IMG/VR virus record: IMGVR_UViG_3300042197_000966
Span: 12,226-76,225 of that record
Length of the DNA stretch: 64,000 bases
Origin: a virus
Direction: 5' to 3' (one strand)
Positions 1 through 64,000 of the stretch are shown here, piece by piece. Each line of letters starts with the position of its first letter. Position 1 is the stretch's first letter. The translations under genes and the position numbers were made by a program. Under the pieces are notes generated by a model. The model worked only from the letters and a program-made list of their open reading frames with translations. It was not told the DNA's origin and made no database searches.

Positions 1-2
1 GT

Positions 3-1328
3 CGTTACAATTGGGATTTAGTTGCTAATCCTAAGTTTGATATGTGGAAACCAGATTATTCTGCCACACCAGCTGGTGGTGGTGGTATTGGTAAGTCTAC
101 AGCAACTGGTGCAACTTCAATTGCAGATGCTAAGTTCTATGTAATGAACTCTGCATATGAAGTATTCAAGTGTCTTTATAACGGTCAGAACCCAACAAAC
201 GCCACTGGTCAAAACGCAACAGAAGAACCAATTACAACTGGTGCTAATTATGCAGCAGGAACTGGTCTTTATACAGAAACAACTGGCGCTGGTTATATCT
301 GGAAATATATGTACACCATCCCAACAGATGATGTACTAAGATTCCTATCATCAGATTTTCTACCTATTGTTCTTCCTGCAAACCCTTCTCGTACTGCAGT
401 AAAGGCTTTAGCAGTTGATGGAGCTATCGATGCTGTTCTAATTAAAGATGCTGGTGCTGGTCTTCCTGCATCTTCAACACTATATTCTTCCATCAAAGGA
501 GATGGAACTGGTGGTATTGTAAGAATTACTACTAATGGTTCTGGTAATATTACTGGTGCTTTTGTTCAAGCAAGAGGATCTGGATATACATACGCTAATG
601 TAATCTTAGCAACTGGTACTGGTACTGGAGGAACTTCGTATGGTCTCTTCACTAATAGTGCTCTGACAACAGCAGCTACTGTTACTGCTGGGGCAACTGG
701 ATCTATAGAAGTAATTCTTCCTCCTCTTGGCGGTCATGGTTTTGACCATGAGCAAGAATTGAACGCTAAGAGAGTTATGACAAATATTCGTCTAACTTAT
801 TCCGAAGGATCTGGAGATTTCCCAGTTGATAATGACTTCCGCAGAATTGGTATTCTTGCTGATCCATATAACTATGGAACAACTACTTTCTCAACTGCCG
901 ATACCCTTAGTGGTCTAAAAGCTGTTAAGATTAATAGTGCAACTGCTGACTTCATTCCAGACGAAAGAATTCAACAAACCGTTTCTGGTGGAACAGCAAT
1001 TGGTACTGTCGTTTCTTGGACACTTGATAGTGGATCAACTGTTAATGGAGTTCTTAAGTATATCCAAACTAATGACGCTCATAGAGATACGACTGGAACA
1101 GTAAGAAGCTTCAGCAGCAGTGGCGCTATCACTGGATCACAATCAGCGGCGTCTGGAACACCTAATACTGCATATAGTTCATCAAGTGGTGGTGTAACAT
1201 TTACATCTGGTTATGCAAATCCAGAAATTCAAAATAATTCTGGTGAGGTCATTTACGTAGAAAATCGTAAACTGATCACTCGTGCCCCTGATCAGATCGA
1301 AGATATCAAACTAGTTATTGAGTTCTGA
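3..1328 (+). CDS. gp8: Baseplate wedge subunit gp8, 5'-truncated by the window edge
   Basis: Frame is open from position 3 (RYNWDLVANPKFDMWKPDY). Motifs FYVMNSAYEVFKCLYN, GYIWKYMYTIP, NDFRRIGIL.DP and C-terminal YVENRKLITRAPDQIEDIKLVIEF. Confidence 0.93.
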   Translation, partial: RYNWDLVANPKFDMWKPDYSATPAGGGGIGKSTATGATSIADAKFYVMNSAYEVFKCLYNGQNPTNATGQNATEEPITTGANYAAGTGLYTETTGAGYIWKYMYTIPTDDVLRFLSSDFLPIVLPANPSRTAVKALAVDGAIDAVLIKDAGAGLPASSTLYSSIKGDGTGGIVRITTNGSGNITGAFVQARGSGYTYANVILATGTGTGGTSYGLFTNSALTTAATVTAGATGSIEVILPPLGGHGFDHEQELNAKRVMTNIRLTYSEGSGDFPVDNDFRRIGILADPYNYGTTTFSTADTLSGLKAVKINSATADFIPDERIQQTVSGGTAIGTVVSWTLDSGSTVNGVLKYIQTNDAHRDTTGTVRSFSSSGAITGSQSAASGTPNTAYSSSSGGVTFTSGYANPEIQNNSGEVIYVENRKLITRAPDQIEDIKLVIEF

Positions 1329-1345
1329 TTTATATTTTACTCCGC

Positions 1346-1351
1346 TAAATA
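1346..1351 (+). promoter_or_regulatory. T4-type late promoter core (TAAATA)
   Basis: CTAAATA in the intergenic gap about 35 nt upstream of the 2698-aa gene. Confidence 0.7.
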
Positions 1352-1385
1352 TTAACGACTAGATGTTTGTATTTGGCGGAGTACG

Positions 1386-4300
1386 ATGCCACAGAAGACC
1401 AATCTTAACGTAAATCCTTACTACGAGGACTTTGATGCGACAAAGAATTTTTATAAGATTCTTTTTCGCCCTGGTTACTCTATTCAAGGCAGAGAATTAA
1501 CACAACTACAATCAATCTTACAAAATCAGATTGAAAGTTTTGGTAGATATGCCTTCAAGCAAGGGCAGATGGTTATTCCTGGAGAGATAGGTCTTAATAC
1601 AAAACTAGATTATGTAAAATTATCATCGGTAACAGAAGTAGCTGTTAGTGAAGGAGATGATATTGTTTATAAAAAATATGATATTACACAGTTAATTGGT
1701 CAGCAAGTTATCGGTTTAACTTCTGGTGTTGTTGGAACTATAGTATCTGTAAAATTAGCAACAGAAGAAACTGCAGATACTCTTTATGTCAATTATATAA
1801 CTAGTGGTAATTCAAATGAAGAACCAACTTTCAGACAAGGAGAAACTCTGGAAGTTGTTGATGGTGTCAATACTCCACTGTTAGTTGTTGGAACGGATGG
1901 GAGCGTACTTCCAACAAGTATTAGTATAACAAATCCAGATACTGGAGAAGTGACTTCTTTAGAAAGTCCAGCAATGGGATATGCTTCTGCTGTGAAGGTA
2001 TCGGAAGGAATTTATTTTGTAAACGGTTACTTTGTTCGTAATCAAGAAGATCTTTTGATCATTGAAGAATATTATGATAAACCATCAGCAAAAGTTGGAT
2101 TTGTTATTTCTGAAAATATTGTAACACCAGAGGAAGATGCATCTCTATATGATAATGCTATAGGATCTTCTAACTATACCGCTCCTGGTGCTCATAGATT
2201 AAGTATTTCTTTATCTCTAAAAGAATTTGCATTAGATGCAATTACCGATAAAAACTTTATTCAATTATTGACAGTTTCTAGAGGAGTAATTCAGAAAAAA
2301 GTATCTCCAGCAGATTATACATTGCTAGAAGAAACTTTAGCAAGAAGAACTTTTGATGAAAGTGGAGATTATGTAGTAGATAATTTTTCTATTGATATCA
2401 GAGAATACGCCCAAAAAGAAACAAATAATGGAATATATTCTGAGGATGAATTCGGATTATATAATGGATTAACTTCTAGCGAAGCAGCAAGAAAAATGGT
2501 TGCTAGTGTTGGTCCTGGCAAAGCATACATTAAAGGATATGAAATTGTTAACAAGGAAATTAAATATCTTGATATCAATAAATCAAGAGAAAGTCTAAGT
2601 AGTGACAATGTTAAATTAAAAACAAAAGGTCTGCCATCATTTACAATAACAAATGTATTTGGTAGTGTTCCTTTGAATAAAGAAGGAGCAGATCTAACAG
2701 CATATCCAGATGTATTTTTATACTCAACATTTAATGATGGTTCAATTGGTCTCAATAATACAGAATTACCTACAGATCATAGGCAAACTTTAAACAGAAG
2801 AGGTCTGATTTTTAATTCAAATGATGCTATTAAAACTGTAACTATCCAAGTAAGCAGCGTTACAACTTTAATCGGTAGCATTACTGATGGAACATTCCAA
2901 AATTTAATAGGAACACTATATTTTATCAAATCAAGAAGTGATGTTGGATCTCCAACTTCTGTTGGCAGTGTAAAATCATTATCATATGCAGTTGTAAATA
3001 AACCACTCATAAATCCATCTGTCTCTGTAAAATTCTTAGAGTTAACTGTAACTGGTCCAAAAAATGAACTAGAGTTTTTACTTCTTGAATATGATAATGG
3101 CGATTCCGAATATAAGAGAAGATTTTACCTTACTGAATCTGATGCTCAAAATCAAACTAATGAGTTTGGTTTTATCGTAGATTATAGACAAACTCTAACT
3201 CCAGTTATTGGTAAAGTTAAGCCAAGTAATTTTTATCTACAGCAAAGAGGATCTGGATTTAACTCAGATTCAGATATTATCCTATCCAAAGGTCGTCTTT
3301 CTGGTGGATCGTCTGCATATAATTCATTCTTTGGTTTTTCTTATTTTGATCCTCAGTTCTTTACAAAGATTACCTTAGAAGCGTCTCCAGTAGGTGCTGA
3401 TGCATTTTCTATAGGTAGATATGTTTTTGGTCTTGAAAGCAACGCATATGGCGTTGTAGAGGGCGCTGCTAATGGAGTATATTCTACTAACAATCTTTTA
3501 TTCATCAAAACTTTGTCTGGTAGATTTTTATCGGGTGAAACAATCCGAGATGAAGTTGGCAACACTGTAAAAATTGCCAAAGAAAATACAATCTCTCACT
3601 TTGTTGTTCAAAATAGAGGTCTTGGTTATGCTACTGGATCAACAATCTTAATTAATGGATTAGAATATGATTCTTCAAAAATTCAATTATATTTGACTGG
3701 AGATGGAAAAGTTTATAAAGCTATTGTAAATAATAGATCTGCAGTTAATGTTGAATATTCACAACCTCCAGCAGTTAGTGTTAAAGTTCCAACTGGAGCT
3801 CCAACACCAAATTCTGGTGCAGCAATTGTTCCAGTTTTATTCAGAGATACTGTAATAACTTACACGCCACAAAATGTAAAATCAATTGGTTGTAATTATG
3901 GATCTGGAAATGCAAATACTTTTAGTGCTGATGTTTTAGTAGATAGTAAAGAATATTCAGAGGTAAGATCTGTCACAGATTTTACATTTTTTGGATCACA
4001 GGGTTCGGACTTTATTGAATCAACAAGTTTTAGTGCTGATGCAAGTTCTTTATTGGTGCAAGGAGACATAGTACAATTTTCTGATGCTAACAATAATTTA
4101 ATTCGTGCAATTGTCCAATATGCAACAAAACCATCTGGAGTAGAAAAAACTAGAATTTATCTAGATTCTGTTTTGTCTGGAAATGTAACTAATACTAGTA
4201 TTGTTAGATTGAGACCAGTATTAAAAAATCCAAATGGTGGAACTCTCTTATATCCAACTGGTAGCAAACAGATTAGTCAAATTTCTAATGGAGGAGATGA

Positions 4301-7300
4301 TACAAATATCAAATATTATTTCCGTAGAGATTTTGTAACTACTGCATCTTCAAGCGGTGGAACAATTACATTTGCAGCTCAATTGCCTTATGGAACTCAA
4401 AGATTTGCTGCATTCACAGAGAATAATTTTATTATTACCGTTTTAGATAAGGGAGATGCCTCTGATATTTCAAACGGAGATATAATCTATGTTAATGAAG
4501 ATTCCGTAGAGATTTCTTCAGCAACTGATACATCAAGTGGTCTAACATCTGGTAGTATCAGTCTACAATTACCATCAACATATTTTGGAAGTATTCCCAC
4601 AAATGGAACATTCCCAAAATTAAAATTAACTGCTACTTTGGAAGTAAGCAACGCAAAACCAAGATTAAAGACAGCAATCAAAAATAAAAGAATTATTGTA
4701 AATTCTTCTGGAGATAGAGTTCTTCCTTTTAGAGGAACAGATTATGATAATGAAGCTGTAAATATTTTATCTTATTCGGATGCTTTTAAATTAAGATACG
4801 TTTATGAGGGAACTAGCACCCAACCACCAGAGGCAGATAGTGCTGGAAATCTTATTTCTGGAACTGATGTAACATCAAAGTTTACATTTGATAATGGACA
4901 AAGAGATACCATTTACGATGTTTCTAGGATTGTATTAAAACCAGGATTTGAACCAACTACTGGTCAACTATTAATTGCGTTTGATTATTTTGAACATTCG
5001 CAAGGAGATTTCTGTACGATTGATAGTTACTTACATGAGGCTGGTGTCGAAGAAGATGAAATTCCAACATTTAATTCTTCAGTTCATGGAAATCTTGAAC
5101 TAAAAAATGTTCTAGATTTTAGACCAAAAGTTGATGTAGATGCTATTATTGCAGGATTTCAGGATACATCTTCTCTTGCAATTACTACTGGTCAATTTTC
5201 TGGTCCTGGATCTGTAATTGCTGCTACACCAGCAGCAGATCAAGGAATAGAATATACATTCTCATTTAGTCAAGTTCAATATCTCGATAGAATTGATGGC
5301 ATTTTCTTGAACAAAAAAGGAGAATTTTTTGTGAAGGAAGGAAATTCATCATTAAATCCTTCTAAACCAGATACAATAGATGATGCTGTTCCTCTGTTCT
5401 ATGTTTATATTCCTGCATATACAAAAACAAGTAAAGATGTAAGGATTACTCCAGTAGATAATCGTAGATATACGATGCGTGATATTGGTAAGCTAGAAAA
5501 GCGTATTGAAAGACTTGAATATTATACTACTTTAAGTATTTTAGAGCAGCAAGCATTGAATATGCAAGTCAAGGATGAGGTTGGTTTAGATAGATTTAAG
5601 AGTGGATTTTTTGTTGATAATTTTGAATCTCATAAAGTTGGAAACCTAACATCCTTAGATTATAGATGCGCTATTGATACTCAGCAATCAGTTTTGCGTC
5701 CTCAATCTAAAGAAGATTGTGTTCTCTTAAAAGAAGTGAATACTAGAGAAGATCAAAGATCGGTATCTGGTTATAAAAAATCTGGTGATATTATCACATT
5801 ACCATATACTGACTTAAAACTTTTTGGAAATGAGTTTGCATCAAAAACAATAAATCCAAATCCTTTCGTTGTTATTCAATATGTTGGGGATGTTGATGTT
5901 TCTCCAAATATTGATCATTGGTATGACCAGAATATCGATCCAGTTGTTGTCGATACAAATACAAGTTTGTTTAATATTTTCTTAGCAAAAGATGATTCTA
6001 AGGAAAGTTTTTCTGGATTATATAATTCATTTATTGTCAATTGGGTTGGCACTTCTCCAGCATTTACAACTATTAATTCGCTTGGAGAAATCAATACTCA
6101 ACAAGCAACATCTACAGTAACATCGGCATCAATTTCTAGTTCTTCAAATATCAGTCCAAGAAATAATGATATTGGAAAAGGTGTTCAAACAAAATCTGTA
6201 AATGGAAATCTTGTCTCAACAGCACTATCATTTTTTGCAAGAAGTGTTCCTGTGAAATTTGTTGTTAGAAGAATGAAGCCAAATACTACTATTAATGTAT
6301 TTTTAGAAGGAAGAAATATTAATCGTTGGGTTAATCCTGATCTTAGATTTACTGGTGTTGCTGGGAATTCTCTTTCATCATTTAATGGAACTGTTACAAC
6401 AGATGAAAATGGAAATGCTAGTGGATTGATTTTAGTTCCTGCTGGAGTTCCACCAAGAGAAAATGCTACTTGGACTGGCGATGTAGCTACCGTTGATTAT
6501 GATACATCGGGAGCAGCGATACGCTTGACAACTGGTGTTCTTACTTTCAGATTTACTTCTAGTCCAGTAGATGCATCTAAGGACAGTGTAGATACTTATG
6601 CGGAAGTAAAATATTATGCTACTGGAATTTTACCAGAAAATCCATCAAGTATTGTTTCAACAAAACCATCTTACTTTAAATCAAATGAAGGGGTTCAAAT
6701 TATTGATAACAATACAGATAACCCACTAAGACCAAATCCACTTGCTCAAACATTTAAAATTGAAAATTATGACGGTGGTTTATTTGCCACTGGAGTTGAT
6801 CTATTTTTCTCCAAGAAGAGTAGTAATATTCCATTCAAAGTATACATTACAGATGTTGTCTCTGGGAAACCAGCAAAAAATATTGTTCCTGGATCAGAAA
6901 AAACTTTAAATCCAAATACGTATTTGAAGTGCTACTCCAATGGAAATATAAGTGTTACTATCGGTGAATATGTAACTGGAACCAGTTCTTCAGCAAGTGG
7001 TCCTATTTTAAAAATATATGATAAAAATGGAGTTGAATTAGTAGCATCAACTGCTGGAAAATATTCATTAACAAATGAGCAAGTTTATACTGTTGTTTTA
7101 GGCAACCATAATGGTAAGTCTTTCAAACAAAATGAAGATCTTTTAATTCCATCCGTAACTCTCGCAAATGCTACAGATGGCACTCAATTAAAACTAACTA
7201 TTGCAAAAGATAGCGGAAAAGTTTCAGATATTAAAATTAAAAATACAGGTCAAAATTATGACAGTGCAATCTTAACAATCGAAAGTCCACAACTTCCTGG

Positions 7301-9482
7301 TGGATCCTCTGCCACTGCCCGCATTGAAGTTTCTGAAGGAAAAATTTATAATGCAGAAATTTCTCTTTCTGGATTTGGTTATACTGAACCACCATCAGTT
7401 GTTGTGAAAGGAGTTGGAAATGGTGCTAGTGGATGTGAGATAGAAACATTTATTGAAATTGATACTCCAGCTGTACAAATGGGTATTGCGGTAGATGTAT
7501 CTGGTACAACCAAATCCACAGTTCCAACTAAATTTGCATTTGATTATCCAGTATATCTACAAAATAATACTGAATATGCTTTAGTTTTAGAAACAGATTC
7601 TGTAGAATATGAAGTATGGGCATCTAGACTTGGGGAAATTGATATTTCAACAAGTACTGTCATTACAACCCAACCTTCATTGGGATCTGTATATAGATCA
7701 CAGAATGTTGATAATTGGACAGAAGATATTTTTGAAGATCTCAAATTTAATTTCTATCGTGCAGAATTTGATATCTCTCGCCCAGCAGAATTTTTAGCAA
7801 CAAATAGAAAGCTTGGTTATGAATTATTGAATTCAAATCCCTTTGAAACTAATGCTAGTTCAAATACTAATGCTACTTCTAAACTATTTAAAAATAATAA
7901 TAGCATTATCAAAGTAAAACATAGAGATAATGGATTTGAAGATTCTGGCAAATCATATGTTTTCTATAGAAGTGCCGAGGAAACCGCTGGTATTACAGCA
8001 AATATTTTAAATAACACACTATTTAAAGTTACAAATTCTGGTATTGATATTTACAATATTACTTCTTCTTCAAAAGCTGCTGGAAATAATCTTGGTGGAG
8101 GAGATACAGTTTATGCAAGTTTCAATAGAAAATTTGAAATTTTGTATCCACAAATTCATTACTTAACTATGACAGGTACAAAACTTGAAACTTTTGTTAA
8201 AACAACAAATATTATCCCTACAGATTCTAAAACAACAAATTATACTTCATATTCACAAACCGATTACGAAAAGACATTTTTAAATGAACCTCACTATTTC
8301 ACAAATCAAAAAGTAATTGCTTCAGAAATTAATGAAACACTGAACAGTGTTACTAGATCTCTTACATACAAAATGATTTTATCATCAGAAAAATCATATT
8401 TATCTCCAGTAATTGATTTGTCGAGTGCTTCAGTAAAAACAGTTTCAAATAGAGTTGAATTTGCCTCTGGTCAAGAAAATAGATTTGGAAGAAGAGATCA
8501 AATTATTGAATTCTATCCAGTTTATCAATTCCAACTTGCTGGTAATGGATCTACTGCAATACAAGATAATCAAACAATTACTGGAAAAACAACAAAAGCA
8601 ACTGGAACGATATGTAAAGTGAGTGGAAATAATGTGTGGGTTCGTGTGAAGACTAGTCAATTCTTCCAAAAAGGAGAAGGAGTTACGTTAGGTAATCAAC
8701 TTACATTAACAAGTGTTACTATCAATTCAAATCCAGCACAAGTCTTTGTTTCCATTGCAGATGCTGCGACGATTATAGCTCGCAATCCATCCGCTCTCTT
8801 ACAAACCTATGATAATATTATTACTGGTAAAACAGTGTTGTGGAATAATAAAACACAGGAATTGATTGTTTCTGTAGATATACAACCAATCAATAATGAT
8901 TTTACTTCAAGAATAATTGACAATGCCGCATTTAATAGAAATGCTGTTGTTACTGCACAAATAGCAGATATTTTTAGAGTTGGAGATTTTGTAAAATACC
9001 CAAATCAACCAGACGATGAAAAAGCATTTTGGGAAGTTGGTAGAGTAACTTATAGAAACGGTATTGATTATGTATCAGAAAATACATCCAAAAATAGTTC
9101 TGCCGTTGCTAAGTATGTAACAAAAGAAGTTTCAATTAATAATCCAGCAACTTCGATTGATGTTCGTTTAACAGCAAATGTTAAAGATGTAGAAAATATT
9201 CAAGTTCTGTATAGATATAAAAAGTCTTCAAGTCAAGAAAACTTTGAAGACATTGATTGGGTATATTTCAATGAAACTGGATTGCCTGATACACTAGAAA
9301 TTGCAAACAGTGAAAATACTATTTCGGGAACTGTGGAGAAGCAATCTTCATATCAAGAGTTTAAATACAGTGTAACAAATCTTCCAGAATTTTCTTCTTT
9401 TGCTGTAAAAATTGTTATGAAGTCTGTTGATCCTGCTTACGTGCCTAAGATCCAAGACATTCGTGCTGTTGCTTCATTCTGA
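1386..9482 (+). CDS. Large virion structural protein, DUF4815/VrlC-like
   Basis: N-terminus NLNVNPYYEDFD...LFRPGYSIQGRELTQLQSILQNQIE; RRYTMRDIGKLEKRIERLEYYTTLS; DRFKSGFFVDNF; position after gp8. Confidence 0.85.
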   Translation: MPQKTNLNVNPYYEDFDATKNFYKILFRPGYSIQGRELTQLQSILQNQIESFGRYAFKQGQMVIPGEIGLNTKLDYVKLSSVTEVAVSEGDDIVYKKYDITQLIGQQVIGLTSGVVGTIVSVKLATEETADTLYVNYITSGNSNEEPTFRQGETLEVVDGVNTPLLVVGTDGSVLPTSISITNPDTGEVTSLESPAMGYASAVKVSEGIYFVNGYFVRNQEDLLIIEEYYDKPSAKVGFVISENIVTPEEDASLYDNAIGSSNYTAPGAHRLSISLSLKEFALDAITDKNFIQLLTVSRGVIQKKVSPADYTLLEETLARRTFDESGDYVVDNFSIDIREYAQKETNNGIYSEDEFGLYNGLTSSEAARKMVASVGPGKAYIKGYEIVNKEIKYLDINKSRESLSSDNVKLKTKGLPSFTITNVFGSVPLNKEGADLTAYPDVFLYSTFNDGSIGLNNTELPTDHRQTLNRRGLIFNSNDAIKTVTIQVSSVTTLIGSITDGTFQNLIGTLYFIKSRSDVGSPTSVGSVKSLSYAVVNKPLINPSVSVKFLELTVTGPKNELEFLLLEYDNGDSEYKRRFYLTESDAQNQTNEFGFIVDYRQTLTPVIGKVKPSNFYLQQRGSGFNSDSDIILSKGRLSGGSSAYNSFFGFSYFDPQFFTKITLEASPVGADAFSIGRYVFGLESNAYGVVEGAANGVYSTNNLLFIKTLSGRFLSGETIRDEVGNTVKIAKENTISHFVVQNRGLGYATGSTILINGLEYDSSKIQLYLTGDGKVYKAIVNNRSAVNVEYSQPPAVSVKVPTGAPTPNSGAAIVPVLFRDTVITYTPQNVKSIGCNYGSGNANTFSADVLVDSKEYSEVRSVTDFTFFGSQGSDFIESTSFSADASSLLVQGDIVQFSDANNNLIRAIVQYATKPSGVEKTRIYLDSVLSGNVTNTSIVRLRPVLKNPNGGTLLYPTGSKQISQISNGGDDTNIKYYFRRDFVTTASSSGGTITFAAQLPYGTQRFAAFTENNFIITVLDKGDASDISNGDIIYVNEDSVEISSATDTSSGLTSGSISLQLPSTYFGSIPTNGTFPKLKLTATLEVSNAKPRLKTAIKNKRIIVNSSGDRVLPFRGTDYDNEAVNILSYSDAFKLRYVYEGTSTQPPEADSAGNLISGTDVTSKFTFDNGQRDTIYDVSRIVLKPGFEPTTGQLLIAFDYFEHSQGDFCTIDSYLHEAGVEEDEIPTFNSSVHGNLELKNVLDFRPKVDVDAIIAGFQDTSSLAITTGQFSGPGSVIAATPAADQGIEYTFSFSQVQYLDRIDGIFLNKKGEFFVKEGNSSLNPSKPDTIDDAVPLFYVYIPAYTKTSKDVRITPVDNRRYTMRDIGKLEKRIERLEYYTTLSILEQQALNMQVKDEVGLDRFKSGFFVDNFESHKVGNLTSLDYRCAIDTQQSVLRPQSKEDCVLLKEVNTREDQRSVSGYKKSGDIITLPYTDLKLFGNEFASKTINPNPFVVIQYVGDVDVSPNIDHWYDQNIDPVVVDTNTSLFNIFLAKDDSKESFSGLYNSFIVNWVGTSPAFTTINSLGEINTQQATSTVTSASISSSSNISPRNNDIGKGVQTKSVNGNLVSTALSFFARSVPVKFVVRRMKPNTTINVFLEGRNINRWVNPDLRFTGVAGNSLSSFNGTVTTDENGNASGLILVPAGVPPRENATWTGDVATVDYDTSGAAIRLTTGVLTFRFTSSPVDASKDSVDTYAEVKYYATGILPENPSSIVSTKPSYFKSNEGVQIIDNNTDNPLRPNPLAQTFKIENYDGGLFATGVDLFFSKKSSNIPFKVYITDVVSGKPAKNIVPGSEKTLNPNTYLKCYSNGNISVTIGEYVTGTSSSASGPILKIYDKNGVELVASTAGKYSLTNEQVYTVVLGNHNGKSFKQNEDLLIPSVTLANATDGTQLKLTIAKDSGKVSDIKIKNTGQNYDSAILTIESPQLPGGSSATARIEVSEGKIYNAEISLSGFGYTEPPSVVVKGVGNGASGCEIETFIEIDTPAVQMGIAVDVSGTTKSTVPTKFAFDYPVYLQNNTEYALVLETDSVEYEVWASRLGEIDISTSTVITTQPSLGSVYRSQNVDNWTEDIFEDLKFNFYRAEFDISRPAEFLATNRKLGYELLNSNPFETNASSNTNATSKLFKNNNSIIKVKHRDNGFEDSGKSYVFYRSAEETAGITANILNNTLFKVTNSGIDIYNITSSSKAAGNNLGGGDTVYASFNRKFEILYPQIHYLTMTGTKLETFVKTTNIIPTDSKTTNYTSYSQTDYEKTFLNEPHYFTNQKVIASEINETLNSVTRSLTYKMILSSEKSYLSPVIDLSSASVKTVSNRVEFASGQENRFGRRDQIIEFYPVYQFQLAGNGSTAIQDNQTITGKTTKATGTICKVSGNNVWVRVKTSQFFQKGEGVTLGNQLTLTSVTINSNPAQVFVSIADAATIIARNPSALLQTYDNIITGKTVLWNNKTQELIVSVDIQPINNDFTSRIIDNAAFNRNAVVTAQIADIFRVGDFVKYPNQPDDEKAFWEVGRVTYRNGIDYVSENTSKNSSAVAKYVTKEVSINNPATSIDVRLTANVKDVENIQVLYRYKKSSSQENFEDIDWVYFNETGLPDTLEIANSENTISGTVEKQSSYQEFKYSVTNLPEFSSFAVKIVMKSVDPAYVPKIQDIRAVASF

Positions 9483-9498
9483 TTTTTAATTTCCGCGT

Positions 9499-9705
9499 AT
9501 GGATTATATAAAAGTTGCTGGTCATGATGGTCTAGTGAGAGATGAAAATACAGGTGCCATCTTGAATTTGGATGATTCTGCTATAGAAGCAAGAAGAAAA
9601 TCAAAACACTTAAGTTCCGCATTGGAAGACATAAATATGTTGAAGAATGAAATCTCTGAGATCAAATCACTATTACGAGAGTTATTAAGAAATGGCAATT
9701 CTTAG
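9499..9705 (+). CDS. Small conserved protein with C-terminal coiled coil
   Basis: [20 protein letters not shown] then heptad-like [19 protein letters not shown]; typical position after the VrlC-like gene. Confidence 0.8.
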
Positions 9706-12700
9706 ATCCGTTGCTAAAACAGATACCTTTGAATCTCAGAGGCAAAAAATTAATTTAATAGCGGCAGACTTATACGACGTACAAACTTCTGTTGGAGAAG
9801 GCGCGTTTAGTATGAGTGATGGAACTCTCCAATCTCCAGCACTATATTTTACAAATGCTAACGATGTTGGTTTATATAGAAGATCATCAAAAGAACTATC
9901 AATAGTTTCTGACGGAAATGCTGTAGCTTCTTTTACTTCTACATATCTAACTTCATTGCAACCATTTAGAACTTTATTATCATCAGTACAAACTGGAAGT
10001 GGTGGCACTACTGTATCAGCAGTTGGTTCTGGATATAATCTAGGAACAAATATAAAAATTCCATTAACTGGTGGCAGTGGTTCTGGTGCAGTAGCAACGA
10101 TTACCACTAGCAATAGTGGAAATATTACGAATGCTGGAAGTTCATACGCTGGTGGTGTATATACTAACGTTCCATTAACTGGCGGCACTGGAACAGGTGC
10201 GTTGGCATCTATTACAGTACTGGCATGGGCAGGTAGTGTAAGTGCTCCTGGAACTGGTGGAACCGCTGGTACTTATAATAATGTTACTTTAACAAACGTC
10301 AGTGGTTCTGGTTCTGGTGCTACTGCCAACATATTAGTTGGTGGTGCTGGAGGAGTAGCTACAGTAACTGTTGTTAACAAAGGATCTGGATATAAACAAG
10401 GAGACGTTTTAACAGCGTCTTCTGGAAGTATTGGCGGAACAACAGGATTTCAATTTACTTTATCTGGTGGCGGAGAAGTTTCTAATGTTTTAATAACAAC
10501 TGGTGGAACTGGTTATGCTGTTGGAAATGTACTATCCGCTTCAAATGCTAATTTGGGAAATGGCAGTCCAGCTGGATCTGGTTTTCAATATACACTAACT
10601 TCTATTGGTGCTGTCACTGCAGTTAGTGTCACAAATGGTGGTGACAATTATGTTATTGGAGATATATTGAGTTTTGATAGTAATTTAATTGCTCCAGTAA
10701 CAACATATCATGTGAAGATGGAGTTGTGCCAATTAGTAGAATTTTCATCTCCAAATCCAACTACAGGTTTTAATGTTGGTGACACTTTAACATACAATGG
10801 ACAAACTTTTAATATTGTAAAAAGATTTACATCTGGATCAAATATTACTGCTGTTACTGTTCAAGTAACAGCATTTGATCAATTGAGTTTTTCTAATGGT
10901 CTTACTGCAACTTCTTCTGGAGGTGGAGGATCTCCTACAGTATCCGCCATTACAACAGCATTAAATTACTTTTTTTCATCAACTGGACCCGCTGGAACTT
11001 ATACAAATATTCCAGATTTCACGTTTCAAAAAAATGTTCGTTATGTTTTTGAGCAATCAGATCCATCAAATATTGGACACCCATTAAGATTTAGTACAAC
11101 AAGAGATGGATTTCATACAGTACTTAATTTATTTCCAACTACGTATGGAGTAAAATACGAAGGAGATGAGGTAGATTATAATTATACATCAACATCTTTA
11201 TCTATAGTTCCAAATGATAGCACCCCAACAACTCTTTATTACTACTGCGATGCAGGAACTCCTGGTGGAGCATCTCACTTAGATGAAGGTGGTTTTAATA
11301 ATCGTGAAGGAGTAATTACAGTAAGTGGAACTGGAGCAATTTCTGGTAGCGGAGCACAGATTACTGTTTCCGATATTGATGTTAGTTCAAATATAATTTT
11401 AGAAAAAGACGGCACTGCTACTCTTGGCAATACTACGGCATCAAATATTACAGCATCTGGCAATTTAAATATTAGTGGTATATCAACATTAAATAATGAT
11501 CTGATTATTGGTTCAAACACTTTCACCGTAGATGCTCAAACGGGAGATACTGTTGTAGATGGAGATCTTACCATAAATGGAGAATTTTCAATAACAACAA
11601 GTGCCAATTTGGCAAATACATTATACATAGATGCCATCAATAATAGAGTTGGTATTAATAAAGATCCGTCAATTACGCCACTAACAGAAGCATTTGAAAT
11701 TACAGGAGGTATTGTAAATAGTGGAGATACTTATCTTTCATCAGATTTAAATAAAATAGTACGAATTGGAGATACGACTAATCTTTCTGGAACATCAAGA
11801 TTACAAGTTGACGGATCAGTTCTCTCTACTGGTGGTTATCAAGCAACTTCATCCGATGATATTAAAACTCCAGTATACGCAATAAGAGGCAATACAAGAT
11901 ATGGACTTGCATTTAATACTGGATCGTTAGCACTATCTGTTGCAGTAGGAAGTGGAGAAGCATTAAAATTTACAAATCTACTGACGACATCATATAGAAG
12001 TTTAAACTTTGATTATAAAACTATCACATCAACATCAATAACTGGTGGATCTGGATATACAGATGGTTCATACTCTGGAATACAACCATCAGGAGGATCT
12101 GGAACTGGTTTGACGTTAAACGCAACTGTTTCTGGAAACGCATTAACTTCAGTTACTGTAACCGATAATGGTATTGGTTATGAAGTTGGCGATGTATTGG
12201 TAATTCCTCTCCCTGGAACTTTAGGAGCAACTGGAGCAACACTAACAATAAACAACATAACAACGGCAACAACAATTTCTACTGATGTTGCAACTGGTGT
12301 TATCACAGCAAGTGCTCTCAACACAACAGGATCTGGAATTACTGTTGATAATAAACTCAATATTGATGGTACTACTATTACATCAACTCAAGATGAAGAT
12401 ATCACAATTGCTCCAGGAGCATCTTCTAGACTTCTTTCAGTTACTGGAACTGGTGGTGTAAAACTTCCAGTTGGAAATTCCACAAACAGACCATCTGCTA
12501 CAACAGCTGGCATCATTAGATATAATACACAAACCTCACAGTATGAAGGATCAAATGGTGTTAATTTTATTTCCCTAGGTGGTGTCAGAGATGTTGATGG
12601 AAATACTTATATTATTGCTGAAGAAACTGTAGGTGCGAATGATAATATTTTATATTTCTTCAACGATGGATCTAATTCAGCAAGATTGTCTAGAACAGAA

Positions 12701-13546
12701 CTTGTTTTAACAACTGCAAATAAAATTACTTCGAGAGACACTGATGGAAAACAGTTGTGGAAACCAACGACTGCTTACACTCTGAATACATTTGTTTATT
12801 ACTTAGATAACATTTATCAAGTAACCACGGCAGGAACTACTGGAACTGTAGCACCTACTCACACTACTGGAGCTGTTGCAAACGGAAGTGCAACTTTAAC
12901 TTGGGTAAGCGATAGTTACGCAAATCTAGAAATACGTGGAGATGAAATTAAGTTAGGAGTAAGAGTTAATATTGACGATAAATTGAGTGTATATGGTTAT
13001 GCTACAAATAACTTAATTTTTGAAAGTGGATTGAACAACACCAAGTTCGCATTTGGAAATATCTTGGGAGTTCCAGATACTCTCTTAACTTTAAATGGAA
13101 CAACTGGTTCTTTAGTAATTAATAGAAATTTTGATGTTTCTTCAACTGAAGATAATATTAGCATCTTAGATAAGACCCTAAAATTCTTTGAACTGACTGA
13201 TATTCGCAATGAAATGACATCAACAACTCTAGTCAAAGGAACCAGTAATGTCGCAAACGTGACTGTATACAGTCCAACAGTTCATGCATCTGCAAAGATT
13301 TTAGTATCTGCCGATAATCTAACAACTGGTGATAAACAGATTGTTGAATATAACGTCATACATAAAGGAACAGATATTGTTGCTGTTCAATATGGAAATA
13401 TAAATACGGCTAACAGCGATCTGTTTGTTGGATCATTTGATTTTGATGTGTCTAATAATGTCAGATTTACTGCAACTCTTGCAACTAGTGTTGCATCTGG
13501 TGATAATGTGAAAATAGTTGTTAATAAAACACAAATCAAGAAGTAA
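9692..13546 (+). CDS. Tail fibre-like structural protein, 1284 aa, with Gly/Thr repeats, cupredoxin-like and CBM-like modules
   Basis: N-terminal [15 protein letters not shown]; repeated GSGY...LTGGSGSGA units; [10 protein letters not shown]...GIIRYN motif. Confidence 0.75.
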
Positions 13547-13552
13547 TCAACC

Positions 13553-14059
13553 ATGCCTACTACTATAAAAACTTTCAATTCCAGTGGTGGTTTTGGAATT
13601 AATCAAACTCCATTAATTACAGATACTCTAGACGTTAAAAACGTCAATACTCTGGAGTTGCAAAATTCAAACTTTATTGATGCTTCTAGTAAGAGATATA
13701 TTTTAAGAGGAGTTAGTACAACTATTCTTAGTCAAGACAATGGATCAACTCCAATACCAATTTCAAGCAGCACAATTAATTTTATAACTGCTCACATCAT
13801 TGGAGTTAATCCAACAGGATCTGGTCATTATTCATTTAAAAATGAAACTGTGATTTCTTGTGGTTCGGCAGGTGCCATTTCAATTTTATCTTCTCTGGAT
13901 ACAATTATAAAAGACAGCATTCCAACTGGAGAAACTTGGACTGCTACTCCATATTCTGCGATTGCAAATCAATTCAGTTATTCCAGTACAAGAACTGGAA
14001 CAGCTGTTGCTATTAAATGGTTTGCAAACGTAGAAGTGGTAAAAGTTTTATGGACCTGA
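13553..14059 (+). CDS. Virion structural protein, 168 aa, beta-rich
   Basis: Clean ORF between two fibre genes; FNSSGGFGI N-terminal motif. Confidence 0.65.
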   Translation: MPTTIKTFNSSGGFGINQTPLITDTLDVKNVNTLELQNSNFIDASSKRYILRGVSTTILSQDNGSTPIPISSSTINFITAHIIGVNPTGSGHYSFKNETVISCGSAGAISILSSLDTIIKDSIPTGETWTATPYSAIANQFSYSSTRTGTAVAIKWFANVEVVKVLWT

Positions 14060-14062
14060 TGC

Positions 14063-14068
14063 TAAATA
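14063..14068 (+). promoter_or_regulatory. Late promoter core TAAATA
   Basis: GCTAAATAAT in the gap upstream of the 2947-aa gene. Confidence 0.7.
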
Positions 14069-14110
14069 ATACAAGAATAGATACCAGAACTCTCGGAGCA
14101 CCAAGGGCAA

Positions 14111-17100
14111 ATGAGTTTAGAATTTAATGCTGACAAACAGTATCTTAAGGGAACCAAACCTTACGTTCTAGGAACAAGCGAATTTACGATACGTGCTGGA
14201 ACAGGAGCAAGTGAAAAAGAGGTTATGCGTTGGCAGCTAGATGCAACGCAGCAACTTACCCGTGTAGGTATTAACAGAAATGGTCAGCAAGTTGAAAAAA
14301 TTACATTAACAAATACTGGTGGTGGTTATTCTTCTACTCCAACAGTTACGATCAGTGCTCCAAATTTAGCAACTGGAAGGCAAGCGACAGCAAGTGCCTT
14401 GATTAACTTAGGAACAGTTGCTGCAATTATTGTAGATGATCCTGGCAATGGATATACATCTACCCCAACTGTTACTATTTCTGGCGGTGCTGGTAATGGA
14501 GCGACTGCTACAGCAACTCTTAATAGTATTGAATATGAATTAGATGTTAATGGTGCTATAAGAACTTCCACGTCCATTATTTCTGATACAGCAAGAGTTA
14601 TTAACCTAGATTTCGTTAATCTAACAACTGCTGATGGAACATTTCGTGCTCCATATTTAAAACTATATGCTAATAATACTGGAACATCCTGGTTAGCATC
14701 TACGGTTGTTAGCAAAAATACTTTTAGATATTTTGGAGATAATATCTATCGTGTAAATCAAGATGGAACAACTGGAACAAATGCTCCAATTCATACAAGT
14801 GGTGAAGTCGCAAATGGAACTACAATACTGGAACATGTAGGATATAGAGTAAATAGTCCTTCTTTGCCTCATTATGGAATAACGGGTGATGGAATATTCC
14901 CAAGATCTATTACTCCTCTTCAAGGTGATAGATCAAATAAAATTGCTACAACTGAATATGTTTTAAGTCTTGCTACAAATGACGTTGGTGGTCGTATCTA
15001 TGTTTCTGAACAAATTGGAGATGACGCAAACGATGGTCGTTCGGCAGTAAATCCAGTTAGAACAATTAAAAGAGCCTGTCAAATTGCTACTGGAACTGTT
15101 GGAGTAAGAGAAACTGTTATTATTTCTGGTGGCGATTATGTAGAAGATAATCCAATTTCAATTCCACCTGATTGTTCTATTGTAGGAGATTCACTTCGCA
15201 TTGTTAATGTCAGACCCCTGAACGGTGGTAAGCACATGTTCAAGTTTGCCGACAAAAATTATATTACTGGTATTACATTTAGAGATCGCCTAGATTCAGC
15301 TGGAAATCCCATACAGACATGGGACTATGCTTGTGCATTTGACGATAAGCAAAGAATTTACTATGATTCAAATAGTGGCGGTGACTATGGTAGGGATTTT
15401 CCTATTGGTTATCAAATATTTGGAAGACAAGAATACAGAATTACATTTTCAGAAAATACTGGTAATGCTCAAATAGCAGTTGGAGAAACTATTTGGGGAG
15501 AAACAAATAACGCAAATGCCACTGTAACTAATGTATTCTATAATGCAACAACTGGAGCATCTGCATATGATACAGGATATATCGATGTTGTTTTAAATCA
15601 AAATAGTAACCAGTTAAGCACTGGAGATAGATTTAGATATGGTGGTCCTGCTCCAAGTCTAGGAACTTTTACACAACCTTGGTTAGCTAATACATCGTTT
15701 CCTGCTAATGTTTATCTATGGACTACTGGAACTAGTGGAAATCCTGGTCGCGTATATTTAACGACTGCGGCAGTTACGACTGGAGCTGCTACTCCATCAC
15801 ATACATCTGGTACAGTTTCAAATCTTTTATATATCAGAGATCGTCTCCAATTTACTTCTTCAACAATTACTTCTATTAGACCAGAAGGAGAAATTGTATC
15901 AAAGGGAGAAGATTTAATATCTCAACTTCCAATTACAAGAATTGATGCTTCGGTTGCAACATATAACACATATGGTGGTGTAGTAATTTACACCAATCCA
16001 CTTGTAGGTGCATCTAACGTTCATAACTTCAAAGAAAATGAAGAGATTGAAATTTTTGGTTTGCCAACATCGTCACCAGATCTTTCTTGGTTGAATGGAA
16101 AACAACGAGTTTATAAAATTATTGAAGATGCTGATGCTAGATCAAGAAGAATTGTTATTGCAAAGGAAGGAAATAGAGTAGGATTTACACAGAGCAACTA
16201 TGCACCACTATCTGCTTATGTAAGATCATATTCATATTACTTTACTCTTTCCCTTCTCAATTCACCATATAAGTTTCCAATAACAGATTATGTAAGTAGA
16301 AGATATCAAGATGCTTGTAATTTAATTCGCAATAATCTTGAATTTATTAAAGATGAAACTTATCAAATTATCGAAGATGAATTTAGTCCCAATTTTACTA
16401 TAAGTTCTATTGTACCAACAACTGGAACTGGTTTGGATCTAGGAAAAGTAATTGTAAGAATAACAACATCTGTTCCTCATGGGTTCTATGTTTCTGATAA
16501 TGTCACCATTAAAAAGACAACATTTGCATCTGGTCTTTTAAATGGAAATTATATTGTTACAAATAGAGTAAGCTCTACAGTATTAGAAGTTCAATATACT
16601 GGCACAGTTGCAACATTAGGATTAACTTCTGGAACTACTTATAATAATGCAGCAATTGGAACATCTTCTTTTATACAAAGAGGATTTGTAATTCCAAGCG
16701 AGACAAAGTGCCGTAGAGACATCGGGCATTTTGTCAATGCCATCATCATGGATCTTGAGTATGGCGGAAACTACCATGTGGTAGAAGCTGCAAAGAGATA
16801 CAGAAACAATGGTGTTCTTGGATATGTTGGTAACGAACTTGCATACACTGTAAGATCTCTTGAGGTTGCTAGGAGATTGTGCATTTATGCAATGCGTAAC
16901 TGGAGATTGGAAGATGGTAAATATTCTCAACCAACTTATACTCCAAAATTCTCATCATTAAGTCGTTACTTTGATTTAACTGTAACAGAAGATACTTCTG
17001 GTGCAACCACAAATGGATTTACTTGTTCTGATGTAGCAAGTGCTATTACTACATTAGCATATCTTTATACTGATGTTTTATGCAATAAGACAGTAACCAA

Positions 17101-20100
17101 TAGTCCTACCGTAGGAACTATGGAGGATGCTGGTTACCTCATCATGGCAAACGCGGACTTCATTGCTTCAGAAGCATCTGAGTTTGCCTATGCACAGTTC
17201 CCAGTCGTTGCAGCGTCGCTTACAGATGACCAGAAGAGAAAGTGTAAGAGAGATATTCGTTATATCCTTTCTGGACTGACAAGAGACCTTATTGGTGGTG
17301 GTAACAGTGGAATTGTTACGGCAGCAGAATCATATTTTACAGGAAATACTTTATCTGGCATTCCATCGAATGAACTTGCTGCTACTCGTTCTGCATTTTC
17401 AAGAGCAAGAGATCTTTCAATTCAGGCAATTCGTAACTGGAGTAATGGAACTGTTACTACAAGGACCGCAACAACTGCAACATATAACTCAACCAGTGGC
17501 GTTCTTACCGTAACATTCCCAACTCCAACCACTCCAGTCACAACTGCACATAAATTAGCATTCAAAGAACGTGCATTAACATTTAGTTGTGCATCTGATG
17601 GTGGTGGAAACTTAGCAAGTCCTCAACCAACAGATAGAAACTATGGTAAGAGTTTATCAATTTCCAATGTAACAACTGGTGGTGGAAATCAAACGGTTAC
17701 TGTTAATGTTGGTGCTGCTGGAACGGCAGCTGGCGTTGCTCATACATTTGTAAGTGCATTGGCAAATGGAGTTATCATTATCTACGATCCAGTAACTCCA
17801 ACATACGAAACAAACATCACAAGAGTAGAAGATTGGAACATTGCTCTATATGGTTCAAATCCACTTTGCGCTAACGTAGCATCTGCAATTACTACAGAAT
17901 TTACAACTCTTGATAACATTCTAGGTGGCACTGTTCTTCCTGGAGCAACAACAAAAACATATGGAACTTTATATGATCCAACGGTAACATATCCAACAGG
18001 TGTCATGATTGACAATGATGGATATTATATTACACCAAGAGGAAGATGGGATGATCTTCCAATCATTGAAGCTTCTCCATACATTCAAAATGCTTCAGTA
18101 ATCTCATTTAAAGGTGGAGGTGGATGTGAGGTTGATGGATCTAAAGTCAAACAACCAAACTGTCCTTTCCCTGGATTAGAAGCAGATGGTTCTGCAACTT
18201 ATCCAAATCAAGGTAAATCAATGGTTGCGGCACAATTTACGATTGTGTCATTTGGTGGAACTGGTTACAAAATTGTAAAAGATGGATATACTCAGTTAGT
18301 TTCGGTATTCGTTCTCTTCTGTAAAGATGGAGTATTAGCAGAATCTGGTGGATATGTATCAATTACAAACGCCGCTACAAACTTTGGTATCTATGCTCTA
18401 CGTGCTGTGGGTTATAGAGAAAATGCTTATTCTTTTGATACTGGAATAATTACAAACGTAAGTGAAACAGTAACTGGAAGAACTATTCTAACAGTAGGAA
18501 GTCTTGGTAGAAAACCATTAGAGCACTATGTTCTTAAAATCGATGGTTATACAAATCAAGGCGAATCAATCGAATACTTTATTGAAAAAGTAACATCCGC
18601 TTCTGTTGGACCTATTTTCACTGCAACGTTTGAAGTCAATGCTGCTATGTTATTAACGAGAACTTCCGATGGAGCTCTCTTTAATTCTCCACTATCTGGT
18701 GCAGAATTTACAGGAAAAACTATAAAACTACATAGACCATCTATTGTTAATTCCTCTGGTCATACTTGGGAATTTGCTGGAGCAGGAACAAATTATAAAG
18801 CTCTACCAGAAAATGGCGGTAAGAAGATCGAAGCATATGAGCAGGTATCGGAAAACTATGGTCGTGTTTATACATCTGGTACTGATGAACTTGGTGACTT
18901 CAAAGTAGGTTATTTTGCTAAGATTGAGAACAGAACTGGTAACATTACATTTACTGGAACGGTTTCTATCTCAGAAGTTGAATTCCTCAAGCTAAAAGGT
19001 GGAGATGTTGTTGTTACTGGATTTACTTCTGATAACACCCTAGGCGGTGCTGCATCATCAAATAGTTTGCTTCCAACCCAAAAAGCAGTTAAAGATTATA
19101 TCACAACTAACCTAGGAACATATATTAATAAACCATATTCAACCAATGCTGTTCCAAGAGCACTTGTTGAACTAACCGATAGCGGAAAGATTTCAATTGA
19201 TCAAATCCCTGCCTTAAGACCATTCAGTGTGTATACTGTTGCCGACCAAGCAGAGAGATTAAAACTAGAAGGAGCACTTGCTGGTGACATTGCAATCGAG
19301 CAAGACACATCAACATCGTATATTTTAAATAATGATTTAACAAGTCTATTCTTAGGATTTGCTGTCAATCAGGCACTTCAATTTACAATAAACAATCTCT
19401 TTGTTGGAACGCCAGGTGGAGGTCAAATTCAAGCAAAAGAGTATAGGCAAGGTGTAGTTTATCAAATCAATATTACAAATGGTGGAAGTGGTTATTCTAG
19501 TGCTCCTAGCGTAACGTTTAGTGCTCCACAGCAAGGTGGTGGTGTTACCGCTACTGCAGTAGCGACAGTTGCTAATGGTCAGGTTACTACCATTACTATC
19601 ACTGAGACTGGAGGATTGAAAGGTGGTAGAGGATATACTTCTGCCCCAACGATTACCATTGCTTCTCCTGGTGGAGCTGGAACAACTGCTACTGCAACAT
19701 GTTTGATTGAGAGCAGATTGTATGGTAATATAACAAACAATATAAAGATAGTAGATATAGATACAATACAATCTTCCAATGGAACTCCAATAACTGTTGA
19801 TATCAATCGTGTTGTAAATACTTCAGCATTTACAGCATCAAACTGGGTATCACTCTCCTCAAATCAAGTTGCGGCAGATCAAATTACTTCTGGTGTAATT
19901 GCCACAACAAGACTAGCAAGTAATTCTGGTGCTGCTAACTCAACAACCTTCTTAAGAGGTGATCAAACATATGCGCCAGTTATCCAGTCTATCAAAGGTG
20001 TTGAAACAAGATATTTTGTAAAGACTTCAAATCAGACAAATTCTGGTGGTCAGCAACTGTTCTTTACAGAAGCACAGGCAGCTACAATCCTAAAAGGTCA

Positions 20101-22954
20101 TTCAATTACTGCGGCGCCAGTTAATGCTGGAATTGCTCCAGGAACAACGGTTACTTCTGTAACATTAAATGCTGGTTTATACACTGTCAATATCAATAAT
20201 CCAACAACTGCAAATATTCCTGTTGGAACAGTTATTGAATTTGGGAGAGCAGCATCTCCATTAGTTATTGATACTCCTGTCGCTCTTACAAATTACATTG
20301 CGAGCGTTATCATTGTTAATAGTGGAACAGGATATACAAATGGAACTTATACCAATGTAACTCTCCAAGGAGGAGATGGTACTGGATGTAAAGCTGATAT
20401 TGTTGTTTCTGGAAATGAAATCATTTCAGTTACAGTTACCGATGGTGGAACTGGTTATATTTCTGACTTCCTTGTTACTGGATTTTCGACAAGTCTTGGT
20501 GCTGGAAACTCGTTAGTTCTTTCCGCAAAAATTAATACAGTTCTTAAGTATTACGGTAATACTACTTTTGATGTCTCAAAGGTTTCAGATTCTGCAACTG
20601 ATAGTTATTCCACAGTCGGTGCAGCAAGATTTTTAAGATATCAAAACACAACTGATTTGCAGGCAGGATTTAACATCAATGCTGACGGTAATGGTTCTAT
20701 TAGTCTTAAAACTGGGGCTTTAAGTGGATTGAATGCCGATAAATTGGATGGAGAACATGGTATTTTCTATCTAACTGGTTCAAACTTCGTTGATGGTAGT
20801 ATCACCCCATCCAAGTTACTTGGTGGTCAAGAATATAGTATTAATATCAGCGGTATTGCAAGATCTGCAAATAGATTGAATTCCACTGATGAAGGATCGA
20901 ATGATCCACTACCAATTAATTCTTCTGAAGGTGTAGTTGCACAATTAAGAAACAATTCTGCAAACGGATTGAATGATGGTGGTACAAGAAACCTAGTTCT
21001 AAATCTCAGAAATGGTATTGATGCTACTTATGGTGGCGCAAGGCAATTAGCACTTACGGATAACAATAATCTTTGGATCCGTGGTTCTGGAACGGCACTA
21101 ACACAATGGAGCACTTGGTATAAAGTATGGACATCTGGAAATGATGCTTCTGCTGGTCAAGGTTCTGGTCCAGATGCTTTTAGATTGAACAATAAGGTAC
21201 AAGAATATTATAACACTGCTTATAATATCAATTATGGAACTCTATCAGATAATAGAATTCCATATTATCAAACTGCAAAAGCATTTGACGATAATTTAAC
21301 TATTCGTTGGCAGAAAACACAAGTTGTATATGAATTTTATATTCCTGGTGTTCTATTAACTGGTGGAAGTGGAACATATCAAATTGGAAATACTCTGAAG
21401 TTATTCCAATCAAACGGTGTTGAAAATGGTCAAGTTGTTGTTCTTGCAGTAACAAATAATTCAGCAACTGCAACAGATACAAGTCTTCGTTGGTCAATAA
21501 TCAGAGGAAGATTAACGAGTGGTAGCATTAATGTTGGTGGAAATCCTTCCATCAAGATTGGATTGGATATTTCAAATAGCTCTGTATTTACTGATTATAC
21601 TGGTAATACTGAGAATACAATTGAAGTTGCTAAATTGCAATCTACATCTGGAACTGCTCTCCTAAAATTAGGCAGAACAGACGGTGTTGCTTCAAACCCA
21701 GCTATTCATTTTAACAGTAGTGCAACTACAGCAACAAACTACCACGTTGCAATGATTGCTTCTGGTGGAACTGCAACTGATGGTAGTGGAAGTCTTAATA
21801 TTATTGCTGGAACAAATAATGCTGTAACTATTAACAACAATGCTATTTGGAACGCTGGCAATATATCATTTAATACTGGTTTTACTGGAGCTAATTATAA
21901 CACTGGAGCAAATAGCACTGGTGTTATTAGAGATGCTAGCGGCAATGCTGCTTTCAACGGAATTACATTAGGAGCATCTGGAACTGGTGTTCTAACTGGA
22001 TCTGCTTCTCTCAACGTATTGAAGGCAGGCGATACGATGACAGGTCAGTTAAAGATTGCCTTCAATAGTGGTCTAGGTATTAGTGAAACTGGTGGAACTG
22101 GAGCAAGACTGACGATTACTTCATCTGCTTCTGGTTCTATTCTAAATGTTGTTGATAACTCAGCACTAATCTTCCAAACCGACAGTGGCGTAGAGCAAGG
22201 TAGATTTAGGAATAATGCTGCTGGTGGTGGATTGCTACTAACTACAAATCAAGCTGGTGGTGTTCCACTAACTCTCAATAGACAATGGGATGGTGGTAGA
22301 TTACAATTCATTTACAATAGTGATGCCACCACCAGAGGTGAAATTGGCATGACCTATGCTGGTGCCAATGGCAACATGTATTTGTGGATGGGAAGCAACC
22401 TAAACTCGACTGGAAGCGGTCACACAAATGCTACGCAAGGCAATTCGGCGTATTCTTCTTGGGTAACATATCACCATTCAAACTCTGATTACTATCAAGT
22501 TGGCAGAATTGCTAGTGGAACTTATACATCTGCTTTACATATCAATGGTAGCAGACAAGTTGGTATTAACACCACAACCAATACAACTTATAACCTACAA
22601 GTTAATGGTTCCTTCGCTGCTACTACCAAGTCATTCCGCATTTCTCACCCAACCAAAGAGAACCATGACCTTGTTTATGGTTCGTTGGAAGGACCAGAGC
22701 ATGGCGTATATGTTCGTGGCAAGTCATCTGACGTTATTGAGTTACCTGATTACTGGGTTGCTCTTGTCGATGAAAACACCATCACCGTTCAACTCACTCC
22801 AATCGGCAATCATATGTCATGGGTAGAGAAGATTGAAGATAATAAGATCCTTATTGGTGGTGGCGAGGCATTCTACTTCGTTCAGGCAATGCGTAAGGAT
22901 ATCGAGAAGTTAGAGGTTGAAGTTGAGTTGCCTGTTGAGGAGGAGCAAGAGTGA
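14111..22954 (+). CDS. Giant multidomain tail fibre/baseplate-associated protein, 2947 aa
   Basis: YVSEQIGDDANDGRS...PVRTIKRA beta-helix cap motif; SPYIQNASVIS; GGGYSSTPTVTIS repeats; LNADKLDG fibre motif; C-terminal KSFRISHP...SLEGPEHGVYVRG domain. Confidence 0.8.
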   Translation: MSLEFNADKQYLKGTKPYVLGTSEFTIRAGTGASEKEVMRWQLDATQQLTRVGINRNGQQVEKITLTNTGGGYSSTPTVTISAPNLATGRQATASALINLGTVAAIIVDDPGNGYTSTPTVTISGGAGNGATATATLNSIEYELDVNGAIRTSTSIISDTARVINLDFVNLTTADGTFRAPYLKLYANNTGTSWLASTVVSKNTFRYFGDNIYRVNQDGTTGTNAPIHTSGEVANGTTILEHVGYRVNSPSLPHYGITGDGIFPRSITPLQGDRSNKIATTEYVLSLATNDVGGRIYVSEQIGDDANDGRSAVNPVRTIKRACQIATGTVGVRETVIISGGDYVEDNPISIPPDCSIVGDSLRIVNVRPLNGGKHMFKFADKNYITGITFRDRLDSAGNPIQTWDYACAFDDKQRIYYDSNSGGDYGRDFPIGYQIFGRQEYRITFSENTGNAQIAVGETIWGETNNANATVTNVFYNATTGASAYDTGYIDVVLNQNSNQLSTGDRFRYGGPAPSLGTFTQPWLANTSFPANVYLWTTGTSGNPGRVYLTTAAVTTGAATPSHTSGTVSNLLYIRDRLQFTSSTITSIRPEGEIVSKGEDLISQLPITRIDASVATYNTYGGVVIYTNPLVGASNVHNFKENEEIEIFGLPTSSPDLSWLNGKQRVYKIIEDADARSRRIVIAKEGNRVGFTQSNYAPLSAYVRSYSYYFTLSLLNSPYKFPITDYVSRRYQDACNLIRNNLEFIKDETYQIIEDEFSPNFTISSIVPTTGTGLDLGKVIVRITTSVPHGFYVSDNVTIKKTTFASGLLNGNYIVTNRVSSTVLEVQYTGTVATLGLTSGTTYNNAAIGTSSFIQRGFVIPSETKCRRDIGHFVNAIIMDLEYGGNYHVVEAAKRYRNNGVLGYVGNELAYTVRSLEVARRLCIYAMRNWRLEDGKYSQPTYTPKFSSLSRYFDLTVTEDTSGATTNGFTCSDVASAITTLAYLYTDVLCNKTVTNSPTVGTMEDAGYLIMANADFIASEASEFAYAQFPVVAASLTDDQKRKCKRDIRYILSGLTRDLIGGGNSGIVTAAESYFTGNTLSGIPSNELAATRSAFSRARDLSIQAIRNWSNGTVTTRTATTATYNSTSGVLTVTFPTPTTPVTTAHKLAFKERALTFSCASDGGGNLASPQPTDRNYGKSLSISNVTTGGGNQTVTVNVGAAGTAAGVAHTFVSALANGVIIIYDPVTPTYETNITRVEDWNIALYGSNPLCANVASAITTEFTTLDNILGGTVLPGATTKTYGTLYDPTVTYPTGVMIDNDGYYITPRGRWDDLPIIEASPYIQNASVISFKGGGGCEVDGSKVKQPNCPFPGLEADGSATYPNQGKSMVAAQFTIVSFGGTGYKIVKDGYTQLVSVFVLFCKDGVLAESGGYVSITNAATNFGIYALRAVGYRENAYSFDTGIITNVSETVTGRTILTVGSLGRKPLEHYVLKIDGYTNQGESIEYFIEKVTSASVGPIFTATFEVNAAMLLTRTSDGALFNSPLSGAEFTGKTIKLHRPSIVNSSGHTWEFAGAGTNYKALPENGGKKIEAYEQVSENYGRVYTSGTDELGDFKVGYFAKIENRTGNITFTGTVSISEVEFLKLKGGDVVVTGFTSDNTLGGAASSNSLLPTQKAVKDYITTNLGTYINKPYSTNAVPRALVELTDSGKISIDQIPALRPFSVYTVADQAERLKLEGALAGDIAIEQDTSTSYILNNDLTSLFLGFAVNQALQFTINNLFVGTPGGGQIQAKEYRQGVVYQINITNGGSGYSSAPSVTFSAPQQGGGVTATAVATVANGQVTTITITETGGLKGGRGYTSAPTITIASPGGAGTTATATCLIESRLYGNITNNIKIVDIDTIQSSNGTPITVDINRVVNTSAFTASNWVSLSSNQVAADQITSGVIATTRLASNSGAANSTTFLRGDQTYAPVIQSIKGVETRYFVKTSNQTNSGGQQLFFTEAQAATILKGHSITAAPVNAGIAPGTTVTSVTLNAGLYTVNINNPTTANIPVGTVIEFGRAASPLVIDTPVALTNYIASVIIVNSGTGYTNGTYTNVTLQGGDGTGCKADIVVSGNEIISVTVTDGGTGYISDFLVTGFSTSLGAGNSLVLSAKINTVLKYYGNTTFDVSKVSDSATDSYSTVGAARFLRYQNTTDLQAGFNINADGNGSISLKTGALSGLNADKLDGEHGIFYLTGSNFVDGSITPSKLLGGQEYSINISGIARSANRLNSTDEGSNDPLPINSSEGVVAQLRNNSANGLNDGGTRNLVLNLRNGIDATYGGARQLALTDNNNLWIRGSGTALTQWSTWYKVWTSGNDASAGQGSGPDAFRLNNKVQEYYNTAYNINYGTLSDNRIPYYQTAKAFDDNLTIRWQKTQVVYEFYIPGVLLTGGSGTYQIGNTLKLFQSNGVENGQVVVLAVTNNSATATDTSLRWSIIRGRLTSGSINVGGNPSIKIGLDISNSSVFTDYTGNTENTIEVAKLQSTSGTALLKLGRTDGVASNPAIHFNSSATTATNYHVAMIASGGTATDGSGSLNIIAGTNNAVTINNNAIWNAGNISFNTGFTGANYNTGANSTGVIRDASGNAAFNGITLGASGTGVLTGSASLNVLKAGDTMTGQLKIAFNSGLGISETGGTGARLTITSSASGSILNVVDNSALIFQTDSGVEQGRFRNNAAGGGLLLTTNQAGGVPLTLNRQWDGGRLQFIYNSDATTRGEIGMTYAGANGNMYLWMGSNLNSTGSGHTNATQGNSAYSSWVTYHHSNSDYYQVGRIASGTYTSALHINGSRQVGINTTTNTTYNLQVNGSFAATTKSFRISHPTKENHDLVYGSLEGPEHGVYVRGKSSDVIELPDYWVALVDENTITVQLTPIGNHMSWVEKIEDNKILIGGGEAFYFVQAMRKDIEKLEVEVELPVEEEQE

Positions 22955-22965
22955 TGTTACTGACT

Positions 22966-22973
22966 TATAAATA
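22966..22973 (+). promoter_or_regulatory. Perfect T4 late promoter TATAAATA
   Basis: Exact match 22 nt upstream of ATG 22996. Confidence 0.85.
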
Positions 22974-22995
22974 CTCAATAAAAGGCGTATAACAA

Positions 22996-24936
22996 ATGGC
23001 GAATTCTGATAAGGACATCCTTATAACGCCTAATATTGGTCAGGCGGCACTACCAGAAATTAAATTTGTTGGAACTGGAAACAGTCCTCGTTATATACGA
23101 GTAAATGATGATAATAGCCTTGCGTTCCTGAACAACTCTGGAACGGAAAGATTTTCTATTAATGAAGATTTAGTAAGAACCAGTTTATCTGCCAGTGGTA
23201 ACTATAGAGTTAGAAACAGTTCTGGAACAACATTATTTAATGTAACTAATAGTACAAATGCTATTGAAATAGGTGGTGCTGGAACTGGTATCGCAATGGT
23301 TGGTGGAACAACTACAGCAACCTCTCCAAAACTAGCAATTGTCCAAGCAAGTGCTGGTTCAAGATATTCTCTACAAATTCAAACCACTGGCGGTATTGCT
23401 GATGGACAGTATGATGGTATTGGATTTGTTCAAGGTGCTGCTGGTGCAACACCTTTGGGTGGTATTCGTTGTGAATTTAGAAACAGTGGTAGTCCAGATT
23501 TTGGATGGTATACAAGGAGTGGCGGAAGCACTGAGAGTATAAAATTAAAATTATGGAACAGTGGTAACTTATCAATTGGAACTGCAGATCAAACAGAATA
23601 TACTAGATTAAGTGTTCTAGGAGGTTCTGGTATTACAATTAGACCAGATACTTCATCTGCAAATAATCGTCATATCTATTTTAGACAAGCAGCTAATAAT
23701 AATGGATTTGTCATAAATCAAGATGATGCTTCTGTTGGTATGCTCTTCTTCAGAGCAATCAATAATGGATCAGAAACAAATCCTCTATTAACATTAGATA
23801 GACCAAATCAGAGAGTTGGTGTTGGAAATTTTAGCACAAGTTCTAGACCAGGATTTACACTAGATGTAAATGGAGATATTAATACTACTGGTCAATTTAG
23901 AAGAAATGGAGTAATTTTTAATCCACTTCCCGCGCAAAGTGCATCAACAATTGGTGCTGCATTAAGATCAGATGGAACTAATGCATTCTGGGATATTGGC
24001 GGTGGTGGAAGCGGCGGAGGAACATCTGCTCTTCCATACGCCGCAGAAGACAGATATAGAGTTGGTTTCCAAATCACTCGCGGTTATGCAATGGCGGGAT
24101 ATAAAGATAGTACATCATATAAAAATGTTTGTTCTATCAATCATGCCAATAATACTTTAACAAATCATGGAGATCTTTTAACAAATGGTCAAGGTTATTG
24201 TGCTGGAGCACAAAATCTTTCCATGTTTGCATATGTTATGATCGCCGTAAATGGTGTTGGTGGAACTGGATCAACATGTTCTAAAATTAATATGAACACC
24301 AATGCAAATGCTGGTACTACCTCCATTAATAATAATAGATCTGCAACAAGTATAATGAGAAGAGATTTCAGATATGCATATGTATATGGAGGTGGAGATT
24401 CTAGACCAGATAGATTTAATTTAAGTAATGATACTTCAGCGTTAGCTCCAAATGGCAATCCATCTGGAGATGAAAACAATCCAGCTGGAGGATATGGTGC
24501 TACTTATGGATGGTCTAAGAAGAATGGTGGGTATGCATATTCTTGGGCAAATGAGACATATGCTGCTTGGCCAAATAATCCTGGAACTGATGGATCCAAT
24601 AAAACTATGAACGCTAGACATGGTTATAATTATTGGAATACAGGAGGAGGATATAGGACATCAGCAAATTTCTCCAAGAGAAGTTCATTTACTGGATCTG
24701 AAGCTACTCAAGTTGGTAAGTTTGAATGTGGAGAAGAAACATTCCACACTGGTATGAATAGAGGTTATATGTGTGGTATGTATGATGGAGCACAGAAAAA
24801 CACTGGAGCAGTTTTAAATTATGCTGCTGAAACATTTACAGCAGATGCAAATATAAACAGAGTAGGACCACCTGGATCGGCATCTGGAGCTGGTGCTGAA
24901 TTTGGCACGGTTCTAGCAGGTTACGACGGAGTATAA
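22996..24936 (+). CDS. Fibre/adhesin-like protein with a C-terminal Gly/Tyr-rich repeat (propeller-like) domain
   Basis: N-terminal MANSDKDILITPN; fibre motif VGVG...PGFTLDVNGDIN; repeats RGYAMAGY, FAYVM, YAYVYGG, RGYMCGMYDG. Confidence 0.7.
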   Translation: MANSDKDILITPNIGQAALPEIKFVGTGNSPRYIRVNDDNSLAFLNNSGTERFSINEDLVRTSLSASGNYRVRNSSGTTLFNVTNSTNAIEIGGAGTGIAMVGGTTTATSPKLAIVQASAGSRYSLQIQTTGGIADGQYDGIGFVQGAAGATPLGGIRCEFRNSGSPDFGWYTRSGGSTESIKLKLWNSGNLSIGTADQTEYTRLSVLGGSGITIRPDTSSANNRHIYFRQAANNNGFVINQDDASVGMLFFRAINNGSETNPLLTLDRPNQRVGVGNFSTSSRPGFTLDVNGDINTTGQFRRNGVIFNPLPAQSASTIGAALRSDGTNAFWDIGGGGSGGGTSALPYAAEDRYRVGFQITRGYAMAGYKDSTSYKNVCSINHANNTLTNHGDLLTNGQGYCAGAQNLSMFAYVMIAVNGVGGTGSTCSKINMNTNANAGTTSINNNRSATSIMRRDFRYAYVYGGGDSRPDRFNLSNDTSALAPNGNPSGDENNPAGGYGATYGWSKKNGGYAYSWANETYAAWPNNPGTDGSNKTMNARHGYNYWNTGGGYRTSANFSKRSSFTGSEATQVGKFECGEETFHTGMNRGYMCGMYDGAQKNTGAVLNYAAETFTADANINRVGPPGSASGAGAEFGTVLAGYDGV

Positions 24937-24938
24937 AA

Positions 24939-25691
24939 ATGAGAAAGTATTATCTAACAAATTCAAAAGAAGTAGCAAAATTATTTTCGTTTAAACCTCA
25001 CGGCGAAATTTTAAATTGGCAGTTTTTCTCGGTAAATCAAATCGATAGTGAAAGAGTGAAAGAATTAGCTCCTCGTCATATTGAAGTAGAGAAAGACATT
25101 GCTGTCTGGGGAATGAGATCTTGGGGAGAAACCAGAGATGAAGTAACTGTATATAATACAGACATTGAAATTGTAAGTGAATTTGAGGGATTTGAAATCA
25201 TTGCCACTGATCCAGAAAATTCACAAGGAAAAGTAAAAATTCCATTCACAGATAAAAGAAAAGATCTAGTAATATCGGCAATGAAATTAGTTGCCAAGGT
25301 TATGATTGAAGAAGAGTATGATAATAAATATAGAAGATATCTTTCAAAAACTTCATTTTTAGAGAGAGAATGCTGGAAGTATCAACTCGAAGATGTATCG
25401 TTTAGAGATACCCTCGCAGAGTTAAAAGGAAAAGAAAAAGAAGAATTTGAAAATGTTGTAATTGCAAATAGTATTAGTTATGAAGACTATGTAAAAGGTT
25501 TATACATAGAGTGTCAGGCATTAAAGCAAGAATTTTACAATTGCGAAAATATTTCGGAATTGAGTATTCTATTTGAAGATAAATTTAATCTTCCAATGCA
25601 ATCACATCTTGCTATCAAACTTGGTAGAGAGATTGTTAATGCCGATGAACCAAATACAAGAACAAATGTTGGAATTGGTTTGAATTTTTAA
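24939..25691 (+). CDS. Hypothetical protein, possible fibre assembly chaperone
   Basis: Starts 2 nt after the fibre gene; acidic and helical, with an ERECWKYQ motif reminiscent of tail-fibre assembly proteins. Confidence 0.6.
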   Translation: MRKYYLTNSKEVAKLFSFKPHGEILNWQFFSVNQIDSERVKELAPRHIEVEKDIAVWGMRSWGETRDEVTVYNTDIEIVSEFEGFEIIATDPENSQGKVKIPFTDKRKDLVISAMKLVAKVMIEEEYDNKYRRYLSKTSFLERECWKYQLEDVSFRDTLAELKGKEKEEFENVVIANSISYEDYVKGLYIECQALKQEFYNCENISELSILFEDKFNLPMQSHLAIKLGREIVNADEPNTRTNVGIGLNF

Positions 25692-25708
25692 GTTTATTTT
25701 AAATTGCC

Positions 25709-26506
25709 ATGTCAGATGAAAAAAAATTGGATGTAGAAACTATAAAAAATATTGCTCGTAGATGGGCGTCAGGAATGTCTGATGAGCAATGTGATATGTA
25801 TGTTATTCATTCTCAAGTTACAAAAGATAGACAAGTAAAACAGTGTCTATTGGAAATCGAAAATAGATGCCACAATCTAGCAAAACTAGATATTGAAAAG
25901 AGAAGACATGATATAAACTATAAAAAACTTCAAGAAAAATTGGGCACAGAAAAAGATCCATATGAAAAAGATCTTCTTCAACTTGAATTGGATAGCATGG
26001 ATTTAGATTATGATGTTTTTAATAGAAGAAAAATTACTCAAGAAAAAGAAATTCAATCATTTTTTAAATGGTTAATTGAACAAGGATTTACAGCAGAAGA
26101 ATTGGAGAAAAGATTGGAATATGATCCAGAAGAAGAAAGAAAATACTGGATTGCCAGAATGGGCAAACAAGCAGCTATGGATGTTGTATTCCAAGGAAGG
26201 ATTGGAACTGGCAATCTAGACTCTATTGCTATGATGAAGGAGCAGGATCAGCAGGCAATTTTAGAAATTGCAATGCAGTATTCTGCATTATATAACGTTA
26301 GCGTCAATAAAATTCAACAGAAACTTGTTCCATATATTCAAGCATTAGAAGAAAGTTCTACAGGAGCATTACCAACTTTTCATGGAATTGATGAAAACTT
26401 AGAAATAGGTTTGTTGAGTGAATTAAAAACTATTAAAGGTGAATTGAATGGAACCAAATCTTCATCCCCAAGTCTTCAGCTTACCTATAAACCCCAAGCT
26501 TCCTGA
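25709..26506 (+). CDS. Hypothetical coiled-coil protein
   Basis: Long charged helices; EEERKYWIARMGKQAAMD...GRIGTGNLDSI motif. Confidence 0.7.
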   Translation: MSDEKKLDVETIKNIARRWASGMSDEQCDMYVIHSQVTKDRQVKQCLLEIENRCHNLAKLDIEKRRHDINYKKLQEKLGTEKDPYEKDLLQLELDSMDLDYDVFNRRKITQEKEIQSFFKWLIEQGFTAEELEKRLEYDPEEERKYWIARMGKQAAMDVVFQGRIGTGNLDSIAMMKEQDQQAILEIAMQYSALYNVSVNKIQQKLVPYIQALEESSTGALPTFHGIDENLEIGLLSELKTIKGELNGTKSSSPSLQLTYKPQAS

Positions 26507-28151
26507 AGATTTTGTAGATAATATCTTTATTCCATTTTTACAAAAGCATAAAGATTACATTTTTGATTTATATTTTACTTGCAGAATGCCTCCATTTGAG
26601 CAGGATGCTATGGGTGATATTTTCAACAATCCAAAAGATACCACTTTCAGTGCTTTATACATTTCAAATAAAACTGGAATACCACTATCTGCAACATTTA
26701 ATAATATTTTTGTGAGACCAGATCAAGAAAATTTAGATCTATTCATAAAGAATTTTAGATATGTTTATGAGAGAGGTGTAAGAATTGCTACAATTCCACA
26801 CACTTCATGGTTACTTACTGGACAAATACAAAAAGAGTTTCCAAATCTCTTCATAAAGAATACAATTCTGAGAGAAGTTACTAGACCCAACGAAATTGTT
26901 TCTTTAGCAAAAGCAGGATTTCATTATATCAATCTTGATAGAGATTTAATGCGCGATAGAGATCAATTACTTGCTATTAAAGAAGCAAAAGATTATTGCT
27001 CTTCTATTGGCAAACCAGTTAAATTGTCTTTATTAGCAAATGAAAATTGTTGGGGTGGATGTCCCATCATGCCAGAGCATTATCATTATAACAATACAAG
27101 AAAATTAAACAATCCAGAATATTTTGGAGATGCTATAAGTAGAATTTCATGTTCCTCTTGGGATATATTGGATTCTTCATCCTCGTTAAAAGCAGCGATA
27201 TTACCACCATGGAAAGAAGATTGGATTGAATTTTTTAATTTGGGAATTGATGTATTTAAAATGCATGGCAGAGAGACTGCTACCAGATTAAAAGAAAGTA
27301 TGGACATCATTGAAAACTGGGCAAATAATAACGAATATTTGTTTCCAAATTTTGATGAATTTATTCATGATATACACATAGATGATAAACCTATTGATAT
27401 TTGGAGAGAAAAAATTAAAACATGTAAATTTGATTGTTGGAAATGCAACTATTGTGAATCTGTAATCAAATCACGAGTTAGAAAATATGAAAAAGATCAC
27501 CATCCTTATGTTTATCATGTTTTAAAATCTTTCGAAAAATCTGGTAGAAATGAATCTAGTTTTAATCCAGAAAAATATGACATTGAAGGATTAACTTCTG
27601 ATCGAGTAAGACATTTTTTAAATAATCTTTGTTCAATGGATGGAGCAAAATATTTGGAAATAGGATCTTATGCTGGAAGTACATTTTTTGCTGCTACCAT
27701 GAATAACAATGTTCAAGCTTATGCAGTCGATAATTATGTTTGCAATGTTTCTCCTGCTAGATTGGATGTTAAATGGAATGGATATTCAAAACCCAAAAGA
27801 GACTTTTTAAAAAATAGATCAAAATATGAAATAGGAAAATTAATTGATAAGCATGTAAATGCCATCAACCTAATGGATTTGGATAATACAAAAGTCAATA
27901 TCATTTTTTATGATGCTAGTCATGAATATAAAGATCAAAAAAAGGCATTATCTACTCTCCTTCCATTAGCAGAAGATACCTTTATTTTGGTTATTGATGA
28001 CATTAATTTCAAAGATGTGTTAGAATCTGCAAAAGAATTTATATCCGATAATAATTTGACTTCATTATATGAAAAACAATTATTCACCACGGTCTTTGAA
28101 GATTCTAATAGTTGGTGGAATGGATTATTTGTAGCAGTTTTACGAAAATGA
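26448..28151 (+). CDS. U32 peptidase-family Fe-S protein fused to a class I SAM methyltransferase
   Basis: INLDRDLMRD; LLANENCWGGCP; GIDVFKMHGRE (compare U32 GVDSLKIEGR); CKFDCWKCNYC. C-terminal YLEIGSYAGST, IIFYDASH and LVIDD are Methyltransf_24-like. Confidence 0.8.
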   Translation: MEPNLHPQVFSLPINPKLPEDFVDNIFIPFLQKHKDYIFDLYFTCRMPPFEQDAMGDIFNNPKDTTFSALYISNKTGIPLSATFNNIFVRPDQENLDLFIKNFRYVYERGVRIATIPHTSWLLTGQIQKEFPNLFIKNTILREVTRPNEIVSLAKAGFHYINLDRDLMRDRDQLLAIKEAKDYCSSIGKPVKLSLLANENCWGGCPIMPEHYHYNNTRKLNNPEYFGDAISRISCSSWDILDSSSSLKAAILPPWKEDWIEFFNLGIDVFKMHGRETATRLKESMDIIENWANNNEYLFPNFDEFIHDIHIDDKPIDIWREKIKTCKFDCWKCNYCESVIKSRVRKYEKDHHPYVYHVLKSFEKSGRNESSFNPEKYDIEGLTSDRVRHFLNNLCSMDGAKYLEIGSYAGSTFFAATMNNNVQAYAVDNYVCNVSPARLDVKWNGYSKPKRDFLKNRSKYEIGKLIDKHVNAINLMDLDNTKVNIIFYDASHEYKDQKKALSTLLPLAEDTFILVIDDINFKDVLESAKEFISDNNLTSLYEKQLFTTVFEDSNSWWNGLFVAVLRK

Positions 28152-28798
28152 AATTATATGATTTATTTCCAAATCCAATATTTGGAATTGATTATCCAGA
28201 GCACGATAAATTAAAAAAAATTATTCTTCAAATTATGGAAGAGTGCAAAGATGATTTTGAATTTAATGGTCAATCATCTAATTTATCACACTTAAAAAAT
28301 AAATTGAACGAATCAATTTTGCATGAAGAGCAATTAAAAGAATTTAAAGACTGGGTTGAAGAAACATGCTCTGATTATGTTACAGATTGCTTGGGTTATA
28401 ATCTCCAAGAAAAAATGATGGTTACAGATAGTTGGTTAAATAAATGCGACAAAGGAGGATCACAACATCCTCATTATCATTCAAACTCATATGTTTCTGG
28501 AACATATTATGTAAATTTTCAAGATGGTCATGCTCCTTTAATGTTTAACAAAAGATCTGCATTATTATTTCCAAATCATGCATCGATAGTTTTACCAGAG
28601 AATGATAATTTTATAACCAAGTACAATACAGATTCTGCTGTATATCCAGAGGAAGGTGAGTTATACCTTTGGCAATCTCAAATGACGCATAGTGTTCCAG
28701 AAAATGGACTTGATAATCGAATTAGTTTGTCTATGAATTTTATGCCAACTGTTGTAAGCAATACAAGATATGGATTTAGAGTAGAGTATTTATCATGA
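28148..28798 (+). CDS. 2OG-Fe(II) oxygenase, TIGR02466-like
   Basis: SWLN...HPHYHSNSYVSGTYY, MTHSV and RISLSMN motifs; start ATG overlaps the upstream stop (ATGA). Confidence 0.85.
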   Translation: MKLYDLFPNPIFGIDYPEHDKLKKIILQIMEECKDDFEFNGQSSNLSHLKNKLNESILHEEQLKEFKDWVEETCSDYVTDCLGYNLQEKMMVTDSWLNKCDKGGSQHPHYHSNSYVSGTYYVNFQDGHAPLMFNKRSALLFPNHASIVLPENDNFITKYNTDSAVYPEEGELYLWQSQMTHSVPENGLDNRISLSMNFMPTVVSNTRYGFRVEYLS

Positions 28799-29580
28799 TA
28801 GATTTTAATGATATATTGAAACTTTTTCCCCAGGATGTGTGGGATATTGGATTGTTGAAGGGCGTTGAGTATAAAAAAGTATTGAATTCTCCAGTAAAGG
28901 CAGCATGTCATTTTAAAGGTGAAATGCTGACCAACAGATTGCAGGCTCCATATCAGTCAAGTAATACTCTGGTATTTGCTAGAATGTCTGAACATGCTGC
29001 TGACTATTCTTTATATGAAGAAGCAACAAATTACTTATCCGAATACATAAAAGAAAATAAATGTGTTCAGGTATATTTAAATTTTAAAGAGGCGGCTATA
29101 CAATCTGGATTGGGAGTGAGAGCAAAAAATTCATTGATATATAATAAAAAATTTGGATTTCAATGTAAGATATGTGCCTTTACATTTTTAGAAGATCTGA
29201 TTAATGCCCCAGAACCACATATAAACAATGGACAGTTAGATCTTTGTGATGGATGTAATGATTGCATAAAAAATTGTCCAGCTAATGCAATCCATGAAGA
29301 TTTTATTGATGGCAATGCATGTGACACTTTTGTTGGTGTTGGTAATAGTTCCGAACAGTTATCAATTAAATGGTTCTGGTATGAATTGGTAAAACCAGAT
29401 ATATCAAGAGAAGTTGTAGAATCTTGGAATACACTAGAAGATTTTCAAAATATTGTATGGACAAATGGATATGAAATGACACCAAATGGTTTGATGAAAG
29501 ATGGTGAAGTAATTCCAATGCCTCTTTGTAGAGTGTGTCAGCAACAACCAAAATGTAGTAAAGTTCCTATAATGTTATGA
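28795..29580 (+). CDS. QueG/reductive dehalogenase-like double 4Fe-4S protein
   Basis: KEAAIQSGLGVRAKNSLIYNKKFG; CDGCNDCIKNCP; later C...CRVCQQQPKC. Confidence 0.75.
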   Translation: MIDFNDILKLFPQDVWDIGLLKGVEYKKVLNSPVKAACHFKGEMLTNRLQAPYQSSNTLVFARMSEHAADYSLYEEATNYLSEYIKENKCVQVYLNFKEAAIQSGLGVRAKNSLIYNKKFGFQCKICAFTFLEDLINAPEPHINNGQLDLCDGCNDCIKNCPANAIHEDFIDGNACDTFVGVGNSSEQLSIKWFWYELVKPDISREVVESWNTLEDFQNIVWTNGYEMTPNGLMKDGEVIPMPLCRVCQQQPKCSKVPIML

Positions 29581-30197
29581 TTTTAAATGTCGGACCATGG
29601 GAAATTAATCCATGTTTTTCCATGCCAGTATCATCTAAAAACATAGATCCAAGCATTAGTTTTCTTCTTAAAACTATGTGCAAACGTGTTGAATGGATTG
29701 AAGATAATACATATACTGGAGTAAATGGATTTTATTCTAAAGATAGAAATGTTTTAGATTGTGATCAAGAAATTAAAAATGGATTTGTTTCTATATGCAA
29801 GGATTATATTGTTAATGCTCTTTGTTATGATACAGAGATACAGATAACAACTTCTTGGTTTACAAAAACTATAAAGGGAGGACATTGTGTTGATCACACA
29901 CACTGCAATTCTTGGTTTAGTGCAGTTGTCTATTTTGGTGAATATGATGAAAATTCTTCGCCACTAGTATTTTCCACAAATCCTCCACAAATAATGGTTG
30001 GATCAAAAAATTCAAATTTCTTAAACTCTTATAATTTGACAATAGAACCAATAAAGAATAAAATAATTATATTTCCTAGTAATCTGCGGCATAAAGTTAT
30101 GCCGCACAAATCAGATATTCCAAGATATTCACTGTCTTTTAATATCATGCCACTAGGATTAGTTGGAGAAGGAGATTCTTCTTATCAATATAAATAA
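29577..30197 (+). CDS. 2OG-Fe(II) oxygenase, TIGR02466-like
   Basis: SWFT...DHTHCNSWFSAVVY, IFPSNLRHKV and RYSLSFN motifs. Confidence 0.85.
   Translation: MILNVGPWEINPCFSMPVSSKNIDPSISFLLKTMCKRVEWIEDNTYTGVNGFYSKDRNVLDCDQEIKNGFVSICKDYIVNALCYDTEIQITTSWFTKTIKGGHCVDHTHCNSWFSAVVYFGEYDENSSPLVFSTNPPQIMVGSKNSNFLNSYNLTIEPIKNKIIIFPSNLRHKVMPHKSDIPRYSLSFNIMPLGLVGEGDSSYQYK
30189..30196 (+). promoter_or_regulatory. Perfect T4 late promoter TATAAATA
   Basis: Overlaps the end of the oxygenase gene, upstream of the 60-aa ORF. Confidence 0.75.
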
Positions 30198-30224
30198 CAT
30201 TACACACTATCATTTGTGATAACC

Positions 30225-30407
30225 ATGGATACCGCAACACTTAAAAAGAATTTTGAAGAGCAGCTTGCTACTGCAGACAAGCAGATTGCTGAACTAGAAA
30301 CAAATCTTGTTAAAGCAAGAGAATACAAACTCAAGCTTGAAGGTGGTCTAGAAACACTAGGACTTCTGGAACAAGAAGAAGCACCTGCCGAAGAAGCAGC
30401 AGAATAA
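30225..30407 (+). CDS. Small coiled-coil protein
   Basis: MDTATLKKNFEEQL...KLKLEGGLETL; lies between its own late promoter and a terminator. Confidence 0.75.
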   Translation: MDTATLKKNFEEQLATADKQIAELETNLVKAREYKLKLEGGLETLGLLEQEEAPAEEAAE

Positions 30408-30413
30408 TCCCAG

Positions 30414-30449
30414 ATCCCTTCTTACTAAATATGTAAGAAGGGATTTTTT
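30414..30449 (+). terminator. Rho-independent terminator whose loop is a late promoter core
   Basis: ATCCCTTCTTAC-TAAATAT-GTAAGAAGGGAT followed by a T-run. Confidence 0.8.
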
Positions 30450-30456
30450 GTGTCTA

Positions 30457-31257
30457 ATGGCATCTCCAAATAGTAGAGCCTCTCTTATCACATATTGTAA
30501 AAGACAACTGGGCGAACCAGTTCTTCAAATCAATATTGATGACGAGCAGGTAAGCAACGTTATTGATGATACTATTCAGTTCTTCCAAGAGAACTGCTAT
30601 AACGGTATGGAGCGTTGCTATCTACGCCATGAAATGAATGCTGCCGATAAAGCAAGATTAGAAGGAAAAGTTACAACCACGAATGGAACTACAAACTGGG
30701 AAGAAGCAACAAATTATATTCCAATTCCAGATCATGTCGTGGGTGTTAGCAGAGTGTTTGGAGTGGTTGGAAACAGCATTCGCAGTAATCTATTTGGTAT
30801 CGAATATCAGATCTTCCTCAATGATCTCTACGCTTTCGGATCACTTGATATTCTCAACTACTTTATGACAAAGCAGTATCTAGAAACTCTGGATATGGTT
30901 TTGAATAATGGATCATTCCAGCAGTTCAGATACACGATGCGTCGTGATCGTCTGTATCTAGATATTGACAAGGACTTCCTACAAGAAGGTCAGTGGCTAT
31001 TGATTGAGGCACACCGTCTCGTCAATCCAAATGATGCCACTGAAATGTATAATGATATGTTTGTAAAGCGTTATGCTACTGCTCTCATGAAGAAGCAGTG
31101 GGGACAAAACCTTATCAAGTATAACAATGTTCAACTGCCTGGCGGTATCTCACTGAATGGCAGACAGTTATATGAAGATGCGCTTGGTGAAATTGAAAAG
31201 ATAGAAAGTGAAGTCCTCAGTAAGTATGCAGAACCACCTATGGATATGATCGGATAA
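30457..31257 (+). CDS. gp13: Neck protein gp13
   Basis: YCKRQLGEPVLQINIDDEQ; KQWGQNLIKYNNVQLPGG. Confidence 0.95.
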   Translation: MASPNSRASLITYCKRQLGEPVLQINIDDEQVSNVIDDTIQFFQENCYNGMERCYLRHEMNAADKARLEGKVTTTNGTTNWEEATNYIPIPDHVVGVSRVFGVVGNSIRSNLFGIEYQIFLNDLYAFGSLDILNYFMTKQYLETLDMVLNNGSFQQFRYTMRRDRLYLDIDKDFLQEGQWLLIEAHRLVNPNDATEMYNDMFVKRYATALMKKQWGQNLIKYNNVQLPGGISLNGRQLYEDALGEIEKIESEVLSKYAEPPMDMIG

Positions 31258-31258
31258 G

Positions 31259-32389
31259 ATGCCTACCAGTCCTTATTTTCCTACCTACTACCAAGGTCAT
31301 CCTGGGGAGCAAAACCTCGCTCAGGATCTTGCTGACGAACAGATCAAACTGTTTGGAACAGATATCTATTATCTACCAAGAACCATTCTAAAAGATAATA
31401 CATTAGATGATATCATCTATTCAAAGTATCAAGAGCAATTCCAAATTGAAATGCTTCTACAGAACGTTGAAGGTTTTGGTGAGCAGTCAGAATTCATCAG
31501 TAAGTTTGGTGTCAAGATTACTGACGAAGTGAAGTTTATTGTTTCGTCTAGAAGATGGGATCAAGCAGAGGCACAGTATAATCCAACGCTTACTGTTCCT
31601 GGAAGACCAAACGATGGAGATCTATTATACTTTCCTCTCACTACAGATATCTACGAAATCAAATTTGTAGAAAGAGAGACACCATTCTACCAGTTTGGTA
31701 AAATTCAATTCTTTATTCTAACTGCTGAAATCTATGATGTTGGCAACGACAATCTTGAAACTGGAGTTCCAGCAATTGATGAGATTGAACAACTCTTCTC
31801 TAGTGCGTTCAAGCTTGTCATGGATCCTGGTGGTATTGGCAACTTTACAGTTGGAGAAGAGATCGTTGGAGATGAGTTCCTAGCAAAAGCAACATCAGCA
31901 ATTACTGGTGGTGCTATAAGTGGAACAACAATCAGCGATGGTGGGGCATTCTACAATCCAGCAATTCCTCCAACTGTTACATTCTCGGCACCTCCAACAG
32001 GTGGCACTCAAGCTACTGGAACTGCTACGGTATCTTCAAACGGTATCGTGACTGGTATTTTCATTACCAATCCTGGAAGTGGTTACACATCTGCCCCTAC
32101 AGTAACGATTGACTACTCACCAAAAGATAACAGAGCAGAAGTCAAGTCTTGGAACCAAGCAACTCGCACTCTAGAAGTTATCAACAGAACTGGCACATTC
32201 ACAACTGCTGAGACAATTACTGGTCTTACATCTGGCGCCAAGTGGAGCCCATTCACTTTTGACACTCTAAATAATACCAACAGCGCCTACGATCAAAATA
32301 GAGAGATTGAGGATACCGCTGACGATATTGTGGATTGGACTGAAAGAAACCCATTTGGTGAGTTTGGAAATTATACAGGTAGCGTCTGA
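31259..32389 (+). CDS. gp14: Neck protein gp14
   Basis: EQIKLFGTDIYYLPR; RPNDGDLLYFP; FVERETPFYQFGK; DWTERNPFG. Confidence 0.95.
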   Translation: MPTSPYFPTYYQGHPGEQNLAQDLADEQIKLFGTDIYYLPRTILKDNTLDDIIYSKYQEQFQIEMLLQNVEGFGEQSEFISKFGVKITDEVKFIVSSRRWDQAEAQYNPTLTVPGRPNDGDLLYFPLTTDIYEIKFVERETPFYQFGKIQFFILTAEIYDVGNDNLETGVPAIDEIEQLFSSAFKLVMDPGGIGNFTVGEEIVGDEFLAKATSAITGGAISGTTISDGGAFYNPAIPPTVTFSAPPTGGTQATGTATVSSNGIVTGIFITNPGSGYTSAPTVTIDYSPKDNRAEVKSWNQATRTLEVINRTGTFTTAETITGLTSGAKWSPFTFDTLNNTNSAYDQNREIEDTADDIVDWTERNPFGEFGNYTGSV

Positions 32390-33192
32390 TGTTAGGATCA
32401 CATTTTTATAACGAAATTACTCGTAAGAATATTATTGCTTTCGGCACACTCTTCAACAATATCACGTTGAGAAAAAAAGATCCGAATACTGGTGCTGTAT
32501 TGGAAGAGGAGAAGGTCCAATTAGCATACGGTCCCAAGCAAAAGTTTCTTGCTCGCCTAGAACAAAACCCAGATGTGGGTAGAAAGGTTGGCATTACTTT
32601 GCCACGTATTTACTTTGAGATGACTGGAATTGATTACGATGCTACCCGTAAGACATCACCAATTCAAAAATACAAAACGATCATTGCTGATAATGGTAAT
32701 GAAGTCAGAGTTCAGTATGTTCCTGTTCCTTATAATATGAGTTTTGAATTGGGGATCATATCAAAATCACAAGACGATGCTCTACAGATTATTGAGCAGA
32801 TCCTACCATACTTTCAACCATCATTCTCAATCACTCTGAATATGATCCCAGAGATGGATGAGAAAAAAGACGTTGCGATTGTTCTCAACGATATCAACTA
32901 CGAAGATGAATGGGAAGATGACTATATGCAGCGTAGATACGTTGTCTATACTCTAAGATTTACTGCTAAGACATACTTCTACGGTCCTTACAGTCAGTCT
33001 GATATCATCAAGAAAGCAATTGTTTATGAAACAGTTGGTGATGCTGCTGTCAATAGGAGAACGATCAAGAGAACATATACTCCCGTTGCTGTTCAAGATC
33101 AAGATGGTGATGGTGATGTAGATACTCAGGATACAGTCATCCTAACAGCAGATGATAATTTTGGTTTCAACGAAGGTATAGAATTCTATTGA
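32389..33192 (+). CDS. gp15: Tail sheath stabilizer/terminator gp15
   Basis: HFYNEITRKNIIAFGTLFNNI; YGPKQKFLARL; QIIEQILPYFQP. Confidence 0.95.
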   Translation: MLGSHFYNEITRKNIIAFGTLFNNITLRKKDPNTGAVLEEEKVQLAYGPKQKFLARLEQNPDVGRKVGITLPRIYFEMTGIDYDATRKTSPIQKYKTIIADNGNEVRVQYVPVPYNMSFELGIISKSQDDALQIIEQILPYFQPSFSITLNMIPEMDEKKDVAIVLNDINYEDEWEDDYMQRRYVVYTLRFTAKTYFYGPYSQSDIIKKAIVYETVGDAAVNRRTIKRTYTPVAVQDQDGDGDVDTQDTVILTADDNFGFNEGIEFY

Positions 33193-33193
33193 T

Positions 33194-33595
33194 ATGAGCT
33201 TAGAGGAAAATATGGAAGAACTACTGAATATTGAGGCGGAGGTTGTTGATGAACCAAAGCCCGTGAAAGTTTCTGGTGAGAAGGAAGACAAGATAGAAGA
33301 CTACGAATATACCAGGGCAGAGTTATACACCCTCATCAGCAAGGGTCAGGAGGCGGTGCAAGGCGCCTTAGAGGTTGCCCAGGAGAGCGGACACCCTAGA
33401 GCATACGAAGTCGCTGTGAATGCCATGAAGCAGGTAGCAGACATGACTGACAAACTTGTAGATCTTCAGAAGAAGATGAAGGATCTAGATGCCGAGAATA
33501 AAAAAGTCACAAACGTTACAAACAACGCCATGTTTGTTGGTAGCACAACTGAGCTTCAGAAGATGCTGAAGCAGATGGGAGGAGGCAAACGATAA
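33194..33595 (+). CDS. gp16: Terminase small subunit gp16
   Basis: DYEYTR; GHPRAYEVA; NNAMFVGSTTELQKML. Confidence 0.95.
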   Translation: MSLEENMEELLNIEAEVVDEPKPVKVSGEKEDKIEDYEYTRAELYTLISKGQEAVQGALEVAQESGHPRAYEVAVNAMKQVADMTDKLVDLQKKMKDLDAENKKVTNVTNNAMFVGSTTELQKMLKQMGGGKR

Positions 33596-33598
33596 ATA
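33593..33598 (+). promoter_or_regulatory. Late promoter core TAAATA
   Basis: GATAAATA overlapping the gp16 stop; a second copy at 33845-33850. Confidence 0.6.
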
Positions 33599-33622
33599 TT
33601 TTATTGTCTCTCAGTTCAACAA

Positions 33623-33727
33623 ATGGCAAAGTCAGCTAACAAAGGCAAGAAAGGATCTAACGGATCCAAGCAAAACCAAGGTAATGCCACTGCCAAGAAA
33701 GCAAAGAATGGGGGCAAGAAAAAATGA
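33623..33727 (+). CDS. 34-aa very basic peptide (not in the ORF track)
   Basis: MAKSANKGKKGSNGSKQNQGNATAKKAKNGGKKK; follows TAAATA; stop overlaps the next ATG. Confidence 0.7.
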   Translation: MAKSANKGKKGSNGSKQNQGNATAKKAKNGGKKK

Positions 33728-33906
33728 CTTTGATAGCATTTGCGATCATAGGAATAGTTGAGGTTGGACCCAACGTTTGCCAGATTGATTATATGAGATA
33801 CGTGGATGTTGCGAGTGTAAAACTTCCTTGCGACATCGTGAAACTAAATACTATTGATATGAAGTCGGAAAATGCCAGTTCCAGCAACCAACTTAAATTA
33901 CGTTAG
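33724..33906 (+). CDS. Hypothetical protein, 60 aa
   Basis: ATGA-coupled to the upstream peptide; IIGIVEVGPNVCQIDY. Confidence 0.55.
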   Translation: MTLIAFAIIGIVEVGPNVCQIDYMRYVDVASVKLPCDIVKLNTIDMKSENASSSNQLKLR

Positions 33907-34150
33907 AAATGACATAAATTGTGATCCATTAGTGACACAACCTGCTTCGGTAACGGTTGATGTATTCAACGGAACAGAAGGTTGGACGGCATTTCAATAC
34001 AAGGACTTCAATGGTGATTATGTCCCAAGAAATTCTAACAATACTATAAGAACTCCTGGGACATTTCAAGCAAGGAACTACGACAACACAACTAGAACTC
34101 CTGCTAATTATCAACGTCATGATACTAGCAACAATCCGATATTAGCATAA
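33872..34150 (+). CDS. Hypothetical protein with internal repeats, 92 aa
   Basis: Late promoter at 33845; stop overlaps the next start. Confidence 0.65.
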   Translation: MPVPATNLNYVRNDINCDPLVTQPASVTVDVFNGTEGWTAFQYKDFNGDYVPRNSNNTIRTPGTFQARNYDNTTRTPANYQRHDTSNNPILA

Positions 34151-35427
34151 TGGCACAGTATAACAGAAATACCCGAGAGTTCTTAAATCAAGAAAGAACG
34201 TTATTCGAAGTCATGATGCTTTCGGATAACTGGGGAACTCGTGCCGATTTTCGCCCAGACTTCACGAGTAAGAATAGATTAAAGACATCTCCATACGAAA
34301 CATCATTCTTCAATACATTTCAGTTTGGTAAGGAAACTGATGTATGGGATGAGACCACAGCAAATGGTGGAACAGCAACGCATGATCCAAACCGTTCTGG
34401 TGTTGTAATGGCAGTAACTAGCACTACTGGTTCTGAGGTGATCCGCCAGACGAAACATGTGATGAGGTATATTCCTGGCAGAACATCCACAGTAAGCTTT
34501 GCTATTCGCTTACAAACACCAGTAGCAGGTGTTCGTAGAAGATTTGGTTTGTTTGATGAGAACAACGGCGTCTTCTTTGAGGATGGTGGAGATGGAAATT
34601 ACTATTGTGTATTGAGAAGTAAGACGACTGGTTCCGTAGTTGAAACCAGAGTTGCCAGAGCAGATTGGAATGGAGACAAGTTAGATGGAAATGGCAGAAG
34701 TAAAATTACTGCTGATCCAAATGCCCAGCATATGATCAATATTGAATATGAGTGGTATGGTGCTGGTCAAGTGAAATTCTCTTACATTATTGGCGGCGAA
34801 ACTCACACTATTCATACATTCAATACTGGAAATGTATTGAGCACAGTTTGGTCAGCAACACCATTCTTACCCATTCGTTTGGAACTAAAGAATGTAACTG
34901 GTGCTGCTGGAACTCATTATCTTTATCAAGGTTCTAACTCAATCATTAGTGAGGGTGTGCCAGAGAAGTTGGGAACAGGTCAGAATATTCTGACGCCATT
35001 AGCAGGTAGAACGATGACGCTTGCTAATACTTTTTATCCAATAGTTAGCATTCGTTTGAAAAGCACAGCACTTCAAGGTATTGCTCTCCCAACAGCATTC
35101 CAAGCAGGAACAACAGATAACACCAACATCTTTTATAAATTAATTTTGAACCCAGCTTTAACTGGTGCTTCCTGGGTTGATATGGCAGATCCAAATTCAT
35201 TCACTCAATATGATATGTCTGCTACTGCTCTGACTGGAGGAACTGATTTAGATGCTGGATTTATTGTTTCTGGTGCGAGTTCAACCATCCAAATTAACTC
35301 CAAAACAGCAAACCAAATAGGTAGAAGTTCCATGGGGACTGTTTCAGATATACTCACTCTTGCTATTGCTTGCGTCAACGCAAACAAAAGTGCTATCGCT
35401 TCGATGACCTGGATAGAACAACGATGA
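34150..35427 (+). CDS. Putative virion structural protein, 425 aa, lectin/jelly-roll-like
   Basis: VIRQTKHVMRYIPGR; GLFDENNGVFFE; DWNGDKLDG; EWYGAGQV. Confidence 0.65.
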   Translation: MAQYNRNTREFLNQERTLFEVMMLSDNWGTRADFRPDFTSKNRLKTSPYETSFFNTFQFGKETDVWDETTANGGTATHDPNRSGVVMAVTSTTGSEVIRQTKHVMRYIPGRTSTVSFAIRLQTPVAGVRRRFGLFDENNGVFFEDGGDGNYYCVLRSKTTGSVVETRVARADWNGDKLDGNGRSKITADPNAQHMINIEYEWYGAGQVKFSYIIGGETHTIHTFNTGNVLSTVWSATPFLPIRLELKNVTGAAGTHYLYQGSNSIISEGVPEKLGTGQNILTPLAGRTMTLANTFYPIVSIRLKSTALQGIALPTAFQAGTTDNTNIFYKLILNPALTGASWVDMADPNSFTQYDMSATALTGGTDLDAGFIVSGASSTIQINSKTANQIGRSSMGTVSDILTLAIACVNANKSAIASMTWIEQR

Positions 35428-35855
35428 AAAACTACAAAGAAATCAAACACCTTGCTGAAGAAGCAAAGAAGAAAGAGAAAGAAGAGAAAAAGTTTTGTAG
35501 GCTCTGTCAGAAACCAGAGACCAGAGATGAATGTTCCTATGGCGAGAAAGCATGGGATCGTTTCGCTGTTCCCATCAAGTCAGTCAAGAAAGAAGAACTA
35601 GAATTAGACGAAGCTGCTTGGACACGAAAGGAGGGTCAAAACAAGAATGGTGGTCTCAACGAGAAAGGTAGAAAATCCTACGAAAGAGCTAATCCTGGAA
35701 GCGACCTTAAGGCACCTTCAAAGAAAGTTGGAAATCCCCGCAGGGCGTCATTTTGTGCCAGAATGAAGGGCATGAAATCAAAGCTCACTAGTAAGAAAAC
35801 TGCCAGAGATCCAGACAGTAGGATCAACAAATCGCTTCGTGCGTGGAATTGCTGA
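35424..35855 (+). CDS. DUF6321-like basic protein, candidate internal head protein
   Basis: AWTRKEGQNKNGGLNEKGRKSYERANPGSDLKAP...RRASFCARMKGMK...RINKSLRAWNC. Confidence 0.8.
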   Translation: MKNYKEIKHLAEEAKKKEKEEKKFCRLCQKPETRDECSYGEKAWDRFAVPIKSVKKEELELDEAAWTRKEGQNKNGGLNEKGRKSYERANPGSDLKAPSKKVGNPRRASFCARMKGMKSKLTSKKTARDPDSRINKSLRAWNC

Positions 35856-35915
35856 CATAAAACTGCCAAAAAATTTACTATCGTTATAATTAGTTTTGAG
35901 GTTTCCATTATGATA

Positions 35916-36068
35916 ATGAGACTGAAAGAAGAAGACATCACACGACTTATTCTTGCCTGCGAACTCTATAAGAATTCTACTGGATCAGAGTATATCTGGG
36001 ACCAGTATAACGAACTTATAAAGACACTCAAAACTTACCTTGAACAATACTCGACAGATGATGACTAA
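35916..36068 (+). CDS. Hypothetical protein, 50 aa (not in the ORF track)
   Basis: MRLKEEDITRLILACELYKNSTGSEYIWDQYNELIKTLKTYLEQYSTDDD; upstream GAGG and TATAAT. Confidence 0.7.
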   Translation: MRLKEEDITRLILACELYKNSTGSEYIWDQYNELIKTLKTYLEQYSTDDD

Positions 36069-36150
36069 TACACTTATCAGTGCTATGCTAATTTTTTCTA
36101 GCATAGCACTTTTCATTTATTGGGGGCTCACACATGCTTACCCTAGTTGA
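36061..36150 (+). CDS. 29-aa single-TM peptide
   Basis: MTNTLISAMLIFSSIALFIYWGLTHAYPS. Confidence 0.6.
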   Translation: MTNTLISAMLIFSSIALFIYWGLTHAYPS

Positions 36151-36259
36151 GCATTTAGCAGCAAGTCAAATTTGGTTAGGACTTTGTGGATTTGGTGTAA
36201 TTGTCCTACCGATCATGGGCATACAATACATCCACAGCAAGCACAAAAATGATACATGA
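36134..36259 (+). CDS. 41-aa single-TM peptide
   Basis: MLTLVEHLAASQIWLGLCGFGVIVLPIMGIQYIHSKHKNDT. Confidence 0.6.
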   Translation: MLTLVEHLAASQIWLGLCGFGVIVLPIMGIQYIHSKHKNDT

Positions 36260-36374
36260 CTTTCCCTGGGGAGTATTCATAATTCTCAGTTGTGGTCTTT
36301 CTTTTACTTTGTATATCATCTACTACATATTACGGATGGCAAACGAGGAAATGAAAGACCATGACAGACACTAA
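36249..36374 (+). CDS. 41-aa single-TM peptide
   Basis: MIHDFPWGVFIILSCGLSFTLYIIYYILRMANEEMKDHDRH. Confidence 0.6.
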   Translation: MIHDFPWGVFIILSCGLSFTLYIIYYILRMANEEMKDHDRH

Positions 36375-36798
36375 AGATCCATATATTTACCGCATTCGTT
36401 CAGTACATAAAGTAGTAGATGGTGACACCATTGATGCTGATATTGACTTAGGTTTTGATATCAGCCTCACTAAAAGAATTCGCCTTGCTGGTATTGATAC
36501 CCCCGAAAGTCGCACGGCAGATCCATACGAAAAGAAACTCGGACTTCAAGCAAAAGATTGGTTGAAGCACAGACTAGAATTTGCCAAAGATATTATCATC
36601 AAGACTGAACTTCCAGACAGCACAGAGAAGTATGGTCGCATCATCGGACATCTGTATATCAACGGGGAAGAAACATCGCTGAATAACCAGATGATCGCTG
36701 AAGGATATGCGTGGAACTATGATGGTGGAACCAAAGCTAAGGATTTTAACATTCTAAAGGAAATCAGAATTGCTAAAGGAACCTGGACAGAAGCATAA
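36361..36798 (+). CDS. Thermonuclease (SNase-like) family nuclease
   Basis: KVVDGDTID; RIRLAGIDTPESR; KYGRIIG. Confidence 0.9.
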   Translation: MTDTKDPYIYRIRSVHKVVDGDTIDADIDLGFDISLTKRIRLAGIDTPESRTADPYEKKLGLQAKDWLKHRLEFAKDIIIKTELPDSTEKYGRIIGHLYINGEETSLNNQMIAEGYAWNYDGGTKAKDFNILKEIRIAKGTWTEA

Positions 36799-36894
36799 TT
36801 TATAAGCATGTAAAGACATACTTATCAAATCGTAACATAATGTAACACTTTTTTCTGCTACATAGCTTATAATAAATGTAGCAGAGAGTTACAT

Positions 36895-37125
36895 ATGTAC
36901 GGGACTTATTTTATCGTTGTGTTTTTTGCGATCCTAGTAGCATATGCTGGGGTTGAGGAAACTATGAAACTCTTTGCTTATGCTGATCTTCAACTACGCT
37001 ATGCGTTTGTAAGAGTTCAGATGAGATGGATGGGTTGGAAACTCAAGAGGCAACTTGTGAGAGATACAACCGATTTCAAAAAGTTCCTCGCAAATTACGA
37101 AAATGAACACGAAGACCTGCCCTAA
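36895..37125 (+). CDS. Hypothetical membrane protein, 76 aa
   Basis: N-terminal hydrophobic helix; upstream TATAAT at 36868. Confidence 0.65.
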   Translation: MYGTYFIVVFFAILVAYAGVEETMKLFAYADLQLRYAFVRVQMRWMGWKLKRQLVRDTTDFKKFLANYENEHEDLP

Positions 37126-37315
37126 GTGTGGTGCTAATTGGATCAACGAACAGCACTACTGGACGGGAACAAACAAGCCAGGTAATGAACTTGACCTGGC
37201 GGGGTTAGTATGTAACAAGTTGGGAGATGATACTTGTATCAATCCTTGCCGTGGCAAAGAAGGTGGTGTTACATGGGAGAAGAGATTGAAAGAGTTGGAA
37301 GAAGACCACCCCTAA
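37103..37315 (+). CDS. Hypothetical Cys-rich protein, 70 aa
   Basis: CPKCGANW...DLAGLVCN...CINPC. Confidence 0.7.
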   Translation: MNTKTCPKCGANWINEQHYWTGTNKPGNELDLAGLVCNKLGDDTCINPCRGKEGGVTWEKRLKELEEDHP

Positions 37316-37318
37316 ATA
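37313..37318 (+). promoter_or_regulatory. Late promoter core TAAATA for gp17
   Basis: CCTAAATA 22 nt before the gp17 start. Confidence 0.7.
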
Positions 37319-37340
37319 CCAGTAGTGACTAGGTTTTATT

Positions 37341-38993
37341 GTGGCAGCTGGTACTGATGTATATTTGGGTAATCCTAATCTAAAGAAAGCAGGAACCCAA
37401 ATATCATTTACAAAAAAGCAAATCAACGAATGGATCAAGTGTAAAAATGATCCAGTCTATTTTGCTGAAAATTATATTAAGATTATCTCACTAGACGAAG
37501 GATTGGTGCCTTTTGAGATGTATGATTTCCAAAAGAAGATTTTACAGGACTTCCATGAAAACCGATTCAACATCGCAAAACTCCCAAGACAAACTGGAAA
37601 ATCCACTACGGTTGTTGCTTATCTGCTTTATTACGCAATATTCTTTGATAGCGTTAATATTGGCATTCTGGCTAACAAAGCTTCCACATCCAGGGAACTC
37701 CTAAGCAGACTTCAACTTGCTTATGAGAACCTTCCCAGGTGGATGCAGCATGGTGTAGTTGTTTGGAACAAAGGTAATGTCGAACTTGAAAACGGATCAA
37801 AAATTCTGGCATCTTCTACATCTGCGTCTGCTGTCCGAGGCATGTCGTTTAATATCTTGTTCCTCGACGAATTCGCTTTCGTTCCAAACCATGTTGCGGA
37901 GCAATTCTTTGCCTCTGTTTATCCTACTATTACTTCTGGTAAGAGCACAAAAGTCATAATCATTTCAACGCCGAATGGCATGAACCACTTCTACAAGATG
38001 TGGATTGATGCTAAGAACGGAAAGAATGGTTATGTGATGAATGAGGTTCATTGGTCTCAAGTTCCTGGCAGAGACGCTAAGTGGAAAGAAGAGACACTCA
38101 AAAATACATCTGCCAGACAGTTCGCACAAGAGTTTGAATGCGACTTTCTTGGTTCTGCTGATACATTGATCAGTCCAGCCAAGCTTCAAAACATACCATT
38201 TTCTGACCCAATTACATCCAATGCAGGACTTGATATACACGAAAGAGTACAAAAAGATCACGAATACATTATTACTGTTGATGTTGCCAGAGGAATTGGT
38301 GGCGACTATAGTGCTTTCATCGTGTTTGATATCACCACACTGCCGTATAAGGTCGTGGCAAAGTACAGAAATAATGAAATTAAACCTGTATTGTTTCCCT
38401 CGGTCATCCTACAAGTAGCCAAGGAATATAATTTACCATACATCCTAGTAGAAGTAAATGATATTGGTGACAGCATTGCTGCTACATTGAACTATGATTT
38501 GGAGTATCCTAATGTTCTGATGTGTGCCATGAGAGGTAGGGCAGGGCAAATTGTCGGCACTGGTTTCTCTGGCATGAAAACTCAACTTGGTGTAAAGATG
38601 AGTGTGACGGTTAAGAAATTGGGTTGCGCTAATCTCAAAGCAATCATCGAAGAAGATAAATTGATGTTTGGTGATTTTGAGATCCTACAGGAGCTCACTA
38701 CATTCATCCAGAAGAAGATGGCATGGGAAGCAGATGAAGGATATCACGATGACCTTGTAATGTGTCTGGTTCTTTTTGCGTGGTTAGTCATGCAGGAATA
38801 CTTCAAAGAAATGACAGATCAAGATGTTCGTCGTCGTATCTATGAAGAACAAAGAAATCAGATTGAGCAAGACATGGCGCCATTCGGATTTGTTGATGAT
38901 GGTCTTGGTGATGATAGTTTTGTAGATGCTGATGGATCTCTGTGGGAGTATGGAAATACTCAAGAAGAAGTAAGTTACATGTGGAACTATTAA
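37341..38993 (+). CDS. gp17: Terminase large subunit gp17 (GTG start)
   Basis: YLGNPNLKKA; Walker A PRQTGKST; Walker B ILFLDEFAF; DVARG; HDDLVM. Confidence 0.97.
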   Translation: MAAGTDVYLGNPNLKKAGTQISFTKKQINEWIKCKNDPVYFAENYIKIISLDEGLVPFEMYDFQKKILQDFHENRFNIAKLPRQTGKSTTVVAYLLYYAIFFDSVNIGILANKASTSRELLSRLQLAYENLPRWMQHGVVVWNKGNVELENGSKILASSTSASAVRGMSFNILFLDEFAFVPNHVAEQFFASVYPTITSGKSTKVIIISTPNGMNHFYKMWIDAKNGKNGYVMNEVHWSQVPGRDAKWKEETLKNTSARQFAQEFECDFLGSADTLISPAKLQNIPFSDPITSNAGLDIHERVQKDHEYIITVDVARGIGGDYSAFIVFDITTLPYKVVAKYRNNEIKPVLFPSVILQVAKEYNLPYILVEVNDIGDSIAATLNYDLEYPNVLMCAMRGRAGQIVGTGFSGMKTQLGVKMSVTVKKLGCANLKAIIEEDKLMFGDFEILQELTTFIQKKMAWEADEGYHDDLVMCLVLFAWLVMQEYFKEMTDQDVRRRIYEEQRNQIEQDMAPFGFVDDGLGDDSFVDADGSLWEYGNTQEEVSYMWNY

Positions 38994-39217
38994 TGGACTT
39001 AGAAGATCAGTTTTCTCTAGAGCATCTCATTTTCAAGGAGAGAAAATGTAGAACTTGTAACAAAGAAAAAGATCTCCTTACAGATTTTTATTTGATCAGA
39101 AAAAATAAAAGACCATTTCCATCAGCATATTCATACGAATGTAAAGCATGTACAGTCAAAAGAATTATTGAAGCAAGGAAGAAAGATCCTGGCACATGGT
39201 TATATCCTGACTGGTAG
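38993..39217 (+). CDS. Small Zn-finger protein resembling an endonuclease N-terminal domain
   Basis: CRTC...FY...YSYECKAC...YPDW. Confidence 0.7.
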   Translation: MDLEDQFSLEHLIFKERKCRTCNKEKDLLTDFYLIRKNKRPFPSAYSYECKACTVKRIIEARKKDPGTWLYPDW

Positions 39218-39259
39218 AGTGTTCATGCGTTGTTTCCCCCTCTGAACATTACTAATTTC

Positions 39260-39265
39260 TAAATA
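39260..39265 (+). promoter_or_regulatory. Late promoter core TAAATA for gp18
   Basis: CTAAATAG upstream of the GAGG RBS of gp18. Confidence 0.7.
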
Positions 39266-39300
39266 GATTTAGATAAATTTGATATCTAAGAGGTAAACAA

Positions 39301-41214
39301 ATGGCAAGTCAAGTCTCGCCTGGTGTTGTTATTAAGGAACGTGATTTATCCAATGCTGTAGTAACTGGAGCACTCGCTATTCGTGCTGCTTTTGCCACTA
39401 CATTTCGCACTGGACCAGTAGGCAAAGTAATCAATGTCAATTCAGAAAGAGAACTAATTGACACCTTCGGAACACCAGCTGAGGCAAATGCTTCCGATTG
39501 GTTAGTAGGAGCAGAATTCCTCCGCTACGGTGGACAACTAGCAGTTCTTCGCGCAGCAACAACTGTAAAGAACGCAACCAAGAGTGGCACTGGAGTTCTA
39601 ATCTCAACAAAAGAAGCATTTGATGCTGGTGTTACAACAGAAAAATTTGCTGCTCGTTACGCAGGAACAGAGGGTAACTACTATCGTGTAGTTATTCTTG
39701 ATCGTGGTGCTGATTATAAAGTAACCAAAACTGCTCATGGACTGACAGTTGGTGGAACTTTTACAGCAGCAAACACCACAACTCATGAAGTATACAAGGT
39801 AATTGATGCTGATAATTTCCTAATCGTTAAAGGTTCTGGAGTTCCAAACAGTGGTGGTGGAGCAACAGTTGCTGCTTACACAAATTCCGATTGGAATGCT
39901 GAGGCAATTGGATCAACTGGTTTGACCTTTAAGGCAATCGGTCCTCGTCCTGGCACTTCACCTTGGGCAGCAGAGCGTTATCTTTCATATGACGAAGTTC
40001 ATCTTGCTGTAATTGATGAGAGAGACAACACAGTTGTTGAGCGTTTCACATATCTTTCAAAGATCTCTGATGCTAAGTCACCAGAAGGAAATTCAACATA
40101 CTGGAAGTCAGCAATCAATGAATTTTCAAACTACATCTATGCTGGTCAAGATTTAAGTTCTGCTGAGATCACCACTGCTGGTGAAAATCCTGGTGGAACT
40201 GCTGCTTCCTATGGTGCTACATCTGGCGCTCCTCTAGAGTTATCAAGAATTCTCCAGAGTGCTGGTGGAGCTCTATCAGGTGGTGTTGATGATTACGCAT
40301 ACACTGCTGGAGAAATTCAAGCAGCATACGATGCTTTCCTTGATACAGAAGAGACCCAAATTGACTTTGTTCTAATGGGCGGTTCAATGAGCAACGAAAC
40401 CGATACCGTTGCCAAGGCACAAGCAGTTGCTGCTATCGCAAATAGCAGAAAAGATTGTGTTGCTTTCCTCTCACCATACGTTGGTAATCAGGTAGCTACT
40501 TCTGGTGGTGCTGCTATTACGGCATCTACTCAACTAGCAAATACTATCGCATTCTTTGACAACATTGCTTCAAGCTCATATGTTGTTCTTGATAGTGGTG
40601 TCAAGTATACCTACGATCGTTTCAACGATAAGTATCGTTACATCGGTTGTAACGGTGATGTTGCTGGACTTTGTGTTTCAACCTCGGCAATTCTAGATGA
40701 CTGGTTCTCACCAGCAGGTCTAAATCGTGGTGGTGTTCAGAATGTTGTGAAGCTTGCTTTCAATCCAAACAAAGCAGCAAGAGATGATCTCTACAGCAAC
40801 AGAATTAACCCAATCGTTTCACTTCCTGGTTCTGGTCCTGTTCTCTTTGGAGACAAGACTGGTCTTGCTTCACCTTCCGCATTTGATAGAATTAACGTTC
40901 GTCGTTTGTTCCTCAATGTTGAGAAGAGAGCAAAGGCACTTGCTGAAGCAGTGCTCTTTGAGCAAAATGATAGCACCACTCGTTCAAACTTCAGTGCTTC
41001 AATTTCGTCATATCTTTCTGAAGTTCAAGCACGTAGAGGTGTCACTGACTTCCTAGTTGTTTGCGATGAAACAAATAACACTCCAGAAGTCATTGACAGA
41101 AATGAGTTTGTGGCTGAACTCTACCTCAAGCCAACCCGCTCAATCAACTATGTAACGGTTACCGTAACGGCAACCAGAACGGGCGTTTCCTTCTCGGAAG
41201 TCGTTGGTAGATAA
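39301..41214 (+). CDS. gp18: Tail sheath protein gp18
   Basis: SPGVVIKERDL; WFSPAGLNRG; AFDRINVRRLF; LKPTRSINYV. Confidence 0.97.
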   Translation: MASQVSPGVVIKERDLSNAVVTGALAIRAAFATTFRTGPVGKVINVNSERELIDTFGTPAEANASDWLVGAEFLRYGGQLAVLRAATTVKNATKSGTGVLISTKEAFDAGVTTEKFAARYAGTEGNYYRVVILDRGADYKVTKTAHGLTVGGTFTAANTTTHEVYKVIDADNFLIVKGSGVPNSGGGATVAAYTNSDWNAEAIGSTGLTFKAIGPRPGTSPWAAERYLSYDEVHLAVIDERDNTVVERFTYLSKISDAKSPEGNSTYWKSAINEFSNYIYAGQDLSSAEITTAGENPGGTAASYGATSGAPLELSRILQSAGGALSGGVDDYAYTAGEIQAAYDAFLDTEETQIDFVLMGGSMSNETDTVAKAQAVAAIANSRKDCVAFLSPYVGNQVATSGGAAITASTQLANTIAFFDNIASSSYVVLDSGVKYTYDRFNDKYRYIGCNGDVAGLCVSTSAILDDWFSPAGLNRGGVQNVVKLAFNPNKAARDDLYSNRINPIVSLPGSGPVLFGDKTGLASPSAFDRINVRRLFLNVEKRAKALAEAVLFEQNDSTTRSNFSASISSYLSEVQARRGVTDFLVVCDETNNTPEVIDRNEFVAELYLKPTRSINYVTVTVTATRTGVSFSEVVGR

Positions 41215-41251
41215 TTAGTAGTATAAGAAAAAATCACAGAGGTAACCACTA

Positions 41252-41839
41252 ATGGCATCGTCAAACGTAAGTCAGTTCCTACAAACTATCGGTCAGGGCG
41301 TGAAGCCCAACATGTTCCTGATTGATGTTCAGTTTCCTGCCACGCTATCAAAGCAGTCAGAAGATCAAAATCTTACAAATCTACTTTGTAAGTCAGCAGC
41401 ACTTCCAGGTTCAAACCTAGGTGTTATTGAAGTTCCTTTCCGTGGAAGAACAGTTAAGATCGCAGGTGATCGCACCTTTGATACTTGGACTACCACATTC
41501 TTCAACGATAAGGATTTCAAACTACGCTCATTCTTTGAGCAGTGGGCAAATAGCATCAATACTCATGAGGGCAATACTGCTCCTCTATTTGTTCCTAACA
41601 ATTCTTCAGGTTACATGGCTGACCTTGGAGTTAAGCAACTAGAGAAAGATGCTAGCGAAGAAGGTGCTATCTTAAGAGCATACACTCTTAAGTATTGCTT
41701 CCCAACTAATGTTTCTCAAATTGACGTTGCTTATGATAGCAATGATCAGATTGAAGAGTTCACAGTTGAGTGGCAGTATTCATACTTCACCGCTGAGGCA
41801 GGAACCAGACAGGGCGTATCTTCACTTCCAGTAGTCTGA
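41252..41839 (+). CDS. gp19: Tail tube protein gp19
   Basis: VPFRGRTVKIAGDRTFDTW; IEEFTVEW. Confidence 0.97.
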   Translation: MASSNVSQFLQTIGQGVKPNMFLIDVQFPATLSKQSEDQNLTNLLCKSAALPGSNLGVIEVPFRGRTVKIAGDRTFDTWTTTFFNDKDFKLRSFFEQWANSINTHEGNTAPLFVPNNSSGYMADLGVKQLEKDASEEGAILRAYTLKYCFPTNVSQIDVAYDSNDQIEEFTVEWQYSYFTAEAGTRQGVSSLPVV

Positions 41840-41845
41840 TAAATA
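41840..41845 (+). promoter_or_regulatory. Late promoter core TAAATA for gp20
   Basis: GATAAATAG immediately after the gp19 stop. Confidence 0.7.
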
Positions 41846-41874
41846 GTTGGAAGCAGTAATTTGAATAACTAATC

Positions 41875-43584
41875 ATGAGTCAACTATTTGGCTTCCAAAT
41901 TAATCGCAAGGAGGCACAGAAGGGTCAGTCCCCTGTGCCTCCTTCTGCTGACGAACCAATTGCGGTTGCGGCTGGCGGTTATTATGGAACATATGTAGAA
42001 ACGGATAATGCTTCTCAAGCTCGCAATGAGTTTGAGTTGATCCGTCGTTATCGTGACATGGCACTTCATCCAGAGGTTGATAGTGCTGTTGATGAAGTTG
42101 TAAATGAATTTGTAGTTAGCGATGCCAATGACAGTCCAGTAGAAATCAACTTAGATAACTTAGAAGTTGGATCTGGAGTAAAAAATAAAATTAGAAATGA
42201 ATTTGATTATATTAAACGTCTTTTAAATTTTGATAATCGCGCACATGAGATTGTGCGTAACTGGTATATTGACGGTAGAGTATTCTACCACAAAGTAATT
42301 GATCTAGACAATCCAAAGAAAGGTATTACGGAACTTCGTTACATTGATCCAATGAAGATCAAGAAGGTCCGCCAAAAGATTGACGATAAACCAAAAGATT
42401 CTCTTGCTCGTGCTGCTATCAAAGGAACAGCACTTGAGTATGAGTATGGAACATTCGTAGATTATTATTTGTTTAATCCAAAAGGTTTTTATCAAGGTGG
42501 TGTCCTAGGACCAATTGGTGACATGTCACTTTCACAAGGAGTGAAGATGGCAGTTGATAGTGTCACATTTATTCCTTCTGGATTACAAGATCTTAATAAG
42601 CGCATGACGCTGAGCTTTCTCCATAAAGCAATCAAGTCTCTCAATCAATTGAGAATGATTGAAGATAGTTTGGTAATCTACAGATTGTCACGCGCACCAG
42701 AACGTAGAATTTTTTACATTGATGTAGGCAATCTTCCGAAGGTAAAAGCAGAACAATACCTCCGCGATGTAATGTCTCGTTACAGAAACAAACTTGTTTA
42801 TGATTCATCAACTGGAGAGATGCGTGATGATAAAAAGCATATGTCAATGCTTGAAGATTTCTGGTTACCTCGTCGTGAAGGTGGTAGAGGAACTGAGATC
42901 ACTACACTACCAGGCGGTCAAAACCTTGGTGAGCTCAAGGATGTTGAGTATTTCAAAAAGAAACTTTACAACTCACTCAACCTACCACCTTCCCGCCTTA
43001 CGGATGACAACAAGGGGTTTAATCTTGGTAAGACCACAGAGGTTCTCAGGGATGAACTCAAGTTTGCTAAGTTCATCGGTCGTCTCCGCAAGCGTTTCAG
43101 CGAACTATTCCAAGATATTCTCAAGACACAACTAATCCTCAAGGGTATCATCTCACCAGAAGATTGGGATGATATGAAAGAGCATATCCAATACGACTTC
43201 TTATTTGATAATCATTTCAACGAACTGAAAGAAATTGAAATGATGACCCAGCGTATTGCCATTGTTACACAGATGGATCCTTTTGTTGGCAAATACTACT
43301 CAGTAGAATATATACGCAAGCATATTCTCAATCAAACTGAAAAAGAATTCAAGGAGATTGATAAACAGATGAAGGGAGAGATCGCATCTGGTCTTGCGAT
43401 TGATCCAGTCCAGACAAATATGATGGATACAATGTCACAACAAAATACTGCGTTCGGTCCAGAATTACAAGGTATTCAAGCAGATGATAGTGCTGCCAGA
43501 GAACAAGAAGCTGCTGACGCAAACATGGACAGAGAGATGGAAAAGATGAAGGCACAACCTACACCTGCGCCAAAGTCTAAATAA
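41875..43584 (+). CDS. gp20: Portal vertex protein gp20
   Basis: YRLSRAPERRIFYIDVGNLPK; MLEDFWLPRREGGRGTEITTLPGG. Confidence 0.98.
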   Translation: MSQLFGFQINRKEAQKGQSPVPPSADEPIAVAAGGYYGTYVETDNASQARNEFELIRRYRDMALHPEVDSAVDEVVNEFVVSDANDSPVEINLDNLEVGSGVKNKIRNEFDYIKRLLNFDNRAHEIVRNWYIDGRVFYHKVIDLDNPKKGITELRYIDPMKIKKVRQKIDDKPKDSLARAAIKGTALEYEYGTFVDYYLFNPKGFYQGGVLGPIGDMSLSQGVKMAVDSVTFIPSGLQDLNKRMTLSFLHKAIKSLNQLRMIEDSLVIYRLSRAPERRIFYIDVGNLPKVKAEQYLRDVMSRYRNKLVYDSSTGEMRDDKKHMSMLEDFWLPRREGGRGTEITTLPGGQNLGELKDVEYFKKKLYNSLNLPPSRLTDDNKGFNLGKTTEVLRDELKFAKFIGRLRKRFSELFQDILKTQLILKGIISPEDWDDMKEHIQYDFLFDNHFNELKEIEMMTQRIAIVTQMDPFVGKYYSVEYIRKHILNQTEKEFKEIDKQMKGEIASGLAIDPVQTNMMDTMSQQNTAFGPELQGIQADDSAAREQEAADANMDREMEKMKAQPTPAPKSK

Positions 43585-43605
43585 ATTATATATTGTTATC
43601 TTATC

Positions 43606-43815
43606 ATGACTGAAACTAATAACGAAATGGGCGCCGTTGATATTGTTGGCAAGATCAGCGATAACGACAGAGCATCCGCTATTGACGCAATCCATGACAT
43701 GTTATTTGCTAAAGCATCTGATGCTATGGCAACTTACAAGCAAGTGGTAGCGAAAACTTTCTTTGACGAACCAACCGAGACCGAAACCGATGAAACTGAT
43801 AACGGAACAGATTGA
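43606..43815 (+). CDS. Small acidic prohead core-like protein (gp67/gp68 position)
   Basis: Between gp20 and gp21; TAAATA at 43578-43583. Confidence 0.7.
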   Translation: MTETNNEMGAVDIVGKISDNDRASAIDAIHDMLFAKASDAMATYKQVVAKTFFDEPTETETDETDNGTD

Positions 43816-44434
43816 GGACGTAAAAGTTCTCACAGAAGAAAAGAATGGAAAGAAACTTCTTTACATTGAAGGTATCTTTCTTCAATCCGAACTCAAGAAC
43901 CGCAATGGTCGCATGTATCCATTCGATGTTCTCAACCGTGAGGTAGAGAGATACAACGAAGAATATGTAAAGTCAAAGAGAGCTCTTGGAGAACTAGGAC
44001 ACCCAGATGGTCCTACTATCAATCTTGATAGAGTGTCACATAGAATTGTTGAACTCCGCGCAGAAGGACACAACTTCTATGGAAAGGCACAAATTCTAGA
44101 TACCCCCATGGGACAGATTGCTAAGTCACTTCTTGGTGAAGGAGTACAACTTGGTGTTTCATCTCGTGGTATGGGTAGCATTGACAAGAGAGAAGATATC
44201 TCAATTGTCCGCGACGATTTCTTCCTCACCACCGCTGCTGATATTGTAGCAGATCCTTCCGCACCAGATGCTTTTGTCAATGGCATCATGGAAGGCAAAG
44301 AGTGGATTTGGGAAAACGGAATTCTCAAGGAAGCGAAAGTAGATAAATACCGCAAGTATATTGATGAGGCAACTCGTCAAAATATGGAAGCGAGAACGCT
44401 CAAAGTCTTTGAGCATTTCCTCTCAAATCTTTGA
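43790..44434 (+). CDS. gp21: Prohead protease gp21
   Basis: MKLITE; RALGELGHP; LGVSSRGMGS; DIVADPSAPDAFV. Confidence 0.97.
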   Translation: MKLITEQIEDVKVLTEEKNGKKLLYIEGIFLQSELKNRNGRMYPFDVLNREVERYNEEYVKSKRALGELGHPDGPTINLDRVSHRIVELRAEGHNFYGKAQILDTPMGQIAKSLLGEGVQLGVSSRGMGSIDKREDISIVRDDFFLTTAADIVADPSAPDAFVNGIMEGKEWIWENGILKEAKVDKYRKYIDEATRQNMEARTLKVFEHFLSNL

Positions 44435-44439
44435 TTTCA

Positions 44440-44445
44440 TAAATA
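44440..44445 (+). promoter_or_regulatory. Late promoter core TAAATA for gp22-gp23
   Basis: CATAAATAAA in the intergenic gap. Confidence 0.7.
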
Positions 44446-44485
44446 AACTTAGAATAATTATACGGAAATTACGAGGTAAACTCAA

Positions 44486-45646
44486 ATGTCAGATATGCTA
44501 AACGAAAAGTTTGAAGAGTTTGTTGCTGAGCAAAAAGTTATTCTGGAAGCTGGCGATCCAATGCCGACTGTTCAAGCTTCTGTGATCCCTGGTGCTGGCA
44601 GCGACCCTTCACAGGTTTCTGACGTTCAGACTGCGAAGGCTGGCGGAAAGGATCCACAACCAACCGTCCAACCTTCGGTTGCGATCGGTCAATCAGCTCC
44701 TGCTGATCTTGGCGGTTCAACTTCCGCGCCACTTCATTCCAACGATGAAGATGGTGAAGAGAACCCAGGTGCGAAAGCAGCAGCACCTATCTCGCAAATT
44801 TCTGGTGATCCTCAGTTCGCAGCAAAGAAAGATGCTGGCGATCAAGGAACTCAACCAACAGTAAATGTTGCCGCAGCATACGGCATCACTAAGATGGGCG
44901 GAAATGTCACATATCCAATCAAAGCTGGATTTGAAATTGACATGACCGACGACGTAAATGCTCTCCTTGAGGGCACTGAACTCTCTGAAGAGTTTGCTGA
45001 GAAAGCAAAGACAATCTTTGAAGCAGCAGTAACAGCAAAACTCAACGCAGAGTATGACAAGCTTGTAGAGCACTTTGCCAATGAACTAGATAAGCAAGTT
45101 GAAGAAATCAAGAACGAACTTGCTGAAGAAGTTAATGGCACTGTGACCTACGCCATTGGTCAGTGGATGGAAGAAAATCAAGTTGCCATTGACCGTGGTA
45201 TCAGAAATGAGATTACCGAAGACTTCATCGCAGGTCTCAAGGGTCTCTTTGAAGAGCACTACATTTCGATCCCCGACGATAAAGTTGATGTGGTCGAAGG
45301 TATGGCTGAATCAATTCGTGAAATGGAAGAGCGCCTCGACGAACAGGTTAAGGCTAATGTGAAACTACAAAATCGTCTGAATGAGACTGCCAAAATCAAC
45401 ATTCTGAACATTGTTTCGGAAGGACTAGCAGATACTCAGAAAGAAAAACTTGCAGCACTTGCTGAAGGTTTAGATTTCGTTTCGGAAGAAGATTTCTCCA
45501 GAAAGGTGAAAACCATTAAGGAGTCATACTTCAAAGAATCAATCGCAACTCCAGCAGAAACTGTAGATGAAACACCAGTGGAAGGTCAGGAAGTATCACC
45601 AGCAATGGCAGCATACCTCCAGGCACTAAACCGCTGGGGTAACTGA
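44486..45646 (+). CDS. gp22: Prohead core scaffold gp22
   Basis: ELSEEFAEKAKTIFEAAV; WMEEN; GLKGLFEEHYI; TIKESYF. Confidence 0.95.
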   Translation: MSDMLNEKFEEFVAEQKVILEAGDPMPTVQASVIPGAGSDPSQVSDVQTAKAGGKDPQPTVQPSVAIGQSAPADLGGSTSAPLHSNDEDGEENPGAKAAAPISQISGDPQFAAKKDAGDQGTQPTVNVAAAYGITKMGGNVTYPIKAGFEIDMTDDVNALLEGTELSEEFAEKAKTIFEAAVTAKLNAEYDKLVEHFANELDKQVEEIKNELAEEVNGTVTYAIGQWMEENQVAIDRGIRNEITEDFIAGLKGLFEEHYISIPDDKVDVVEGMAESIREMEERLDEQVKANVKLQNRLNETAKINILNIVSEGLADTQKEKLAALAEGLDFVSEEDFSRKVKTIKESYFKESIATPAETVDETPVEGQEVSPAMAAYLQALNRWGN

Positions 45647-45684
45647 TAATTTATTAATCCCTCAATTTTCAACGGAGCAAACCA

Positions 45685-47109
45685 ATGTTTAACGCACAAG
45701 CTCTAACCGAAAAGTGGGCACCTGTTCTAGGTCATGAAGGCGCTGGCGCTATCAAGGACAATTATAGAAAGGCTGTTACCGCTGTTCTGTTAGAAAACAC
45801 AGAAAAAGCACTACGCGAAGAGCGTGGTATGATCAACGAAGCATCCAACACTGTTGGTGCTATCGGTTCTAACGCACTTTCGGGTAGCGCACTAGGAACC
45901 CAAACTGGTGGTCTCGCAGGTTTCGATCCTGTCATGATCTCCCTAATCCGCAGAGCAATGCCTAACCTCGTTGCTTATGATATCTGCGGTGTTCAACCAA
46001 TGAGCGGTCCTACTGGACTAATCTTCGCAATGAAGTATCACTATCAGGAAAATGGTTCAGCTCTTCGTGCTGGTCCAGAAGCTCTCTACAACGAGCCTGA
46101 TAGCAACTTCTCTGCTTCTTCAGCAGGTTCTGCTGTTTATAACCAGACCAACGCTGCTGGTGGCGACGACACTCACCCAAGAGGTGATGGTGGTACTACC
46201 GATGCTAACCCTGGTCTTCTAAACGACAGCGGCACCTACGAGCGTGGCGCAACCGCTATTCCTCGTGAAACCGCAGAAGTTCTAGGTTCTGGCGCTACTC
46301 TCTTCAACGAGATGAGCTTCAGCATCGAGAAGACTTCGGTACAAGCACGTACCAGAGCACTCAAGGCAGAATACACCCTAGAACTAGCACAAGACCTCAA
46401 GGCAATCCATGGTCTTGATGCTGAGCAAGAGCTCGCTAACCTACTCTCCAGCGAAATCCTCGCTGAGATCAACCGTGAAGTTGTAAGAACAGTTTACACC
46501 GTTGCTAAGCCTGGTGCTCAGAACAACGTTGCTAACGCTGGTATCTTCGACCTCGACGTTGACTCAAACGGTCGTTGGTCAGTTGAGAAGTTCAAGGGTC
46601 TTATGTTCCAAGTTGAGCGCGATGCTAACGCTATTGCTCAGCAAACCCGTCGTGGTAAGGGCAACTTCATCATCACTTCTGCTGATGTTGCTTCTGCTCT
46701 CGCTATGAGCGGCACCCTAGACTATACCTCTGGTCTCTCTGGCGCTGGTGGTCCTTCCATCGGTGAAGTAGATGACACTGGTAACCTCCTTGTCGGAACC
46801 ATGAACGGCAGAATTAAGGTCTATGTTGATCCTTATTCAGCAAACGTTTCCAGCAACCACTACTATGTTGTTGGTTACAAGGGTTCTTCACCATATGACG
46901 CAGGTCTATTCTACTGCCCATATGTTCCCCTCCAGATGCTCCGTTCGATTGATCCTAACACCTTCCAGCCTAAGATTGGCTTCAAGACCCGTTACGGAAT
47001 GGTTGCTAACCCATTCGTCGTTCAGTCGAATGGCACCCCAGATGCAGAGACCCTCACTGCTAACCGCAACCAGTACTACAGAAGAGTACTCGTTAAGAAC
47101 CTCATGTGA
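45685..47109 (+). CDS. gp23: Major capsid protein gp23
   Basis: LIRRAMPNLVAYDICGVQPMSGPTGLIFAM; RALKAEYTLELAQDLKAIHGLDAEQEL; FQPKIGFKTRYG. Confidence 0.99.
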   Translation: MFNAQALTEKWAPVLGHEGAGAIKDNYRKAVTAVLLENTEKALREERGMINEASNTVGAIGSNALSGSALGTQTGGLAGFDPVMISLIRRAMPNLVAYDICGVQPMSGPTGLIFAMKYHYQENGSALRAGPEALYNEPDSNFSASSAGSAVYNQTNAAGGDDTHPRGDGGTTDANPGLLNDSGTYERGATAIPRETAEVLGSGATLFNEMSFSIEKTSVQARTRALKAEYTLELAQDLKAIHGLDAEQELANLLSSEILAEINREVVRTVYTVAKPGAQNNVANAGIFDLDVDSNGRWSVEKFKGLMFQVERDANAIAQQTRRGKGNFIITSADVASALAMSGTLDYTSGLSGAGGPSIGEVDDTGNLLVGTMNGRIKVYVDPYSANVSSNHYYVVGYKGSSPYDAGLFYCPYVPLQMLRSIDPNTFQPKIGFKTRYGMVANPFVVQSNGTPDAETLTANRNQYYRRVLVKNLM

Positions 47110-47130
47110 TCCATTCACAATTCAACACAC

Positions 47131-47158
47131 AGGGGACCCGAAAGGGTCCCTTTTTTTG
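47131..47158 (+). terminator. Rho-independent terminator after gp23
   Basis: GGGACCC-GAAA-GGGTCCC followed by TTTTTTT; two TAAATA cores follow at 47159 and 47166. Confidence 0.92.
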
Positions 47159-47188
47159 TAAATAGTAAATAGCATTTTTTATTAAGTT

Positions 47189-47353
47189 ATGCCAAGAGGA
47201 ATGATGAGTAAGGTTGACATGCTAGCAAGAGTATATAAAATGAAAACAGCATTACATGATGGAATTTTTATCAGCAAAGGTAAAGATTGGAATGATGGTG
47301 CTAATTATACTCTGGACAGAATACTAGATATTCTAAACGAATACTACACATGA
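47189..47353 (+). CDS. Hypothetical protein, 54 aa (not in the ORF track)
   Basis: MPRGMMSKVDMLARVYKMKTALHDG...DRILDILNEYYT; ATGA-coupled to the next gene. Confidence 0.7.
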   Translation: MPRGMMSKVDMLARVYKMKTALHDGIFISKGKDWNDGANYTLDRILDILNEYYT

Positions 47354-47535
47354 ACCAATCGTCACTCATTTTATTGTTATGTCTGTCGCCACTAGCGATG
47401 GTTTTTATTGTAATGAAGATGGCATTGTGGTTAGGTGAGACAGCATCATTTGCTGCCAAGACAAAAGAACTTGAAAGGATGCAGCATGGTCCATATATTG
47501 TTTGGGACGAAGAGGAGGAAGATGAATGGTCTTAG
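47350..47535 (+). CDS. Small membrane protein with acidic tail
   Basis: Hydrophobic N-terminus; WDEEEEDEW tail. Confidence 0.6.
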   Translation: MNQSSLILLLCLSPLAMVFIVMKMALWLGETASFAAKTKELERMQHGPYIVWDEEEEDEWS

Positions 47536-47696
47536 ATGATTTGTACAGAAGAGTAGAAAGAGCAAGGATCAATCTTTTGATGGAAGAACCATGCCCAATG
47601 TATGAACCAGAATGGGAAAACAATTATGGCACATCGTATGAAAGAAATATCACCAGAAAGATTAATAACACACAAAGAATGTCAGGAGATGATTGA
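47526..47696 (+). CDS. Possible hypothetical protein, 56 aa
   Basis: MVLDDLYRRVERARINLLMEEPCPMYEPEW...; upstream GAGGA; overlaps the next ORF. Confidence 0.45.
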   Translation: MVLDDLYRRVERARINLLMEEPCPMYEPEWENNYGTSYERNITRKINNTQRMSGDD

Positions 47697-47844
47697 TGCT
47701 GCTATACGACAGCACAATCGGAATGCTTCCATTATTTCTATGTGCGTTGGTTGGGTTGTCCTTGCTCTATTTGCTGAAGGATTGCTAAGACTTATTGGAG
47801 TTATACCACCAGTACTACCATGGCTCAACATTACCCTGAAATAA
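47626..47844 (+). CDS. Small membrane protein
   Basis: ECQEMIDAAIRQHNRNASIISMCVGWVVLALFAEGLLRLIG. Confidence 0.7.
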   Translation: MAHRMKEISPERLITHKECQEMIDAAIRQHNRNASIISMCVGWVVLALFAEGLLRLIGVIPPVLPWLNITLK

Positions 47845-47999
47845 TCGGAATTGTTTTCCTATTAGTATTTGCTGCCACGATGTTCTATCAAGGAACATGT
47901 ATTCTCAGAGGACAGCGCGGATACTCACTCAGAGATTATCTAAAGCAGGATAGCACTAATATGCGCCGCAGAATGGAGGAACTACTCAAAGATAAATAA
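47820..47999 (+). CDS. Small membrane protein, 59 aa (not in the ORF track)
   Basis: MAQHYPEIIGIVFLLVFAATMFYQGTCIL...MRRRMEELLKDK. Confidence 0.6.
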   Translation: MAQHYPEIIGIVFLLVFAATMFYQGTCILRGQRGYSLRDYLKQDSTNMRRRMEELLKDK

Positions 48000-48020
48000 C
48001 TAGTAGCTTGGGAAGTTGAC

Positions 48021-48539
48021 ATGGCCGCTGAGTGGTACAAAGAGCAACCAAGGAATAGAAATTTTCTAAATCCAGTTGGTTATCTTTTGAAATTGGATAA
48101 ATTTGAAGGAACGGATTTCTTTTGTCAAAGAGCAAACGTTCCTGATATCACTATGCCAACAACAGAGTTTGCGACAAGATTTCGCAACCTACCTATTATC
48201 CCTGGAGGTGGTGTCACTTTCGGGGATTTTACTGTTCAATTTATTGTTGATGAAGATCTAAAGAATTATTATTCAATTCATAAATGGATGCGCGAGAACG
48301 GCAGAGCAGATGATGACGCCGATACTCCACCAAAAGAAGAATATAGTAATGCTCAACTACACATTGTAACTTCATCATACAATCCCGCATTCATTGTATC
48401 GTTTGAGAATATTTTTCCAGTGTCATTGTCTGGTCTAGAATTCAATGCTACAATGACAGATGTAGAATACATTACTGCTGAAGTTACATTCAAGCATCAG
48501 CGATTTTTTATCCTCAATAAAAACATGAAACCTTTATGA
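48021..48539 (+). CDS. gp3: Tail completion protein gp3-like
   Basis: NFLNPVGY; FFCQRANVP; FIVDEDLKNY; FPVSLSGLEF; TAAATA at 47993. Confidence 0.88.
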   Translation: MAAEWYKEQPRNRNFLNPVGYLLKLDKFEGTDFFCQRANVPDITMPTTEFATRFRNLPIIPGGGVTFGDFTVQFIVDEDLKNYYSIHKWMRENGRADDDADTPPKEEYSNAQLHIVTSSYNPAFIVSFENIFPVSLSGLEFNATMTDVEYITAEVTFKHQRFFILNKNMKPL

Positions 48540-49009
48540 ATTTTGAAACTCTTCGTAATAAATTTGATCAACTACGTGAAGAATGGGCAGAGGATAGCGC
48601 AGTAGATTTTCAGTTCAAGAACAAACAGTATACCACAGATCTTGGACAACTTGCGTTAGACATCCCTTTCCAACACAATAAATACTTAAACCATTACACT
48701 GATATCTCACAGATCAAAACTTCTCTGGAGTTTGAAATCAGAAAGCTTGTAAAAGAAAAACGCGAATACTACAGTGGTGAAGCTGATGCTCGTGTTTACG
48801 CAGAAAAACCTTTTGGCGGAAGAATTCAAACTTCCGAAAAAATGAAGACTTACCTAGAGAGTGATGATGAGATTATCAATCTTGAGGCGAAGATCAAGTA
48901 TCTAGACCAGATGTTATACTGGTTAGATCAGGTTATGAGGCAGATTTCAAACAGAGGGTTTCAGATCAAGAGTGCCATTGAGTGGGAGAAATTTATTAAT
49001 GGACAATAA
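48536..49009 (+). CDS. uvsY: Recombination mediator UvsY
   Basis: IPFQHNKYL; REYYSGEA; ISNRGFQIKSAIEW. Confidence 0.92.
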   Translation: MNFETLRNKFDQLREEWAEDSAVDFQFKNKQYTTDLGQLALDIPFQHNKYLNHYTDISQIKTSLEFEIRKLVKEKREYYSGEADARVYAEKPFGGRIQTSEKMKTYLESDDEIINLEAKIKYLDQMLYWLDQVMRQISNRGFQIKSAIEWEKFINGQ

Positions 49010-50478
49010 TGACCCTCCTATCTGTAAAGAAGAAGAACGAAGTATACGTTACTATCCAATCCACAGAGCCCCATGTTCATATGGAGCTCTCGGATTATTT
49101 TACATTTGAAGTTCCAGAAGCAAAGTTCCTAAAGAAAAATCCTCGTTACAAATATTGGGATGGAACTATTCGTTTGTATTCTCCTGGAACTGGAGAACTA
49201 TATGGTGGGTTGATGAAGCACCTTGAGGTGTGGGCAGCGGAGCGTCAATACACTATACAGTACGAAAAGAATGATTGGTATGGAGATGTTCAAGAAACTA
49301 ATGACTTTGTTTCTCCTGCTGGTATCAAAACCTTTATGGACAAGATCACCAGAGAAGGAATTACTCCAAGAGAGTATCAATACCGTGCTGTCTATGAGGC
49401 GATAAAAAACAACCGTAAGTTACTTCTTTCTCCTACTGGCAGTGGAAAATCTTTGATGATCTATTCCCTCGTCAGATACTATACTGCTACCAACAAGCAA
49501 ACGCTCATCATCGTCCCTACTACGTCCCTCGTAGAACAGATGGTCAATGACTTTAAGGACTATGGGTGGAATGCTGATGATCATGTTCATAAGATTTACT
49601 CTGGTAAAGATAAGAATACTGATAAACCAATTATTATTTCCACTTGGCAATCAATCTATAAGTTTCCTAAGAGATACTTTGATGATTTTGATTGTGTGAT
49701 TGGTGATGAGGCACACCTGTTCAAATCTAAATCACTCACTGGTATTATGACGAAGCTTCATAATGCGAAGTATAGATTTGGTTTCACTGGAACACTTGAT
49801 GGTAGCAAGACACACAAGTGGGTATTGGAAGGTTTGTTTGGTGATTGTGAGCGTGTGACTAAAACTGATGATCTAATCAGAGAGGGTCACCTTTCTAAAT
49901 TTAGGATCAAAGTGTTACTTTGTAAACATGCTCCTCAATATTTTGACACATACCACGATGAAATTGAGTATCTAATACAACATCGTGGAAGAAATAATCT
50001 AATCAAAAATCTTGTCAAAGATATAGAAGGTAATACCCTTGTATTGTTCAACTATGTTGAGAAGCATGGGGAACCACTTTTTGATTTGATAAATAGCACC
50101 ATAGATCCCACCAGGAAAATATTTTTTGTTCATGGTGGAACTGATGTTGAGGACAGAGAGGAAGTCCGTCAAATTACTGAAACTGAAAACAATGCTGTGA
50201 TCATCGCTTCATACGGCACGTTCTCAACTGGTATCAACATCAAAAGACTACACAATATTATATTCGCCTCACCAAGTAAATCGCGGATCAGAAATTTACA
50301 ATCTATTGGACGTGTATTGCGTAAGGGAGAAGGAAAAGATATCGCAACCTTGTATGACATTGCTGATGATATAGGTGGTCAAAATTATACACTGAAGCAT
50401 CTAAACGAAAGAGTTAATATTTACAACGAAGAAAACTTTAAGTATGAGGTCATAAGAGTAAATTTACGAGCAAGTTAA
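49009..50478 (+). CDS. uvsW: SF2 helicase UvsW
   Basis: PTGSGKS; IGDEAH; GFTGT; LQSIGRVLR. Confidence 0.97.
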   Translation: MTLLSVKKKNEVYVTIQSTEPHVHMELSDYFTFEVPEAKFLKKNPRYKYWDGTIRLYSPGTGELYGGLMKHLEVWAAERQYTIQYEKNDWYGDVQETNDFVSPAGIKTFMDKITREGITPREYQYRAVYEAIKNNRKLLLSPTGSGKSLMIYSLVRYYTATNKQTLIIVPTTSLVEQMVNDFKDYGWNADDHVHKIYSGKDKNTDKPIIISTWQSIYKFPKRYFDDFDCVIGDEAHLFKSKSLTGIMTKLHNAKYRFGFTGTLDGSKTHKWVLEGLFGDCERVTKTDDLIREGHLSKFRIKVLLCKHAPQYFDTYHDEIEYLIQHRGRNNLIKNLVKDIEGNTLVLFNYVEKHGEPLFDLINSTIDPTRKIFFVHGGTDVEDREEVRQITETENNAVIIASYGTFSTGINIKRLHNIIFASPSKSRIRNLQSIGRVLRKGEGKDIATLYDIADDIGGQNYTLKHLNERVNIYNEENFKYEVIRVNLRAS

Positions 50479-50479
50479 T

Positions 50480-50878
50480 ATGGAAGAAGAATTTTATGCG
50501 ACACTCAAATTAGTTTCTGGGGAAGAAGTAGTAGCAAGAGTTTGCTATCTTCCCGATGAAGACAAAGTTATGTTGGATAAACCACTAGCAGTTGAAACTG
50601 CCAAACAAAAGAAAGGTCACATGGAAGTGACAGGATTTACTTTAAAAGAATGGATCTCAGCTACATTTGATGATATGTTTATTATCAAACGAGATCACAT
50701 CCTCACCATGACTGAACTGGATGAAACTATTGAAGAGTTTTATTTAAAGACAGTTCAGAAAATTGAAAGCGCCAAAACGCTAGTTGGTAAAGGATCAAAA
50801 CTTCCTAGAAGATCTGGTTATCTGGGGTCTATCAAAGAAGTTAAAAAATCTCTAGAAGATATATTTAATAAAAGCTAA
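50480..50878 (+). CDS. Conserved Sm-like fold hypothetical protein
   Basis: FYATLKLVSGEEVVA; usual position between uvsW and gp55. Confidence 0.75.
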   Translation: MEEEFYATLKLVSGEEVVARVCYLPDEDKVMLDKPLAVETAKQKKGHMEVTGFTLKEWISATFDDMFIIKRDHILTMTELDETIEEFYLKTVQKIESAKTLVGKGSKLPRRSGYLGSIKEVKKSLEDIFNKS

Positions 50879-50905
50879 TATCAACCTTGAACCCTTGACA
50901 GAGTT

Positions 50906-50934
50906 ATTGTACTAAGTTTCTGAGGTTCTGTCAA
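50906..50934 (-). promoter_or_regulatory. Antisense sigma70 promoter TTGACA-N17-TACAAT
   Basis: Minus strand reads TTGACA gaacctcagaaacttag TACAAT. Confidence 0.65.
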
Positions 50935-50940
50935 GCCCCC

Positions 50941-50969
50941 TTTACATTTGAGTATTGCTATGCTACACT
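50941..50969 (+). promoter_or_regulatory. Sigma70 promoter for gp55, TTTACA-N17-TACACT
   Basis: TTTACA tttgagtattgctatgc TACACT with an extended -10 TG. Confidence 0.7.
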
Positions 50970-50993
50970 TGATACAAATGATGTGAGAACACC

Positions 50994-51503
50994 GTGACAT
51001 TCGCAGTAATGACAAGAAAAAAACAAACCGAAAATTACGTTAATAACAAAGAGTTTCTTGCTGCGATCAGTGAGTACCGATCTAAGGTCATTGCTGCGAA
51101 AGAAGCGGGAAAACCACGACCACGAGTAACAAATTATTTGGGTGAATGTTTCTTGAAGATCGCCACACATCTATCATACAAACCAAACTTTGTCAATTAC
51201 ATGTTCCGTGAGGACATGATCTGTGATGGCATTGAAAACTGTCTACAGTATATTGATAACTTTGATCCAGAGAAATCAACAAACCCGTTTGCTTACTTCA
51301 CTCAAATCATTTACTACGCTTTCCTTCGTCGTATTCAGAAAGAAAAGAAACAACTTGAGATCAAAGGAAAGATCCTTGAGCGTTCAGGATATGACGAAGT
51401 AATGCACACTGACACATTTGATGGTACAATGTCTGGTATGAACGCATCCTATTCCGACATGGGTACGATCAAAGAAAGTATTGAAACACGAATGAACCGA
51501 TGA
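50994..51503 (+). CDS. gp55: Late-transcription sigma factor gp55
   Basis: YVNNKEFL; KIATHLSYKPNF; NPFAYFTQIIYYAFLRRI. Confidence 0.96.
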   Translation: MTFAVMTRKKQTENYVNNKEFLAAISEYRSKVIAAKEAGKPRPRVTNYLGECFLKIATHLSYKPNFVNYMFREDMICDGIENCLQYIDNFDPEKSTNPFAYFTQIIYYAFLRRIQKEKKQLEIKGKILERSGYDEVMHTDTFDGTMSGMNASYSDMGTIKESIETRMNR

Positions 51504-51712
51504 GTGATTATGAATGGATTGATGAATGTTTCCGTGTCGAACAGAAACGCTTTGGAACTTGGACTAGCTACGATAAAGAAGATAAGGGCATCCTCACCAC
51601 ACTTAGTAAGGAACACCTTATTGATGCGACCCGTTGGTATCTACGAGCAAAACAAGAAGGGTTCTCTGAACCAACTACTCAATACGATGGAACAGTTGGA
51701 GGTAAATTATGA
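51500..51712 (+). CDS. Hypothetical protein, 70 aa
   Basis: ATGA-coupled on both sides; C-terminal YDGTVGGKL. Confidence 0.75.
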   Translation: MSDYEWIDECFRVEQKRFGTWTSYDKEDKGILTTLSKEHLIDATRWYLRAKQEGFSEPTTQYDGTVGGKL

Positions 51713-52749
51713 AAGTAGCACTAATCACTGATCAACACCTTGATGGACGCAAAGGATCTTTATCATTCTGGAATTATTTTCAGAGGTTTTATGATGAGGT
51801 GTTCTTTCCTACCCTAAAGAAGAAAGGTGTTACTCATGTATTTGATCTTGGCGACACCTTTGACAATCGTAAGTCAATGGACTTCAATACCTTCCATCGT
51901 GTCAAGACAAACTATTTTGATAAACTCCAAGGTTATAAAGTACATATGCTTCTTGGTAATCATTGTACTTATTACAAGAATACCAACCGTATCAACTCAC
52001 CTGAACTCTTACTGGAGCAATATTCAAACATCAGCATTTATGCTTCACCAAAGCATTTTACACTAGGCAGTAAAAAGTTTCTGATGTTGCCTTGGATCAA
52101 CTCAGAGAACCGTGATGAGGTCTTGAAGCTACTTGAAACTTCTGATGCTGATATCTGTTGTGGTCACCTAGAACTTGATGGGTTTGAAGTTACACCTGGC
52201 ATGACAATGGATCATGGTATGGATCCAAAGTTGTTCCATCGTTTCAATCGTGTCTGGTCTGGACATTTCCACCACCGTTCTAAGAAAGGAAACATTCAGT
52301 ATCTTGGCAATCCTTATCAGATGTATTGGAATGATTACAAGGACATCCGTGGATTTCATATTTACGATACTCAAAGTGATAAGCTTGAGTATATCCCAAA
52401 CCCGTTTGAGATCTTTGAAAAGATCACCTATGACGATACAAAGACAGACTACAACAAACAAGATGTGTCTGATTATAAAGACAAGTACATCAAGATCGTC
52501 GTTGATGAAAAGAAAGACTACCAAATGTTTGAAACACTGGTTGATCGTCTTTACAACGTAGGCGTTCATGATGTAAAGATTATTGAAAACCTTGTCGGTG
52601 AAGACAACAAAACCGACATTGAAATGTCCGCAAAAGATACATTAACACTTCTGAATGAATACATTGATGAAGTAGAAATGACCGTAGACAAATCAAATCT
52701 CAAGAGTTTGATGAGAACTCTATATATTGAGAGTTGTAACGTTGTCTAA
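51709..52749 (+). CDS. gp47: Recombination nuclease gp47, Mre11/SbcD-like
   Basis: ITDQH; LGDTFDNR; LLGNH; SGHFH; YLGNPY. Confidence 0.95.
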   Translation: MKVALITDQHLDGRKGSLSFWNYFQRFYDEVFFPTLKKKGVTHVFDLGDTFDNRKSMDFNTFHRVKTNYFDKLQGYKVHMLLGNHCTYYKNTNRINSPELLLEQYSNISIYASPKHFTLGSKKFLMLPWINSENRDEVLKLLETSDADICCGHLELDGFEVTPGMTMDHGMDPKLFHRFNRVWSGHFHHRSKKGNIQYLGNPYQMYWNDYKDIRGFHIYDTQSDKLEYIPNPFEIFEKITYDDTKTDYNKQDVSDYKDKYIKIVVDEKKDYQMFETLVDRLYNVGVHDVKIIENLVGEDNKTDIEMSAKDTLTLLNEYIDEVEMTVDKSNLKSLMRTLYIESCNVV

Positions 52750-52750
52750 C

Positions 52751-53014
52751 ATGTTCATCGTAACCTTGGAAGATCACCCAGATGGCGTCTATTCTGTCTT
52801 TGACGAAGACGAAGACAGAGTTATTCCCATCTTTCAAGAAGAAGATGATGCTGACAGATATCTTATGATGCTAGAAGAAGACCAAGACTATCCTCCAATG
52901 CAGATTGTTGAGGTTGACGACCATGTTATAATAACAGCATGTCAGGAGCGTGGTCATAGATTTACAATCATAACTCCTGATGATTTTTTGATCCCACCCG
53001 ATGATTTAGAATGA
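52751..53014 (+). CDS. DUF3110-like protein
   Basis: IFQEEDDADRYLMML; IITPDDFLIPP. Confidence 0.75.
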   Translation: MFIVTLEDHPDGVYSVFDEDEDRVIPIFQEEDDADRYLMMLEEDQDYPPMQIVEVDDHVIITACQERGHRFTIITPDDFLIPPDDLE

Positions 53015-54741
53015 TTATTTTTAAAAAGATCCGATGGAAAAACTTTCTCTCTACGGGAAATGTTTTTAGTGAAGTGGATTTGCAGGAAGCAAAAACAAAT
53101 TTAATCATCGGTTCCAACGGAGCTGGCAAGAGCACCATTCTGGATGCTCTTACTTTTTCTTTGTTTGGAAAACCATTTCGTAAGATCAACAAGCCACTGC
53201 TGGTTAATAGTATCAACGAAAAAGATTGTCTGACTGAAATTGAATTTAGCATCGGCAAGAATGATTACAAGGTGGTTCGTGGGATCAAACCAAACAAATT
53301 TGAGATCTACTGTAACGATCAGTTGTGGAACCAAGAAAGCACGGTTGTTGATCAGCAGAAGAACTTTGAACAAAACGTTCTCAAACTGAACTACAAATCA
53401 TTCACCCAGATTGTGGTGCTTGGTTCTTCAACATTCGTTCCATTCATGCGTTTACCTCTGGCACAACGCCGTGAGATCATTGAAGATATCCTTGACATTC
53501 AAGTGTTCTCTACGATGAACATTCTTCTCAAGGATAAAGTCCGAGAGAACAATGATGAGATCAAGAACCTTGACTACGAACTTCACCTTCTGGAAGAGAA
53601 GATTGATCTTCAGAAAAAGTATATGCTGGAACTGGAGAAGAAAACACAAGAAGAGATTGACCGTAAGCAAAATAAGATTGCTGTATTGTTAGAAGATGAA
53701 AACACACAGCATCATGAGATTGCGCGTCTGACTTCTGAAGTTGAAAAACATTCTAAAGAAATGGAAGACCTATCAAATTCTTCTTCCAAGCTAAAGAAGT
53801 TAAACACTTTTCTCTTTAAAATTCAATCAAAACTTTCATCTTGTCAGAAAGAACATGCTTTCTTCGCAGAGAACCATGTGTGTCCTACTTGTACTCAAGA
53901 TCTGAGTGAAGAATTTAGACAGAATAAAATTGCTGAGGGTGAGGGTGAATTAAATAATCTTCAGACTGGTATTGAAGATCTGCTGGATGCCATCGCAAAA
54001 GAAGAGGAGCGAGAAAATGAATTCGCAAGACTATCAAAAATTATACTTGGCTTCAACTCTTCTATTACTCAAGCGAATTATCAGATTACTTCCATACGAA
54101 AAACAATCAGTGATATAGAAACCGAGATCAAAGAACTGGAAGAAACGAACCCAGACAAGAAAGCAGAGTTCGTCAAACTTGAAGGACTTGTTACAAATAA
54201 AAAAGATTTGACCAAGACCTTTGCTGACTACAAGAAAGAACGTGATACACTGTTGGTAGCATCGCAGTTGTTGAAAGATAACGGGATCAAGACCAGGATT
54301 ATCAAAACCTATCTCCCAGCGATGAACCAATTGATCAATCAATATCTTCAACGTATGGATTTCTATGTGAATTTCACACTGAATGAAAACTTTGAAGAGA
54401 TCATCAAATCCAGATACCGTGATGTGTTTTCCTATGATAGTTTCAGCGAAGGAGAGAAAGCTAGAATTGATATTGCTCTGTTGCTTACTTGGCGTTCTAT
54501 TGCTAAACTTAAGAATAGCGTGGATACTAATCTTCTAATCTTAGATGAGATCTTTGATAGTTCTTTGGATCAACAGGGTGGCAGTGATCTTGGATGGATC
54601 CTTCGTAACTTTGATGAAAAAACAAATGTTTATGTCATTTCTCACAGAGAACAACTGGAAGGAAAGTTTGACAGAACGCTGACAGCGGTGAAGGAAAAGA
54701 ACTTCTCCGTGATCCAAGAGACAGTTTCTGAACTGGAATAG
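53011..54741 (+). CDS. gp46: Recombination ATPase gp46, Rad50/SbcC-like
   Basis: GSNGAGKST; zinc hook CPTC; FSEGEKARID; LILDEIFD. Confidence 0.96.
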   Translation: MIIFKKIRWKNFLSTGNVFSEVDLQEAKTNLIIGSNGAGKSTILDALTFSLFGKPFRKINKPLLVNSINEKDCLTEIEFSIGKNDYKVVRGIKPNKFEIYCNDQLWNQESTVVDQQKNFEQNVLKLNYKSFTQIVVLGSSTFVPFMRLPLAQRREIIEDILDIQVFSTMNILLKDKVRENNDEIKNLDYELHLLEEKIDLQKKYMLELEKKTQEEIDRKQNKIAVLLEDENTQHHEIARLTSEVEKHSKEMEDLSNSSSKLKKLNTFLFKIQSKLSSCQKEHAFFAENHVCPTCTQDLSEEFRQNKIAEGEGELNNLQTGIEDLLDAIAKEEERENEFARLSKIILGFNSSITQANYQITSIRKTISDIETEIKELEETNPDKKAEFVKLEGLVTNKKDLTKTFADYKKERDTLLVASQLLKDNGIKTRIIKTYLPAMNQLINQYLQRMDFYVNFTLNENFEEIIKSRYRDVFSYDSFSEGEKARIDIALLLTWRSIAKLKNSVDTNLLILDEIFDSSLDQQGGSDLGWILRNFDEKTNVYVISHREQLEGKFDRTLTAVKEKNFSVIQETVSELE

Positions 54742-54797
54742 GGGTGCCTCCAAGGGGGTGCCCCTCTTGCTATGCTTATCACATCAGCAAAAAACCG

Positions 54798-56954
54798 ATG
54801 ACCCGCCAAGAAATCAAGGGCAACCTTGCCCGCCTGCTCGCTACTGAAAACCTCGTTGTAGAGCACCGTAACTGCCCTACAGCGTCCTTCAACGTTGAGA
54901 CCCGTGTGCTGACCCTCCCAAACTGGGACCGTGCTTCCAGCATCGTATATGATATGCTGGTGGGTCATGAGGTGGGACACGCTCTCTTCACCCCCAACGA
55001 GGATTGGACTGCCAAGGCAGAATGCCCTAAAGACTTCATCAACGTGATTGAGGATGCTCGTATTGAGAAGCTGATGAAGCGTAAGTATCCTGGTCTGCGT
55101 AAATCTTTTGCTGGTGGTTATCAAGAACTGAATGCCCAGGATTTCTTTGATATTGCTGGTGATGATCTGAATACTTATAGCTTGATTGACCGTATTAATC
55201 TTCACTTCAAGATTGGTGCTGGTGCCTTCATTCCTTTCTCTGTTGATGAGCAAGTGTTTGTTGCTCGTACCGAAGAAGCAGAGAACTTTGATGAAGTGCT
55301 CCAGATTGCTGTAGATGTTTATAACTTCAGCAAGCAAGAGAAAGAACAAGAGAAAGTAGATGCCAACATTGATGTTGAGCAAACCACTCAAGGTGGGGGT
55401 GGTATGACCCAATCTGGGGGTGATAATGAAACCGAGGGTGATGCTGATGATGACCAACCCTCCAGCAACTCTGATCAGCAGGGTCAGCAAACTGGTGGTG
55501 CTACTCAACCGAAAGGTGAGGATGCTGATGATGCTGGTGATGAAGGTGACGATGAGAGTTCCCAAACTCAAGATGCCTTTGATCGTGCTGCTGAGCGTCT
55601 GACCAATACCTTCTCTGGTGGCAACACTTACTATGTTGAGATCCCCGACAATGTGGTTCTTGATGAGTATGTTGCTGACTGGACCGAAGTTCATGACTGG
55701 ATTGATGAGCAGCGTGAAGGTCTCAATGATATTCTGCTTAAGACTGCTTACGACGGTGTTGATGCTGACTATCAATCTTTCCGCAAGCAATCTCAGAAAG
55801 AAGTGAATTACCTTGTGAAGGAGTTTGAATGCCGTAAGTCTGCCGATGCTTATGCTCGTGCTGGTGTTTCCAAGACTGGTGTTCTAGACACTACCAAGCT
55901 TCATACTTATCTTTACAACGAAGATATTTTCAAAAAGGTTACGATCCTTCCTGATGGCAAGAACCATGGTCTGCTGTTTCTGCTTGACTGGTCTGGTTCC
56001 ATGCAGCGTGAGATCTTTGCTACTGTCAAACAACTTTTGAACCTTACTGCCTTCTGTAAGAAAGTTCAGATCCCGTTTGAGGTGTATGCCTTTACCAACG
56101 ATTACTTCCCTGTCCGTCGTATCAAGCAAGGCAAAGATCAATACATCTCCAATGATGAATACTTTGCTGCCAACGGTTGCCACGAAAACAAAATCTATCT
56201 CCAGAAAGGTATGTTCCATCTGGTAAATTTTGTTTCTTCTCGTTCTAACGGTAAGGACTATGAGCGTATGTGTCGTAATCTTTTCCGAGAAGCATACACC
56301 TACACTTACCACACTTACTACAGTGCTACTACTGGTCTTGGTTTGTCTGGCACTCCTCTGAACGAGGGTATCATCATGCTCAACTACATCATCCCGCAGT
56401 TCAAGAAACAGAACGATCTTCAGAAAGTGAATGTCTGTATTCTCTCTGATGGTGAAGCTTGCCAGACTTCCTATGGTCGCAAACTGTATGATGAATACCG
56501 TGATCATTCTTATGTTCGCCCCCGCCGTTTGGACAACGGCACTTGCCTGCGAGATCGTCAGACTGGTCGTGTCTATAAAGCATTTGAAGGATGGGATGGT
56601 AATACCAATACCTTCATTCAGCAACTGCGTGACCGTAACCCTGGCGTGAATGTGTTGGGTTTCCGTATTCTCTCTGGTTCCCAACTTTCTAACTTTGTCT
56701 GCTCGTATGCCGACGTTGCTTATTACAGCGAAGTCCAGAAGCAGTGGAAGAAAGAAAAGTCTGCCATCATTCCTTGCCCTAAAGCATTCACTGCTTTGTA
56801 TGCGATCTCTAACAATTCTCTTGATGAAACTTCTGCCTTTGATGTAGAGAGTGGAGCGAAAAAAGGCGATATCACTAAAGCCTTCAAGAAGATGCTGAAT
56901 TCCAAATCCACTAATAAGAAACTTCTGAACTCTTTTGTCGCCTATGTTGCTTGA
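54798..56954 (+). CDS. CobT-like protein (HExxH metallopeptidase-like N-terminus, acidic linker, vWA domain)
   Basis: GHEVGHAL; NVIEDARIE; MIDAS motif LDWSGSM; GTPLNE; LSDGEA. Confidence 0.85.
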   Translation: MTRQEIKGNLARLLATENLVVEHRNCPTASFNVETRVLTLPNWDRASSIVYDMLVGHEVGHALFTPNEDWTAKAECPKDFINVIEDARIEKLMKRKYPGLRKSFAGGYQELNAQDFFDIAGDDLNTYSLIDRINLHFKIGAGAFIPFSVDEQVFVARTEEAENFDEVLQIAVDVYNFSKQEKEQEKVDANIDVEQTTQGGGGMTQSGGDNETEGDADDDQPSSNSDQQGQQTGGATQPKGEDADDAGDEGDDESSQTQDAFDRAAERLTNTFSGGNTYYVEIPDNVVLDEYVADWTEVHDWIDEQREGLNDILLKTAYDGVDADYQSFRKQSQKEVNYLVKEFECRKSADAYARAGVSKTGVLDTTKLHTYLYNEDIFKKVTILPDGKNHGLLFLLDWSGSMQREIFATVKQLLNLTAFCKKVQIPFEVYAFTNDYFPVRRIKQGKDQYISNDEYFAANGCHENKIYLQKGMFHLVNFVSSRSNGKDYERMCRNLFREAYTYTYHTYYSATTGLGLSGTPLNEGIIMLNYIIPQFKKQNDLQKVNVCILSDGEACQTSYGRKLYDEYRDHSYVRPRRLDNGTCLRDRQTGRVYKAFEGWDGNTNTFIQQLRDRNPGVNVLGFRILSGSQLSNFVCSYADVAYYSEVQKQWKKEKSAIIPCPKAFTALYAISNNSLDETSAFDVESGAKKGDITKAFKKMLNSKSTNKKLLNSFVAYVA

Positions 56955-56979
56955 CAACCCTTTTTTCTTCCTATATAAT
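56951..56979 (+). promoter_or_regulatory. Perfect sigma70 promoter TTGACA-N17-TATAAT
   Basis: Exact consensus upstream of the ORF at 57006. Confidence 0.9.
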
Positions 56980-57005
56980 AACGTTAATTCACTGACGCCC
57001 TAATC

Positions 57006-57503
57006 ATGAGAAAAAATGCCATCACAAATCCAATCAACTATGTACTAAAAAATAACTATGGACTTTCTATTCCACAGTTAGCAAAAATTCGTACAGAATG
57101 TGTAAAAGCAGTATCACAACTGAGAACCAATCGTGGATCTGCTGCTGCTATTCAAGAAATCTTAGAAAAGAATTTTCCCGACATTAAGACATACTTCCCC
57201 ATCAATAACTGGGAGCAACGCAAACCATTGGCAAATGGTAAGTACGGTATTATTATCGTGGCAAAAGATTATGAATCTTCCTTGAATGCTTATGTAAAAT
57301 CTATTAACGTTGAGGTTGGTACTAGTTTCGGTAAGAAAGCTCGCCGCACAGAATCAAAGTTGTGTGAGCACTTTAATATCAATCAGGTAGAACAACCAGT
57401 ATCAACTGTAAATTTGGATAACGAAACTGTCCAAATCCTCCAGTTTGCTTTGGCAAATGGTGCTAAACTATTCCGTAAAGGAGATCTAGAAATTCAATTT
57501 TGA
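57006..57503 (+). CDS. Hypothetical protein, 165 aa
   Basis: ORF directly behind the consensus promoter; no recognised motif. Confidence 0.7.
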   Translation: MRKNAITNPINYVLKNNYGLSIPQLAKIRTECVKAVSQLRTNRGSAAAIQEILEKNFPDIKTYFPINNWEQRKPLANGKYGIIIVAKDYESSLNAYVKSINVEVGTSFGKKARRTESKLCEHFNINQVEQPVSTVNLDNETVQILQFALANGAKLFRKGDLEIQF

Positions 57504-57504
57504 T

Positions 57505-58014
57505 ATGAACATTTTTGTCACTTCGCCATTTCCTGCCGAGAGTGCCATTTGTTTGCCAGATAAACATATCGTAAAGATGCCACTTGAATGCTGCCAGATG
57601 TTATCCATCGTAGCGTCCAAGTGGTATCATTCGTATGGAGCAATTCACAAGGCAGATGGTATCGCATATCGTACAGAGAAAGGTGCCTTTCGTAATCACC
57701 CATGTACTAAATGGGCAGCAGAAACTATTGACAATGCCTACTGGTTGATCAAGTGGGGCATGAACCTATGCGATGAATACTCTGTTCGCTACGGTAAGTT
57801 TCATTCTTGCTACAATACTTTGCTGGAAGCATACTATCTTTTTCCAAAAGGTAAGATCACTAATGTAACTCCATTTGCTAGAGCTATGCCAGATGAGTAT
57901 AAATTAGATACTAGTATTGATACCTTCACAGCATACAAAATGTATATTGCCAGCAAACCATGGGTGGCATCCAACTACCTTCGTATGCCAGTTCGCAAAC
58001 CGTCCTGGGTCTGA
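57505..58014 (+). CDS. Pyrimidine-dimer DNA glycosylase/endonuclease V superfamily protein
   Basis: MNIF...DKHIVKMPLECCQML; NHPCTKW; PFARAMPDEYK. Confidence 0.75.
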   Translation: MNIFVTSPFPAESAICLPDKHIVKMPLECCQMLSIVASKWYHSYGAIHKADGIAYRTEKGAFRNHPCTKWAAETIDNAYWLIKWGMNLCDEYSVRYGKFHSCYNTLLEAYYLFPKGKITNVTPFARAMPDEYKLDTSIDTFTAYKMYIASKPWVASNYLRMPVRKPSWV

Positions 58015-58066
58015 CGCCAAACCACCCCACCTGCCCTATAATAACTACATCAACGCAATGACCCCA

Positions 58067-59182
58067 ATGCCTGCCAAATCTGACGTGACTACCGAGCAAC
58101 TGACTTCGTACCTGTCCAGCAACTTTGGTAACGATATCAATGCTGCCCAGGTTCAAGATGCTTGTGGTGTCTTTGGCATCACCTATGCTACTGCTACCAA
58201 GCGACTGCGTGACTTCTATGTGAAGCGTGGCACTTGGAACCTGACCGTTCAGGAGAAGCTTGAGCAAACCTTCAAGGCACCTGCTGCTGCTCCTGCTGTC
58301 AGTTTTACCGTTCGGGAACAACAGAACCTCGTTCCCGACAAAGATGCTAATTATGTCCCGTTCGGGAACTTCTCTGATGTAAAGAAGATCATTCAATCTG
58401 GTCTGTTCTATCCTACCTTTATCACTGGTCTGTCTGGTAACGGTAAGACTTTCTCTGTTGAGCAAGCATGTGCTCAACTCAAGCGAGAACTGATCCGTGT
58501 GAATATCACTATCGAGACCGACGAGGATGACCTGATTGGTGGTTTCCGTCTGGTGAATGGTGAGACTGTGTGGCACAACGGTCCTGTGATCGAAGCTCTT
58601 GAGCGGGGTGCCATCCTGCTGCTCGATGAGGTTGATCTTGCTTCTAACAAGATCCTGTGTCTCCAATCTATTCTTGAAGGCAAGGGTGTCTTCCTGAAGA
58701 AGATTGGTAAGTTCATCCAACCTGCTGCTGGTTTCAACATCTTTGCCACTGCTAATACCAAGGGCAAGGGTTCTGAGGATGGACGCTTCATCGGCACCAA
58801 TGTTCTCAACGAAGCTTTCCTTGAGCGTTTTGCTCTCACCTTTGAGCAGGACTATCCTACCGTGACTGTAGAGACCACCATTCTCAAGAAAGCATCTGCT
58901 GCTCTGAATGCCGTGGATGAAGAGTTCTGTGAGAACCTCGCCAACTGGGCAGATATCATCCGTAAAACCTTCCGTGATGGTGGTATTGATGAAGTGATCA
59001 GCACTCGTCGCCTGGTCCATATCATCCGTGCCTATGCTATCTGGCAGGATCGTATCAAAGCCATCAAGGTCTGTGTCAATCGTTTTGATGATGAGACCAA
59101 GCAATCTTTCATCGAACTGTATGATAAGATTGATGCCAAGGTAGAAACCAAGGAGGAAGAGAATGTCAGCGATCCGTTCTGA
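58067..59182 (+). CDS. cobS: CobS/MoxR-like AAA+ ATPase
   Basis: GLSGNGKT; DEDDLIGG; LLLDEVD; ATANTKGKG; NEAFLERF; ISTRRL; TATAAT at 58037. Confidence 0.9.
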   Translation: MPAKSDVTTEQLTSYLSSNFGNDINAAQVQDACGVFGITYATATKRLRDFYVKRGTWNLTVQEKLEQTFKAPAAAPAVSFTVREQQNLVPDKDANYVPFGNFSDVKKIIQSGLFYPTFITGLSGNGKTFSVEQACAQLKRELIRVNITIETDEDDLIGGFRLVNGETVWHNGPVIEALERGAILLLDEVDLASNKILCLQSILEGKGVFLKKIGKFIQPAAGFNIFATANTKGKGSEDGRFIGTNVLNEAFLERFALTFEQDYPTVTVETTILKKASAALNAVDEEFCENLANWADIIRKTFRDGGIDEVISTRRLVHIIRAYAIWQDRIKAIKVCVNRFDDETKQSFIELYDKIDAKVETKEEENVSDPF

Positions 59183-59339
59183 TGAATTCCACGGTTATGT
59201 AAATCGTCTTGCCGTCCTCAAAAACGGCAAGACCGTTCGTATCCTAGGTGGCGAGGGTATGAAATTATTTGTCAGGGACCTTGACGGGAACCTTGAAGAA
59301 TGCTACCATGATAATATTGAACACATTTGGACAGAATGA
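59163..59339 (+). CDS. Hypothetical protein, 58 aa (not in the ORF track)
   Basis: MSAIRSDEFHGYVNRLAVLKNGKTVRILGG...EECYHDNIEHIWTE; strong AGGAGG RBS. Confidence 0.7.
   Translation: MSAIRSDEFHGYVNRLAVLKNGKTVRILGGEGMKLFVRDLDGNLEECYHDNIEHIWTE
59281..59309 (+). promoter_or_regulatory. Sigma70-like promoter TTGACG-N17-TACCAT
   Basis: Lies inside the 58-aa ORF, upstream of the DUF3310/gp45 genes; extended -10 TG. Confidence 0.6.
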
Positions 59340-59623
59340 ACTTTAAGTACAATGAAGACGCAATCCTTGAAGAGTTGCGCCAATACATTATGAATACCTA
59401 CAAACAGCATTACTCTGCTGGTGATGATAAAATCCAAACTCTGGATTTGATTGAAGCATGTGGCGATGGAGAAGCTTTCTGTCGCAGCAATATCCTGAAG
59501 TATGCTTCTCGTTATGATAAGAAAGGATCTGCTAGGATGGACATTATCAAAGTTCTACACTACGCAGTTTTGCTTCTGAACTTCAATGATAAAAACGCCG
59601 TCCGTGAAGATTACAACCGATGA
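59336..59623 (+). CDS. DUF3310-like protein (putative nucleotide kinase family)
   Basis: TYKQHY; FCRSNILKYASRYDKKG; DIIKVLHYA. Confidence 0.8.
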   Translation: MNFKYNEDAILEELRQYIMNTYKQHYSAGDDKIQTLDLIEACGDGEAFCRSNILKYASRYDKKGSARMDIIKVLHYAVLLLNFNDKNAVREDYNR

Positions 59624-60291
59624 GTAAAGTAACCCTATCCAAAAAAACTTTTGATGTCCTCAAGAACTTCTCCAGTATCAATTCCTCCATCGTATTCCGA
59701 AAAGGAAGCACAGTACGCACGATTAGCAATGCGGAGAACATACTGGCAGCGTTCTCTAGTGAAGAAGTATTCCCTATGGACTTCGCAATTTATGATCTCA
59801 GCCAGTTTCTTTCTGGCATCACTTTGTTTGACAGTCCTGAACTTGACTTCTCCTCTAGCGATTTTGTCAGCATCCGTGGCGGTGGTAAGTCTGCTCGTTA
59901 CTATTTTTCAGATCCAGAGATTACGCTGAAGTCGGCACCCGAAAAGAATGTAAAGTTTCCTGGTGCTGATCTTCAATTCAATCTTACTGGTGAAGATCTT
60001 GTGGCACTTCAGAAAGCATCTGCCGTTTATAGTCTGCCCGATCTGACTTTCCAATCCGAGGAAGGTTCTAATCAAATCAAACTCATCCTTCGTGATAAAG
60101 AGAATGATACCAGCAATACTTACGAGCAATCCATTTCTGGTGATTGTACTGGCAATTATTCATTGGATGTTAAGATTGAAAACATCCGTCTGTTCCCTGG
60201 CGACTATGTTGTTAAGGTATCCAAACATTTGATTTCCGAATGGACAAATCAAAATCTTGACCTTAAATATTACATCGCATTGGAGCCGTGA
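59620..60291 (+). CDS. gp45: Sliding clamp gp45
   Basis: LKNFSSINSSI; FAIYDLSQFL; YYIALEP. Confidence 0.95.
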   Translation: MSKVTLSKKTFDVLKNFSSINSSIVFRKGSTVRTISNAENILAAFSSEEVFPMDFAIYDLSQFLSGITLFDSPELDFSSSDFVSIRGGGKSARYYFSDPEITLKSAPEKNVKFPGADLQFNLTGEDLVALQKASAVYSLPDLTFQSEEGSNQIKLILRDKENDTSNTYEQSISGDCTGNYSLDVKIENIRLFPGDYVVKVSKHLISEWTNQNLDLKYYIALEP

Positions 60292-60294
60292 CGA

Positions 60295-60630
60295 TTGAAA
60301 CACATTCTTTTTACCCTGAAGGGGTGTGCCGCTGATGATCTAGATGATGAAGGTTTTATCAGAGATGTTCTATATCAAGCAGCAATCTGGTGTAAATCTA
60401 CTTTACTGAGTTTGAAATCACATAAGTTTGAACCGCAAGGTGTCACAGCTGTTGCTCTGCTTGCTGAAAGTCATATCAGCATTCACACTTGGCCAGAGAA
60501 TGGCACAGCAGTTTGTGACATCTTTACTTGTGGAGATCACACTAGACCAGAGGATGGTGTAGAATACATGCGGGCAGAACTGAATGCCACCAATATTGTG
60601 TCACAAACTATTTTGAGAGAGTTAGAATGA
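60295..60630 (+). CDS. speD: Pyruvoyl-dependent S-adenosylmethionine decarboxylase proenzyme
   Basis: HKFEPQGVT; self-cleavage site LAESHISIHTWPE; DIFTCG. Confidence 0.92.
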   Translation: MKHILFTLKGCAADDLDDEGFIRDVLYQAAIWCKSTLLSLKSHKFEPQGVTAVALLAESHISIHTWPENGTAVCDIFTCGDHTRPEDGVEYMRAELNATNIVSQTILRELE

Positions 60631-61571
60631 GCAAAGAGTTTTTATGGGTTGAAAAGTACCGTCCTTCTATTGTGGAAGATTGTATCCTACCAGAAAACAT
60701 CAAAGAAGTATTCCGAGGTTTTGTCGCACAAGAAGAGATCCCTAACCTTTTACTTACTGGCACTGCTGGTGTCGGAAAGACCACAATTGCCAAAGCACTA
60801 TGTCATGAGATCGGGGCGTCCTACATTGTCATTAACGGTTCGGACGAAGGGCGGTTCCTGGACACGGTACGCAATCGGGTCCGTCAGTTCGCCACAACGA
60901 TCTCTCTGACCTCTGGGGCGTCCCACAAGGTCGTTATCATTGATGAGGCAGACAACACCACTAACGATGTCCAGCTCTCGCTCAGGACCGCCGTGGAGGA
61001 GTTCCATGGCAACTGCCGCTTTATCTTCACCTGTAACTTCATCAATAAGATTATTGAACCTCTCCATTCTCGTTGTACGGTCGTTGATTTTCGTATCAAA
61101 CCTGATCAGGCAGTTCAACTTCAAGGTGAGTTCTTTACTCGTCTCAAATCTATCCTTACTCATGAGTGTGTAGAATATGAAGATAAAGTCCTCGCCAAAC
61201 TTGTCAAGCGATACTATCCCGACTGGCGCCGTCTCATCAATGAATGCCAGCGTTATGCTGCGACTGGCGCTATCGGTTCCGCTATTCTTGTTGATGTCGC
61301 TGATGTCAATTTGGACGCTCTACTCACTTCGCTGAAGAAGAAAGAATTTACTACAGTGAAGAACTGGGTGGTTCAACACCTTGATAATGACCCTAGCATG
61401 ATGATGCGTAAGGTCTATGACAGTCTGTATGATGTTCTCAAACCAGCTTCTATTCCAGAAGCAGTATTGATCATTGCCAAATATATGCGAGACATCACAA
61501 TTGTCCCTGACCAAGAAGTAAATATGCTAGCCTGTCTTACAGAACTAATGATGAGTTGTGAATTCCGATGA
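60627..61571 (+). CDS. gp44: Clamp loader large subunit gp44
   Basis: LWVEKYRP; GTAGVGKTT; IIDEAD; PLHSRC. Confidence 0.96.
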   Translation: MSKEFLWVEKYRPSIVEDCILPENIKEVFRGFVAQEEIPNLLLTGTAGVGKTTIAKALCHEIGASYIVINGSDEGRFLDTVRNRVRQFATTISLTSGASHKVVIIDEADNTTNDVQLSLRTAVEEFHGNCRFIFTCNFINKIIEPLHSRCTVVDFRIKPDQAVQLQGEFFTRLKSILTHECVEYEDKVLAKLVKRYYPDWRRLINECQRYAATGAIGSAILVDVADVNLDALLTSLKKKEFTTVKNWVVQHLDNDPSMMMRKVYDSLYDVLKPASIPEAVLIIAKYMRDITIVPDQEVNMLACLTELMMSCEFR

Positions 61572-62458
61572 AAACATGGATGCTAGCAAATCGTAAAACC
61601 AAAGAGATTTACGAAAGAGATAGATTTTTAGAAGAAGCAGAACAACTTGGAATTAATTTCAAGATTGTTTATGCTGATGAAATTGACCTTATTGTTTCTC
61701 GTGATGACAGAAAATCAATCCGCTACCAAAATGAGATTGTTAGCCTCCCAGATGTTTTACTCGCTAGGACAGGCTCTGCTACTGGTAACTACAATCTGTC
61801 CGTCTTGCGTCAGTTTGAAAGAATGAATGTTCCCACTCTGCCAAACTCTGATAGCATCATCGCAGCAAAAGATAAGATGTATGCTAATCAAATTCTGGCA
61901 CAGGCAGGACTTCCAATTCCTAAAACGATGCTTACTCGTTTTCCGAGTAATTGTGATTTAGTTGAAAAGCAAGTAGGTTTTCCTTGTGTAGTCAAAGTCA
62001 TTACTGGATCACATGGAGCTGGAGTTTATCTCTGTGAGAATAAGAAACAATTTGCCGACTTGTCAGAATTAATTTCTGCGCTAGACTTCAAGAACTCTAT
62101 GATCGTCCAAGAATATGTACAATATACAGAGGGACGTGATCTTCGTGTTATCGTTATTGGTGGCAGGGTTGTTGGTGCTATGCTTCGCCAGAGTACCGAT
62201 GGATCATTCAAAGCAAACATATCCCGTGGAGGTAAAGGAGTAGCTTATGATGTTGATGAAAAAATGGAACTCCTTGCCATTCAAACGGCAAAAGTTCTTG
62301 ATCTTGATATCGCTGGCGTTGATCTTCTTTTTCATGAAGATGGATACCGAATATGTGAAGCAAACTCCTCACCAGGATTTTATGGTTTTGAGAACGCTCT
62401 CGGTATAAACATCCCAGGAAAAATATTTGAATATGCGAAGATGAGGTGCGGTGAATGA
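61568..62458 (+). CDS. rimK: RimK-family ATP-grasp glutamate ligase
   Basis: AKDKM; GSHGAGV; VQEYV; GRDLRVIVIGGRVVGAM; FKANISRGG; AGVDLL; EANSSPG. Confidence 0.88.
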   Translation: MKTWMLANRKTKEIYERDRFLEEAEQLGINFKIVYADEIDLIVSRDDRKSIRYQNEIVSLPDVLLARTGSATGNYNLSVLRQFERMNVPTLPNSDSIIAAKDKMYANQILAQAGLPIPKTMLTRFPSNCDLVEKQVGFPCVVKVITGSHGAGVYLCENKKQFADLSELISALDFKNSMIVQEYVQYTEGRDLRVIVIGGRVVGAMLRQSTDGSFKANISRGGKGVAYDVDEKMELLAIQTAKVLDLDIAGVDLLFHEDGYRICEANSSPGFYGFENALGINIPGKIFEYAKMRCGE

Positions 62459-62697
62459 ACCCATTCAAAATTAATAAGTGGGACCTATATGATGCCCCAG
62501 TAAAGACAACTCCTGATAATGTGAGAGAGGCAAACGAAGGTCTCTTTCGTGCTAAAATGACTTTACCTGCTGCTGCCAAACACTGTGGTATGACGCAGAA
62601 GGAAATGAAACTAACGTTCTTTGAGTATCTTAAATATCATGCCCCAGACTATCAAATCACTGAAAACTCCATTACGTTACCCTGGCGGGAAGAGTAG
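62455..62697 (+). CDS. Hypothetical protein, 80 aa, HTH-like
   Basis: KTTPDNVREANEGLF...LPAAAKHCGMTQKEMKLTF. Confidence 0.7.
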   Translation: MNPFKINKWDLYDAPVKTTPDNVREANEGLFRAKMTLPAAAKHCGMTQKEMKLTFFEYLKYHAPDYQITENSITLPWREE

Positions 62698-63478
62698 AGC
62701 ACTCAGCAATCTCTTTCAGTACATGCCAGATCTGAAAGGTTATAAAGAGTTTCGTGAGCCATTTCTTGGCGGCGGTTCTGTGGCACTTGAAGTTACCAAG
62801 CGGTATCCTTTAATTGATATCTGGGTGAATGATCTTTACAATCCATTATATACTTTCTGGTGCTTTCTTCGTGATGAACCACAAGAACTTTATCGTTGTA
62901 TCAAAGATTATAAGGAAGAATACAATACACCAGAACTTGCTCGCCAACTCTTCAATGAAATGAAGATCCAACTCAATCACCCAGAAGCAGAAGATTTCTA
63001 TCGTGCGGTTGCTTTTTATATTATCAATAAGTGTAGCTTTTCTGGACTGACTGAAAGTTCTTCTTTTTCTGGACAAGCAAGTGTTAGCAACTTCTCTATG
63101 AATAACATTGAGAAAATTCCAGAGTATGGTAATCTAATTAAAGATTGGAAGATTACTAACTATTCATACGAAAGTTTGTTGTCAAACTACAAAAATGTAT
63201 TTGTGTATCTTGATCCTCCTTATGACATTAAGGACAACCTCTATGGGCGTAAGGGATCAATGCACAAAGGATTTGATCACGATAAGTTTGCTGCTGATTG
63301 TGATAGTTTTATTTGTCCTCAACTGGTTTCATACAACAATTCCAACCTCGTGAAGGAACGGTTCCATGGGTGGACAGTTGGAGAATTTGCACATACCTAC
63401 ACCATGCGGTCGGTTGGATCGTATACAATAGATCAAGCAGAACGAAAGGAACTCGTCCTTTACAACTATGAAAATTAA
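62639..63478 (+). CDS. dam: DNA adenine methyltransferase, Dam/D12 class
   Basis: PLRYPGGKS; EPFLGGGSV; VYLDPPY. Confidence 0.9.
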   Translation: MPQTIKSLKTPLRYPGGKSRALSNLFQYMPDLKGYKEFREPFLGGGSVALEVTKRYPLIDIWVNDLYNPLYTFWCFLRDEPQELYRCIKDYKEEYNTPELARQLFNEMKIQLNHPEAEDFYRAVAFYIINKCSFSGLTESSSFSGQASVSNFSMNNIEKIPEYGNLIKDWKITNYSYESLLSNYKNVFVYLDPPYDIKDNLYGRKGSMHKGFDHDKFAADCDSFICPQLVSYNNSNLVKERFHGWTVGEFAHTYTMRSVGSYTIDQAERKELVLYNYEN

Positions 63479-63611
63479 AGTCCAACTCTACGTTGCTGGT
63501 CGTCTCTTTGACGAGATCGTTGAGGCAGCAAACTATCAAGATGCTAGGGAGACAGCACTTGCTCGCAACCCCAAAGCTAAAGTTGTAAACGTTACTGCTG
63601 TGTTCAAATAA
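63468..63611 (+). CDS. Hypothetical protein, 47 aa (not in the ORF track)
   Basis: MKIKVQLYVAGRLFDEIVEAANYQDARETALARNPKAKVVNVTAVFK. Confidence 0.7.
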   Translation: MKIKVQLYVAGRLFDEIVEAANYQDARETALARNPKAKVVNVTAVFK

Positions 63612-63820
63612 TGTGGAGACTATGGTGTAAAGCACTCGGGGAGAAAGCATCCAATGATAAACGAGAAGCAGACAACATTGCTCATATACGCACTGCTATA
63701 TTCATTACTTATTTCGTTACTAATCTATTCATTATCGCGGGGGTCGTAAGGCACTGGAATGACATACCAACTCAAAGATTACCTATACAGCATCAATCAA
63801 TCCAAGAAAAACATTCTTGA
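63611..63820 (+). CDS. Small membrane protein
   Basis: MWRLWCKALGEKA...IRTAIFITYFVTNLFIIAGVVRHW. Confidence 0.7.
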   Translation: MWRLWCKALGEKASNDKREADNIAHIRTAIFITYFVTNLFIIAGVVRHWNDIPTQRLPIQHQSIQEKHS

Positions 63821-64000
63821 TGATGACGTTGACGCTGAAAGAGCATATCCCCCGTACATTATTAATCGGTGCCTCAGTTCATTTACTGATACCATCTTGT
63901 TTGTCAATGAGATGAACAAGAGTTCTCACCTTCCTAAGAAACTTCAATATGATTTTCTTCTAAATAGTATCAAACCGAGGAAGAGATTTTCTCCTTGGGC
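63759..64000 (+). CDS. gp62: Clamp loader small subunit gp62, 3'-truncated (not in the ORF track)
   Basis: MTYQLKDYLYSINQSK...YPPYIINRCLS...NEMN...LQYDFLLNSIKPRKRFSPW. Confidence 0.92.
   Translation, partial: MTYQLKDYLYSINQSKKNILDDDVDAERAYPPYIINRCLSSFTDTILFVNEMNKSSHLPKKLQYDFLLNSIKPRKRFSPW

Follow-up and report, generated by a model that had tools for sequence, protein, structure and literature searches.

In the 64-kb window analysed here, which is the whole stretch of 64,000 nucleotides from a virus read as a freshwater T4-like cyanophage, the first four genes of a seven-gene cassette form an uncharacterised unit that is found in many phages, and genes 5–7 are variable add-ons that occur in a few clades only and lie outside the conserved unit. 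The stretch appears to combine two layers, an old, phage-restricted late module (genes 1–4) and a variable slot (genes 5–7). The module consists of one to three tip genes, a 250-aa family, a 265-aa family and a U32-like barrel with an O-methyltransferase; as far as searched, it was not found outside phages.

In the ORF list of the window, seven + strand ORFs, tightly spaced or overlapping, span positions 22996–30197. The first encodes a 646-aa fibre protein (22996–24936; phrog_1417 match, T4-GC 351) and is separated by 41 nt from its upstream neighbour, a gene for a 2947-aa fibre. It is followed after 2 nt by the gene of a 250-aa helper family (24939–25691; phrog_1604, T4-GC 352) and after another 17 nt by that of a 265-aa all-helical partner protein (25709–26506; phrog_1409, T4-GC 353), which overlaps by 59 nt the gene of a 567-aa two-domain enzyme (26448–28151; phrog_1458, T4-GC 354). 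The stop codon of the enzyme gene forms an ATGA with the likely start, ATG 28148, of 2OG-Fe(II) oxygenase 1 (28148–28798; ORF open from TTG 28112); in a related locus (L013), the oxygenase 1 match begins right after the enzyme gene stop. Two further overlaps of 4 nt each connect oxygenase 1, a 261-aa Fe-S protein of the QueG/reductive-dehalogenase superfamily in a short form (28795–29580) and the 206-aa 2OG-Fe(II) oxygenase 2 (29577–30197). The T4-type late-promoter-like octamer TATAAATA lies on the + strand at 22966–22973, 30 nt 5' of the fibre ATG, and recurs on the same strand at 30189–30196, 27 nt 5' of a conserved 63-aa ORF (30216–30407, +). This layout agrees with the first-pass annotation, which had described seven closely packed or overlapping genes behind one octamer, and the next octamer at 30189.

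The same annotation had predicted that the fibre, 250-aa, 265-aa and U32/methyltransferase genes co-occur, and a survey of gene neighbourhoods in 126 isolate genomes and some 140 viral contigs found them together far more widely than predicted. The IMG/VR loci, fetched with the enzyme as bait (a few with the QueG-like gene) so that enzyme-less tips would escape, gave 103 distinct U32-like genes, 70 of which had at least 4.5 kb of upstream sequence and were testable for partners. The 265-aa family is present in 70/70 of these loci and is a constant companion of the U32-like domain; the 250-aa family lies upstream of the enzyme gene in 65/70, and a tip gene is found in 66/70, while in the other four the tip terminates a giant fibre. 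The U32-like domain and the methyltransferase form one protein in 85 of the 103 cases and are encoded by two adjacent genes in 15, with three cut by the contig end. Among isolate genomes, the enzyme and the 265-aa family each occur in 126 records with an equal organism breakdown, and the tip in 117. Genes 1–4 are syntenic with T4-GC 351–354 in S-CAM4, P-HM2, P-SSM4, P-RSM1 and Syn33; in S-ShM2, T4-GC 353 and 354 lie apart, with about 5.7 kb of other genes between them. The module survives changes of order (the 250-aa and 265-aa genes flip among loci), fusion and splitting, multiplication of the tip gene to as many as three in tandem, and duplication as a whole: L035–L037 carry two complete copies, which share 52% identity in the enzyme, 45% in the tip and 35% in the 265-aa protein. 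In the Ralstonia jumbo phage RP12, a 265-family gene (ORF140; hmm E 5e-30, Foldseek E 1e-8) adjoins a stand-alone U32-like gene, and no tip, 250-family gene or methyltransferase was detected there, which indicates that the 265/U32-like pair can function without a recognisable tip gene.

Late timing had also been proposed, from the octamer. TATAAATA occurs three times in the window, where 4.3 occurrences would be expected, so that its count by itself is not above chance and its support comes from position instead: it lies within 100 nt 5' of the first tip gene in 10/82 related cases, against a background of 0.0095 per 100 nt; seven of these ten octamers sit at exactly −30, like the one here. 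In line with late action, the P-HM2 homologues of genes 1–4, PHM2_098–101, all belong to late expression clusters, under light as well as dark conditions (PMC5082946, S2 table). Additionally, contigs of lake metatranscriptomes from three studies map to genes 1–4 and span the 646/250 and 265/567 junctions, with the caveat that DNA may be present in RNA libraries. A terminator scan found no strong terminator-like site within the cassette; a strong one, an intrinsic-terminator-like hairpin with a 14-bp stem and a T-run, lies at 30412–30446 (+), at the end of the 63-aa ORF.

The AF2 model of the 567-aa enzyme (pLDDT 92) comprises a U32-like TIM barrel (residues ~5–345), in which seven cysteines are invariant, and a catechol-type class I SAM O-methyltransferase (residues ~373–567). 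Among 48,161 chains, the best match of the N-domain (residues 5–281) is the U32 protein Mk0906 (5d88), with Z 16.6 and an rmsd of 3.2 Å over 226/247 residues, the runner-up TIM barrel reaching 12.5; by Foldseek, E is 6e-7 and TM 0.68. However, the Pfam U32 model gives no match to the enzyme at E<=10, nor any in a six-frame search of the record, and the canonical U32 motif CX6CX15CX3/4C (PMC6747719) is missing; the U32 call made in the first-pass annotation is therefore one of fold. The enzyme instead has the pattern C201-X3-C205-X29-C235 plus C326-X3-C330-X2-C333-X2-C336, and these seven cysteines, together with D53, N85, R165, R169, E199, E210, H211, K271 and R275, do not vary across 99 distinct enzyme sequences; the cysteines probably hold an iron-sulfur or other metal cofactor. 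The methyltransferase call, by comparison, stands at the level of Pfam as well (Methyltransf_24, 31.7 bits vs a cut-off of 26.3). The C-domain matches catechol, CCoA, TrmR, MeT1 and SpnH O-methyltransferases with Z of about 15–16, and conserves the SAM motif E404/G406/G410 and D428 as well as positions D489, D517, D518 and N520. With a median identity of 45%, the enzyme is better conserved than the other parts of the module, the tip, 250-aa and 265-aa families (27–29%), and it looks catalytically competent.

The proteins encoded upstream of the enzyme are less readily placed. The 646-aa protein has a shaft-like N-terminal part of ~290 aa and a C-terminal tip domain of ~330–350 aa, which matches phrog_1417 at residues 318–644 (E 1.5e-56) and whose T4-GC 351 family is labelled “sericin 1 precursor-like”. 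This domain terminates fibres of more than 2000 aa in L025 and L038–L041, and elsewhere forms stand-alone proteins of ~335–460 aa. Pfam and PDB sequence searches with the tip gave no match, its internal repeats yield weak signals only (hhalign off-diagonal E 0.002–0.05), and the sole lead towards a propeller-like tip is a weak one from the ESM-Atlas. The 250-aa family has no relative in PDB or Pfam. The 265-aa protein, in an AF2 model with pLDDT 82, consists of a long helical hairpin (residues 39–125), a bundle and a disordered tail, and its family has 13 invariant residues (57 sequences).

Since the enzyme always comes with one or more tip genes of its own, its most likely target, which would be modified during fibre assembly, is the tip protein or a group that this protein carries. 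We tentatively put first, while giving it slightly less than even chances, the reading that this late module serves to mature or decorate the tip of the fibre, first by hydroxylation and then by O-methylation. Specifically, the U32-like barrel would hydroxylate a carbon and the fused, cation-dependent methyltransferase would then O-methylate the new hydroxyl, with the 265-aa protein as an obligate partner of the enzyme. The hydroxylate-then-methylate logic, already put forward in the first-pass annotation, agrees with the fold matches and with the precedent of TrhP/TrmR, and hydroxylase/O-methyltransferase is, by this analogy, the probable identity of the enzyme.

The enzyme might alternatively modify a sugar or another non-protein group, either a tip glycan or a polysaccharide of the host surface; in that case, the methyltransferase would O-methylate sugars and the TIM barrel would act on carbohydrates or small molecules. 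Outside the module, the methyltransferase domain has close relatives that are joined to domains of glycosyltransferases or sulfotransferases (RXYLT1-like, GT2, fucosyltransferase, FkbM and sulfotransferase; P0104, P0138), which hints at substrates that are sugars and not aromatics; MeT1 (Z 15.6–16.0) and SpnH (Z 14.7), both sugar O-methyltransferases, rank level with the catechol enzymes, and BFVD matches include giant-virus glycosyltransferase-methyltransferase proteins. Yet the conserved module contains no glycosyltransferase, the top N-domain match is a U32 protein and neither a glycosidase nor a sugar-phosphate barrel, and carbohydrate enzymes rarely have seven invariant cysteines, all of which leaves a sugar target unlikely.

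An RNA (or DNA) target, the RNA part of which had been suggested early on, appears more doubtful still. To our knowledge, every characterised U32 hydroxylase that acts on a macromolecule has RNA as its substrate, so that the enzyme could be a modifying pair like TrhP/TrmR which makes a late methoxy-pyrimidine in tRNA or rRNA, its adjacency to the fibre gene being meaningless inherited synteny. TrmR ranks near the head of the structural matches (Z 15.5–15.8), the RP12 pair that lacks a tip gene lies 6 kb from a tRNA gene, and the B. subtilis yrrM(trmR)-yrrN-yrrO operon, which encodes a COMT-like methyltransferase and two U32 proteins that produce mo5U34, provides a precedent (PMC6599085). The tip linkage, however, outlasts order changes, fusions and splits, the divergent second copy of the module brings its own tip, and late expression is shared with structural genes; moreover, no tRNA gene was found in the 64-kb window, and domain searches detected no RNA-binding domain in the cassette proteins.

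Downstream of the module, genes 5–7 would occupy a slot that ends at the 63-aa ORF and the neck genes. The 63-aa ORF, which precedes the neck gene gp13 in relatives, is 64–83% identical in most of the related loci that extend 3' of the cassette (76% in S-CAM4), is covered by contigs of lake metatranscriptomes, and marks the downstream boundary of the slot. Both oxygenases match 2OG-FeII_Oxy_5 (PF13759; TIGR02466, and TIGR02466-like for oxygenase 2) at about 60 bits vs a cut-off of 27, as their first annotation implied. The QueG-like call likewise holds for the 261-aa protein, which has 4Fe-4S motifs, one of them a canonical CX2CX2CX3CP, and matches the reductive-dehalogenase model TIGR02486 (1.7e-9) and the QueG model TIGR00276 (1.5e-8) in part, both far under the cut-offs, as well as PceA (8q4h, 8.8e-5). 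It has 96 metagenomic relatives.

A single tailoring pathway of seven genes, in which one substrate is hydroxylated, methylated, reduced and oxygenated, as originally interpreted, would suit the tight packing of the genes and the want of a strong internal terminator, and the full order is kept in the closest clade (L006–L011, L014, L030), where the QueG-like protein is 61–86% identical; 2OG oxygenases also adjoin the module in several lineages, including S-CAM4. Nevertheless, the 2OG oxygenases (within 2.5 kb downstream of the module in 26/79 loci) and the QueG-like gene (6/79) assort independently of the module. Genes 5–7 are missing at the same site in the near relatives L023–L026, L013, L022 and L029 have only part of the set, and the contents of the slot are nested across relatives: empty, 2OG alone, 2OG with QueG, or 2OG, QueG and 2OG. 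The QueG-like gene occurs in other contexts without the module (L012, L015, L016), and a tblastn search of 50,697 records of isolate phages, 126 of them module carriers, did not find it. Cyanomyophage genomes hold several 2OG oxygenase genes each (PMC3037559). A single seven-gene pathway is thus improbable, though the oxygenases and the QueG-like protein may act together; what endures of the interpretation is the co-occurrence of genes 1–4, their late timing and the hydroxylate-then-methylate logic.

Equally improbable is that the three proteins downstream of the fibre are assembly chaperones only, with catalytically dead enzyme-like domains: chaperones are frequently encoded directly 3' of fibre genes, and the 265-aa hairpin matches prefoldin (Z 9.6–9.7, such matches being generic), but the enzyme is the part conserved best and retains its invariant cysteines, the polar residues of the barrel and the motifs that bind SAM and metal.

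Several known systems resemble parts of the cassette. In T4, the receptor-end fibre gene gp37 is served by the assembly factors gp38 and gp57A; here too a receptor-end fibre gene is followed by small genes that would serve the fibre, with late expression, yet no sequence or fold relation was found, and one downstream gene of the phage encodes a conserved two-domain enzyme. The 261-aa protein aligns with the core of both QueG and RdhA around the first 4Fe-4S motif, at 34–38 bits, where the model cut-offs are 200 and 160; QueG is longer by ~120 aa, and the gene of the 261-aa protein has no linkage to queuosine genes. The U32 “peptidase” Mk0906 is the nearest fold to the N-domain, yet shares 10% sequence identity and lacks the extra C-terminal helical part that bears the CX3CX2CX2C cluster of the phage domain. 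UbiU/UbiV (with UbiT) and UbiG hydroxylate the phenolic ring of ubiquinone precursors by an O2-independent, U32-type reaction and then O-methylate it (PMC6747719), the same order of steps as proposed for the phage enzyme. The U32 enzyme of that system needs an obligate protein partner, a role that the 265-aa family may play; unlike there, the phage partner is all-helical, neither a second U32 paralogue nor an SCP2 protein, the canonical cysteine motif is replaced, and the context is virion rather than quinone genes. TrhP (YegQ; YrrN/YrrO) and TrmR (YrrM), which act in turn on tRNA U34 (ho5U to mo5U; PMC6599085), likewise pair a U32 fold with a COMT-like, cation-dependent SAM O-methyltransferase encoded together, as an operon in that case and as a fusion or adjacent genes in phages, and the C-domain counts TrmR among its best structural matches. 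Unlike TrhP/TrmR, the phage enzyme has no Pfam U32 match, another cysteine pattern and no detected RNA-binding part; as far as searched it is confined to phages, where it is constantly linked to a fibre-tip gene and two phage-specific proteins.

The window forms part of a 76-kb IMG/VR virus record, and the source virus is a T4-like cyanomyovirus. All large ORFs of the window lie on the + strand, its gene content includes gp8, neck proteins, gp15, terminase, sheath and the gp23 capsid protein, and its gp13 shares 82% identity with gp13 of Synechococcus phage S-CAM4. Metagenomes of lakes, watersheds and other freshwater sites, from more than 10 studies, contain near-identical DNA, which makes this phage a widespread freshwater relative of the marine cyanomyophages. 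The cassette, flanked by giant fibre genes (2698, 1284 and 2947 aa) on one side and by neck genes on the other, consists of seven genes that encode a 646-aa fibre (its C-terminal ~330 aa are termed the tip), a 250-aa protein, a 265-aa protein, a 567-aa enzyme, oxygenase 1, a 261-aa QueG-like protein and oxygenase 2. The seven ORFs and their sizes in the first-pass annotation agree with our ORF calls, and its observation as a whole, for which ORFs, sizes, spacing and octamer positions were checked, is largely right. Specifically, adjacent genes are separated by gaps of 2 and 17 nt or overlap by 59, 4, 4 and 4 nt, and oxygenase 1 most likely starts at the ATG at 28148, which makes an ATGA with the preceding stop codon. 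The G+C content is 0.305–0.31 over the enzyme and the downstream add-on genes (26000–30000), compared with 0.35–0.40 in the flanking structural genes. A megablast search of the cassette against isolate phages returned no match.

Related loci, designated by L-numbers, were fetched via the QueG-like protein (11 loci), the 567-aa protein (32) and two distant homologues of its U32-like domain (100), and all ORFs of the fetched loci were scanned with a profile of each component, which gave 103 distinct U32-like genes; no loci related to the query P0038 were found. Upstream of the U32-like gene, in loci with at least 4.5 kb, the 265-family gene is present in 70/70, the 250-family gene in 65/70 and the tip gene in 66/70, the remaining 4 carrying the tip as the end of a fibre of more than 2000 aa. 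The methyltransferase is fused to the U32-like domain in 85 of the 103 genes and encoded separately next to it in 15, with 3 genes cut by a contig end. The linkage of the first four genes that had been proposed from the window thus holds across the survey. In five annotated isolates, these genes correspond to T4-GC 351 (tip), 352 (250-family), 353 (265-family) and 354 (enzyme) in the same order, and the downstream genes differ. Among the surveyed loci, the 250- and 265-family genes occur either way round, and one, two or three tandem tip genes are found per locus. In many phages, a single helper/enzyme set is preceded by three paralogous ~370-aa tip genes in tandem (for example L049–L068, L098–L103 and L127–L143), and in L049–L068, L121, L122 and L136 the separate methyltransferase gene overlaps the end of the U32-like gene. 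Of the four components, the enzyme evolves most slowly, with a median identity to the window of 45% versus 27–29% for the tip, 250- and 265-families.

Three loci (L035, L036 and L037) carry two complete tip/265/enzyme modules in tandem in one phage (in L036 at 934–5623 and 7742–11681). The two copies share only 52% identity in the enzyme, 45% in the tip and 35% in the 265-family protein, and therefore stem either from an ancient duplication or from the cassette having been acquired a second time. Of 50,697 isolate records, 126 contain the enzyme and 126 the 265-family, with an identical organism breakdown, and 117 contain the tip. Three of the 126 are Ralstonia jumbo phages, one of which, RP12, has a stand-alone U32-like gene directly after a 265-family gene; neither a tip, nor a 250-family gene, nor a methyltransferase was detectable for this pair. 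In RP12 (L047, ORF138–ORF143), a gene for a DUF401/CitMHS-like membrane transporter follows the pair, and ORF143 encodes a collagen-repeat protein ~2 kb upstream of it. No relatives turned up when 185,579 prokaryote genomes were scanned twice by pattern, which is weak evidence of absence as the scans used a few exact peptide patterns only.

The octamer TATAAATA at 22966 lies 30 nt upstream of the fibre ATG. A second copy at 30189 lies 27 nt upstream of a conserved 63-aa ORF. Overall, three octamers were found in the window against 4.3 expected, which is not above chance. In 10 of 82 related loci, the octamer occurs no more than 100 nt upstream of the first tip gene, ~13 times background, and in 7 of those 10 it stands at exactly −30; it precedes the enzyme gene in 0 of 101. 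With a T4-type late promoter taken as TATAAATA ~30 nt (27–30) before a start codon together with late expression, the position is thus as expected in the window and conserved in relatives. Additionally, in Prochlorococcus phage P-HM2 the homologues PHM2_098, 099, 100 and 101 (T4-GC 351–354) all fall into late clusters in both light and dark (PMC5082946, S2 table). Together with the conserved octamer position, this bears out the late timing assigned to the cassette in the first-pass annotation. Metatranscriptome contigs from three lake studies, mostly 95–100% identical to the window, cover the fibre, 250, 265, 567, 63-aa and gp13 genes and span the 646/250 and 265/567 junctions; being assembled, they give neither strand nor transcript ends and may include DNA carry-over. 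None of these lake contigs lies over 28.1–30.2 kb, and one spans 22885–23128, across the putative promoter, which may represent read-through or library DNA. Directly upstream of the neck gene gp13, the stretch 30216–30446 comprises the 63-aa ORF, preceded at −27 by TATAAATA, and the strong hairpin terminator (30412–30446) that ends it. S-CAM4 and most related loci reaching downstream of the cassette also have this ORF, with 64–83% identity, and it is itself covered by lake metatranscriptome contigs.

A structure model of the 567-aa protein, built on 69 sequences (pLDDT 92), has as its best match among 48,161 representative PDB chains the U32 protein Mk0906 (5d88), with a Z score of 16.6 and an rmsd of 3.2 Å. 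The match covers residues 5–281, with 226 of 247 residues aligned, and the next TIM barrel reaches a Z score of only 12.5. In line with this, Foldseek gave a U32-type match of the barrel with an E value of 6e-7, and a BFVD entry, "Peptidase [Escherichia phage OLB35]", matches with a TM score of 0.73. The modelled N-terminal domain is thus predicted to be a U32-type TIM-barrel catalytic domain. Identification as U32 by sequence was dropped. PF01136 (Peptidase U32; cut-off 22.4 bits) gave no match at E ≤ 10 to the N-terminal 391 aa, a single match with an E value of 0.033 among 35 enzyme homologues, and no match in a six-frame search of the record in which control genomes matched; a PDB profile search gave nothing usable. 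The canonical U32 four-cysteine motif, CX6CX15CX3/4C, binds a 4Fe-4S cluster (PMC6747719). This motif is absent from the phage enzyme, whose cysteines are arranged with other spacing as C201-X3-C205-X29-C235 and C326-X3-C330-X2-C333-X2-C336. Across 99 distinct sequences, none of the seven cysteines varies, nor does a set of polar residues in the barrel. With a fold match and neither a Pfam match nor the canonical motif, the domain is therefore "U32-like" by fold and lies outside the curated family, so that the earlier U32 call stands at the level of fold and fails at the level of sequence.

The only Pfam domain on the 567-aa protein is Methyltransf_24 (PF13578) at residues 403–519, which scores 31.7 bits against a cut-off of 26.3. 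Residues 373–567 match cation-dependent O-methyltransferases with Z scores of 15–16, including COMT, CCoAOMT, TomG, SafC, the tRNA ho5U methyltransferase TrmR and the sugar methyltransferases MeT1 and SpnH. E404, G406, G410, D428, D489, D517, D518 and N520 are 94–100% conserved in 82–86 sequences, and we take them, from the CCoAOMT motifs, to be the SAM glycine motif, the acidic residue after strand 2 and the Asp/Asp/Asn metal site. Pfam, fold and the SAM and metal motifs together point to a class I SAM methyltransferase in the C-terminal domain. The matches to MeT1 and SpnH are consistent with the leading rival explanation, in which the target is a sugar, and that to TrmR with the next, in which it is RNA, as the earlier note had offered as an alternative; the constant company of the tip gene speaks against RNA as the target.

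The 265-aa protein is all-helical, with a long hairpin and a bundle (model pLDDT 82), and its structural matches are generic helical hairpins with Z scores of at most 10.4. The family profile found no relative in the PDB, and the ESM Atlas gave no usable match. A role as a chorismate-mutase-like supplier of prephenate was dropped, given only generic hairpin matches and no PDB relative by profile. Neither the 250-aa protein nor the tip domain has a Pfam or PDB relative, and the 250- and 265-families were rejected as paralogues (hhalign probability 3%). The propeller repeats suspected in the tip were likewise set aside, since 55-aa segments compared with the family profile by hhalign gave off-diagonal E values of 0.002–0.05 only and no Pfam or PDB match was found; an ESM-Atlas cluster (score 0.90) in which 10% of the members carry Beta-prop_PLL offers no more than a lead. 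A further rival explanation casts the three module proteins other than the tip as pure chaperones, which the place of both small families beside the tip gene would suit; the conserved SAM and metal residues of the enzyme argue for catalysis.

The remaining rival, and the first-pass reading, joins all seven genes in one pathway, which their close packing in the window favours and the survey does not support: a 2OG oxygenase lies within 2.5 kb downstream of the enzyme in 26/79 loci and a QueG-like gene in 6/79. In close relatives, the slot that separates the enzyme gene from the 63-aa ORF is empty (L023–L026) or contains one oxygenase (L029), an oxygenase and a QueG-like gene (L013 and L022) or all three genes; in S-CAM4 it holds a DUF6445 protein, a fibrinogen-like protein and a PF13759 oxygenase. 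The two oxygenases score 59.7 and 59.9 bits with PF13759 (cut-off 27), and 66.4 (oxygenase 1) and 56.2 bits (oxygenase 2) with TIGR02466 (cut-off 62.5), and by these profiles both are ordinary cyanophage PF13759/TIGR02466 proteins. Multiple 2OG oxygenases in cyanomyophage genomes have long been known (PMC3037559). Oxygenase 2 (29577–30197) also has a weak match to PHROG 274 "DNA endonuclease V" (E 1.9e-6). The denV-annotated gene directly after T4-GC 354 in P-SSM4 and Syn33 (L003, 8689–9198) has no Pfam match at E ≤ 0.01, and it may be worth checking whether that cyanophage gene cluster is rightly called denV. In P-SSM4, the gene PSSM4_038 (L003, 9596–10639) lies two genes downstream of the module and matches the ALK/LTK glycine-rich domain (E 9e-14), which has a polyglycine-type fold.

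The 261-aa protein falls short of the curated cut-offs for QueG (TIGR00276, 34 bits versus 200) and RdhA (TIGR02486, 38 versus 160), and only residues ~96–181 align to these models. It contains one canonical CX2CX2CX3CP motif at residues 150–160, and a second cluster could possibly be formed by C176 and a C-terminal CX2CX5C. Judged from sequence, the protein is a member of the QueG/RdhA superfamily in a loose sense only. It has no relative in isolate phage records and 96 metagenomic ones. Away from the module, the QueG-like gene lies near 2OG oxygenases (L012 and L016) or after nrdA/nrdB (L015); a link between the QueG-like gene and the oxygenases is therefore possible, and a link to the module is not required. 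In the unrelated viral contig L016 (8776–10792), a PF13759 oxygenase and a Mom-family (DNA-modification) gene precede the QueG-like gene, with fibre genes on both sides, a context that hints at a role of the QueG-like protein and oxygenase in nucleic-acid or other modification.

Taken together, a fibre tip, two phage-specific proteins and an enzyme combining a U32-like barrel with a catechol-type O-methyltransferase constitute a late-expressed unit that stays intact through many rearrangements. It is a widespread phage module made of variants of known enzyme kinds, present in at least 126 cultured phage genomes and more than 100 distinct metagenomic loci from oceans and lakes, in marine and freshwater cyanomyophages that are some of the most abundant viruses on Earth. 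T4-GC 351–354 were listed as hypothetical in 2010 with no function assigned since, and we found no literature linking a U32-like enzyme to phage fibres. We propose that the enzyme would act with the 265-aa protein as its partner, and that the target would be the co-encoded tip or something bound to it. A more specific version, to which we give only a small chance, is that the enzyme and its partner post-translationally modify conserved aromatics of the receptor-binding tip, for example tyrosine to hydroxy- and then methoxy-tyrosine. If so, the enzyme would be the first of U32 type with a protein substrate, widening the substrate range of the superfamily, and the first phage receptor-binding protein to require dedicated redox and methyl tailoring. 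Host recognition would depend on the host's supply of iron-sulfur, SAM and possibly prephenate if completing the tip requires an Fe-S hydroxylase/methyltransferase. The cultured carriers and the published late-expression record make the proposal directly testable.

The U32 proteins characterised so far are Fe-S enzymes that hydroxylate aromatic or heteroaromatic carbons, and the phage enzyme would likewise carry out hydroxylation followed by O-methylation. The same sequence of steps is seen in two known systems, in which the product of TrhP is next O-methylated by the class I methyltransferase TrmR (PMC6599085) and that of UbiU/V by the class I methyltransferase UbiG (PMC6747719).
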